Source: Amphiscolops sp. MND2022 | Lineage: Eukaryota | Assembly: GCA_964187785.1 (NCBI GenBank) | Contig: OZ076409.1 | Span: 39,062,001 to 39,126,000, forward strand | Direction of reading: 5' to 3' | DNA: 64,000 nucleotides | In this document: piece by piece, positions 1 to 64,000 of the stretch | Numbering within the stretch: position 1 is the first letter of the stretch | How the letters are laid out: every line of letters begins with the position of its first letter | Notes under the pieces: model-generated | Database searches by the model: none | Told to the model about the DNA's origin: nothing | Seen by the model: the letters and a program-made list of their open reading frames with translations, nothing else | Position numbers and translations under genes: made by a program

Positions 1-1793
1 AGGCTTCCCAGCCACCTGAAATTTTGCCTGCGAGCGTAACTTTTGCCTACGTAACAGAAAAATAGAGCGGCGAGGTGCCTTGATCAACATCTGGCGATAT
101 GAAGTGACAAAACCTTGATGTACCAGAGGTACCGCTTTTTCGGGTCAAAAATCACAAAAATGTCAATTTCTCAGCTTTGGCTAGTAGCCGGCTGCTCAAA
201 TTGCACAAATCGTCGTGATCCAGTGCCGTGTGCACGAAAATGCAAGAATTTTAGTGTTGGGGTACCTGCGAGGTATTGCACTATGCTCAACTAAAATTCA
301 ATTTTTTCGACATTTTCGGATCATTTTTGAGCAAAACTGCGGCTAAGACTTCTCGATCACTACTAATGGTAGCGCTACGAAAATTACACCACTAACGTAA
401 CTTTTTGCGGTTTACACGATGGTGCTATCCGTTTGAGACTGCTTCCACTGGGAGAGAATTCGACCTGTACTGGAAGCACTACTCCAGTATTCCGAAAATG
501 TCACAAAAATAACACGTTTTTGGCTATTTCTCGGCAACTACTAGTTGGAATCACTTGCGGTTTTTTGCGTTTGCAACGTTGTATCCTATACTAACGGAAA
601 ATAGGCAAGCGAAACCTGGTAGGTTCCAAATAAGGTCTCTCAAAATAAACTTTACGTTGCACCTTTGACACTCTCGGAACAGTACGGAAAATGCGTATTT
701 TCACCAAGAAATTTTTATTTCTTTGTTTTCAGACGTTCCGAATAGTTCTAACAGTAGTGTTAGAAGGTGTAACAACTTTATTTAGGGGAATGGGGTTGTT
801 TCAATAATTAGTTTTGATGGTTTTGATGTAATAACTCTCAGGTCTATGGAGTCCTTTACTCAGGTCTATTTTAATGGAAGAAAAGTGATGTTAAAACTTC
901 AATTTATATTGGGGGCAGTCAAAAACCGTCTTGGTAGTAGTGTTGCATACTACCAAGCTCAACTACAAAATTTTTGGGCTTTTCAAGAGGCTTGGGAACA
1001 AACGCCCAAGGCTTCGCCCTTGCCAAAATTGGTCAAAATGGCCAATTTTGCTGATTTTTGATCAAAAATTGCTGAAATTTTCATATTTTTTTGAAAAACA
1101 GCCCAACAAAAGTTTTTGTTCTCGACCTGGTAGGTTCTACAGAACGTTTTTCAGGTATTCCCACAGGCCGTACACAGTTCTATAAAATTCTGGCTTTAAA
1201 ACGGAAAAATTCGATATTTGAGCTGTTATTAGTGTTATTTTTGGCGTTTTCGAGCTCAAGTCCCTAAAATAACTGATGCAAATACCCTGTGGGTATTTTT
1301 CACAGTTAATTTGTGCAAAAACAGGCCTGGGAATACTAATTTTGGGCTAGAAAACGTGAAGGGAACGAAATAACCCAGCTGTCTTCGGCGAATCGGCACC
1401 AGGTGGGGAGGAAGAGGCTATGAGGTGAAGCATCTGCAGTCCTGCACTCAGCTAGCTCGGGTCTTCACAAACCGTCCTCGCAGTCCCTGTACATTGCCAA
1501 TTAGCTGAAAAGAAGCTGGAAAACCCGTTAAAACACGTTCCGGATAAGCCGGAATAGCTTTTTTAACAAGTACAGATAAGGTACAAGGGGGTACACCGTT
1601 TCAAACTGTCTTTTTCAGGCTTGGGACCTCGGAAACATGCAGGAAACGCAGGAAAAACACTAATACAAGGCCCAAAGGGCTAGAATAAAGCAGTAAAAAC
1701 AATCTAGGACTCTCCCAAAAGCTTCTCCTAGATCCGGACCTTTCAGGGCCGGAAAGCAGGAGTTGCTCCTCGCAGGACGCGGTAAGGAAAAAT

Positions 1794-1811
1794 ATCCCTC
1801 TGTGGTCGCCA
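1794..1811 (-). promoter_or_regulatory. Primer-binding site TGGCGACCACAGAGGGAT (tRNA-Arg-like 3' end)
   Basis: Starts with TGG (complement of tRNA CCA). The TGGCGACC start resembles Arg tRNA acceptor ends. The same 16-mer occurs at 58986-59001. Confidence 0.75.
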
Positions 1812-1827
1812 TAAAAACTATTCCAGA

Positions 1828-2583
1828 TGTAACGTCCGGCTAGCGGCGCACATCTAGGAAGAGGGACAATGCCTAGGGTGCTTAAACAGGAGACCGTTGT
1901 CTTACTACACTCCTAAACACTAGTTTTTGATCCCAAAATGGTCTCCATGGGGGACTTTTCTAACGTCTAAGGAGGCTCCTCTAATTAGAGCTCCGAGGCG
2001 ACGTGCCGGCACTCTCAAAGTCCGGAAACGCCCCACAAGCCTGTAAAAACAAGTCCTAAGGTTTTTAGCGCGTTCCCGCCATCTCCTACATACTTCCGAG
2101 GTCCAAAAAGATGTCTAGCTGAAATACATTATATTGGTGAATAAGGACTAAAATGGGGCCCTAGTAGGTCAAACATTATCCAAATACGCTATAAACAGTC
2201 AAAGTAGGTGGGGATAGGCCCCAATAAAGTATACAGTTACAGTTCGGTGGCGATCATCGGCTTCCTGCCTCTGGCATCATTCCTCATCTTCGGGGCACAA
2301 TGGTCTCATTTGGCACTTTTCTGCCAAAACCCTGTCTTTTTGCTGTCAGATGGCCGAATTCCTGATTCTCACTCCTTCTGGGTGATGACATCTCGGACAT
2401 TCTCGTTCCTGGGTGGTGGGTTGGGTCTTTTCTGGTCGTGTTTTGCCTTTTTTTTTTGCTTCCTCTACGGTTTTCGTACCTGCCGGGTCGGCCATCTTGA
2501 ATGTGCTTGTTTGATGTCGCACATTTCGAATTTTTGATCGAAATTTTCAAAAACTTCTGCAACGCCGACTGCCGGACGTTACA
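1828..2583 (-). repeat. 5' LTR of element A (756 bp)
   Basis: TG...CA ends with a perfect 13-bp terminal inverted repeat, TGTAACGTCCGGC / GCCGGACGTTACA. PBS lies on its inner side. Confidence 0.8.
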
Positions 2584-4709
2584 AAGAGATAAATGGACTT
2601 TTTCATTAGAAAAATGACTTGAATTGATCACAAAAAAGTCGAAAGTTTCAACATTTTCCGGTTTTTGTTTATTCATACTATTTGTGTACAATTGCTGGAA
2701 GTTTTCGTAGCTCAGAAGGTTCAAAACGTTCAAAGACGAACAAGCTGGCCATGCAGTGAGCATTTTGAAGAGAAAGGTTATGTGTTTGTTTTGCTTCAAA
2801 AACGCCTCAGAATGACCCGAATGTTTCATTCGAAGTTTTTGAAACGTTTCGAGGGTTACAATGATAAGAATTTTCCACAACATTTGCAGTCATTATTGAC
2901 TGGGTTTTTTAAAGAGATTTTTGTCTGCAGACTTCTGAAAGGAAAAAGCCTCAAATTGGGACGAACAAAGTTGCAAATACCGAATTTTTCCATTTTCTGA
3001 CATTTATTTGGTTGTTTCTGAAACGTTTCGTGAGTAAAACGTGTCCAACAGCTGCAACCGTTTTTATCAAGCTATGCAACGCTTTCTTAGGAAAAAACTT
3101 CAGTTTCCCAGGTAAAATAAAACGTCAGAATGATCCAAAAAAGCCGAATATCCAAATTTTTGCCGAGTTTTGATGTTTTTGAAAACGAAACTTTCTAAAA
3201 ACTTCGTTTGTTAGAAGAAAAAAAACAATCAAAACAAACAAATGCTTTATCGAGTAGCGCTTTCTGAATATCAACTGCTAGAAAAATCTCAAACTGACCC
3301 ACAAAATAGTAAAAAAAAGTGAATGTTTTTTCCACAATTTTCGCAAAGTTCAGGACATTTTTGTAAGTTAGATTGTTTGAAAGTTTGAAAGATAAAATTT
3401 AGGCATGCAGTCTGCTTCTTTGATGGCGGCTTTGATATGCAGTCTGGCGGCTTTGTGCGAAAAAAAAATCAAAAGTCAAAAAATTCCTACATTCTCGGCC
3501 TTTTTCGTAAGAGTTTCTGTGAAACATCGAAGATTTAGTAAATAAGAATCTAAAAAAGTCAAAGACGAGTGAAGTGGTTATACCATACGCTTCGTTGCTG
3601 ATATACCTGCAGTTTGCGTTGGAAAACTGCCTGAAGAAGACCCCAAAGTAGTCGAAAGGGGCAAACTTTTAGTTTTTTTACAGTATTGGTAAATTTGTTT
3701 CAAAAAATAAAATAAAACACAGACTATCTCTCTGTTATATTGAATTAGAAAAGGTTGCGTTCCAATATTTTATCAAACAGTTTTCATATAAATAGAAACC
3801 TAGACAATTATTCTCTGTAACGTTCTGAAAAAATTATGATAGTATCAATCAGTGCTAGGTGTAAATACTTCTTGCCAGACACGCTGGGAAACCCACCGCG
3901 TGTATTTCATACCTCGTTCAGTACCGCGTCACTTTGTCACGGAATACCGAGAGTACAGTTTTGTCATCCAAACGAATTCAAAAGATTTGGGCACTAACGC
4001 GAATCGAACCCCTTACTCTTTCTTTGGAAGACAACAGAAAAAACTGTATTATTCATGTGTTTCTAGTCTTAACCAATAACGCCGATCAAAAAGTTTGAGT
4101 ATTTCAAAAACCATTTGTTCTATTCTTGCCTAATTTGATCGGCAACCTGCAACAACACGCAGAATTGGTAACAAGAGCGTTAATGAGCGCCGGAAGATTT
4201 CATGCCCCCAAATATTACAGCGAAGCCATCGAGCGTTCTTAAAACAGTTTAAAAATTTAAAGTTTTGCCCGAACGGTTGCAATGGATCTGCGATGAAGAA
4301 GTGATGGATCTAATGTGACTGGATGATAAAGAAGGCTATGAAACAATATTCCAGGCAGTGCGCCATTTCGAGTTGTTTATTTTTTTAATTCCACCCGGAA
4401 CACCATATGCTCCGAATCATTATTATCTGAGAACATTCGTAGTTTGAGCTACAACTATAAGTATTCGATGACTGTTGTGCGCTTATTCGCACAAAATTGA
4501 ACAACTGTCTGTCAACATGGTCTGTCAGTAAGGGGTTTGATTCAAAATCAAAAGAAACTGAAAAAGTCGAACTCTTTTTCTCCTTTTAAACTTAATTAGG
4601 TTCACAATAACTTCGATAGACCATAGATTTTTTCACGCTTCTGGGTGATTGGGTGAAGTTGTTTAATCAGTTGTTTTGTCATGTTGTCATGCAAAATGCT
4701 GCAATGCAT

Positions 4710-4977
4710 TCAAGGAATGTTTTCGTAATCATAATCTAATGATATCGAGCTAAACAGGACTTTCAACTCACGCTCTGGGAAAAAGCAGTCTTTTGCGAAA
4801 TTGATAGCAGCGTGGTCTTTTTCGAGGAGAAAACTGGCACAACTCTTGTCTAATCTCACTTCCTCATTGACCCATGAGCGAGCAGTGAAACAATAGTCCT
4901 CTTCACAGCAGTATATTCTTGTCATGATCGGACACTGAACTTGTGGGGTGGCAAACCCTGGAGGTGCTGAGCTATAC
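4710..4977 (-). CDS. Host gene exon 7 (terminal; YSSAPPGF...IYCCEEDYCF...YENIP*)
   Basis: Acceptor tgtgtttcag ending at 4978, phase 2 and in frame with exon 6. CCxxDxC resembles the Ly6/three-finger C-terminus. Confidence 0.7.
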
Positions 4978-7900
4978 CTGAAACACAACATGGTCATGAT
5001 CGAACAGATCAGTAGCATAGAACTGCAGTGTCCGAGTGTAGAAAAGTTCACATAAGTGCCTCAATGTCTAGGAGTGAACATTTGACCTTTTCAGAAAACA
5101 TTTTAATTGTCTCTTTCACCTTCATTGTTGATTTACGACACCACTTATTTGATAATAACTGATGAAGGTGGTACATTGCGTGTTTGTATCCGTTCATGTC
5201 TTAGTCCACTTCTTTGTGGTCCACTTCAATGTCTATGTGGTCCTCTAGTATTTCATTCATTTTAACAGCTTAGGCTATAGTACGCCCCTTATGTGCCATC
5301 ATTTCCAACGACCGAAAAGAAACATCCTGATTTTCAGATTTAAGGATTTCTTCCTATTTATCGTTTTCCGGTTGGATATTCTAGATAAAAATCTTTATTA
5401 GGTCCCTACTGCCCATCTTGACGTGCTTCTAATGTTTCTGGGATTTGTTTTACCATATTTTCGACTAAAAGGAGGGATATTACAGTTACTTCTTTTCAGT
5501 TGGCGCTTTTTAAAGTGCAAAGCTCTAAAAAGACAAGTTTTTCTCTGCAGTCACCCTGTAACGTCCAATTTCACCTAACAAAGCCGATGGTATTTGGTAA
5601 GCCGCTAAAATTTCATCTGCTGGCATTAACTGTTAACTCGCAATTCCAAGTCCAGTACCGTGACTAGTTGAAGGGGAGATTTTTAGAAATTTTCTAATTT
5701 AGCGAATTAGTTTTGAACGACAATTTTTTTGGGCAATGAATAAAAAAACAACACGAGAACGTCTATAGTTGGCGCTATATCTAAGGCTCAAAAAAGCAAA
5801 GTTTCCAAAATATGGCAGGACGATTTTATGAAAAGCTCAGAAAACAGTTTCGAGACGCCCAAAAGGTGCCTTTCATGCTCAATAAGATCCGGAAACCACT
5901 TTTTTATCAACTGGAAACAAAAACATTTTTTTGGATAACAAAAATTTGATTTTTTTCATTCGGAAAATGTCGCATAGTGCCGAAAACCTTAAGGAGTACT
6001 CTATGATCGCAAACGTTTCGCTTCTAGTAAAACTTGAAGGGGCTTTGATGGAAACAATTTAGAAAAAAGTCGCCTAGTGCCTAAAAAATACTGTTTCGAA
6101 ACTTCGATTTCAAATATTTTAAAACGAAAAGAAAACATTTTGAAAAATTTCAAAATGCCGAAAAATGCAAAAGCAGGAAAACCCAGTTTGTTTCAAAATG
6201 TCAAAAAATAGAAAGTTTGCTTTGGTGCAATCAAACCTTTCGAAAAACGTTTCATGATCCGAAAAAAAATCAAGTTAAAAACATCAAGATAGTCAAGGGG
6301 GGATCCGTAGTATGTTTTCGAGGTTTTGGACGTCGGTTTTGTTTTGAACGAGGTTCTGATGTATCCAGTATGTTTTGGACATGCGTTGTTCGGGTTGAAC
6401 AAATGAACAAAAAAGTGGACCTTTTAGTGTGAGTTCTGTAGAAAAAAAAACGAAAGAAAGGTCACTGTAAGTGTCGAGCATTTTTTTGTTTTACAAAAGG
6501 TGCCGACTAAAAACGCTTGTTTAGCTTCGAAGTTTGCATAAAAATCAACAGTGTCATTCTCCGCTCGAAAACGGTTCACTATCATTTGCAACGTATACAT
6601 TACCAAGGATACTTATATGACAGGACAAATTAAAGAGTTAGTTTAGCTCAGGTCTTCAAGACAAAAACACAAAGCACATTGCCCTAAGAAATCTTTTCGA
6701 GTATCTCTCCAAGACCTCCTTTAATGTACTATCCAGTCGGAAATTGCAACAAATAATGGGTATTATACTCATACATTGAACGTTTCTCTAAAATGGGCTA
6801 AAACTAAACAAGACGGGAACGTCTAAAGTCGGCGCTATATCTACGGCTCAAAAAAAGTTTTTAAACTTGTAAAATTTTGGTTTCGAAAGGACCTGAGAAG
6901 AAGCCCAACTACTAAAGTGTCATTATATTAGAAAACGAACAATGTTAAGTGATTTTGATATTAAACAAGACGGGAACGTCTAAAGTCGGCGCTATCAGAA
7001 AGGCTCAAAAGGCGCAAAGTTATCAAAATTGTGAAAGGGGGACCCTTTCGACTTTTTGAAATTCCAGTTTGTTGAAAAATATCAAAAAAATTGAAGGCGG
7101 GACCCTTAGAGTCATTTAAAAATTTCAAAAAAAATTGAAAAAAAACTTTCGGTAAAAAACGAAAAATTAGAATTTTGAAACAGTCTCATAGTGCCGAAAA
7201 AGTAGAAAGGGGAGATCCTTTGGGTTTTTTGAAACTTCAGTTTGCTGCAAATTATCAAAAAACTTGAAGGGGGGACCTTTTGGCGACAAAAAAAATTGAA
7301 AATTTTTTGAAAAAAGATTTAAAAAAACAAAAAATGAGAATTTTGAAAGTCTCACAGTGCCAAAAACCTAGAAAGGGGGACCCTTTGGGCTTTTTGAAAC
7401 TTCAGTTTGCTGCAAAATATCAAAAAACTTGAAGGGGGACCGTTTGGCGACAAAAGAAACTTCGAAAAAAAGTCGCACAGTGCCGAAAAAAAATCAAAGG
7501 GGGGACCCTGTAGTCCTGTCCGGTTTTGTATCTTACGTTAAAAATTGAGTACACGAAAGGGGGGACCCTTTGCAGTAACTCAGATGTGATTCCGCTTGCC
7601 GGTTCAGTACTTTTAGTAGTTCTGTAAAAAGTGTCCACTACGCATACATTCTGTGATCTGACGGAAAAAAAGAAAAAAAAACTTGCCACTGTAATAGTCG
7701 GGCTCATTTTGATAAAATGCGCCGACTAAAAAGCAAAACTACTCTACTGAAAAAATTCTACGCAAAATTATTTTCAGGAAAACTTCGGTGGCTAGCCAAA
7801 AACATTTGAAAAACTTCGGAGAAGCAAATTTCGAACACTCTTTGAATAAAAACGGGGATAGTTTTAATACTCCTTCAGAGATTTTTTAACTTTTCAGTTT

Positions 7901-10900
7901 GATAATCTTCCGAAACATTTTTTTCATCATAGTGTATAAATATGCAAAATAGCTGAAAAAACTTTCGCTTTCAAATTTTTTAGATGATCTTGTCCAGGTA
8001 GGAACCTGATGTTGGATCAATGTAACGTAACACAGTTGAAAATTTGAAAACCTCTGCCTAACACGACATATTTGCTTTTATCAGGCGTCGAGCTCGAAGA
8101 GCAAGACTATCCATATGGCTACGTTTTGTTGGGTCTTCGAGCTTTGCTAGATGCCCATATGGCAAATTTCTCAAAACGGAGAATAGATATGGATATCATG
8201 TTTTCACTAGAAGGTGCGCAAGATCAAACGCTATATTTTTGTCAAAAACTGACGTCACTTTTTTCTTTCTAAGTTGTTTGCTGGGGTTGAAAAAAATAGT
8301 CTGACATTTTCACATTTGTAGCTCATGACATCTCAATTTTGAAAATAGATATGGAAACTATTCTTCCTCACAAGGTAAAAAAGGTTTAAAAAAAATTCTT
8401 CCTCACAAAAGATTTTCTGCCAAAAATACTTGAATTTTTTTCCCATATTTTTTAAATTCTTTTATACTTTATCTACTATAACTCCGGACTGAGACCAAAT
8501 ACGGAGTCCATGGTTGTGTAAAAAACAAAGGTTTTGTAGGCTACATTTTAGCCTAAAAGTGAAATCTGATTTTTTTTCGTTCTGGAGTTTCAGGCCAAAT
8601 AAAAGGATGACAATAAAATATATGAACTTTTTTCCAGTTCGTTCATGATTTTTCTCACAACTGAAAATAGATACAGTAACAATTCTCCCTCAGCAAGTAC
8701 GACAATGATGTGGCTTAGTTTTTTATCATCAAAGTTTCCGTCATGAAGGATGACGCCTTCGCGTTCCTGCCAATTTTTTTCTTCTTTTTAAAGTTATTTC
8801 TTTACATCAAAAATTCTTGATCTGGAACTAGATAGGTTCAAATGGTTTTGGGTCCTGGAATATACACAAATCGTAGCACCTTCTGCAAACCAATGAACGT
8901 TTCTGCTTGAAGCCATGCGCGACTTGCCGTCACGCCTATATTTTTTTCTGAAGACTTCGTCACAAGCTAACTTTTCCGTGTTGTCGGAAAAATTTCTCAA
9001 AACCCAAGCACATCCGGATGCCATGTTCTCGTACTAAGTACAGCAAAATCATAAGCTGAATTTTTGCGTGAAAATTTGTCAGCAAAATATTTCTCATGTT
9101 TATTGCAAACACTACATGAAACATATAAAACTTTCGAGTTTTATAATTTTGTTTCCCTAAATTGTGACCTCGTACGAGAACAGCATTTTCGGCCAGTCCC
9201 AAAACTTTGCTGGATAAATGTTCGTGCTGAAGGTTTATTCCGGAAATACCATTATGAATTGACTTTTTATCAAAATTTTCCTGTTTTGAACTCCTATATC
9301 TCAGACATGCAAACGCATACGATGTCCATATTTCCGCATGCAGTACTAAAAAAACCCAAACGAACTTTTTCCGCGATATATCGGGAAGAAAAGTTGCCTG
9401 CAAGTTTTTTGTGATAACTACAAAAATATTCACAAAATTTCCCAATTTGTCAAAGTTCTATTTCTTAATTGTAAACTTGTACGATAACAAAGTTCTTGAT
9501 AAAACTTCGGTCAGACCCTAGGCTAAATTTTTGCCGAAAATTTTCGACGAAAATCGTCTCATTTTTTCCGCGAAAGTAACATCAAAAGAATACTTTAATC
9601 AGTTTTTTCCGATAACAACATAAAAGATTTCTTTCAATTTTATCTGGTTTTGATCTCCTGTATCTCAGCTTTGTTTTTCACTTAATATTCACTAACTTTC
9701 GGTAATATAAAAACTTTGCTAAGTGTGTCTCATTGCCTTGTCTGTTGAAGTTCATAGTCATTAAAACAATCAACAGCTGTACCGGAGCTTTGTGAAACAG
9801 CCAAATTTATTTGAGCTTTTGTGGACCAATTAATAAGCCTCTTCTAATTGAAAATTGTCATTTTTCCTCAAAAAAAGCTCATTATTTAGATTTTGTCAGA
9901 ATCTAATTTTTTGTTTTCATGAAATTAAAAGCTCAAATATTCTCTAAATTAAACAATCGATGGACTTAATTGCATAGTAGTCGAATTTTGTGGAACAACA
10001 ATTTTCGTTAACAAGCAGTAGTATGAAAAACTGGAACATGGTGAAGATAGGAGGAGGAAACGCAAACGAATTTGCATTGTACCCTTTTCCATGTGTGAAA
10101 ATAGGCAGAATAGAAAATTCTGGACCAATTTATTGACTGTAACTGTCTTCTGTTTTGAGAGAAATAAGATACCTGGAAAGCGTATGAAAATTGGAAGTTC
10201 ATCATTGTTTCACAAGAAAATCACCGATTTCATTTTTTAGGAGATTCAAACCTTGCAAAGGAAGGACAACGACTGGCGCAACATCTAAAGAAACCAGAAA
10301 CTGAGACGCATCGTTTGTTCTATTTGGTTCCTCGTCAAAAAAGCTCGATGCCAAATCCTTTGAGAAAGTGTCTTTCATCCATCATCGATGAAAATGCTCG
10401 AAATTTTTGAATGCTTTTATAGGCTGTAAAACAAAATTGTTTGGAATTTGGGAGCTGCTTGATGGAGATTTCATGCTCAAAATTTCCATGGCGCGCCACT
10501 AATTTTTAGGCTTTCGATTCATATTGGCGGGCTCACAGAGCAGCATCAAGGAAATGGCGAAACCCCGCGAAAACTCACATCAATTTTTGCGAGTGAATGC
10601 GCTTCAGTATAACATGAACAAATAGTTAACGTGTGCCAGGAAGGTCAGAAAATTTGTGGAACTGGATTTTTTTACAATGAAAAAGTGTTTCATTTTGCAA
10701 AATATCGGAAGATTCAATTCTTCTGTCTTTTTATCTCTTTTTGTTTTGATTCAATTTGTTTTTCGATAAATTGGTATTTTGAGTATAGATGATTTTATGA
10801 TAAAGAGAAAACGTTTTAACAAGTTTCCGAATTGTGTTCTGGATGTTCAAGTGTAAGAAAATCCAATTCGCGGCTCGAAGAGAGTTTTACCTCGGATTAG

Positions 10901-13900
10901 AAGCTTAACAGACAAAAAGGTTGTTTTAGTGAGTTAGCCAATTCTCTTGAAGTTACTGTCAATTTCTCTCCGAATGTTGCTCTTTCGGCTCACGTTTTCC
11001 AACTCAGGAGAAACGGGCTTGCAATCTTTCAATTGATTATGAAGAGATGATAGCTATACAATCCAGTCGAATATACTCACAAATATATCTACCATTCCCA
11101 ATAGAAAGGATAAGACACAATCGAATCCACGATTCAGCCAGGTACGTTAGGCTCAGTCAAATGTGGTTGAAGCTCCAACTTCAACCAAGTCACAAATCCC
11201 GGACTTTTTAACAAATATACTGAGCTATCGACAGCGTAATCTTCTAGAAGTGTCTCTTGTCTCCGCGAGTCTCAACTTTCTTCTAGCTTTCTTACTCGGT
11301 TGTCGAGAAGCGCGAGTGTTAATCCGAACAAGTATCTTGTCTCAGCAAGACTCAACTTGATCCCAGCTTTCTAACTCGGTTCTGTCGATTCTGATATTTT
11401 CCAAATCCGCCTCAATAATATTTGTTCATCGCCCGCATTTTTGTTGTACCGATGTCGCCTTTTTATTCGCATGCTTTTAACTTCACCTAGCTCCATTCCT
11501 TTAATGGCATGGCAACGCCCTAGTTATATTTGGGTCAGACATTCTTCGTCGCCAACGACAAATAATTCACATCTTGTCCGAAGTCCACATTTCAATAATA
11601 ATTCAAGTCACCTGAGATATTTCTAATATCGTCCTAGGGTCAATGGTCTTCGAGTTACATGATATGCGTATAGTTTGTCTACTTAGGGTGGCTGCCCCCG
11701 CATGGGTTGGAAATGCGGTTTCATTCACGTTATAAATCGACTACATTGATCATTCCGGTTCGTTTGATGTATTACAAGCCAAGGTCAAATGTCTTTTATC
11801 GGTCTGGCTTGCGCGTTCGGTCCCGTGTGCCCTAAACAAACATTACTCAGCGCGTGTTGGACCGATCAATGTATCTTTCATGTATAATACTTAGGATTAC
11901 TAGGTGAACATCTTGGGTAAGTTTCGTGATCCTCGGGTCAACTGGTGGCGATTTACATAACATTCGGTGTTAATCTACATAAGGTCCGTGCTCCTCCTAC
12001 GCGCATTGTTGGGTTCCGAAAATATACACAAACGGCCTAATATCATGTGGGCTATCACTTCCAAATACTATATGACTTATTCCGTGTTTCGCCGATGAGT
12101 TCGTAGGGGGGTCGACCTATGTCACTTCCGGTGCAAATAACCCGGGGCTGGGGGATCTCGGCTCGGTTCCGTTTCTATAGATCGGTAGCATAACAGCTCA
12201 GGTATACGTGTGCCAAATCTCAGGACTCTCTGTCAAATAGTCTTTGAGAAAAACCGTTGGGGGTTTCCTCAAAATTGATGATGGGTTTTTCCTAGCGTCT
12301 CTTAAAATATTTTTGCTCGAAAGTGGGACTTAGTAAAATTAGCTCTCAGAGTTTCATCTCTGACTTTGCCGAATCGAATAATTTCGTTATTGACGTCAAT
12401 TCTATAACTTATAGATTTTACCTGAGAACTTTCGTTTACTAAGTAAATACCTAGTTTACCAAGTAAGCCATATCGATGCATGCTATTGTCAGCCTGTTCA
12501 GCAGTTTTCACTATTCTGGCGGTCTAAAAACGTGATTATGTAATTAACAAAGTTCTGTTTATGGTTTGGGCTTTGCGCAAAAACAATGGAACTTTTTTTA
12601 CGCACTGCAAAAGCTAAAATTTCCACATTAAGATGGCTCGAAGCTCTTGTTTTCTTGCTTCCTTTTGTTCAAGACATTCTGTTAACTGTAAACTAAGTTT
12701 CCAAGAAAAGCATGGATTTGCTTCTAGGTTTTCAGAATATGCTTGGATGTTTTACAAAACGTTTTCATGCAAGATTCTGAAATATCCATGTTTGTAGAGA
12801 AAACGTTGATTGTAGCATGGATAAGTTTCCAAAAAACTACGTCACTCATGAGGTAGTCCGAAATGATTCTTTAGAATGCAGAGCTTCAAAATTTTTTATT
12901 GTTGTTCCCTGGTTGGAACTGCTTGAATTTTTTACAGTTTTTGCTTGAAGTTTTTGTAGGCTACAATGCTAATTTTCCATGATTTTATAAAATTCTCAAG
13001 GAAACGTCCATGCATTAAAACTTCACTGATGGAATTTAAATTTATCAAGCTGCCCATAAGATGCATCCTAAATTTGGCGGCAGGTTTGCAGGTTTCATGA
13101 AGACGCCGTTCTAATTTTGAAAGCAACTGCGACCTTCAATTTTACCGCGGTTTTAATGCAAATAATTTTCAGTCACATTGTAAGTTTCAAAGTAGCGTGA
13201 TATTCAGCGTGCTATGTGACTAAAAGTGTTTACATAAAATAGTTGCTTGAGAAACTTACGCGTGAAAACAAAGTGATCGCGGTGGTAAAGAAGTGGAAAT
13301 GTTTTCAGTTTTAATTCAAATAGTGGAGGCTGCATTGTAATCCTACAAAATGTTTCCATGCATGGTCCCTGAATTTTCCATCTTTTATTAAAAAGAAATT
13401 AGCCGGCATTTTTTGAAGGCGCCTTGTAAAACTTCGCGGCAACTTCGACTAGGGTTATCATTATTAGTATGCTTAAGGCATCGTGACTACTACCACAGGG
13501 ACTGTTGCTCCCTTATGTTATTGTATTGGTTTGTTGGAAAAGCGTTGATTATTGGAATCTTTTACTTTGTTCTCAAACTTACAGGCTTACTACACACGAC
13601 TGGAAGCAAAGAGATGGATTGTTCTCGAATAGTTCACCAGGCATCGGCGCCAGCGTCGTATCAGCTCCTTGCAATCCCACAGTGTCTTTCCATAATTGGC
13701 TGAAAAATAACAAATTTCGTTGGTTTTTGAAAACAGTTCGGACCTAAGCAAGGTTTTATGTAATTTTATTTGCAGGATTCAATAATTTGTCCCTGGACAG
13801 ATTGCAGAAGAAAATTATGTCGTTGATAACGAGCGCTTTATGGAAATTACAGAAACCAAACATAGTGTCATGACAATGTTTTTTTGTCGAGGATGCAGTG

Positions 13901-16900
13901 AATATCTTCGGGCGGCTTGAAAAAGTCCAACACAACAAAATAATATCTAACTTTGAAAACAGTTTAGTCATTTTTATAAGAAATTCAAACTTTACGAAGA
14001 AAGGTTGAAGACTGGCTCAACAATTGAGGAATCTGGAAACTGAAAACAAGACGAGAACGTCTCAAGTCGGCGCTATATCTAAGGCTCAAAAAGCGCAAAA
14101 CATTTTTTGGAAAAAAACTTGAAATTTTCGAAATAAAAATTTCTTTCGGAAAATGTCGCACAGTGCCGAAAAATGTAAAAGGGGGACCCTTTTTGATTTA
14201 TAAACACGCATTCTGTTGCAAAATAACAAAAAACTCGAAGGGGGGACCCTTTGGGGACATTAAAAAATTTTTGAAAAAAAAGTCGCACAGTGCCGAAAAA
14301 TCCAAAGGGGGACCCTTGAGGCACGTCCGGTATTGTAGGTTACGTTAAAAAAGTAAAACTTGAAAGGGGGCACCCTTTGGACTAAGTTTGCAAGTTTGCC
14401 TGGGCCGGACTTAGCCTTAGTTGGTTTCAGGATTGTTTCTGAAAAGTGGACCGATCTGTGTAAGGATTGTAGTCTGAAGAAAAAAAGTCACTGCTATAGT
14501 CGGGCATTTTTCCTTAAAAAGATAAAGCGCCGACTGAAAACAGTTTGTTACATTGCTTTAATATGTTGTATTTAAAAAGTTTGGAGCCAAAATCCTTCAA
14601 AAACGTTTCTTCCAGCAACCCTTAGAGTTTCTTTCAGAATCTTGAGCTTTAAAACAGTAGATGTAATAACTGCTAGGTACTGAGATTTCAAAGTCGAAAC
14701 TGTTCACGGTACGCTTCTGCGATGGGAAGAAAGTAAGTGTTTCATTTTTTCAAAATTTTAATCAATTGATAAAAGCTAAAAGTAATTGGCGATCTTCAAC
14801 AAAGTTTCTTGGGTAAAAATTAAAAGACCAATGACAAAAGCTAACTAACACATAATTAAGACCATCTTCAGTGACGTGATCTCCAATAACATCCCCAGAG
14901 TCTCGATCGAAGTATGTTCTAATGTATGAACATACTCCCAGTTTACCGTACGCTCTACTCATACTATTAAGAGGGACAGGAGACGCTTCTGCTTCATTGA
15001 ATTTCTCAATGCACTTCTCGTGACCCTCCGCGCAGGAAAATGACCAGCAGATAGGACCTGAAAAATCCAGATTATATGAAGGAGGCAAAGCACGTTCGCA
15101 ATTATTACTAGCAAAAGGGAAAATATATATTTGCTTCATCACAATTTGGGTTTACAGAGACTTTAATTCATTCTCCTTCACGTTTCAGTTAATGGAAATC
15201 AGTTGACAGTCTTATACACGTCAAGTAAATTCATGTTGCGCGGACATAATTCAAACATCATGGACGTGCATCTGATATAGCCGACTACATCAAAATATCG
15301 ACTACATCAGTGTTAAGAGCGCTAAGATCTACAATTAAAATGGTTGATGCATTGTCAAATCTTTAACTGTAACTGATCAACTTTGAAACAACAATGGTTC
15401 ATCTATCGTAGGTATCACTAAGTATGACAATAAGGATATAACATGAATGGAGCAATTTAATTAGCACGTTTTGGACATTGTTTATCAACAACTCTGGTTG
15501 CTCATTTCCGTAATGGTCTGACTTTGGCATGTCACAAAACCCCCTCCAGGTAAAATGGCAATATGGGGTATTTGGTAAAAGTTTCGTATAATACGGTTGA
15601 CTCCGTAGTTGTTGGTTACTGTCCGTACATTACGGTTTTTTTCTCCACAATGCCCTTCTGCGGTCTGGTTTGGCTTTCCTGTGACAAATCATGGGTTACT
15701 TTTGTTTTCTTTTCGCTATTATTTCTATAGTATGGAACACCGCCTAATTTTTTGGTCTGTTTTGCAAATGGTAATCTCTTTGACTCTCTCATTAACATAT
15801 ATGGTTCAGTTGGTATTTGACCGTAACTTATACCAAGTTCGGGTGTAAAATTGGTTTACTTCGGATGGATTTGTAGTTCGTCTTCGACGTTGGCCTGGAC
15901 TTGCTTCCCTTCGGTTGTATTGTAACAATTGAAGTCATCACCCGAGATTACGTTTAGATGCTAGTCCATTGATTTTTCAGTGGCTTTTTCAGCGAACGTG
16001 AACTGTCTCTTTCCATTTCGTGGCTGTTTTCATTCGTCTCAGTCAGTCCCCGCTCCTGTCAGTTTTTACAGGTGTCGTCAGTTCGTCATTTCTGTAACCG
16101 CATGATACGGGGGCATCGATGGTTTTGGAACAGGGAGCTTTGGTCATTGGCTGTCATTTGCCTGGTGCTGATTCGTTTTGCCGGTGTTGAAATTTTCTGA
16201 AATGGTAATACGTAGAATATTATTTTCTGTGGAAAATTTCGGGTGGGCGGAAATAGGTCGAAGTAACGGGATCGAAAATCAGAGTTAGTCCTCAGGTCGA
16301 CATACTCTGATTTTTGAATGGGATCGAAACAACTCGGATCGAAATTTTTATAACGTAGTCAGATATGTTCACATACCCCTAGTGCCCTAAATGCAGGAGC
16401 GAAGCGAAGCGGAGCGACGTGCCATTATGGCCATGCCTCAATGTTGCTACTTGGCGAAGGGAGCGAAGCGACCGAGCCATACAACAAAAACGATTAAATT
16501 CGACCGCATTCCATTCGATCTCTGCAATTCGATCAAAAGGTTCGACCTCTGTCCTTTCGACCAGAAAAATTCGACCTATTTACAGCCACCCGAAAATTTC
16601 ATTTTTATCGGTGGTTACCGAGTGGTTGGTTCCCAAAACTGCTATTTGTGGTTTATTGTCGATATTACTGCCCAAGGAACTCTTTTTGTGAGCTTTTTTA
16701 AAAACAGTGAACGGGTAATTCTTTTTACTTACCGTACTGGGCGTCGTGGGCTCGATCCTCTCCGTCGCCATACTTTTTTGCAATAAGCGTGTCACGGAAC
16801 ATATCCCGGTGCTTAGAGGGCGTCTTGTTCTCTTTTTTTGTGTGATGTAGCGGATTATTCGGGTTTACTTTCTTCCTTTTCTTCTGAGCTTCCATCTTCC

Positions 16901-19900
16901 ATCTTTTTTGTTTTTCGGGTCGCTGTTATTTTGTTTGCTCCTGCATACTCGGCAAAATGTCGTATTTTCTGGCAGTTGCTGCATGTCTTTCTTTTGAATC
17001 TATGCTGGGGGTCCAGTTCTGTTGTCCGTAGAATCCGCGATCATTCTTTTTTTGCGTCATGTTTTCGCGGTTGTTCTTTTTGTACTTTGTTTTAGTGTAG
17101 TCTCGATTTTTTCTGGTTTATATTATCTGAATCGGTTCCTATTTGATTTTTTGTCTTTTACCCATGCAGGTGGTTTCGTGTATTGTTTATGCCGTCGGTC
17201 GTAGCTGTTTTCAGTAATTAAGTCTGTCGTTGTTTTGATATTCAGTGTTTTTTGCCTAGTAGTTTTTCCCGTAATTTGTCGTCGGTGATGCTGGTTCCGA
17301 ACTTTGATATCAGTAAGTCTTATTGTTCTATTTTTTTGAATTCGCAGTTCGTCTCCAGTGTCACTAACTTCTTCCAGTGTTCTTTTGGTGTTTCGTTTTC
17401 TTCTTGCTTTGCCGAGAAGAACTATCTTCGACTGTGGTATGTTTTCTCGTGGGCATATAATGTTACCGGATTAATTGTAGTAATTTGTCGGTTTGATTTT
17501 TTCGAGGTCCGTGTTGAACTCGCTTTTTGTGATCATTTTAATTGCTGACGGTCCGGCAGCCCAACTGATGTCTTGTCGGACTTCGGGTTCTTTCTCGTCC
17601 CATCATTCACCCATGGGTACTGTTTCTTCCGTTATTAATTTCTTAATGTCGACGTTATGGTTCCTTCTGAAGTATCTTGTAGATACGGTAGTTGAATGTT
17701 ATTCGCGGTTGTCATCATTGGTTGTTTTGTCTGTGAAGAGTTTTTTGTGGGATAAAGTTGGGATAAGGGTTTAAAATTGTATCTTGCTGATTGCGCCATG
17801 TTTAGAACGCTAAGATCTACATTTAAAACGGTTGATGCATTGTGAAAGTTTTACCTGAAATCATCAATTTTGTAACAACAATGGTTCATCTATTGTATGT
17901 ATCACTAAGTATGGCAGTTTGTGTATAACATAAATGGAGCAATCTAAGAAGCACGTATAAGAGTTTGTTTATCAACAACTCTGTGGTTGCTCGTTTCTGT
18001 AATGGCATGACCTTGGCATCTCACAGTCTGATGCACGCCTATTATTTATGCACGAAATGTGTCCGTGTGACATGAATATACTTGTCTGGTAAAAGACATT
18101 CAACTGATTTCCATTGAACGAAAGTGAAGGAGAATGATATATGCATCTGTATTTGTGTCAGAACGTGCAGACGTCTCCGAGTTAAGTACGTCTCTGTTGT
18201 TCTCTTCCCTACTATTCGATAATCTATCAGTAAGGGCTTTCACAATACTGGTAAGTTTTCCAATTTGGCGATTCATTTCCAAGAAACGTTCTTCAAATCT
18301 ATGATTTTCGTGGTCCCTCTTTATCTCTCTCATGTCATTTTCCGTCTCATTTTCCAAGACATTTTCACCGAAATGGTCAGCAACACTCATGTTATCTTCG
18401 TCGTCAGAATACCTACTAGTTCCAGATTGCTCGATTCTATTTTCTCTGTTAAACCTCGATCGAGTTTTAACCATGGTTGAAAAGTTATAGTTTTAAACGG
18501 TTTGAATTATGAATGGTAAATGTAAGAATCAGATTTTTGTAAAGTGCTTGTCAAGGTACGACTGGATTTTACAGTAGCAAAGTTCTCGTGTGTTGGATTT
18601 TCAAATTGTAGTAGCACCTTCAAACTTGTAATTACTCGTTAATTGCACTCGATTATTTGAGTCTTTTTCCAATTGGTTATTTTGGTTAACCTGCTGTTAG
18701 CACCTCATGGTACATTTTGTACGACTGGTCACTTCAGTCGTTGTTAATTACCACTTCGGTACTTTCACTCTATTATCACACCAGTATGCATCATTTACCT
18801 TGCAACTTCACAGCGCGTACAAGTGATTGAAGTGTTGAATGTAATTACTGCATTTGATCGTTGGTAATATTGCTCTAATTAGCACTAGGTACAAATGGAC
18901 GACTATTGATCGAAGTCGTTACTGGTAATTTCGCAAAGTATTGAATGAATGAGTATTTATGAACTAAACGATGTTAAATGACTATTGGTGAACTAAACGA
19001 TGCTCTAGTAATTGGACTATTGATGATTTAGATATAAAAAAACTGCATGTATGTTTAAGTAAAGGTACAACCGGATATGCCAGTCGTTTGTGTGAAAGTT
19101 TCATGTATTGCACATAAAGGTTGCTGAATTCGATTATCTGTTTTAGTCGTTATTGCTAAACAGGTGAAAGGAAAATATGTTCTTGTAAAATTTGTCGAAG
19201 CACACTGGTAATTTGTGACATTAGTGAAATTGGGGTGACGACTTCATAGTACAGTCGTCCATTATATGCGTCTACATGTGTTTGTGTTTTAAATGTTTCA
19301 GTCGGTTGTTGGAGACTTCATTCTTCAGTCGTTGTAATTCATACCAACCGGTATGACACTCCGCCTCTTTGAAAGAAAGTTGGCGGGAACTCCGAGTTAA
19401 TGCTGATTGGGAATCGTGATTGAGGATGGTTGGTTAGCTCGGTGGCTGGAAGGTTTGGATAGCAGGGGGCAGGTAGCTGTCGTTTGTATTCGATGAAACT
19501 TTTCGTCATGCAACGACTGCGGTTAGTAGTCGTCGTTGAATGGAAACAGCTATTGGTTTACCGTCGAGTAAGCGGAAGTAGCATTGGACTGTGACGTCAT
19601 GTGCATCTTGGTGTAGAAAAGTGGAAGTAGGTAGGGCTGAGTTGAATTCGGTATGCCACGTCATCCGGTCGTGCGCTTGATGAGAGAAAGTATTGTGTTA
19701 AGTAAATATTAAAGGAGCAATGGCCGCGGCAGTCGGCTCATACTCGGAAGAGTAAACACGTTTGATGCAGAGAGTCGTGCATTTCGTTTTGCGTTTCCGC
19801 TACTCGTGTTTGTGTAAACAAATCATAGCTGCAGCAGTTGGTAGTTTCGTGCTCAATTGTCGTTAGCATCAGTGCTGTTCAAACTTTTGTTGCTGTTCAA

Positions 19901-22900
19901 TACTGATAATCTCCGTTAATTCTTTGATTATCGTTTATTGATTGTTGATTGTTCCCATTATTTTTTCTTGCCCCTTCTTATCACTGTGTGTCTTCGAGGT
20001 TGGGATCGAATATGTTCTGGTCTGATAGGTTTTGTTCGATAAGGAAGGGAAAAAAACGACTGCTGTGATCAGAGGTAATTATTCTTTGTTGATATTTCCG
20101 TGGATTGATTTTTGCATTCAGAACCACCCATTGTGGTAACTTTTGACTATTAAGTAAGGCTAGTAATACAAAAAAATGTAGGTGATCAGGCCACATATTC
20201 GATTTCACCAGCACTGAATTGTTGAGTCGTCATTTGTCCCCTGTACTTAGTTTATTCCTATCGTCGCATGTCCGATCTGGGCGATTCCTCCTTAGATCCT
20301 GATTTGTGGTCGCTGGTATCCCTCGCCGAACAAAGTTATCAGGATCTTGAAGAAATGGCTTCGGGTATCGAGTCATTGTCAGAAGAAGCGTTGGCCACAG
20401 AAGCTGCGAATTTGGGTCTGCCTTGCTGTCAGTTCGCTGGGCGGGTGACTTCGTCATCCCTAGGGGGTATGAGCGAGTTGCTAGATTTTGCTCTATCTGA
20501 AAACTTCCGTGAGTACTCTTTTTTGTAACATTCTCGTCGTCACGTGTCAGTGACTACTTTCTTTTGCTCGAGTCTTTTTCTTCCATTTTTCCGGATTTGT
20601 GCATTAGGAGTATAGACACTGCATCATAGTGGTTCAGTCACTTCTAATTCTTTTGTGCGCTAATGTATTCTGGGGGTATCGTGATGAGATGGTTATTTCA
20701 TTGTTTTTTGCTTGGGTCGTAGGCGACGTAGATGTGTCGACCTTGCTGGAGTACGTTCGTGCTTTCCCGCAGAGGGGTGGTCAAGCAAGTGTGGCTCCTC
20801 CAAATGTCTTGGGCGAACAAGTGCACCAGTTGATGGAGTCTCAATTAGGTTAGTAGTGCGTTAGTTCTTCCGGTTTAACACTCCTGTAGTTTCGAGTAAC
20901 ATGTACGACCTTGGTGTGTCGTGTGTCGCCGTTGAAGTAGCGTCAGTTGGGTAGTGAATTAATCACTTTGCGATTATCTAGAATTTTGGGGTTGGTTTTA
21001 GGTGTCGAGGACTGTGCTGTCTTGTCCTTGGACGATCTTCTGGGTCGTGTAGAGGCCCGAATGGAGAAAAGCGTTCGGGAATTGACTAAAGCTATCCTGG
21101 AATCTTCTTTGGGAGAACTCGGGACTGTTGGAGTCCTTCGTGTCGACGAGTTCTGGCACACCTTCAAGACTGCGCTGCAAGAGGTCATCGGGAAGCAGCG
21201 TGTGGATGGGACGTCTCGGGGGTTCACTCCTTTCGTCGAGTTGTCTTCTGGGGAATTGGCTAGCCATGGTACCGCTCCTGGGCGCAGTGTCTCCGGGACT
21301 AGCTCTCATGTGCCGACTGTGTTCGGTGGTCCTGGTTCAATTGCTGCAGTTGTGGATCCGGTTGTCGGGACGTCCGCAGCTCCAAAACCTGGTAACTATT
21401 CTCAAGATCACATGCAATGTTGTACTAACTTGGGGGGTTAAGCTTAAGTGTTAAGACTATCTCTAATATCTTATCGTTTTGGAAGGTAGTGTAGGTACTA
21501 GTGTTGTTTTTCGCGTTTTTCTATGATAAGCAAAAGTAGTGATTGGGAGAGACAGGTCAGACACTTCCATTACATTCTTTGGGTGTGACTTTTGGTGTGT
21601 GTTTTTAGTGAGGAAGAAGAGGCTCAACACGCTGAAGCCATCCTATTTTGTGTCGAATGTGGTTGGGCTGTTTGTTGGCTTTCCGCGACACAAACGTGTC
21701 ATTGACGGGTTCGCGCGTTGCCTCATGTGTCGTGTGGACCTAAGTATCGCGGGTCGCGGCCTTCAGAATCTGTGGGGGCATTGGAAGGGTGCGGAACATA
21801 CCCGACTAGAGCAAAAGTTCCGCATCATGACGCAGCGTCCATTGTTGGACAAATCGTGTCGGCCCGTTTCTGCCGAAGAGGACAAGCGGATACGACTTGA
21901 TCGGATGGTGGAGCCTCCAGTCTATTTAGAGTCTCCAATCAGTTCGTCTCTGGAGGAGCGCGTGGCTCTTGAACGTGAAGTGGAAGATGAGGGTTCTCGG
22001 CCGGTCTTACCTGATGGAAGTGCTGCTTATCTGTGGTTGTGCTTCTTTTTGAACTGTTTTGGGGCAGTCACTGGATTTCAGTCGCTGATGCGTCTCATGG
22101 ATGGGTGGACTGGCAGTTTGCTAGGAGAGATGAACTTTGTAGCCCGAAGCCTTACCGTTCCGAAATGTCAGGTACCATAGCATTTTGTGTATGTTTTACG
22201 TGTGTTGCTGCTTTCTGGAGGGGGGGGTGTATTACTCTAGTTTTATGTATATGTTACATGTGCTAGGACTTGTATGTTACATGGTGTGGTGTGTGTTTGG
22301 CCGATGGATGGTCTATGTCGTTTTGTGTTGTTTAGAGCTTGTTGTTGTACGGGGTATACCCGTACATCATGGAGAAGATGGGCAGCCTCGTGCAAGCGGG
22401 CAATCAATTAGGGCTGCGAGTGTATTTCGATGGGAATTTCTGGCGGGTCGACTGTCATTTTGTGGACGACGTGGAATTGAGGACGGTGACCCTTGTGACA
22501 TGGCCTGTTTGCGCTCGCTGGAAAGAAGATCTGATTTGACTAGCTGTGACTGTATTGTCGTGTCTGGATCCGTTGCCTAGCCTCTGTAGTGTGGTAGTGG
22601 ACACTCACGTCGCTGTCAGTCGGTGGTCATTGGCTCATTTTGGACCTGCTGGCAAGTCCAATGTGATGCGTTTCTACGATGTGCAGTGGTTGCAGCGCAG
22701 CATCCGACAGCAGTTTCGGCAACGAATTGGAGGTCTCGATCCCTACAATGTTTTGGAGTTCCTCAAATATCGTCTGTCCAGCGTGGTCAATGGATCGGCC
22801 TTCGACAGAATGCCTTTGTTGCGTCAGGTACTTTCTTTTGGTATAGGTGCTGTAGGTGTGTAATATCTAAGGTGTATTAACTTTGTCTAGCGTGTGTGTA

Positions 22901-25900
22901 AACTAAACCTATGATTGTAGCAGTAGGACTAGGGTGTTCAGTCGTTTCCTGCTTTTCGTCTCATGTATCAAAATGCAGATGTCGTTTTTCTGTTTGCAGT
23001 ATGTGCGCAGTGACGACTTGACTCTACCGCAATTGGCTGCTGTGTGTGGGGAGCTTGTCGAACGATGGAACGATCTGGCTGTTTACTTCGGCAATGAAGG
23101 CAGTGGGTCTATGGTGGAGCTGAGATTGATTCCTAGTTTGAATGTCGTCATATTCAATGACCGTTTGGCTCGGCCACAGATGGCCATGTTGAGATGGTTG
23201 CTAGATGAAGGTGAGTATAAATCAAGAGGTTGCGGTTTTTTGTTATCCTTTCTCTCGCAGGTATATTTCTTTTTTGCGGCGATGTTCATTGAAATGGAAA
23301 GACTGTGAAGCAATTTGGTTGTGTCATCATCATTTTCATTTTTTTTGTAGGTTTTTTTTCGTTACGCGTGGGGGCTATTTAGAGTAAATCCGCAATGATG
23401 TCGGTTTGGTTTGTTTGTTTTAGTAGTGGCGTCCTTTCCTCGAGGGTGTACCTACAGCCGGGACCGTGACCTGTGCTTTGAAGTAGAGTTTGTTGCTTTC
23501 TTGCGACGCCTGAGGTGCATGGTCCAGGATGCTGACAAGGTTCCTGCTGCCTTCGACCACGAGCGCCTTCGGAGTACAAGGCCTATCGATCTTGGTACCG
23601 TTTCACAGGAGCGTTACAAGGCTTTGTTCGTGCAGTACTTCCGTTTTGACGTTCTCGACCAGCAGCGTGTTTTTTATCGCGAGCTTCAGTTGTTTCTAGC
23701 TAAGCTTTGTGAGGACCTTGTAGCTGATTATCAGTCAGACATCGCGGGGAGACTGAATCTGTCTGCTTTTGCTCCTGAGGCCATGTTTCGACGTTCGAAG
23801 GATCGGGTCGTGGATTCGCTGATGGATTGTTGCTTGCTGCTGACCCGTCTGGGTTTCCTTACTGACCTCCAAGGTGCAAAGGTCGTTCAGCAGTACGATG
23901 ATGTGTACAACTATTTCATGCATCGCTGGCGTTGTCAGTCGTCTTCCGGACCTGTTGTGGATGATGTGATAGACTTGTGGTGCTCATACCCTTTCTGGTC
24001 GCGCTGTGTTGATTTGCTGGCTGTTTTTAAAATTGTCGTCTGCTGTTCCGCTCGCAGCCAGTATGTTGCTGATTTCTTAGATGTCGGGGTCACTGCTCTC
24101 TCCCAAGGACAGTTGCTGTCCAGTATGAACTTGGTGCGGAGCTGGACGAGTGCTGGAGTGGTCGGCGGTGCGAGAAAATTAATGACCGGGTTCCTTCGTC
24201 ACTGTGAGACAACAGATATGCAAGTTTCGCGACTAACAGACCCAGAAAGAAGACGACCCTGGGATCAGCTGCTGAAAGTTGGAGTCGAAGACGTGTTGTC
24301 CCGGTGCTATCAGGTTTTCAATGAAGGAACTGTAGAGTCAGCAGGGATCTCCATGGACGACTACCGGTCAGCAGTGTGTGCACAGTTAAAGAGCAGTGCC
24401 GGCGATGCTAATGTTCAGTTGAAATGCCGTATTCGGAAACTTACGTCTCGTGGTTCTGTTGTTCCGTTTTCCGTCGACGATGATGAGCCGTTGATTCGAC
24501 ATGTCACTCGGGGTAAAGCACCCAAATCGCAAAAGGATGTCGGTTTGCCTTCTACCTCACGTGGCGGTAAAGGCAAGAAAACAACAGTGCGTGCCAAATC
24601 TAGTTCTACCAAGGCGTCTAAGAAGGTTGTAAAGCGGAATTTGTTAAAAGTCCTGATGAGTGAGTAGTCGGAGGAGTACTAGTGCGTTGGAGAGATAGTT
24701 TGTTTAACAAACTCGCTAAGACTACTTTTTTGAACTTCTGTAGTGCTTCTTTTTGTATTTGTAGTAATGTTATATGGTATTACATTGTTTTTTGATTTTT
24801 TCTTGAGCGCTGTATCATTGTTCTTCTTTCGCTGCTGATTTTTAATTTTTTCATGTTGATTGCTGATTTGGCTGTCATTGTTAGTCCCGGAACGGGTACA
24901 TTTGATTTTGTATTTTACTGGTTTGCATGCATTTTCGTTATTAATCTTGATTTGTGACAATTGTTGCATAGATTTTAGTTACATGGCTTGATACATCTTG
25001 CATGTGTCTCCCTTGTTTATCTCGTTGACACCGTAGCATTTAAGTGTGTCTAGAAAAAGAAATACAATTTTGACTTTGATTATTCTTTTGTCGCAGCTTA
25101 AAGTTTTGCATGTAGGATGTTGTTTCATGTGTATTACATGAGATCATTTATCTAAGTCGACGTCATCATCGTTGATGTGTGTCGTTATTTTTCTTGAGCT
25201 TTTGACTTGTTACGTTATGGTAATTGCTATGGTGAACGGAAGGTGGACTAAGGTCTTGATGTGTGTTTGTATTGGACAGCTAGTTTGTAAGTAGGACCGT
25301 GAACTCCTTAAGTTTTTTACTGAGGCGAGGCGAAGCCTACGCATTGTTGGTCTAATTTAAGGGGTCGAGCGTTCATTTTCGTCGTTTTGGTGAATACGAA
25401 TATTTACCTTTATGTCCATATTTTTTTCCCAGTTTATTGTTCGGTTTATTGTACGGTGAATTGCCGTCGCAACCACCCATTCAAAACTAACACTGAATCC
25501 AGTTGCTAAAGAGCAACCTTCATCTGTATGGTGACGACCAACCACACAAGCGCGCTTTTGAACGACGCACCCACACAGCCAGCACTATGATTTCAAAGTT
25601 AAATGAGTGGGGCTTCATTGCGTGGTCCTAACGTTAGCGAGGCAGCAGATCGTTCCTGTTAGTTCGTTGATCGTTTTGGGAACGTTATTTGCGTTCACGT
25701 TTCGTTAATTTCGCTGGGATCGTCTCGTATTTGGAGTATTTTACTCCAACTGTGGCTATGGTGATTTTGGCATGAATTGAATAAATTATCTCGCGTTAAT
25801 TCACATGGTACATGTATTTCCGCATCGTGCTTTTCGTGACGACTGGTGTCTGTGGTTGTTGCGTTTCCGTCCGTTCTTTATTAATGGCAGTTAGTGCTCA

Positions 25901-28900
25901 GTGTTTGCGCTGTTCAGGTAGTGTGAACTGAAATGAATGGTCGTTTTAATTGCTTTAGTTTGTTTGTTTTGAAATTCTAATTTGGAAGTGTTTGCTATTG
26001 AGTGGCTAGTGTTATTGTGTGTCGCAATTGTAAAACAATTGACTGCACGATCTAGGCTCATAACTGCCATGACTGCTATTAGCAGTCGTTAGTGATGTCT
26101 TCAATTTTGATTAAGTTAAAATAAAAAAAAATTAATGGAATTTCATGTTTGGTGTGCTACAGAAAATCATTGTTTGTTGTGTAGTGTAGCACGTTTGCGT
26201 AAAATGTTCTCATGATTTTCAGTTGGAGTGGTTGTTTTGCAACAATTTTCGTACTACAGGTTTTACTTGGAGTTCGTGAACGAGGAAGTCTCGATAGGTC
26301 TTCAGTGTAGGTTGCGCCCGTAGGTTGTAACGGGTAGTGTTATTGCGCGACGTTACCGGGGCTTCGTCGTTGTTGTGTGGCAGCTCGTTCTGGTGGGTTG
26401 CAGGTTGATCGGGTTCGGCCCGATTTTCGTCGTTTAGATGAGTACTGACAACAGGGTCGTCAGTCGGTGGCACGAATGTTTGAGGAGAGTTTTCAGGTAT
26501 AGGTTGTGCCATTTGTCGGTCTGGTGACCTTTGAGCTTGTTCATAGTATATGATACCATGTTCAGTGTCGAGTTCTTCAGGAGGCGGCAGTGCGGGCGTT
26601 CGCTCAAAATGGATCGTCTGAGGTACATGGTCGTTAAATAGATCCTGGTCGTCGAACGCTTCTGGGTCGGCATAGAAGAGATTTGGATCTTCTTCGATGT
26701 CGTGTATGGGTGCGTTCGGGATGAAAGGTCGTAAACGCATCCTATGAACGCACTGTGTACGGGAAGTGCCAATTTTTCTCACTATGTAGTTGAAGTTAGT
26801 TAAGACTTTTACTACTTTAAAAGGGCCTTCCCATTTAAAATGGTTGAATGCAATTTTGTCGGACTGGTCAGTGATTTTCGGGTTGAGAAGGAAAACGAAG
26901 TCATTAACCTTTAAAGGTGATGCCTGGGCTTCACGGTCGTAATACCTTTTGTACTTGTGGTAAGCTTGGAGTATGTTGTCGTTTACTTGTTTGTACTTTT
27001 CGTTCACTTGGTCAATCAATTTCGTCAAATCAGCATCTTGTGTGCGGCATTGCAGGGGGTTGCTCAATTTAAGGTCTAAGGCGTTGAACGGGACTCTACC
27101 ATGAAACACTTCGCTCGGAGTACACTTAAGTGATTGGTGGTAGGTCGTGTTATGAGCCATAACCGCTAAGTTAACGTACTTGTCCCATTGCGGAGAGTCA
27201 GCTGCAACATTGATTTTCAATATTTGTTTTAGCTTTTGGTGGGAACGTTCAACCTATCCTATGGTCTGTGCATGTTTTACAGTTGCGTGTTCGATTTGAA
27301 TTCCGGCAGTTTTCATTAGTTCGGTCATGATGCTGAATGTGAATGCCGTGCCTTTGTCAGTGATGATGGTCTTGGGTACGTAGGCGTGACGGGTAACGAT
27401 TTGCAACAGTGCATTGACTACTGATTTTGTGTCTGGTTTGCGGATCGGGATCGCGAACAGATAGCGCGAGAAGTAATCGCACGCCGTCAGGATTTGCGTA
27501 TATCCATTTGAGCAGGGCAGTTCGCCTACTAGATCAATTTCGAGTATGTCTTCAGGACCGTTGCAAGGGTCGTAGATTTTTTCAAGCGGTGGGATTAGGT
27601 GTTTTGGGTTAACAGGTTTAGCTTTTAGACAGTCTGTGCAGTTACTAACAAATTTTGAAACGTGTTCACTAAGGTTAGGTATGTAATAACGCTTGCGGAG
27701 TTCTACCAACATTTTGTTGTTTGCCTCAGGGTGTCCCTGCATGGGGTCGCCATGCATCGTCCTGATTATGGGCAACGTAGTTTCTGGAGGTACTACAATT
27801 TGTTTAAATAGAACTCTACCAGTGTTATCAAAAAACTTCCTGTACAAGGCCTTGTTGACTACTTCAAGACGTTCTCTGTTTTTTACTAGTTTTTGGAAGA
27901 AAGTACTGGCAAAGTTTACGTGGTTAGGGAAGGGTTCGTCGTTAACTAAGACTCTTATCATTTTTTGAACGTCTTGGTTACTTAGTTGTGCTTGGATTAT
28001 TTGTGAATCCCCTTGCGGGCATACCTGGTTTACCGTGTTTACCGCTGTTTTCGGGTGAACTTCGTCAGCGTGATTGAGGGGGTTCCGTTTGCCAACACTG
28101 GTTCGAGGTGACGACTGATGATCTGGATCATTCTGGTACGGTCGTCGTCGTGTTGGTCTCGGGTGTTCGCGAGGGAATGCAGTAGTGATTGCATTTGGTT
28201 GAGGGCGTCATGGGTGTTGGTTGTTTCAGGTTTGTCCTGCTCCGGGGTGTCAGCTGGTGTATTGTGCTGTGGTTGATCAGGGTCGTAGTCTTCTTCATTG
28301 TCATCCTGCTTCGGGGTTTTTGCTGCTAAGTCAATCTCGATGTAATGGACGGGGATCTGGTCGTTCAATTTCAGGTGGATCCTATCCTCAGGGTTAATGT
28401 CTAGCCTGGACAGGTAGTCAGCAGCTGGGTTTTCCACACCTGGCACGTGGGCTAGTACGAAGTCAAATTGCAGTGCTTGGTCGCAATGATTCCACAATTT
28501 CGGTGGGATTCGCTTTGACTGGAAGAAGCGGGTCAGCGCTTTGTTGTCTGTCATCACGATGGTGGGCTTCTTGACTCCCCACAAAATGTGGGCGAACTCA
28601 TCGAAGGCGAAATGCATGGCCAGAAACTCCTTCGCATACATAGTCAGTGACATTTGGCCTTCAGTGAATCGTTGGGACCCAAAAGCAACAGGTGCGTACG
28701 TCTTCTTCTTGTCGTCGTTGCTTTCAGTGTAATCCTCGATAAGCAACACGTACCCTGCTGCATGTTCGCTGGCGTCACACATGATGACGAGTTGCTTGTC
28801 GGGTAGTGGTAGTCGAAGTGACAGTTTCGCAGCTCGTGCTAGTATTTCGTTGATGTCGAAAATTGCGTCCTTGTGTACCTGCGTCATTGCGAACTTGACA

Positions 28901-31900
28901 TCTTTTTGCAGTAGCTTGTACAGTGGGACGAGCTTCTCAGCCACTTTCGGGATGTATTGCCTGTAGAATTGCACAAATCCAATGTAACGTTGAAGTGATT
29001 TGACTGATGTTGGTAGTTTGAGTTTTTTGAGGAATATGTCAATCCGGTCTGCAAGGGGTGCGATGCCTTTGGTTGTTATGCTTCGTCCCAGGAATTCGAC
29101 TTTCGGATGTCCGAAGGCGCACTTTGACATCGAGAGTTTCAGTCCTGCCTTCTGTATCTGCTGGAACACTGCTTCGATGTTGGCAACCAGTTCGTCCACG
29201 TTGTGTGCAGCGACTCCAATGTCGTCAACGTATTGTGCACATTTGTCTGCTTTTACTAGTGCATCAAGATACTCTCGGATTGTGCTGTTGAATGCTGACA
29301 GTGATTTGTTCAATCCTTGAGCAAGACGAAGGTATGCAAAGGTCCTGCTGCCAAAATTAAATGCAAGAAGCTGGATTGACTGTTCGTCGGCCATCTGGAG
29401 ACAGTGGTAAGCTTGTGAACAGTCGAGCTTACAAAAGTACTTCTTGCCAGCCATGTGTTGAGCGGCGTCTGCTATCGTCCTGACCGGGTGATTGTGTTGG
29501 TTGTAGTCGTTCTTGAGGAGGTGGTTGATACGTCTCAAGTCGACTAGTATTCGCAATTTTCCATTGGGTTTCCGCTGTGCAAATATCGGGGACGAGTATT
29601 TGCTGTATGGAAGTGTGGTGATGATGCCGTATTCTTGCATCAGAGCCAGTTCGACAAGGAGGTCGTCTTTCAGGTTAGTCGAGGTTGGTAGGCTCTGTGC
29701 GTACACCGGATCATTATGCTTGGGTGTCAGGTTGATTTTGAAATCCGTGTTGATGCCTATATCAAGGCGGTGACGTGCAAAAATCGTTGTGTATTTGACC
29801 AACAGTGCTTCAATCCTTTGTTGTTCCTGTTCGATGAGGATTGAGTCGTCCCAGTTGAAATTCTTCAGGAACGCTCGTCGTTGGTCGTCGTCACGTGTGG
29901 GGTCGAGTTTCTCGGCTTCTCGGAGTTGAATGATTTCGTCGTAAATCCGGCGTTCGATTTTATTCAGTTTATCAGGGTCGTCACATGTATCGGGTGTTGG
30001 GTACCATCGTTTGTCCTTGTTTGTATCTGGTTCCTGGAACAACTGGTTGATCACGTTGTTGGCCTCGTCTGGAAACTTCGAAATGAGGGTCAGTTGCTCG
30101 TTTGTCATTGGTTGGACGTTCTTTGCTTGGTTTGGGGTTAAAATGCGAAAGACTGCAACTGTTGTGTGTTGGGGTATTGTTATTGTGTGGTCCAAGTAAT
30201 TGGTGATTTGGACATGGCTCTGCTGGTCGTTTATTTCGGACATCGATGGGGATACCAGCAATTCCGTCTTTCGTTCGAATGCCGGGAACGCTTCCACCGT
30301 GCCTGTTACATGGCCGATGTCTTTTTCTGCTACCACTGGGATGAAGACTTGTTGTCGCGGTGGTATGGTTGTCTTCTGTGATGTACTGAGTTCCAACATT
30401 TGCAATTTGAACTTCCCATTTTGTGGTCTCAACTGAAGGGTGATTTCTGGGAATCTGACAATATTGTTTGCGAGGTCTAGTGTTACCGATTAATTTTTGA
30501 AAAATGACATTCCGATCAAAATGTTTCTCATTGTCGGCAAAATCATAAATGTTTCTTCGAATACTTTTCCTCCGATAAAGAATCGAAGGAAAACTTGTTT
30601 CCGGACTGGGACTATACTTCCATTGGCAATTTGTACTTTGAAGTCCGGGGTATTCTTCAAGTTGGGCTGCTGGGTGGGCTTGCAATATCCGGCGTAGTTC
30701 ATTTTCCGACATTGCACTTTTGATAGCACCTGTGTCTAGTAGCCCTTGGTTTTCATATGCTCTGATCTGAATTGGAGGGGGACGTAGAGCATTTTGTTTC
30801 TCTTGTCTAGCTGTAATGTTGCACTGAGGGGTTTGATAGTAGTTGGTTTAATGTTATTTGACGACTTCGGTTGTGATGGGTTGTTTTTATGACTTGTTTT
30901 CGTCTGAGTAGTCCGTGTGTTGGGTGGTGAGTCCTTTGCAGTACAGTCCTTTGTTGTACACGTAGGGTCATCTCCAACTAATGGGAGTATGTGGTAGTTG
31001 TTGGGTGATACCTTGTGTACGTAGTATTTTTTGGAGTGTTGAGGCCGATTGCCAGAATGCTGCCGACATTCCGACGTCTGAGTCTTCGAGTCATAGTTGT
31101 GGTTAGTTTGAGGTTGTTTGCGCGCACTGGTAGTCTGGTTGTGTTGAGGATGACGTGGCTTTACAAGTTTTTTGAATTCTGGTTGAATTCTTTGTTGTAA
31201 TCCTCGTCATAACAGTCATTATGTACTTCGGTCTGGGTGGTCTCACTTGTTGCTTGTGATATCTGGTATTGTGGTTGTTGCGTGGGTTTTGGGATTGTCG
31301 GAAATCTCGTCGGAACTCACGATTCTCCATTATGGACTGTTTTTGATAAGGTACATTCTGGTATGCTGATGCACCTGGGACTCGGTTTCTGCAATCTCGT
31401 GCAGAGTGTCCAACTTTGCCGCAGATTTGGCACACTAGCTTCGAGTTGTAGCGGGGTTTGTCAGTCTGAGGCTGCTGGTTGTTGTTGTCCTGTTGGGTGC
31501 GTTGGTAAGTTTTTGTGTTGATTCCGTTTGCTTCGTCTCGGAGGCGTTTTCGGCAGTCAATCCACTTGTGTCCAACAATGTTGCAGTATCTACAGTTGCC
31601 TTCGAATTTTCGTTTGACCCCATGTTGGCTGTTGGTTTCCCCGGAGTGCTGGTGGTAGCTGTTTGTTGGTTGGTTTGCTGCTTCGCGGGGTAATTCTGGA
31701 TGTTGTTCAGAGGTTGCATCCCTGCAGGGGTGGGTAGCAGTTGTGCATATTGGCAACGTCTTTGTACAAAAGTCTTAATTTCCTCGCTGGTTGCGTCGTG
31801 TTTTCCTGCCATTGCCAAATCATTCTGGATTTGTATGGGTAATTTGGCAAACAGGAATGTTTCAACTATGTCATTGGCTTTGTCACCATACGCCTGTTTT

Positions 31901-34900
31901 GCTAATTTTTTGAATTTCGTTAGAAAATCGGCAAATGACTCCGTTGTTGGGTCGTACCTCATTTGATCGAATTTGTACTTCGATACTTCTTTGAGGTCTT
32001 CTTTGGCGTATTCCTTGCTGAATGCCTGGAGGATTTCGGTGAGTGTTGTTTCGGTCGTTATCTTCAGAGTTTGCCAGAAGTCGATGGTGTCATCTCTGAG
32101 GAGGCTTTCGAAGTAATTCAATTTCTGCTCGTCCGTCAGTTTGTGCATATGTGGCCGGAGATGATTTTTGAGTAAGTGTTCGAACTCATTGTACTTCTCT
32201 CGGTTGCCACGGAATAGAGGGACTTGTGTTTGGAGTATTTTGGGCTAGATCACTCCATCGGTCATTGTTGTTCTGAGGTGCTGTATCTCGGACATGACTT
32301 CTCCCATTTGTGGATCAAGTAAGGAATGTGGAGTCCTTCTTGGTGGTTGCGTGTTGGGTGTAGGTGGTGGGTTCGCCAGGACTCCTGTCACAGAACGAAA
32401 CGTGAAGGAGAATGATATATGCATCTGTATTTGTGTCAGAACGTGCAGACGTCTCCGAGTTAAGTACGTCTCTGTTGTTCTCTTCCCTACTATTCAATAA
32501 TCTATCAGTAAGGGCTTTCACAATACTGGTAAGTTCTCCAATTTGGCGATTCATTTCCAAGAAACGTTGTTCAAATCTATGATTTTCGTGGTCCCTCTCT
32601 ATCTCTCTCATGTCATTTTCCGTCTCATTTTCCAAGACATTTTCACCGAAATGGTCAGCAACACTCATGTTATCTTCGTCGTCAGAATACCTACTAGTTC
32701 CAGATTGCTCGATTCTATTTTCTCTGTTAAACCTCGATCGAGTATTAACCATGGTTGAAAAGTTATAGTTTTAAACGGTTTGAATTATGAATGGTAAATG
32801 TAAGAATCAGATTTTTGTAAAGTGCTTGTCAAGGTACGACTGGATTTTACAGTAGCAAAGTTCTCGTGTGTTGGATTTTCAAATTGTAGTAGCACCTTCA
32901 AACTTGTAATTACTCGTTAATTGCACTCGATTATTTGAGTCTCTTTCCAATTGGTTATTTTGGTTAACCTGCTGTTAGCACCTCATGGTACATTTTGTAC
33001 GACTGGTCACTTCAGTCGTTGTTAATTACCACTTCGGTACTTTCACTCTATTATCACACCAGTATGCATCATTTACCTTGCAACTTCACAGCGCGTACAA
33101 GTGATTGAAGTGTTGAATGTAATTACTGCATTTGATCGTTGGTAATATTGCTCTAATTAGCACTAGGTACAAATGGACGACTATTGATCGAAGTCGTTAC
33201 TGGTAATTTCGCAAAGTTTTGAATGAATGAGTATTTATGAACTAAACGATGCTAAATGACTATTGGTGAACTAAACGATGCTCTAGTAATTGGACTATTG
33301 ATGATTTAGATATGAAAAAACTGCATGTATGTTTAAGTAAAGGTACAACCGGATATGCCAGTCGTTTGTGTAAAAGTTTCATGTATTGCACATAAAGGTT
33401 GCTGAATTCGATTATCTGTTTTAGTCGTTATTGCTAAACAGGTGAAAGGAAAATATGTTCTTGTAAAAATTGTCGAAGCACACTGGTAATTTGTGACATT
33501 GGTGAAATTGGGGTGACGACTTCATAGTACAGTCGTCCATTATATGCGTCTACATGTGTTTGTGTTTTAAATGTTTCAGTCGGTTGGTGGAGACTTCATT
33601 CTTCAGTCGTTGTAATTCATACCAACCGGTATGACAATTTGGATATTTGAAGTACAGCATTTTTTTAAATAAACGTAAACTCAAAAGATCTTTGATAGAA
33701 GGCGCATGATTCCCATGAAACCACTTTGATGGACAAAACAGACGGCAAGTTGAAACTTTGAATGAGTTTGAGAAAAAATCACAACAAAAGGTCCGAGAAG
33801 CTGTAGGATATTTTCGCCCCAATTATTTCAGCAACAATTATTCAAAAATCTTTTCAAGCTGGAGCAAAATTAGACTTGATAAAAAAAGTTTACCTATCTT
33901 CGTGTGCTACGAGCTTTACTTTTTGTCGTTCAGTTTTTTGTGTGTAAAGAGGAGGGTTATATCAAACCTTTCTTATTTTCCCACACTAAAATGTTGGAGA
34001 GAAAAATATAAACAGTTTCGGAATTGCTTACCACGAGAAATGGATATTTCGAGGGCATCGCTTTCAATGGTACCCTCTCCAGTAGCATGGTAAGTTGCGC
34101 CATCAAAAAATACTCTGGTCAGAGACAGATTGTACAAGTTTTCTTTATTGGGTATCAAGTTGGTCACCTCAGTGCCGTAGTAGTTAATAACGGACTGGTA
34201 GTTGTTGAAATTCTCAGGTCCATCCATATCAGGGAGACCGAAATCTTGCAACGATTTTGTTGTAGGACACGTTGGTTCCCTTTCATCCAACCAAGAGACT
34301 TCGATCCATGGTCTGAAAGTTTCGGGTCTTATAGCATCGTAAGTGACGTTCAATGAATCCTTGGTAATGGCTGGAGGTTCTGAAAAACGCCAAGCAATGC
34401 GTAACCATTCAATGCAATCAAGTTGATAATGCATACTGAATGAATTTCTTCAAAATACGGCTTACATAAATTTGAAATTTGTTGGGAAGCAATGATTTCA
34501 TGATCCTATTTATAGAAATGGGTAACAAGACGCCCGCTGAGGAGCGGGATATTTTCCGCCCCGAACTGTTCTACAACTACATTTTCGTCATTTTCGTCAT
34601 TTTTTAAAAAAACTTCAAAAATCTCTACAAATACATATCACACGAAGCTAAATTTATGTGGGTTGAATTCTATGGGTAACACCCTTAAATTTAAATATAA
34701 ATAAAATCTTGGCAAATTTTGTAAAAAAAAAAAAACCCGTTTGATTTAAATATTTTCCTTTCCCATATGAAATATGGGCGGAAAATAAAAACTATATGAA
34801 TTCGAATCCGGGTAACGATAATGCCTGTTATTCTTATGCATATTTCTAGAAAATTCTATACAGTTTAGATTTAAAGACTTCTGTTTTGGGCTAACTTAGG

Positions 34901-37900
34901 AATCCCAGTATCTGAGCCTCACAGATCTGAAATTCAGCACTGGCATGTCGGAAGTGCACGAATTTGGCGAAGATGCCGCCCAGGCACTCCGAGTTCTCAT
35001 AGTTGTTGGTCCCTGGAGCTGCACTTCCGCACTGGGTAATTTGGGTGAGGCCCACCGTTGGACCGGCTAACACAGCTATGTTGCTTGGCACACCAGGAGT
35101 AGCTGAAAAGACAAAAGTTAATCTGTATAATATTTTGAGCCAAAGTTTGTAACGGCACCCTTTGGTACACCCAAAATCAGTCGATATTGGAATTGGAAGA
35201 TGTTCAGAAATTTGTGAAAATTTCTAATTCGCTATCATAGACTATCTAACTCATAGGCTATCTAACTTGCTATCATGATTTGACGTGGTACTGAGCATGT
35301 GATTTCCGAGCTGAAACGTGGATTTTGCCAATTAATTGTTGTGGACGAGAAAACTGTACGTTGCTTTGATTTTAAGGCTACTTTGACAATTTTAGACCTT
35401 ATCCCGCAAGGCACTCTGAATGACGAAAACTTACATTCTTTCTTCTTGGAACGTTTTCAAAGCAGCCTAAGCGGTGATTTTGAAGATAAAAGGCATAACT
35501 TAACGTTACTGACAGCAATTACAGACTGGGATAGGTGGGCAAGTGCTCCTTAGAAGCGCGACTTCCTCCTGACATGTTTTATCACAGGAGGCAAAATGGG
35601 CTTATGGCTATGGGCACCTCTCCCGGGCAAATACCCATGTCAAAGGTTCCCCCAATTTGGTTCATTTGAGAACTAACTAATTCTGAATTTATTTTTTTTT
35701 CGAGTTAGAGAACGAATGAAAGCATGCAATCCGCAACATAACAGAAACGTCACAGATATGCCAACAGGCTGATCTTATGGAAATTTTGAAAAACTCTTTT
35801 TTGGAAGCCGAAAACCATTTTTTGTGCTAACAAAGCTTCTTTTTAACTGAAAAGTGACCTTCTGGTGAACTGACAAAATTTTCAAAAAAGTACCGAAAAA
35901 AACAAAGGCTATATGCAGTTGTTCCAGAGTATCTGCCAATTTATTGGAACTAACATCAGAAGTCTAAGTTTTGGTGATTTTTGTCTACGTGGTATATGAA
36001 AGCCACCAGTGTCGCAGTCAATCGAATATCGTCTATCACAAGTCTGATTTATAGAAATGTACCGTAATTCAATTGATTATGTAACTGTTCACATCACACT
36101 CATCTCTTCATCTTTTCCAGTTTCTAGCCTACCTCTAGATTACTAGATGATACAGTCAGTGCCCATTATAAATCTCTTAAAGCAGCTGAACTTAGAACAC
36201 AAGAACGATCGGGACTTTCAGCAATTCAGACACGGGCCCATCAATCGTAGATGCCGAACTACGGAACGTTAAATTTCTCAGATTTAACATACTCGAGAAC
36301 GAAACATGGGCACGGTTTCAATACAATTAAAAAATCAATTTCAAGACAAAACAGCTGAACATAGTTACAAAAGCACTGGCTAAAAACAAGAAAAGGCTCA
36401 ATAAAAACTCTATACATTGCTAGGATACAGCGGAAAGCCACTCCCCAACGAAGGGATAACAAAAACGCAACATTGTTACTAAAAATGAACCGTTAAAGAA
36501 AAACAAATAAACGAATCCCAAAGACTAGACAAACAAAAAGAATGAAGAACATGGCCGGTGTATTGTAATCGTTACCTACTTTCGAAAAATTACAAACGCT
36601 CCATTCATCATAGTTAACAAATTACCACTAAAACGCAGTGGACATTTTTAAGAGAAAAAAACAGAACGTTTGAAAAACGGGACAATCGAGCACAGTGGAA
36701 TGAACCTGGCAGTTGGGCTGAAAGTCTCTCCCAATTACAAACACAGACGCGCTAAGGTGCTATAGAAAGGTTCACTGAAATAAGGTTCACTGCTATGAGA
36801 GCAAGGTTCACTGAAATCGCACTTGGCAAAAGAAGGAGGCCATTCGAATGAGATGCAGCATCATCACAAATTTTTTCGGCAGAATACAAAAGTTAGGAAA
36901 AAAAATTTTCAAGCTTCCTTGTCAACCAAAACACAAAAGGGCCAAATCGTAGCCCATGTTTTTTCTAGCATACTTGTGTCGAGGTTACTGCAACTGCAAC
37001 CGTCATTTTTGCTTTTCCACGGAAAACGCATGTAGGAGAAATTTAACGTATTTCAGAAAACGTTACTTTGAAGCTCAGTGTATGCTTCTTCCAGAAGGGG
37101 AAATATTTATAACTTTCAACTCTGAGCTCAGAGATTCGAAAGACTTCGAATTAGAAAAAACCTCAAATTTCTCCAACAAGAAGCAGTGGATAAACAGAAA
37201 AACAAAAACTAAGAACCCTACAATCCTATCGCTTCAGAATGGAAAGTTTTCCGAAATGCAAAAGTCCGAACAAGGACACGCCGTTCAACAGAGAAAAATT
37301 AATTTTAAAAGCTTGAAAATCTGGTGTGGAAAACTGAAAATCAGAATGTCTTCTTTAATGAAGAAATTTTAAATAGAAAAAAATTTTTCATTAACCTCAC
37401 TATAACAAACGAAAACAAAAGAATCTAACGGAAATTGTCCAACTACAACTCATTCGTTTCTCGTTTAAATTACATTTTCAAAACAAAAAGAAAACTAAAT
37501 GAGATAGTTTACTCGGTGAAATGCAGCAATCGCTAAATCTTCAGCCATTCAAATAACGTCGTGCAACTTACGACGCATCTGGAGAGCTATGCGGATTCCG
37601 TAAAAGCCATCGTTTTCCGCTATGAAACAAAATATTTCCGCTCCCTGTTTCTGATTAGGAAAGCACCATTTTGGTTCAATAAAGGAAACACATTGATATA
37701 TCAATTGGAAGCAAACTCAAAAGATGCACACTTAGGATAATTGAAAGAGTCAGTGACTAGGTAATAAAATGAGGACTCCTTTAAAGATTGATCACAAAAT
37801 CAGTTAATTTCCTCATGGGATCTTTTCTGTTAATCCCCCCCCCACCGATTTAATTCAACACCCCCCCCCCCCATTTAAGCAGTCAAGAGAAATTATCATT

Positions 37901-40900
37901 GACTTAATAGTACCCTAGTCCAAAAAAATGCGTATCTTGCAAGATTCTTAGATTTTTATCTTTAAAGAAAATGCATTTTTCTTCAAGACATCTTGCAAGA
38001 ATCTTGCAAGATAAACATTTTTTCAATGATAATCTTGCAAGATATACATTTTCCCGAAGAATCTTGAAAGAATTGAATTTTCAAATCAAAAGTATTCATG
38101 GAATTAAGGGATCCGATTTATAAAGACACTCTCCATTACAGCCAGAGTCTCACTTCTAAAATTGTGAAGGACCCAAAAATGCAAACTCTAGAAAAAATAA
38201 AACTCTAGAAGTGTGATTTTAGTAATGCGCCCTGAAAGCCAAATTTTTGCAATAAAAAACTGATATTTGAAACTCAGTTTTGATGAAGTACATTGGAAAA
38301 CAAATGACCCTCTATCACGTACACGATGGAGACTTCGAAATCAAGCCGAACGAACCTAAATTGATGATAGGCGTACATTTTTTGGAAAAAAACGCAAAAA
38401 CAAGAGAAAAATAATCTTTTTTCGACAATTGGTGAAGCTGTTGACTACGTTATCATAACTCATTTGTTGTCTTGCAAGATTTGCATTGTCTTGCAAGATT
38501 CTTGCAAGACTGGTATTCTAGTTTATCATCTTGCAAGATTTGCATTGTCAGATATTTGCAGCAAAATGTTTTTCTTTCAAGAATCTTGTAAGATATCTTG
38601 TAAGATTTGCATACTTCTGAAAAATCTTGCAAGATTTGAATTTAGGTCCACAATCTTGCAAGATAGCCATCAAATGCAAGATATTGGCAAGAATCTTTAA
38701 AGATTTGCATTTAACTTCATCCAGGGTAACAACCAATCAAATTGAAGATTTTTATAGGTCTAACTGCAACTGAAACTCATCGCTGATAGTGGTGGGGAAT
38801 TAAAATTTCCGCGCTTACAGTGAATTAACAGAAAACATCCTCCTCATGTTTGGTGCGTGTTAATCTTTTATGTCAATCTCCCGCCAATGACATCCCCCCT
38901 CCCAATTAGGCGGTCAAGTGAATTTATCGTTGAGTTGATAGAATCAACCAGTCGTGTCAATTATATGCGGCAAAAAACTGTAAAATATGCAATACTTTAT
39001 GCGGATAATTTCTTCAAAATATGCGCTGAAATAAGCGGTGAAATGCTGCTGTTTGCTCAACAAAGAACGATCCAAATAGTTGAGAAAAAAACTGAAATAT
39101 AACATCATAAGATGTACAAGTTTTTCCTCAGTCAGTTGTTTCCGCTCTTCGGGAAGTAGCAGAAAAACAGTTCACCAGAGGCTGAGGCGCAAACAAGAAA
39201 AACAGTTCGGCCTTTGGGACACGCTCAAAACCTGGTATACCAAGTATATAGCGGGCGAGAATTAACAAAAAAGATCATTTTATTTTGTAGTTTTGCAGTT
39301 CATTCGTTTGAAAGAACATCGCAATGGAAATTGTTTAAGTGAACAATAGAGTAGAGCAAATTTGTAGAGCTTACCATTTTGCCCATTAGTGAGGGGTGGA
39401 CGCAGGGATGTAAAAATATATTATATTTAAATATATTGATAACAAATAACTAAAATTAACTTCTTTTTAGTTTTATACAAAACAATATATATTTGTTTTT
39501 TGATCCAATGTATTTGTGTTTTGGGCCAAAATGTTTTAATATTCATTTTAATTTTGGCAAATATTAAAACATAAGTGAAATTTTGATTTTTTTACGCGGA
39601 ATACGCGAAACTATTCATTTCTTAGGCCAACTGTTATTAAATATTTGGATTTATTTAAGTACTAGTCGTGTGGGAAAACCATTTCAGTAAGCTTCGTCTA
39701 TTTATTGATGGTAATAAAAGAGTTCAAGAAGTGTACAAACGAAATGTTTGTTCGAACAATATATTTTTCCCTCGAAATTTCGGACAAAATTTTCAATATA
39801 CTTATTGGTACAATGCTCAAGGTAACACAGAAAGAAAGGTCTGACTGAATCTAGGAAAACTCGTCGAAAACAACTTGTCAAAAACAACTCGCCGAAAACA
39901 ACTGGTCGAAAATACTAGACGGAAAATTCGTCGAAAAGCAACTCACCGGAAATGCTCTGGCAGAAAACTCGTCGCCAGAGCAGAAATTATTCTCAGACAA
40001 ATATAGCGCTAACTTAGTGATCGTAATTTGTCATCAAGTTCAAACGCATCAATTAAGGAAAATTAATCCATAAATCCCTGTTTGTAATCTGTGATTATTC
40101 GACGAGTTTGTTGCACTCAATTATTATTCGATTAGTTAATTTTCGACCAATTTTCCATCCTTTAATTTCGACGAGTTGTTTTCGACGAGTTTCATTCGGC
40201 GAGTTGTTTTTGACGAGTTTTCCGCATACCGATCTGACTGCTCACTGTTGCTCTTTTTATTTTGCTTCCTCTGCCGAATGTGTTATTTTTATAGGGCGCT
40301 TCATGAAAAGGAACGCGACTATTACAGTGACACTTTTTTTCAATCCACACGAACTTACCAAAAAAGTTCTACAAAGTTCTACGAAATTTTATGGCGTCAA
40401 ATTGATGTAACGATAAGCGCCGGCGCTTGAACCGTAACATAGAGTGGAGGAACTAGAACAGCGAATATAATCTGGGACTTAGATCTCCGCGGCCCTAGCT
40501 CATTTAACCTCCGAAGGAGCCAGTCCCAAGGTGGGGGAACAGTCTTGTAAGAAACTCTCTGGCCTGGTCCCAGTCTGTAACTGCTAAAAGTAACAGGCAT
40601 CTTGCATAACTCAAGACCACTGCTCAACTAGCCTTTAAAAAGAGGGCTGAAAACAAGAGGAGGTTGAGCCATAGTATTGGAGAATCTGATAAAATCGACA
40701 TATCCAAATAGGTAAATATAGATGTTCAAGGGCAGCTCTCGAGCATCTCAATCTACATCAAAGAGAAATACAACAAAACTAACAGTTTGAGTCATTTTGG
40801 TAGAAATTGATCTTGGCTCCCAGCGCTAACGCTCGTCACCACACAGAACACTGCAAGGATACTCAGGCGAACATCTGGAACACGGGTTTCCGGTACTATA

Positions 40901-43900
40901 GTAGTGTCGATCTCTTGGGATGGGCACAATACCGTGTTTTTTAGACGATAAGTACGTCCTTTTGGTCGTTTTCTTGCGTTCGGTCTTCGCGGGCGGCGAT
41001 TTCTGATTTTCTGGGGTGCTTTTCTGGCAGGTACTTCATCTTGAGCATGTTTGAGTGCCACGTCAGATTTGATCGAATTTTTGGCAAAATTTCTGAACAT
41101 GTCGAGTTGCAAAATCGGTGGATATTGCTGTACCAGAGCTTGCCGTTACATCACTCCCCGGGCTTCTGGCTTGTCGTCCCTGGCAAGCGGCGTCTGGGCT
41201 CGTCTAGAAACTGCGTCACCGTGACTGCTGGGAACCATCATCCACACATCAGGGGACAAGGACAAGTCCTCGTTTTTTAGCAACAATTTTGGTTAGTTTT
41301 CGCGGTTTTTCTCAAAGAAAATCTTACTGCCTAGTATTTTTTTACAAAAATGCGAACGAAGTTTTAGCACCAGCTCGAGAGCTAAGAATTTCAGTTGGTT
41401 TGAACTCGTTTGGGCAAGCAGTTTTCGCTAAAAAATTCTTTTGCGACCAAGGTCAGCTGAAATCTCTTTTTTAATGCAACTTGACATTTACAGTTTTCAG
41501 TCAATTTCGGGCAACGTAAAATTTCTTTTGGGAGAGCGCGGATTTGTCTACTCCTCAGACAGTCGATAGAAGATGCTTGAACAACAAATCACAAGAAAAA
41601 ACAGCAAATACTCTAACTAAAAGGCTAAGACTTTTTCTTGACTATGGCAACTCAAAAACACCGCGAACGGTGCGCAACGAAAATAGCAGTTTTTCTTTGG
41701 TAACAGTTTCTTTTTTTAACTTTGTAGGCCAAGCAGCTGGGGCAGGCGCACTCTACTGGCCGTACACCCAGCGCAATACTAACAATACATTAACTAAGTA
41801 ATAACTATGAACAAAAAATTGCACCATGTACGGGTAGCACCGGTTAAAGCGATAAGTTTGAAGGCATTGTTTCGGCAGAGTTTAGAGTCTATAGGGAGCG
41901 CGAACGCTCCCATTGGCGGCAGGGTTCCTTGGGCTGAGCTGCGTTTAGCTCTTGGTGGCATCATCGGAAGTTCCTGGATTACTAGCATCTTCCAACGCAA
42001 CTGACGCTCTACGTTGAGCAAGAACTACAGTAACTACTGTTTCCGAGTCTGATAGGTCTTCTGGGAGCGCTAAATCGGCGATCTGCTGCACCAGGATAGT
42101 GTTGGGAGTCAGTTCAGCGGCGTGTTCTCCGGTTTCGGGTTGCGATGACTGAGGACTGGCCTGTGACGACGGTGGACTGACAGGCTCTGGGTTCAAGACG
42201 CGAGTGGGTAGATCAAGGGTTATGGGTCGCATGCTGGGTCGTATCCGCGGCATGGCCATTGTTGGTGCGAGCATGGTAGGCGCGAACGCCTGTTGTCTGG
42301 CGGTCTCGGCTCGACTCTCCACAGCCAAGGATACTCGCTTGGAAATCCAGCCAGGCTGATTCCAGAGCTCGCAGGCTCGCTTCCATTTCGGGAAGTTGGC
42401 AATCTCCAGTTCCAAGCAACGTCCCTCCCATTCTGCACGGGCTTCGGAACCTAGGACGGAATTTATCTCATCGTGTAACACGATTGACATATCTCCTGAC
42501 ATTGTCATTTTTCCTTGGGGCCTCCATACAGATTTTCGGGGAAACGGAGTAATGCGACACCGAAGATTTCGATGTCGAATTTGGGCGGCTCCTTCAATCC
42601 AACCCGGGATTTGTGCCAGTTCCAAATGTTGGATCTGTCGGTTTAAAGTCTCAGGGGCACGACCAACGGGCTTCGCTCTGGGCCATCCGAGTGGTTCTTT
42701 CCAGTAATGGTTTGGGAAAGTGATGCACCGGAAACTGTAGAGGAGGTCTGTGGGTGGACCAGCACTAGTGCTGGCACGGATCACCTTACGAAAGAATTCT
42801 TGGGTCCATGGAAATCGGAAGGGGACTCCATTCAGACTGAGGGGGGCGGAGTATCAATTGATTGGGCCGTACTCCCGCGGCAAAGGACATGCTTTTCGCG
42901 TGCGAGCACGCAGTAGCCCCATCAAATTCTCCTCCAACTGTTCCTCAGACTTCAGAGTAGTGTACCCATGCGGCATTTCTCCACTCAGTACGGCCTGTAC
43001 AACGCGTGGGTAAGTCAGTGAGGGGCGTCCTTGAAGATAGGTGCAGAAGGATACCATAAGCACCTGCACTGCTCTCGCGAGGGGTTTAGTTGGGTACCTG
43101 CACACACCAATTGCGCCGAAAATTGGGGCCAAAACCGGAGCCATGGTGGCCACAAAGTCCTCTACTTCGGCTAACGTCAGTTCAGCGAGTTGCTGTGGCA
43201 TGGGAAATCCGGCCAACTCCCAGGGTATTTGGCGCTCCGCATTATGTAGAGGTTGCGACTGATCCACGCCTACGAATAAACCAGAGGCGAATACCAGGGT
43301 GGAGTACAATCAATGTTGGATCGACGCACGCATGCGCTCCAATTGGGCGGAATAGTTTTGCTGGTTCTTGGAATTCATGAGGTGACCCCAGCGGGTCATG
43401 CTGCGGAGTTGTCCCTGTGCAAGGACCAGATAGCTGTTGAAGGTGATTAGGTCACCGGATGTCACGATGTCGATCAGGAGAGCCAGAGGGCCAGCCACAA
43501 ACTTTGTCGGGCCCATCGTTAGCGCGAGCGCTAACACTTCTCCCATGGTAGCCTCGCCGATGGTTTCCAGTAGTTTGTCGGCCTGCACTGAGGGGGGCGG
43601 AGTATCAATTGATTGGGCCGTACTCCCGCGGCAAAGGACATGCTTTTCGCGTGCGAGCACGCAGTAACCCCATCAAATTCTCCTCCAACTGTTCCTCAGA
43701 CTTCAGAGTAGTGTACCCATGCGGCATTTCTCCACTCAGTACGGCCTGTACAACGCGTGGGTAAGTCAGTGAGGGGCGTCCTTGAAGATAGGTGCAGAAG
43801 GATACCATAAGCACCTGCACTGCTCTCGCGAGGGGTTTAGTTGGGTACCTGCACACACCAATTGCGCCGAAAATTGGGGCCAAAACCGGAGCCATGGTGG

Positions 43901-46900
43901 CCACAAAGTCCTCTACTTCGGCTAACGTCAGTTCAGCGAGTTGCTGTGGCATGGGAAATCCGGCCAACTCCCAGGGTATTTGGCGCTCCGCATTATGTAG
44001 AGGTTGCGACTGATCCACGCCTACGAATAAACCAGAGGCGAATACCAGGGTGGAGTACAACCAATGTTGGATCGACGCACGCATGCGCTCCAATTGGGCG
44101 GAATAGTTTTGCTGGTTCTTGGAATTCATGAGGTGACCCCAGCGGGTCAGGCTGCGGAGTTGTCCCTGTGCAAGGACCAGATAGCTGTTGAAGGTGATTA
44201 GGTCACCGGATGTCACGATGTCGATCAGGAGAGCCAGAGGGCCAGCCACAAACTTTGTCGGGCCCATCGTTAGCGCGAGCGCTAACACTTCTCCCACGGT
44301 AGCCTCGCCGATGGTTTCCAGTAGTTTGTCGGCCTGCACATTGGTGAGCGAGAACTCGGCGGTGATCACGTCGATGTTCCAGCCCAGACCGAGACTGGTA
44401 CAAAAGGCTTCCAGGGGGCAGTCGTGCTCTCGAGCCACTTCCGCCAAGATTCTATTCACGAATCTGGCCTGGTACCAGTGGGCGTAGGTAATACTAGCTG
44501 CATCTACCTCGTTCTTCAGGTTGGTTGCTTCGTTGGCCACGATGTGCCTGATGCCCACGGGCAGCTTGACGGGCTCGATTCCTGTAGCAAAGTGAATCTG
44601 AGGGATTGTTCGCTCGACCGTGCGCGCAGCAGGCCATGCTTCGATTTGCTTCACTAACTCAGCTAGTTCTGCACGTACAGGGACTTCCTTGTCTTTACGC
44701 ACCAGCCAGTTATAGCAACGGACAGCTTCTCGTTCACTTACGTTGGACTCTCGCATGACACGGTTGCCGTCCAGGTCGAAGGCCATTCTTCCCATGCACA
44801 TTCCATGGTCGAAAAGCACGGCGTCGTCTATGGTCAACTGCGCATTCCCCGAACGCTCTACAGCGATCAGTACGCGGGATATGGCAGCGAAGAAGGCTGG
44901 ATATGACAGTGCGTCAGGGCGCAGGTCTCCATGGTCCACCCTAAGGTTTGGTGCGCAGATGGCAAAGTCAATCCTGCGTGCCTTGCACACTTCTAACAGG
45001 ATATAAACGAACTGTTGCAAACTCTGCTGCCAGTACATGAATCCTGGCGGGGATACGAAGAGCGCTAGCGCTCCCAGGCGACCCCGAAGGATCCCTGCGG
45101 CACGCTCCATCGCATCCGCAACGATGTTCACCAAGGTAGCGACGTTCCCAGGTCGACGGGTGTCACCCATGATGGTATCCAGGTCACGCAACAATCCTTC
45201 GCACGCCATGTGGTCCAGCAGATTGGCAAAGATCACTCTCTGTGGGATTGGCTCCTTCAGTGACCCTCTCAGGTTCGGGTCGTACATTACCCCGATCATT
45301 TCAGCAATCTCGGCGAAACGGGACAAAGGCATCGTCAACACCAGTACGTCAGGCATCAGGTTGTCGATGGGTAGGTCGCTTCTGCAGGTGGAGTCCACTG
45401 CCACACAGTAGCGCGCGCGCTGCAAAGCTGCTTTCAAAAGGGGTTTCATGGACACAATGTTACGGGCATAGCGGGCATTTGCTTCCCACGTTTCACCATC
45501 TCGTAGCGTGTACCGCGCGGGAAATTGCTCGGTAACGTTGTGTTGCAGGGACGCCATATAGTCGTTAGGCGTCATGGGCAGTTGCTCTCGAGCACGCTGC
45601 TCCCAGGCTTGCTCGGACATATCTGCATCACGGGGACGCAGTACTCGTGTGATTTGCGCAGCGATAGTGATTCGGTTCACTTCTTTCTGGTCAGCTTCTG
45701 TCGGGGGTGCTCTCCTTCTGATTGCACACATGTTCGAATATAGACGTTCTGCGGCCATCCAAATTCGGTTACTGTCGTTGGTTGCTACAGAGCCAGACAC
45801 ATCGTCGAATGGTGGTAGGAAGGCTGGCGGGCTGGCTTCCTCAATCGTTTCTGGCACATCCAAAGACATCTCGGCGGAACCCGTGCACGAGGGCACGGAG
45901 CTCGCTTCAGGGCCGGCCTCCGCGTTGCCATATTGCTCAACCGCTTCTCGCATGGTCAGTTGGGGCGCACCTCGGCCCAGGTGGCCAACACGATATGGGG
46001 GCCTGACTATTACCACACTCTTCATCTGGGGTTGCAGAGGCACATCTGCACGCTTGTCCGGAGGAGGACGACTGGTTGGACTTTCCGTCACCGAGCCAGT
46101 GGGGGCAGAGGCGGCACTTTCTCCCGTTACTCGCTTCCGTCCAGTTTCTTCACGTGGGCCAGTCGCGGTACTGCCACTTGGAGCAGCCGTGATACTACTG
46201 CTGGGTCCAGCTATGGACTCGGTATCCAAGGATGCTGTTTCGGCTATAGTGGTGGGCGTTTCGCAGCCCAAGGGCTGAGCGGCGGCTTGCAAATAGTTAG
46301 CCAACCCCGGAATCCTTTGTTCTACTTCCCGAACGAAGTCGGATGAGTTGGGATAAGGGGCCACGGCTTGCAGGGCCACTATCACTGCCTGTTCGCCAGT
46401 GCTTCACCCAATGAGATTCAGGTTTGGCACGGGTGTTAACCGGGACCCCGAGGGCTCCCGATCAGAGACTGGTTGATTGGTTGGAGGAATCTGCTGAGTT
46501 CCGTATGGTGCTCCAAAAGCAGGCGAGCCAGAATAAGTTGGCGTCATCGACACTGAATTCGGTGCTACAATTGGCGGAAACGAGGGAACACTGGCAGGCA
46601 TCATTCGCAAGGAGGCCTCTTGTTCAAATCTGGTACCTTGGCTGGGGCCGTATACCGCTGTGGATCGTTCGTCTAGAAATTGATGGGTAAGGTCGTAACC
46701 ATCCCAGGCGCCATTGGTACATGTCAAGGCGCGGCGGTAGCCAGCTACCTCAGTTACAATTGAGAGTGACACGCCCGGCAGCGTTTGCATGGTGTCAAGC
46801 TGAGTAAGTAATGCTGCCACACCAGCGATGGCCACTGGCGGAAGGCCATTTCGTAACCTGTCCTATACAAATTGGGCCTGATTGACCCTCTGCGCTCGCG

Positions 46901-49900
46901 CAGATTCCTGAGGCCTTGCACTACTAGGCCCTGTTGCAGGCACGGAGTTGCTTGGGCAGTAGGCCATTAATTCATAGGTCTAAAAAGGATGACTGTTAGG
47001 TTTACCCGGTGAGTGTTGGTGGGAGCTTAAGGCTCGTCACCCAGTTACAGTGATGCAACATCGGCTCCTTAAGGGAACCGTAACGAACTCAAATCTAACT
47101 AACTTAACTAAAACAAAAACATTTGAGGGAGTAACATAACAAATTAATATTTTGGTGGCAAGAGTGTTCAAGACTCTTCCGGGGATTTTACAATCAGGCA
47201 ATGGTAAAGGGGGAAAAGGGTTGGATTTAAATGACAAGGCTATTCCAGCCCTATACTCAATATTGACACATACACGCGGCTGTGTAAAACGACATGAATA
47301 CCAGTACCCTCGAACATGTTCGCTAAGTCATGGTACAGATTGACCAACGAGAAGAAAGGTCTCTCGGGGTCCAAAATGGGCACATGGACCCGTGCGGATC
47401 CCCTGCCCATTAAGCGCTGTACTAGGTGCGTCATGCAGCGCAAATAGTCGTCGGTCAGCAGCGGCGCACGCTGGTTTGCTCGTACTATCAGCAGGTGAAC
47501 ACTTTGGTTGGGGTTTGGATTAACATCAGGGGGGATGGTGAGCATCTCGCCCACCTTAGGCCGCAAGGAGAATACTTTTTCTATGCCACATTCTCGCAGC
47601 ACGTATCGCAACGCGGCGGAGTTAGTTTTTAGGTCAGCGGGGCATGCTAACACGATATCGCCTTCTGCTTGCAAAAAGTCAGTCTCGTCGTACGAGACAT
47701 GTTCGTCTGAATTTGGATATAGGGCTCCCGGGTAAACAATTTCTCGTCCGGGTCCATTATCGGAGGGGAGGCACACGCGAGGCGCGCGTCCTTGAATCGC
47801 AGCCAGGTCTTGCCCTACCGAGCGGGGCATCGCTCGATTGTCACTGCCGACTTTGACCCATGTATCCAGAGTCCCCAGGACGGCTTTTGGGAACAGAGGG
47901 ACCTCAAATGTGTGAGTCCACTCATCTAGCAATCGAATTCTGGGATAGGTGGTGAAGCAGGTAATGATTAGTTCCAACCACCATGCAAATTTCACCTTGC
48001 CCCGATACCAATCTACGATGTGGAAGCAAATTATCAAGTCCGTAGTAGTCAGGGTTCTAAGACTCTCTAAACAGGACAGCAGGTGTAGCGGTTCCACGAT
48101 TGTCTCCACTCGTGGAGCAGTAACCAGCAACCACCAGTGAGGAGCAGGACTGTATACTCCACCCGGTTCCACTTGCACTCCGTACTTGTCACACAACAGG
48201 TCAGCAGTGATGCACCGGGCCATTTGCACGGGTTCCCTTTCAAAATTGAATGGTCCAAACGCAATGTTGTTGGGCACGGGGGGCATCACAGTAGGCAAGG
48301 TAAACTCCAGGCCCTTCTCATCACTAGTCCACTCCTTAAACCGGGGGCAGGGAGCTTTCTCTTCTCCAGGTAATGATAGCTTCTCAAGGATAGCGTCCAC
48401 GGGGTGATTTCCAGATCGTTCCACGGCGGAGTAGGTTTTCTCGGCCCGCAGTGTGAGGCGGTGCACTAGTTTTCCTCCCTCTTCCGGAGGAACTCCCCGG
48501 GCTCCAATGGGAACCCTCCGGTTCTCTTTCACAGCTAACAAGCAGACACAGTCTCGCAGCCCGCAGGTTCCGCATTTGTAGCGCGGCTGTCGCTTACTTC
48601 TGAGTTGATATCTTGGAGCTTCGGATGCTTCTGCGGATTTTGGGTTTTCGGTCTCGGCCTGGGTTGCTGTTTCGGCTAAGGCCTCGGTTTCAACGTTCGT
48701 GGTTGATTCTTTCTTCCTCGTTTTTGCCTTTGCTCGGACTAGCCGTTTCTTCTGCGCCTTGGGCGGTCTCCCCCTCCCCCTTTTAAAAGAAGGAGCGGTC
48801 CCCGCTCCGGGCGATGCTGCGGGAATGTCAGGGACTTTGGGCTGAACGTCACTCTCATCGCTGGCAGATTTCAGAGGAATTGGGGGAGCGGTCGGCCAGA
48901 TGGGATAGTTGCTGAGGAAATTAGTCAATGAGGAATTCGTTAATAAGGATGCCGATGTCCCCGGCAATGAGTCCTTATCAGAGGAAGAGATTTGTGGAGA
49001 CGGTGAGCGCACGCGCTCATGGTCTGAGAATAGTTGAGGAAGAATACGGGCGGGTGATATCGATTGATCTGAAGCAGCCGGAGGAGCCTCGGGCTCCGCT
49101 TGACCTGCATCAAATAGATCCGGAGGTACCGGCAACATGACATCAGATAGTTCGTCATCAGTACCGGACGTGGAATAGTCAAATTGCTGGTAATGCATAC
49201 GCGAGCGTCCTGCCCGTAGCTTTGTACCTAATCGAGTGTCCATCCAGTGACGTTTGCGTGAGGGCAATGACGCATCGGACGCTTCTGAAAGCAGTTGTTC
49301 GGACTTATACGAGGGAAGCGATTTGTCGTCGTCAACCACGTCAACGGAGCGTTCAGGCTCGGGGTCCATAAGTACCACTATTTCGCCGCTGTCCGCGGGT
49401 GCAGCGGCGAGTTCAAGAGGGCCACTGTGATGTGGTTTGAGGCGCTCGAAATGCACTTTTTGGCCCGTGTCCAGCACGTAGACACGACCGTCCTGGAAGA
49501 CTTGCACAACTTTGTGAGGGCCACGCCAAGCGCGCATTAGCTTGGGGGAGCCTTTTTGCGGCACGTAACGGCAAAAAATCCAGACGAGCTCTCCCGGCTG
49601 GTAGGCTCGCGCTTGTGATCGCGCTTGGATCGCACGATCGTATTTTAGTTTTTGACGTAGTTGAGCTTGGTGTGTGTTACGTCGCACCAAGTCATGAATC
49701 TCTTGTTGGCGAGCCAACACGTGATCGACGTACGCTTTATGCGTTTCGAAGGATTTGGCGGCAAATTCGGGGTACAGAAACGTAATGTTCTCCATGCCCC
49801 GCGAATTCTCCATGCCCCGCGTTAAAATGTAGGGTGAGAAGCCAGTGGTAGCGTGCCTCGTTGAATTATAGGCACCCATGACTTCGTCTAGACATTGGTC

Positions 49901-52900
49901 CCAGTCGCGCATGCGACGGGAGCAAAAGACTCGCAGTAGGGTTAATAGTGTTCGATTTTGGCGTTCTACCAAGCCTTGGGTCCTGGGATGCCCTGCAGTG
50001 GAAGTCACTTTTGTGACGTGGGCTGCTTTCAGGAATTCATTGGATACTTCGGCAGTCAAGTTCGGAGCATTGTCTGATTGCATTCAAGTGGGTGTGCCAT
50101 GACGGGCAAACCATTTCTGCAGCAACAACCGAGAGGTAGTTACAGCGTCATAGTCGTGATGACTGCAAGGAACTGCTTCTGCAAACTTGGAGAAATGATC
50201 GATGATGACCAAGATGCCAGTGTTGTTGTTGTCTGAGAGGCAGATCTTCAGATGGTCATACTGGACCAGTTCATTGAAGTATCCGCTTTGGATGTTCTTC
50301 AGATGGAATCGGACGTCACCAGGTTTGTCCCGTACTTGTTGGCAGGTGAGACATTGGCTAACATAACGACCCACGCTGCGTCGAATGCCAGGCCGTGTGT
50401 GGCGTTCTTGAATTCGGGCTACCACTTTGGAGATGCCCTGGTGTCCCATGGCGTCGTGCTCTCGGAACAAGATCTCGTGTTGATAGAGTTGAGGCATGAT
50501 GATCATGCACGGACGTTCGTGCAAGGGGCGTTGGTTGGGGGAATACCGTACGCAAAAATATCATTTTTGTTGAAGAACAAGAGATCTTTCTTCTGGCGGT
50601 AGTAGTTACGTGCGAACTAGCGCACGTTCTCAGGAAAGATGTCGTGATCAATGGACTCGCTCAGCACCAGTTTTTTTAGTGCCAGTACATGCATATCACG
50701 GTTTTGGGCTAAAACCAAATCCTTGATTCCATGCACGGTGTGAGCATGTTCGTGAAGTTCGGTGTCGATGTCTTTGAGGGCCATGATGGAGTCACGTACA
50801 CCCGAAGGAGTACCTTGCAGGCTGGCTGCACTCGCTCCGGCAACCGGGTAGACAGTTCGAGAAGGTTCGTTGACAGCATGCGTCGGCAACAAATAATCTT
50901 CACTAGCCTCGGCGTTGACATCGATCCAGTCTTCCGGATAGTCTGGGTAGAACTCTTCGTTAGGTTGTAGTGCGAGAGGGGGTGGTGGCGGCAAGGGTGC
51001 TGCCAGCGCTTTTGCTTGTTTCTCTCGCCGGGTTGCCCGTTGAGTGCGGCGAAGCACACGTAATACTGGGCTGGGAGCCTTAGGCTCCAGATTCTGCAGA
51101 TGCTCGGGGAGATCGGGATGATTCGGAATCACCCGACCTTGGAGGTCGAACCAGAGGGCAACAGGGCGCTTGTCGAATTCTTCAGCTGACACGAAATTCC
51201 AACGCTGTCCCGCGGCTGGCAGCTGCGCAAGTTGTTTCTCCCGGCATCGATATTCATTAGTTCGCTTGCTCGAGCCGTCGGCGTTGCGATGCTGAGTTCG
51301 TGGGCGGTGTTCCACGCGAAAGTGATATTTCTCCAGGGTCATGATCCATCGGCCAATCAGTGCTTGATCCGTGGAATATGTTTTCAACCTGGACAAAGCT
51401 TGGTTGTCCACCCTCAGGGTGAACTTTCGTGGACAAAGATAACTGTGGTACTTCACAATGAAGTAATAGGCTGCAAACTATTCCAATTTGGGAGCCCCAT
51501 ACTTGGCTTGTGTGGTCGTGAGTTTCTTGCTGCCATACACAATTGGTTTCAGGCGCCTTTCGCCAGGAGGACCTTGCCATTGGTGAAGGTTGCCAGAGAT
51601 GGCAACAGCGCTGGCGTCAGTGTCCAGCACGAATTCTCCTTCGGAATCGGCCTGCGCAAGCGCAGTCGCCTCGATCAGTGCTTTCTTTATTTCGTTAAAT
51701 GCTTTTTGCTGTTCGGGACCCCAAGTGAACGTGACGTTGAGTCCGGTAACGGTGTGTAGGGGTGCGACTAATTTGGCGTGCCAGGGAATAAATTCGCGAT
51801 AATAGTTGGCGAACCCCAGGAAGCTCTGCATTTCTGTTTTGTTGCGGGGAATCTCCCAGTCGCGCAATTTGGCAACGGCTTCAGGGTCTGGTTTCACGCC
51901 TTCCGCGGAGACGACACGTCCCAAATACTTGATCTCCGACTTCATGAAATTGCATTTGGCTACGCGCATTTTGAAACCAGCTTCACGGAGGCACTCAAAG
52001 ACTTCGCGTAGTCGTGCCATGTGGTCTTCCACAGTCTCGGTTGCAATCACAATGTCATCGATGTAGGCCATCACCATGCTGCCTTCGCGGTTGACAATGT
52101 TCTGTAGCGCGCGCTATCGCTCGCTGGAAAGTGGCTGAAGCGTTACACATGCCGAATGGCATTCGCCGCCACTCAAAAAGCCCTAATTCGCAAGCAAAAG
52201 CGGTTTTGGGACGATCCGCCTTTCGCACAGGAATTTGCCAAAATGCCCAGGCAAGGTCTATGCTGGTGTAAATCTTGGCCTTACCCAGCCGGGCCAGGCT
52301 TTCATCGATTCGAGGCAAAGGGTAGGCATCTTTGATGGTTACCTCGTTTAACGGGCGGAAGTCGCAGCAGAAGCGTAACTCCCCGTTTTTCTTTTTGACC
52401 ATCACAATGCCATTCGCCCAAGGGGACAGCGAGGGTTGTATCATTCGCAAGGTCAAGAGGTTCCGCACCTCTTGGTTGGCACGCTCAGCCTTTTCAGGGG
52501 ACATCCTACGAGCACCTTCGCGATGCGGCACAGCCCCTGGCTCCACCTCTACGGTGTGTTTAGCGATAGTACAGCGGCCGATGTCAGCCTTGTGTTTCAT
52601 GAACAAATCATCGAACTCATTAAGGATCCTACCGAGGGACTCGCAGGCGATAGCGCCCCATAAATCCCTAACTTCTTGCAGCTCACTAGGATCAGTTGAG
52701 GATAAAAACTCAAATTCTGAAGAAGAAGTCAACTCAGAAGCAGTGGATAGATTCATTTCACTGTACACTTTACAAACAAAATTTGCTCGACCGTTGTCGG
52801 CGTTAGTTCCTTTACTGGTCGTTGTAGAAGAGCCCAGATTCTGAGGCACTGCCTGGTACACTAATGACACGGGTACTACGGTGCCCAGTTGAACACCACA

Positions 52901-55900
52901 CCGCACGCGTTGTGGGTTACTGGTGAGGTTTATCAGACTCACGTACAATGTGCCTGTCTCACTGACAGTGGTCACGCTGTCCTCTAAAAAGACGATATTA
53001 TGCAATGAAGTGTCAGATAAAGAGGCGTTGAGCGCTACGCTTTGGAAGATCATTGACTCCAGCGCATCGGTGACGAGCTTAGCTCTAGCCACCGCACGTT
53101 CGAAAGGCTGCAGGACTACGTCACAGTCCAGAACAACCGGGGTAGTTAATGAAGCGTCACCTACCTGTGCATGTGCATGATGCCAGACAGGTTTCAGTGG
53201 TGCTCGCACCACAATCTTCATGGATGTAAGGTCCACTAAGACCTGATAGGAGCGGAGGAAGTTCCGCCCTAGGAGGAAGTCCTCCACACCCATAGCGTCA
53301 TCCACCACGACAAAGTTCGTTTCAAGTTCGTATCCTCCCAAATGGAAGTGGATACGTTCTGCCAGGCCGTAGTTCTTTATCGTCTTTCCATTGGCGGCAT
53401 ACAAGTCCACCTGGTATGGTTTCAGGACAGTACCAGTCTGCGCTGCCACTCTATTGAAAGCAGAGAATGTTAAAATGGACACGCCAGAGCCAGTGTCCAC
53501 CAGTCCTCGCAACGGGATGGGTGCCGCGTGGGGCACGACGAAAGAGACAACGAGCGACGCACGCTCATCTATACGTGCTTCACCAGTTGGTTCTTGGTGA
53601 TTTATGTTGTAGCACTTCAGTTTTTGAGGGCCCAGGAATAGGCCAGATGGGAATACATCCACCACCACGCAAGCTTCAAACTTCACATTTACGCCATCCA
53701 TCGTCGCGCAGACGGGCACTGGAGAGTACGTCGTCAGGGTTTTGGACTCTCCCGGAGCGTACCACTCCTTTGGACGGGGCAATTCGACTCGTGTATAGAG
53801 GATGGACAACTCGACCCAAAGTTTCGCGAGGGTCAATGGTGGTCTGCGGACTTGTTCGGCAGCTAACAGCAAGTGGATAGATATTAGCGTTCGTCCTTGC
53901 GGATCGAATGTTGTAGGCTCCAAGCAGGTTTGGACTTGCTTAGCACCGCAGGTGAACGTCAACGGAGTGTGGAATGCAGGTGGCTGCGCCGGGTGTAGCA
54001 TCAGTACGCGATCATCTTCTAGAGGCACTGTATGCGCGGCGACGCCAGCGGATTCGACTTCAGCCCATCGGTTGTAGGCAAATTCATCGTTGGGCTTCTG
54101 GGTTTGGGAGTGCTCGCCACATTGCACTCCGGCATGGTCAAAGACTCCACAGTTGGTGCATTGGTAGATTCCGGGATAACCTTCGAGAATCCCATCGGTT
54201 GTGTCTTCGGCAGTTACTTTCACGCCTTCAGGTTCGGAGGCGGCTAGGGGTTTGCGGGCTTGCTCGCGATTGGGACACTCGCGAGCGAAATGTCCGTTTT
54301 GCCCGCAGTGGAAGCAAGCACCTGCCGGTACTGGGGCTGGAATTATAACAGCGGGAGCTGCTGGAGCATTTGAGGGAGGCGCCGGGGGTGGCAATACGCC
54401 TTGTGGTATTGCCATTTTGTTCGGTGGCAACGGTACAAAGGGATGAGGTCGAGACCTCATGGCTAATCGGGGATCATAAGGTTGTTGGGGTTGTGTTGGT
54501 TTGGGACGGTTACGCTGTAATTGGCGAGTGGTGAAGCGCAAAGATTCCACCGTAGGGGGGTCCGTGAGGAAAGTTTCTGAGGCATACACGATGGCGAGCT
54601 CTCGTCGCAATATTGGATCTCGCACACCTTCCATGAAGCGTTGCAGGATCTCATAGCGTTTGGTAGTGATACTCTCCTGCGGGAAGCCCTGACTTCTGAG
54701 ACCCTCTAGAGCGTCCACGTACTACATCCAGTCCTCCTTCTCTTGTTGGACACGACTTTGGAAAGTTTGCCGTGCCTGCATGCGATTTCCTGCATGCGCA
54801 CCGAAGCGACTGGACAACAGCTCGAATACCTTTTCGGGAGTGTCGCGTTCAGACTCGGCTTTGTTGATGATGTAGTTGCGAGCTTCACCTTCGAGGTGAC
54901 TGATGATGCTCCAGGCCCGGTCTTCAGCCGAGACCTTGGTCTGAATTCGTTTTAGGTATCTCTGGGTCTGGTTTGGGCCAGATCTCGCCCTGCGAGCAAA
55001 GGTGCCAGTTCCTTAGACATAGCTTTGGATATGGCGGCAGTGAACCTTAGCTGCTCGGGGGAGATGACTGCAGCCTCTCCTTCCTTGGGTTCCGCCTCGT
55101 CCGTTCCATCGTCACTACCGTGCGTGGCTTGCACCGATAGGTCCATCGTCTCTTCCTTTTTTCGAGTGCTGCTCGCACAATGAGTGCCCGAGGGCCTTCC
55201 GTCATAGGCTGTTAGGTCGGCTGTCAGGTACAGGGAATTTGGTCCGGACTTCGTGGTAGGGGCCGTCACGTACGCGGCTCCTTCAGTTTGGGATCCCAGT
55301 GTGACTTTGGTGCTGGCTAAATCAACTTCGGTAGAGGAATCTTGATAGATAGTTGACATTGGGTCCACACCTTGGTCTCGGGTGGCGCTTTTGGCTGCAG
55401 ATGGGGTCAACAGACTCGTAGAGTAGGAGTCATGGGGCCCTCTCATCTGCAATCGTGCAGGTTTGCGCTCTGTTTCAGACATGATGAGCACTGGATCCTT
55501 GACCCGAGTTTCAGGCACTGTTGATTTGGAGGCGCTGGGTTTCAGCGCGCTGGTTAACTCCGGCTTTATCGCTCGACTTGGGTGGGGTTGTTCCGGAGCC
55601 TTGGTGGAGCTCCCAGCTGGCATACCCTCTCCTGCACCAGGTGGTCGTGGGAGGGACCTCTCACGCCTCATGGTGTTGATAGCGTTGAGCAGTGTATGCA
55701 TTTGGTTGCTCAAGTCGTTGATCTGGGTCTCCACGCGCAGCTCACGGGCCATTAGCAAGTCATTCATTTCGCCCATTCGATGGCCTAGTGTGTCTGATCG
55801 GGCACTCTGCACATTCTGCGCGGTACGCAATTGGTCACTAACTTGTAGCCCTTCCCGCATCGTCATTTGCATCGTTCTCATGTTCTCGACGATAGCATGA

Positions 55901-58900
55901 TGCTGCTCATTGCACTCAGCACGAGTGCTGGCTAATCCTGCTAAGGCACGCTGGGTCTCGGCTTGGGCATCCAATAGTGCTGCCTTATACACCGAGGACC
56001 GCTGGGACGATGTCACTGAGCCAGCCAAGCTCCTCGTACTTGGTGCATCGAGGTAGCGTTTCCCCGCGTTCATCATGGGCGGTCGCACCCTCTTGTGCTT
56101 TCCGTAGGCACAAACTCGAGTGACCCCTCGAGCGAGTCCCGATCATTGTGGTCTCGAATAATTCGCGTTTTCCACATAGGTGAGGTCTTGGTCCACAGCG
56201 ACTTGCAAGCGCGAATTCGTTTCTTCGCTCAGGGGAGCTACAGGCTCGTTAGTTACGTTTGAGTTGGGCCACTCCTCTTCTGCCTCGTTGGCTCTTTCGC
56301 GGCATGTCTCGTCGACCCATTGCTCAGTGCGCCGGGAGCTTCCAGAAGTGACTGAACCGTCGGAGGGGGGAGCCATGGCGGCCAGTTCCTCCTTGCGTTG
56401 TTGTTCTATAGTAACTTCGTCAGACATTTCGTCTGAAAAATGCGAACCGTCCATCGAGGATTCATGCGTTGCCCAAGACTGCGAGCTCAGGTCGGATTTC
56501 GCTGGACCTGGCAAGGCTATCATACACTATTTCAGTGGTCAAACGAGCACTAGTAACTCAGACGCCGCTCCTGGTGGGATTTCAGAGAGTACGTGGGCCG
56601 CTCAGTCACTATCAGCTCTCTATTCGTTTCGGTGAGGACTTAAGAAGATTGTGGTTGGTTATGTCCTCAATTTTCCGAAATGCGTTCTAGGGGTTGTAGG
56701 CTGCTCAAATTCGCACAGCGCTTTCTCACAAGCGCACTGGGCCAGAAAATCAACCTGGTTTAGGGCAGAAAGTCTCCGGTCACTCACAGGAAGAATTTCA
56801 AGGAATTTTTGGACTTTCCAAAAATCGCACAACAAGACTCAAGAGGCTCGTGTGTGCGCTAGAAGCGCCGTATCAAGCCCAAAATTGATCAGCAGATCTT
56901 AGGTACACGTTTGTTTACGAAAATGAACACAGTTTTGAGCTGCGCCCTTTCTACACAGTTTCACGTAGGTACAGACGTGCGGTACCACTATGTACTGAGA
57001 TGCACTGTTTTTCACGTCTTTTTCAAGATTGCGGTCCACTGGAAAGAGCTAGCAAGCTCAAATTCTCTGCAGCAACGTAGGAGCTAGCACAAGTTACAAT
57101 GGTGGGCTGCAATATAGCCTCACCCGTCAGCTAAGGTGCCCGGGTTACTTGGAAAAATTAAGAAAAAACTGCCTTTTTGCGCACCTTTTTGGGTGCCACG
57201 TTTTTGCTATTTTCTCAACAAGTATCACACAAATCGGCACCAATCTTGGCAGTCTATGCCAGTGGGCACCTACAATGCCACTAATATGGTCGAATTGAAG
57301 CGCGAGCGCTTATTTGAGGTTTCGACCCACTATGTACGTTGTACACGAAAAAACACTGTTTTTGACCACTTTTTTCACAAATTGACCAAGAGGATCACCT
57401 CAGGAAGTGATACGGCGGGCAAAATGGGACCAACGTGTTGCCCCACTCTCCGTAGCACTGGGATAAACCTTCAATTGGTTGTGCCCCTTAGGTATAAGGC
57501 ACTGACAGTCCGGCAGTTTTGGACTTTTTCGGTCCTTTTATGCTTTTCTGAAGTCGAAACGTCAGAGAGCTTTTCTCGACTTTGGTGACCGATACGCTCA
57601 CCAAATATTCGGCACTAACGTTAATTTTTGTGGTGATTACGAAAATGCAACCACTTTTTGACTAGGGTTCAGGAATCAATGACCTGACCCTAGTCTGGAG
57701 ACAGTCCAGTTTAGTGGAAAATTGATCAAATTCAGTGCGTTTTTCTCAGCGGGAAATTTTGCACGCGGTTTTCACCACAATGCGTTATTTTTACTACAAA
57801 AACAGAAAATAAGAGTGTTCGGAGCCGCTCTGTTCAATTAGACTTCGCTCCCAAGACTTTCAGACAATGCACTTTCTATGCCTGAAAACGCCTTAAATCA
57901 CAGGTTTTTTACACCGTGTCAGCCCCGGGCTGCCTGAATCCGCTACAAAAGTTGCAGTTAGTGTCCTGTGGGTTAGTTACGCTTGCAAAAACACCGTACA
58001 TTGCTTTTCCATGCTTCTACACAAGTGTACGCCTGTGCTTTTAGGTGCCTTTTAGGCCAAATTTCCACTTTTTTGCAATTTCCTGGTACTAAATCGGCAC
58101 TTTGATCACAACTAGAGGTCCGAATACCGCCTCTCGTGCCTTGCACCAGCTTTCTCGAGCCTTGTAGCTGCTTTTCACAACACTTTTCACAAAGTTTTCC
58201 TGGTTCCACTAAGCACGAGTGCTCGAAACCAAGAAAAACACCAAAAAGCGCAAAAATGAGGTTTTTTCGCTCGAGTGCCATCTTTTTCGCAGAAAAGCAC
58301 TTCATAGGGTGTCGTTACATTTGCGATAAAACATCACTGACCTGCACCAACGATTCCCCGTCGGAAAAGGCGCATTTTCAAAATTTTCGCCAACCATGAG
58401 CCATTTGAGCGACACGTCTGGTCACAGGGGGTGCATCTTCTCCACGCTTTTTCTCCACATCTAGACCAGACAGAGACACGCGGTTTGGACCATTAGCACC
58501 GTCTGCTGTTGCACTTGCTGTCCACCAAAAACCATACCTCTAGGACGTCTCCACGAGAAATGGGAGTAGAAAGTAGACAACACACAAATTGACTCTTCCC
58601 TCGCCTCGCTGGCTCATGGCCGATCATCCACCAGTTACCTTCTTGCATGGCATAAAATGGCTGAAAGTAGCTCGCAAAACCTGTTAAACACCCGCAGCCA
58701 CGTGCTACGGTCTTCTGTACCTGCAAAACCTGTATGGTACATAACACATCACACAAAAATAGCGATTTTCTTCTAAAACACCTAAAAATGCCATTTTCCC
58801 ACCTGAAAACGTGATTTTTTCGGGTTTTCTCTGGTTCAACGCTTCTCCCAGTTCCAGTAGGTTGTCACACGACTAGAAAAAGGCAAAACTCTGCTTCTCT

Positions 58901-61647
58901 CTCCTTTTCCAGAGTCGAAACGGGCTTGGCGCTGATCACCAGGGGGCCAGATCTTTTAAAAACCGCTCGGGAAAGCTTCCCAAAACCCTCTGTGGTCGCC
59001 AAAAAATGAGGTTCTATGTAACGATAAGCGCCGGCGCTTGAACTGTAACTTAGAATGGAGGAACTAGAACAGCGAATAAAATCTGGGACTTAGATCTCCG
59101 CGGCCCTAGCTCATTTTCCCTCCGAAGGAGCCAGTCCCAAGGTGGGGGAACCGTCTTGTAAGAAACTCTCTGGCCTGGTCCCAGTCTGTAACTGCTAAAA
59201 TTAACAGGCATCTTGCATAACTCAAGACCACTGCTCAACTAGCCTTTAAAAAGAGGGCTGAAAACAAGAGGAGGTTGAGCCATAGTATTGGAGAATCTGA
59301 TAAAATCGACATATCCAAATAGGTAAATATAGATGTTCAAGGGCAGCTCTCGAGCATATCAATCTACATCAGAGAGAAATACAACAAAATTAACAGTTTG
59401 AGTCATTTTGGTAGAAATTGACCTTGGCTCCCAGCGCTAACGCTCGTCACCACACAGGACACTGCAAGGATACTCAGGCGAACATCTGGAACACGGGTTT
59501 CCGGTACTATAGTAGTGTCGATCTCTTGGGATGGGCACAATACCGTGTTTTTAGACAATAAGTACGTCCTTTTGGTCGTTTTCTTGCGTTCGGTCTTCGC
59601 GGGCGGCGATTTCTGATTTTCTGGGGTGCTTTTCTGGCAGGTACTTCATCTTGAGCATGTTTGAGTGCCACGTCAGATTTGAACGAACTTTTGGCAAAAT
59701 TTCTGAACATGTCGAGTTGCAAAATCGGTGGATATTGCTGTACCAGAGCTTGCCGTTACATCAACTGAACCATTTGGCCTAGCAAACTGAACCAAAAAGG
59801 TTTTTCCTGTTTTCCAGCGTAACATACAGTATTGGGTTAGACTAAAGGGTCCCCCTTTCAATTTTTCGGCATTGTGAGACTTTTTTCGTTAAAAAATTCC
59901 GCAAAGGGTACCCCTTCAATTTTATGATGTTTTGCAATAATTGATGTTGAACAATCCGAAAGGGTCCCTTTGTTAGCGCGCCAATTCGCTCCAATTTTTA
60001 AGTTTTTGAGGTACTGTGAACGAATTCTTGACACTTTGAAGTCCTTTTGCTATTTTTGAGCCTTAGATATGGCGCCGACTTATGCTGTTCCCGGCTTGTT
60101 TGTCATAACCATACCTCTAAACGCTGGTATGAGGGACTTGCTTAAGGTCCCACCATGATGAGTTGAGAGATATTAAAACCTGATACCACCAAGTACAGGC
60201 AGAATGCTTTAATCATCACTCCCACACTACGCCATAATGCAATTGGCTGATAAGTAATAAATCTCCCAGCAGGGGACTTGCAAAAATTGTCTGTTTATTA
60301 TGAAAACTGAGCGAAAACTGATAGCCACGTTAAGGATTCAAAACATCAATACTTTCAGAACTGTCAACATACAGTGGCACGTACAGCAGCCACCGGCATG
60401 AAACTGAAGGAAGTGAACTAACTATCATCGTTATCCAAGAAGTTGGCTCCACTGAAAATGACGTTCGTGGTCAGTTGAATGGAAATCGAGAATGACGAAG
60501 ATGAAACACAAGTGGTAGTGTCGCCATCGAACAAGCTGGACACATCTGGAGTCGCTTCTAGCAGATTGACATTGCCACTATCAACCAAGACAGTTGCTGA
60601 AATAACGTCGCGTCAACTCCGAGTTTGGAAGTATGGGAAGCTTGCACATGTCTGCAGGTTTTTGAAGTTTCAAGGTGGTAGAAAGATATCAAGAATATGG
60701 AAAACCCCGTTGTTCAGGAAACCTGTTTTCGTTACAATAGAGTACTTTTTTGACAAATTTTTCCCTTGTTTCTCGAATTGTTTCGTACAAGCTGTTTAAA
60801 TATTTCACGAACACGATTAAAGCATTTTTTTTAAATTTGTGGAATTATTGAACTCATTTTCCAATTGGAAATGCACTCAAAAATATTGGTAATATTGTCC
60901 AACGTTTCTCAACTATTCTCTCAAGACTGGCTTGAGAACAAAAGCATGCTTTCCGAATTTTACAAGAATGTATCAAGCGTCTTGAAATCAAGCAAGACTG
61001 TTGAATATCATGAGTATATCATGAATACATCATGAATATAATTTTTCCAAGATCATGAGTTCTTTGCAGTGGTCTGGTGAGAAATATGTGCAAATTATAT
61101 TTTCTTTCAAGAATATCAATAAGATAGGATCAAGATATCAAGTTCAACTTTCTCTTTGGAACATTTTGGTATAATAACTTCGGAATAACTTTTCAACAAA
61201 CCCTCTTGCACAAAAATTTTGTTCTCAAATGAAAAGTTTATCTTTCGTAATCAGGAATTTTTTAAAAATTATACTTCCTACAGTTCGGATGATGTGTATG
61301 GACTCTTTTTTACTTTAAAAGAAAAAGTTGTTCTGAAAGTTGTCGGAGATCAATTTTGGGTCGCTTCAGCTTTCTCGTGAAGCAGCATTGATCAGCAGCT
61401 TTTGTTTTTATTATTTGTATGGAATAAGAAACTGTTGGGAAATAAAAGAACTACACTCTATATATAGAAGGTACCACTTTCATTTCCAAAAAACATTTCT
61501 TTTCACAAAACCTACATGGCTTTAATTTTGATATTTTTTTGGAAATGAAAACTACTAACGATCTGCGGCTTGGGCGAACTTGACTCCTGTCTCCAAGAAT
61601 ATAAAGAGTAGGCACCAATAGAGCACCAGCCTGGTACTGGTATTCAT
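4710..61647 (-). CDS. Host gene, 7 coding exons: complement(join 61560-61647, 60423-60596, 34896-35102, 34032-34379, 14850-15057, 13583-13699, 4710-4977). Predicted 469-aa secreted protein: signal peptide + F5/8C/F-type-lectin-like + FN3-like + Ly6/three-finger-like domain
   Basis: All introns are GT-AG with pyrimidine-rich ..ttcag acceptors. Phases 1,1,1,1,2,2 join into a stop-free 1410-nt frame. Motifs: MNTSTRLVLYWCLLFIFLETGVKFAQA signal; LFDGDTTTC...FQICEAQILG; PPAITKDSLNVT...IEVSW...YNLSL; ICWSFSC...CCEEDYC. Confidence 0.75.
5746..6513 (+). mobile_element. DINE-1/HINE-like non-autonomous repeat, copy 1
   Basis: Begins aaacaacacgagaacgtctatagttggcgctatatctaaggctc and ends ...tgccgactaaaa. 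Subterminal inverted motif agtcggcgc/gcgccgact is shared with the other copies. Confidence 0.6.
6806..7732 (+). mobile_element. DINE-1/HINE-like repeat: truncated 5' end (6806-~6857) plus a full copy (6963-7732) with an internal ~165-bp tandem duplication
   Basis: aaacaagacgggaacgtctaaagtcggcgcta occurs twice. Repeated aagggggaccc units. 3' end tagtcgggc...gcgccgactaaaaa. Confidence 0.65.
10922..12549. repeat. Probable solo LTR (~1.6 kb)
   Basis: TGTT...AACA ends flanked by a near-identical 5-mer (AAGGT / AAGTT). GC content is higher than the flanks and there is no long ORF. Confidence 0.4.
13583..13699 (-). CDS. Host gene exon 6 (QLWKDTVG...SLCFQSCVVS)
   Basis: ttatttttcag acceptor, gtaagt donor, 117 nt, phase 2-2, open in the required frame. 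Confidence 0.7.
14044..14541 (+). mobile_element. DINE-1/HINE-like repeat copy
   Basis: aaaacaagacgagaacgtctcaagtcggcgctatatctaaggctc ... aaagcgccgactgaaaa; same family as the 5746 and 6963 copies. Confidence 0.65.
14850..15057 (-). CDS. Host gene exon 5 (GPICWSFSCAEGHEKC...GVCSYIRTYF...)
   Basis: gatttttcag acceptor, gttagt donor, phase 1-2, Cys-rich. Confidence 0.7.
15311..18025 (-). mobile_element. Element D: old, internally deleted LTR retrotransposon (2.7 kb) with ~226-bp LTRs (15311-15536, 17799-18025)
   Basis: Two diverged direct repeats TGTT...TCACA. PBS TGGCGCAATC abuts the right LTR and PPT GGAGGGGG lies next to the left LTR. Interior is degenerate. Confidence 0.75.
16241..16591. 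mobile_element. MULE-type MITE nested in element D
   Basis: TIR gggtgggcggaaataggtcgaa / ttcgacctatttacagccaccc. Perfect 9-bp TSD GAAAATTTC at 16232-16240 and 16592-16600. Confidence 0.8.
18156..19358 (-). repeat. 3' LTR of element B
   Basis: TGTCA...TGACA ends. Direct repeat of 32434-33636. Preceded on the minus strand by the purine tract AAAGAGGCGGAG. Confidence 0.95.
20268..24667 (+). pseudogene. 7-exon antisense cargo gene in element B: join(20268-20508, 20723-20848, 21002-21391, 21609-22171, 22336-22827, 23000-23210, 23424-24667). ~1088 aa, hAT-transposase-like with a BED-type Zn finger; one premature TGA at 22537
   Basis: Six GT-AG introns of 153-217 nt with phases 1,1,1,0,0,1 stitch the separate + strand ORFs into one frame. 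Motifs: ARCLMCRVDLSIAGRGLQNLWGHWKGAEH, ERWNDLAVYF, and a C-terminal DLWCSYPFW...LLAVFKIV. Basic tail. The last acceptor could alternatively be 23350. Confidence 0.75.
26219..30800 (-). pseudogene. pol: Element B pol (protease, RT, RNase H, integrase), interrupted by stops and frameshifts
   Basis: LLDTGA at ~30730; VDLRRIN, KLDCSQAY and YVDD in RT; CDASEH...TDNKAL in RNase H; H..H..C..C, DLVGEL...DYFSRY, TDKGTAF and GPF in integrase. Confidence 0.95.
31103..32752 (-). pseudogene. gag: Element B gag; starts in the 5' LTR and has two CCHC knuckles
   Basis: MVNTRSR... starts at 32752 inside the LTR. The downstream frame VTGVLANP...KLTDEQKLNYF continues with one TAG. Knuckles CRYCNIVGHKWIDC and CQICGKVGHSARDC follow a frameshift. 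Confidence 0.85.
32434..33636 (-). repeat. 5' LTR of element B
   Basis: Direct repeat of 18156-19358, followed by TSD ATTTG. Confidence 0.95.
34032..34379 (-). CDS. Host gene exon 4 (FN3-like)
   Basis: ttggcgtttttcag acceptor, gtaagc donor, symmetric phase 1-1. Pattern PP..L.V...IEVSW...L.P....YNLSL. Confidence 0.7.
34896..35102 (-). CDS. Host gene exon 3 (C-terminal half of the F5/8C/F-type lectin-like domain)
   Basis: cttttcag acceptor, gttagc donor. If this donor is not used, the frame stops at 34891. Motif C....AKFVHF...FQICEAQILG. Confidence 0.75.
37913..38726. mobile_element. TA-flanked MITE with arrays of the palindrome TCTTGCAAGA
   Basis: ta|ccctagtc...aaatgcgtatcttgcaagattctt matches the reverse complement of aagaatctttaaagatttgcattt...ccaggg|ta. 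Confidence 0.7.
39847..40230. mobile_element. MITE with inverted arrays of (aactcgtcgaaaac)n, possibly MULE-type
   Basis: ggaaaactcgtc / gacgagttttcc inverted ends. Imperfect 9-bp TSD ggtctgact / gatctgact. Confidence 0.6.
40406..41153 (-). repeat. 3' LTR of element C
   Basis: Direct repeat of 59017-59763 (about 98% identical by eye). Confidence 0.93.
41945..46835 (-). pseudogene. Element C extra ORF (ORF3) downstream of pol, fragmented; central SGNH/GDSL-like domain
   Basis: Co-oriented ORFs 46404-46835, 43605-46385 (926 aa), 42854-43660 (duplicated part) and 41945-42784. SGNH block-like motifs CVAVDS, VIFANLLDH and DLRPDALSY. Confidence 0.7.
42836..44337. repeat. 751-bp tandem duplication inside ORF3
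   Basis: 42836-43586 repeats at 43587-44337 with about 4 substitutions and an AC junction microhomology. Confidence 0.95.
47240..54718 (-). pseudogene. pol: Element C gag-pol (2 CCHC, protease, RT, RNase H, integrase + long C-terminal extension), with frameshifts and stops
   Basis: CFHCGQNGHFAREC and CTNCGVFDHAGVQC; LVDTGSG; CDFRPLN, DLAWAFWQ, MPFG and YIDD; DTDAS...RVDNQAL; HDAMGHQG..CLTC, DHFSK, SDNA..E; GPH. Confidence 0.93.
54719..56523 (-). pseudogene. gag: Element C gag N-terminal portion (low-complexity/coiled-coil, then capsid-like)
   Basis: Co-oriented ORFs 56143-56523 and 54952-56088 lead into HLEGEARNYI...LLSSRFG...FQSRVQ, which resembles retrotransposon gag. Confidence 0.7.
58986..59001 (-). 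promoter_or_regulatory. Primer-binding site of element C, TGGCGACCACAGAGGG
   Basis: Identical to the element A PBS core; 15 nt inside the 5' LTR boundary. Confidence 0.75.
59017..59763 (-). repeat. 5' LTR of element C
   Basis: Direct repeat of 40406-41153. Confidence 0.93.
60423..60596 (-). CDS. Host gene exon 2 (TVLVDSGN...LFDGDTTTC...FLDNDD)
   Basis: ttatttcag acceptor, gttagt donor, phase 1-1, 57 full codons without a stop. Confidence 0.75.
61560..61647 (-). CDS. Host gene first coding exon (signal peptide)
   Basis: caaaATG context, hydrophobic core LVLYWCLLFIFL, AQA cleavage-like site, phase-1 gttagt donor. Confidence 0.7.
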
Positions 61648-62165
61648 TTTGACTTAAAACAGAAACTCGAGTCAACAGTCAGAAACAAAAGCACCAAAAA
61701 TGAAAGAAATCTAATTATTCACCTCTATTAGGTAATTCGGTTCAAAGCATAGATAGTTTTTGACAGTCTTTTGTTTCTCTTTTTTTTTCAGGCATGAAGT
61801 ATGAGAAGAATAAATTTAGTTACTTTTCAAGTTTGAGCTACGAATTAATGTACAATAGTTTTAAATCTTTTTCTACTTTATTTCAGATACAGCAGGCCTG
61901 TTGGTTGCTTGTTTTGGTGAAATGTTTACCATTCAATTTTTTACACACTCAACTTTTTGTATCGGACAGATTACTACTTTAAGACTGTTGAGATTTTTAT
62001 AGACGAGTACTTTCGTAATTTTGGCACAGAAAACAACAAATATTTAATTGAGTGTGAGAAGTTTCAAGAGCCACGAACAAAAGAAAATAAACTAGAGGGC
62101 CGTTCGCATATATTTGGATGGCGCTCTTCTCACACAATTCAGTTTTCTTACGATCAATCTCAATA

Positions 62166-62300
62166 ATAAGCCGGCATAGGTCGGCGCCCCGCTTAAGGCT
62201 CAAAAACCGCCATTCAAAATACTTCAATTGTTTTTTAAAAAAAGATAGAGACTTTTATGGAAAATGGAAAATTTTCGGGAAGAAAGTTTCCCAGTGCCGA
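62166..62300 (+). repeat. Truncated DINE-1/HINE-like fragment
   Basis: aagccggcataggtcggcgccccgcttaaggctcaaaaa matches the family 5' end. Confidence 0.45.
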
Positions 62301-64000
62301 ATTTTGACGGCGGATTCGAAATTTTCTGTCCAGGATCAAACGACTGATTTGTCGAAATTCGAGATGTGACATTGAAGCAAATTAGGAAATGTCCTATTCA
62401 CTGCCAGTGAAAATGAAGAGATGTTAGTTTGGATTCTCGGGAAAGTGTTCCGTTCGGAAAGCAAATATTCATTCTCATTTATTCATTGAAATTATTTAAA
62501 CAAAGAATCAACGGGAAGGGAACATTTAAAAATGAATAACCAATTTGGACGCCTGATTACTTTTCAAATCCGTGCCCACGCCAGTTATCGATTCATGGAA
62601 ACTCAAAGAAGGCTCTCCGATAAAAGTTGAAGGGAAGAAGTAGATACAGTTCAGCGGACACCGATTTTTTGACAATTTTCAAAGTGAATATTTGGAAGCG
62701 AAAGTGAAGGTGTTCCGTCAAATCAGTACCTCTGACAACGTAATATAGTCAAATAGAATATTTTAAGGAAAATGATTGATTTGAAATTATATTGGCGATG
62801 TCACGTCAGATGAAGACGAACTATCTTATCAATTAGAAGATTGGATAAAATGAAACTGACCCCTTTTTGTAGATTGGATTCGTGGAAAAAAGTTCTTGGA
62901 ATTCTTTTTACAGCCAATTGACCACCAACGGTAAATAGTTAAAGGTTTGTTGGTTTGAGAATTAACGCTTCATGAAGTGAATCAATAACCTGAGAAAAGA
63001 TTGATGGAAGTAACAAAAAATTGCTAGTACTGGAATTGTTTGAAAAATCGCATGTTTGGTGTTCATAGTAGCTGACAGTTCTCTGCATCATGATTTTGAA
63101 ATGTTAACCCCAAAAAACAAATTTACGACCATACAATTTTCTCCCTTCCAGGCTTGAGTTTCAATGAGAAAAAACAAACAATCGAAGAAAAACTGTTCAG
63201 AACTTGCTTTCTGAAGACCTGAAGGATAAAAACAACATTCATGTTTGGCACGAAATGACAGCGTTTGCGATATGATAGCAATAATTTCAATGCATTGTCT
63301 GCATCAGATTTGATAGAAGTATTGTAAAGCCGTCGGGACAAAGTCTGGCGTATTACCACTATTATTGTAGACATACATCTTTGAACAATTAAAAGTCTTG
63401 CAAATCGATCTCGACATCAAAGTGTTTGACATTGTCGAAGATTTTCATTCGCCAAAAAATGTAAGGTACAAATCTTTTGAACACCTTTAGGACACTGCAT
63501 CAAGGCCTTGAACTAAAAATTGTGATTCTTGCTACGTGAAAAGAACAAACTCTATTCAATTTAGAACCGCCGTCTCAAAGAGCCAAATGAGTGGTCTCGA
63601 AAAGCTGCTTTTTAGTACCTGTAAACCCCCTCCGTGTTTCCCCATCACTGTAAAGACAATGTCCAAACTTCACTTTCTGTTCCTCCGTTTCAGCACTGTG
63701 TCCAGACTCAGTTTTCTGATTGATACTCTCCGAATTTATTTCATTTCGTCCACTTGACTGTCAAGATAGTGCCAAGACTTCATCGATTGATTGAAAAGTA
63801 GACAGTATCAAAGTTTTTCATTCCTTTTTAACGTTAATTCCAGTTTTGTTTACCGTTCCGTAGTCTGCGACTGCCTTCGCCCCAAAAAAAAACAAAAACC
63901 TGTGTCTTTTCGAAAAAAGCAACGCCTGGAGACTACTCCGCGCACATAATGTAATACTTTTGAACATTACCAAGTGCAAATGTCCAGAGTCAATTAGTTA

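Follow-up and report, generated by a model that had tools for sequence, protein, structure and literature searches.

At issue at this locus is whether a multi-exon gene that reads against gag and pol belongs to the retrotransposon in which it lies, and from what kind of gene it descends. The window analyzed here is the whole 64,000-nt stretch of Amphiscolops sp. MND2022 contig OZ076409.1 (positions 39,062,001 to 39,126,000), in which the original prediction described a hAT-transposase-like gene lying antisense between pol and the polypurine tract (PPT) of an LTR retrotransposon.

Structure of the host element and of the antisense gene

The host element is a Ty3/Gypsy retrotransposon on the minus strand, having two LTRs, a PPT, gag, and a pol in which reverse transcriptase (RT), RNase H, and integrase follow one another in the Gypsy order (Table 1). 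Its LTRs are 98.9% identical to each other; the left one lacks the final 7 nt of the right one and is abutted by another repeat, and no target site duplication (TSD) of the whole element was found in this copy.

The antisense gene occupies positions 20268-24682 of the plus strand, opposite to gag-pol, and consists of seven exons and six GT-AG introns. The six introns (153-217 nt each) and their matching phases are as predicted, whereas the eight ORFs and ~1088 codons of that description become seven exons and 1093 codons. This copy has a premature stop at codon 508 and a second one at 24665-24667. Both are private to this copy, each being present in 1 of 27 copies, and the stop at 24680-24682, which gives the 1093 codons, is common to 27 of 27. 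The GC content is 0.52 in exons and 0.39 in introns, and the G/T-rich skew reported for both is indeed the skew of pol and differs from that of the flanks. In the conserved non-coding block downstream, we found no ORF, no Rfam match, and no unusual fold. The short motif kept in five families may serve as the antisense mRNA's poly(A) signal or as a protein-binding site.

Table 1. Features of the Gypsy element and its antisense gene (positions in the window)
Feature	Positions	Strand	Remarks
3' LTR	18116..19358	-	far end 7 nt shorter than other LTR
Polypurine tract adjoining 3' LTR	19359..19370	-	read from sequence
Leader/promoter region of antisense gene (putative)	19371..20267	+	~740 nt at 75% identity in family L031
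Exon 1, acidic N terminus	20268..20508	+	ATG in 25/27 copies; dN/dS 0.10 vs L031
Intron 1	20509..20722	+	GT-AG, phase 1
Exon 2	20723..20848	+	dN/dS 0.06 vs L031
Intron 2	20849..21001	+	phase 1
Exon 3	21002..21391	+	dN/dS 0.12
Intron 3	21392..21608	+	phase 1
Exon 4, BED-like CxxC..H zinc finger	21609..22171	+	best conserved of all exons
Intron 4	22172..22335	+	phase 0
Exon 5, putative RNase H-like core	22336..22827	+	private stop at codon 508
Intron 5	22828..22999	+	phase 0
Exon 6	23000..23210	+	dN/dS 0.035
Intron 6	23211..23423	+	phase 1
Exon 7, all-helical region and basic tail	23424..24682	+	private and common stops (see text)
Conserved non-coding block (strong)	25450..25720		
Short motif kept in five families	25763..25790	+	AATAAA in 3/5
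pol (RT, RNase H, integrase)	26219..30847	-	disrupted in this copy (stops, frameshifts)
gag with zinc knuckles, two frames	31103..32244	-	
Candidate primer binding site	32361..32378	-	begins TGG, 7 nt inside LTR end; no tRNA matched
5' LTR	32386..33636	-	match to other LTR spans 32393-33636

The antisense gene is an integral part of the LTR family

An LTR and/or the end of pol lies beside the antisense gene in 28 of 28 other close copies (LTR in 26, pol end in 24, both in 22). Among the matches listed for more diverged sequences, 58 of 93, 15 of 21, and 21 of 26 have a convergent integrase match on the opposite strand within 20 kb, and none has one on the same strand (chance ~0.001 per locus); 35 of the 93 diverged exon-4 matches are without integrase among the matches listed, which for integrase are biased toward the query. 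The same layout was seen directly in L031, L032, and the far family L044, in which exon 4 is 26% and integrase 59% identical, and families down to 26% identity retain the antisense position and, where checked, the intron positions. A first look gave 3395 and 4074 candidates for two exon-4 variants.

These observations bear on the possibility that the gene is a simple nested DNA transposon or a passive passenger that does nothing for the retroelement. Insertions of DNA transposons and of MITE-like repeats do occur in these elements, and one diverged locus, L034, is not tied to pol, which is missing from the 4.6 kb downstream, a stretch holding nested repeats. Against such an origin stand a position and spacing that are fixed across the diverged families, strong purifying selection (see below), a strand skew in common with pol, and the lack of terminal inverted repeats (TIRs). 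As the original prediction had noted, neither hAT-type TIRs nor an 8-bp TSD were found around the gene; inverted repeats linking one side of the cassette to the other do not exceed 10 nt (E about 1 for the best match), and in the copies the flanks run on as element sequence. Sibling elements without the cassette and copies elsewhere with TIRs of their own were looked for and not found. Based on these results, the nested or passenger reading is largely refuted and very improbable; that the gene belongs integrally to the LTR family, as had been predicted, is supported, and the association is old. Judged from its sequence, the gene is almost certainly both integral to this Gypsy family and spliced. 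It has the traits of the antisense accessory ORFs (aORFs) of the Grande/Retand kind, being antisense, present in most copies, and conserved by selection, and we conclude that it is a genuine accessory gene belonging to a Gypsy clade.

Purifying selection on reading frame and splice sites

The comparison of exons and introns among copies that accompanied the original prediction as a proposed check gave a dN/dS of 0.28 among copies (351 pairs, 27 copies), 0.23 between subfamilies, and 0.02-0.12 per exon versus L031 (six exons tested). One of five control frames was low (0.40, antiparallel frame), and the other four gave 1.07-1.60. Variants present in at least three copies are 153 synonymous versus 62 nonsynonymous, compared with 232 versus 451 for private variants, and a single exon indel, of 3 nt, is common to several copies, compared with 34 shared intron indels. 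Versus L031, dS ranges from 1.2 to saturated in the cassette and is 0.32 in integrase, so either the cassette and integrase have not always traveled together or the integrase codons are constrained.

The splice dinucleotides are intact in 322 of 324 cells among the 27 copies, compared with 3761 of 4472 cells (84%) for 172 other intronic GT/AG sites; the chance of 12 control sites all matching the real splice sites is ~6e-4, a rough figure since the copies are related. Splice sites are also conserved in L031 (12 of 12), L032-L034 (22 of 24 checked), and L044 (5 of 5 located), and none of the 27 copies is intronless, which supports the proposal that the introns are retained in the antisense orientation. 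The alignments of these copies show purifying selection on the reading frame and the splice sites, and the DNA predicts that the antisense transcript is spliced.

Ancestry of the encoded protein

The order of a finger, an alpha/beta core, and a helical region fits, by eye, transposases of the hAT or MULE type. In the CxxC..H finger of exon 4, the second C is present in 27 and the last H in 25 of 31 homologs. Exon 4 has a single remote match, to a protein made up of repeated BED-type fingers (E 4e-8 in a search of 1.8 billion). When an exon-4 profile was used, the finger of one host hAT ranked first among 1829 sequences (E 0.007; z 12), a signal that came from only 1 of 9 host hAT proteins, and Pfam zf-BED matched 3 of the 31 homologs, with an E of 0.026 at best, short of the cut-off. 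These matches weakly support a BED-like zinc finger in exon 4, which alone carries a sequence signal toward hAT/ZBED proteins.

The likeness does not extend to exons 5, 6, and 7, which gave no significant match in Pfam, among PDB sequences, or when compared as profiles with nine host hAT proteins. Dimer_Tnp_hAT (PF05699) was found in 0 of 42 exon-7 homologs, and the MULE domain (PF10551) in 0 of 33 exon-5 homologs in Pfam, again without TIRs; fold searches listed no transposase (model residues 210-271 are below pLDDT 50), and no test, whether by Pfam, PDB, profile, or fold, matched hAT significantly. When exon 5 of L031 was used in a language-model search (Atlas), the matches were MULE/ZSWIM RNase H-like clusters (0.94-0.92, where 0.9 is reached by 4-10% of shuffled proteins), and the ten best family matches (10 of 10) fell within one clan, the RNase H-like one. 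The best match had 154 common features, compared with 170 typical of true family members, and the best cluster (0.94) carries MULE on 12% of its members only. Exon 5 points to a resemblance to MULE/RNase H-like transposase cores, and the original assignment to hAT specifically was not established.

The silence of exons 5-7 in transposase searches, the six short, gene-like introns, and the repeated-finger protein matched by exon 4 are also in keeping with capture of a host gene, either a ZBED-like gene that had been domesticated or a zinc-finger gene of unrelated descent, whose transposase likeness beyond the finger would be chance. We consider this unlikely, as the Atlas signal runs toward MULE/RNase H-like cores and no single-copy host relative was recognized among the genome matches listed, which repeats fill. 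Descent from a DDE transposase is probable; that the ancestor was a hAT rather than a MULE or another transposase falls somewhat short of an even chance.

Conserved acidic residues and catalysis

A gene of the same integral position and ancestry could have kept an RNase H-type metal-binding site, its product serving as a nuclease or strand-transfer helper or as an integrase partner that steers insertion. In the nearer families, three plausible sites retain acidic residues: position 32 of exon 5 (D in 23 of 27 ungapped rows), position 89 of the same exon (D/E in 29 of 33), and positions 216 and 219 of exon 7 (D in 34 and 39, respectively, of 42 rows). In an hhalign alignment, the first of these falls opposite the first catalytic Asp in host hATs; this alignment is non-significant (probability 0.1%), and an alternative register, drawn by eye, has no Asp at this site (position 28 is H in 15 and R in 8). 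In a register by eye, the position of the C/DxxH His, which PMC5225508 describes as essential in Hermes and Muta1, holds Trp in 31 of 33 rows, within a conserved D-x-x-W, and L044 lacks, by eye, the second and third acidic sites. Retention of the active site is quite unlikely on this evidence; a non-catalytic product is likely rather than certain, because of the acidic residues kept in the nearer families.

Proposed mechanism and significance

Overall, we favor, with moderate confidence, the reading that the product is a nuclear accessory protein derived from a DDE transposase and that its introns are kept by antisense orientation. The data suggest that one type of mobile element has domesticated a second type to serve it. 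A cut-and-paste transposase gene of the hAT/MULE line would have inserted into an ancestral element in reverse orientation and shed its own termini. Without TIRs it would spread solely with the retroelement, and selection on the gene would therefore mean a benefit to the element. Transcription would start at an antisense promoter within or adjoining the 3' LTR, and the transcript would be spliced and end near the motif at 25763-25790. Reverse transcription works from the other strand, the genomic RNA, in which the spliceosome does not see the introns; they would thus survive, being copied intact. The product, with its zinc finger and basic tail, would most likely be a nuclear DNA-binding protein that acts on the DNA of its own family, keeping it transcribed or shielded from silencing, and that no longer transposes anything. 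The chances that it is a DNA-binding regulator or anti-silencing factor appear evenly balanced.

A bolder and more doubtful reading is that an abundant Gypsy clade long ago tamed a hAT/MULE-line transposase whose protein recognizes the clade's own DNA and lifts silencing or steers integration, possibly with an active site; its target would perhaps be the conserved non-coding block or the downstream motif. If true, a class II transposase was domesticated by a class I element, its intron structure was frozen by orientation, and this was a cause of the clade's expansion. The antisense gene, with six conserved introns, clear selection, and transposase-like traits, provides a large natural series in which three ideas become testable: that orientation preserves introns, that one class of transposon can domesticate the other, and that elements encode their own counter-silencing. 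Standard annotation misses it because its exons are short and without a Pfam match.

Comparison with known systems

With the transposases of hAT elements (Hermes, Ac group) and MULEs (Muta1), the product shares a weakly supported BED-like finger and, after it, a putative RNase H-like core and then a helical region. Unlike them, it has no TIRs and no Pfam hAT/MULE match, the DDE triad is not demonstrable, the C/DxxH His is apparently Trp, and the gene moves only inside a retroelement. The VANC anti-silencing proteins, which are element-encoded, family-specific, fast-diverging, and DNA-binding, are a possible functional analogue; they are encoded by Arabidopsis VANDAL DNA transposons. HTLV-1 HBZ is spliced. 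As an antisense gene driven from the 3' end that encodes a nuclear regulator, HBZ resembles the gene proposed here (cited in PMC11963269 and PMC7264820), but it is a small bZIP protein, is not transposase-like, and has far fewer introns. The bdelloid rotifer LTR retrotransposons with an extra ORF3 (GDSL esterase, DEDDy exonuclease; PMC5408684) and planarian Burro (PMC6431247) are animal Gypsy-like elements carrying foreign genes, in which the excerpted descriptions mention no antisense gene, introns, or transposase.

A close likeness is to the antisense aORFs of plant Retand/Tat, maize Grande (gene23), rice RIRE2, and fungal Boty, which also lie between pol and the 3' LTR, occur in most copies, and are conserved (PMC11963269; PMC7264820). 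These accounts propose nuclear or DNA-binding regulators as their products and give Grande gene23 an antisense promoter of its own (PMC11963269; PMC7264820). The Retand/Tat aORF encodes TRP28, which is Pfam PF04195, "Transposase 28" (PMC11963269; PMC7264820), and no PF04195 match was found by Pfam in the product of the antisense gene or its homologs. The gene described here differs in its ~1093 codons and seven exons, the word "intron" being absent from the Retand paper. The 2020 review reports that aORFs have no similarity to other TEs, finds a nested-TE origin unsupported, calls for a search for antisense and spliced transcripts, and treats as open questions where the antisense accessory ORFs of LTR retrotransposons come from and what they do (PMC7264820); unlike the aORFs reviewed there, whose origin is given as unknown, the gene described here shows transposase-like traits. 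Plant and fungal Gypsy elements are known to carry antisense accessory ORFs; in the literature searched, we found none that is both multi-intron and transposase-derived.

Structure of the antisense cassette

The minus-strand Gypsy element in the window contains gag, RT, RNase H, and integrase domains, with gag-pol broken in this copy, and the cassette lies between its PPT and the end of pol as seven + strand exons. No target site duplication (TSD) was found for this element, the left end of which is disturbed. A repeat with direct and inverted copies (15168-18137) abuts the left LTR, has ∼20 nt in common with the LTR end, and may be the cause of the missing LTR end and TSD.

Positions of the cassette exons and the Gypsy LTRs in the window
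Feature	Position	Strand	Identity
Exon 1	20268-20508	+	
Exon 2	20723-20848	+	
Exon 3	21002-21391	+	
Exon 4	21609-22171	+	
Exon 5	22336-22827	+	
Exon 6	23000-23210	+	
Exon 7	23424-24682	+	
Gypsy LTR	18116-19358	minus-strand element	98.9% to other LTR
Gypsy LTR	32393-33636	minus-strand element	98.9% to other LTR

As originally predicted, the exons are joined into one frame by six GT..AG introns (153-217 nt) with matching phases. The predicted end point (∼1088 codons) proved to be a private stop; with the stop common to all 27 copies, the frame has 1093 codons. Another stop, at codon 508, likewise occurs in the window copy alone. Two further predicted features, a strand skew matching the rest of the element and a lack of TIRs, were also found: GC and AT skews are 0.16 and -0.18 in the exons, 0.30 and -0.36 in the introns, and 0.20 and -0.28 in pol, with the flanks differing, and inverted repeats pairing the two sides of the cassette never exceed 10 nt.

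The window also contains a second minus-strand LTR element (40405-59763; LTRs of ∼750 nt, 98% identical) with RT and integrase pieces, a 753-nt tandem duplication (42836-44339), and a further ORF of 932 aa in sense orientation (43605-46403). This ORF has no Pfam match; by eye, it may resemble SGNH/GDSL-like proteins, and the long integrase tail of the element may resemble a macro-like domain.

The cassette is an integral part of the LTR family

A DNA search with positions 20000-25000 identified at least 28 distinct other elements at 90-97% identity (best 29 of 202 candidates scored), and all 28 have an LTR and/or the pol end in their flanks (LTR in 26, pol end in 24, both in 22). Protein searches reached further families, with exon 7 identities of 78%, 57%, 47%, and 38-43%; the exon 4 search gave 3395 first-look candidates, the best 150 of which were scored. 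Among the integrase matches listed (best 150), a convergent opposite-strand match accompanied 58 of 93, 15 of 21, and 21 of 26 diverged cassette matches, at mostly constant spacing in the matched coordinate lists, and none lay on the same strand; the chance of a convergent integrase neighbor is ∼0.001 per locus. The diverged locus L033 contains nested insertions, and four of its sibling loci adjoin listed integrase matches; pol was not tied to the cassette at a further locus, L034. In the L033 (1660-2464) and L034 copies, MITE-like repeats with terminal inverted similarity have inserted into the early part of the cassette and into sequence downstream of it.

A far clade was reached via P0093, a database protein related to the cassette (4074 candidates; best genome matches 43-51% identical). 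Exon 5 of this clade aligns across almost the entire 162 codons at most of the best 150 loci scored, and L044, the one far-clade locus examined, has the layout seen in the window (exon 4 26% and integrase 59% identical). Because P0093 is at most ∼51% identical to the best genome matches among the best candidates scored, the cassette is probably also present in another genome. The proposal that the cassette is integral to its LTR family was borne out by the flanks of the close copies and by a cassette antisense to integrase in the diverged loci L031 and L032 and in L044.

The reading frame is selected and its introns are retained

In line with the predicted gene, dN/dS among 27 copies was 0.28 (0.48 for the closest copies; 0.23 between subfamilies), compared with 1.28, 1.60, 1.07, 1.54, and 0.40 in control frames, the last being an antiparallel frame; against L031 it was 0.02-0.12 (six exons). 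Variants in at least three copies were 153 synonymous and 62 nonsynonymous, and private variants were 232 and 451, a ratio expected from decay after insertion. No stop within the frame is common to more than two copies, just one exon indel, of 3 nt, is widely shared (versus 34 shared intron indels), and 4 of 27 copies are without a stop or frameshift. The cassette is a selected gene.

Splice dinucleotides are intact in 322 of 324 cells, versus 84% at 172 control sites. Conservation of the predicted sites extends to all 12 in L031, 22 of 24 checked in L032-L034 (L032 and L034 each lack one acceptor), and all 5 that were located in L044. From sequence, we infer that the cassette is spliced. Alignment exceeds 80% for introns 1-5 in all 27 copies and for intron 6, which is rich in small indels, in 21 of them. 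The original prediction held that antisense orientation preserves the introns. Their retention is observed, as none of the 27 copies is intronless; as for the reason, the packaged RNA would be the strand opposite to the cassette mRNA, so that the introns would be copied unspliced. Position, orientation, selection, and intron retention are evident across young multi-copy families. Compared with L031, introns are 55-73% identical overall and synonymous sites just 25-41%; the introns may be constrained, or T-rich alignment may inflate the identity figure.

Ancestry and predicted activity of the cassette protein

Pfam gave nothing significant for the cassette exons or for 42, 31, and 33 homologs, nor did PDB sequence profiles for the exons. 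Exon 4 had 96 matches in 1.8 billion proteins; the 31 inspected were 30 cassette exons and one protein with repeated fingers, BED-type by eye (E 4e-8). An exon 4 profile placed the finger of L038, a host hAT transposase locus, first among 1829 real and shuffled sequences (z 12 in a second test), a signal present in only 1 of 9 host hATs. One host hAT protein was confirmed as a Hermes relative. The genome is rich in hAT transposase genes, which are of several kinds and in some cases have long open frames (L035-L043, L046).

L031 exon 5 resembled MULE/ZSWIM RNase H-like clusters in Atlas, a language-model protein-cluster search (0.94, which ranks as a lead on the scale of the tool itself). The profile-profile comparison hhalign aligned the first 55 residues of exon 5 with the initial strands of the hAT core, although the match was not significant. 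Exons 5-7 had no significant similarity to nine host hATs, and the exon 7 structure model is helical (pLDDT 67). The sequence signal to hAT proteins is confined to the putative BED-like finger. These comparisons make a DDE-transposase ancestry reasonably likely, and hAT in particular somewhat less likely than not.

In the nearer families, conserved acids occupy positions 32 and 88-89 of exon 5 and positions 216 and 219 of exon 7. The C/DxxH His is essential according to the available text of PMC5225508; at its expected position is a Trp (register by eye). Two of the acids are absent from L044. Transposase activity is unlikely; a residual active site is possible.

Expression and proposed role

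The cassette would be driven by an antisense promoter within the 3' LTR or close to it; Grande gene23 and HTLV have one at such a place (available text of PMC7264820). In L031, ∼740 nt of the leader are 75% identical, although synonymous sites are near saturation. A motif at 25763-25790, kept in five families with AATAAA in three, is a candidate poly(A) signal of the antisense mRNA.

Within a non-coding block at 25450-25720, positions 25450-25600 are identical at 143 of 151 sites in L031 and 136 of 151 in L032; the exon 7 identities of these two loci are 84% and 45%, respectively. The block has half the close-copy diversity of its neighbors, a reversed skew, and no ORF, Rfam match, or unusual fold; it was not found in L033 or L044 and is a putative cis element. 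A second conserved non-coding stretch (25294-25377), seemingly hairpin-capable by eye, has 62 of 84 positions kept in L031 and L032 alike and is partly kept in L033.

Lacking TIRs, the cassette would spread only with the retroelement, so its selection implies a benefit to the element. Conservation is highest in the finger exon, the remainder of the cassette diverges faster than integrase, and the protein tail is basic. These traits fit a nuclear protein that binds DNA in a family-specific manner, as a regulator or an anti-silencing factor, a role to which we give about even chances. Between the window and L031, cassette dS is at least 1.2 and integrase dS 0.32, a difference that suggests module exchange between lineages.

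Comparison with known systems

The cassette is a real feature of a Gypsy clade, an old and widespread antisense accessory gene with six introns that probably derives from a DDE transposase. HBZ is a spliced antisense gene of HTLV-1, and the VANC proteins of Arabidopsis VANDAL transposons are anti-silencing proteins. In position, the cassette is like the antisense ORFs between pol and the 3' LTR of Retand (TRP28), an element mentioned in the original prediction, and of Grande, RIRE2, and fungal Boty (available text of PMC11963269 and PMC7264820); the latter states that their origin is unknown and that a nested-TE origin is not supported. Gypsy-like elements of rotifers (PMC5408684) and planarians (PMC6431247) have extra genes, none described in the available text as antisense, intron-bearing, or transposase, and the available parts of PMC13524379, PMC9911081, and PMC8220671 contain nothing comparable. 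In a literature search that covered mainly the main texts of open-access papers and few Repbase entries, we found no description of an LTR element with an antisense gene that has several introns and derives from a transposase. Antisense accessory ORFs of LTR elements are already known; the six introns and the probable DDE-transposase origin distinguish this one from those found in that literature.
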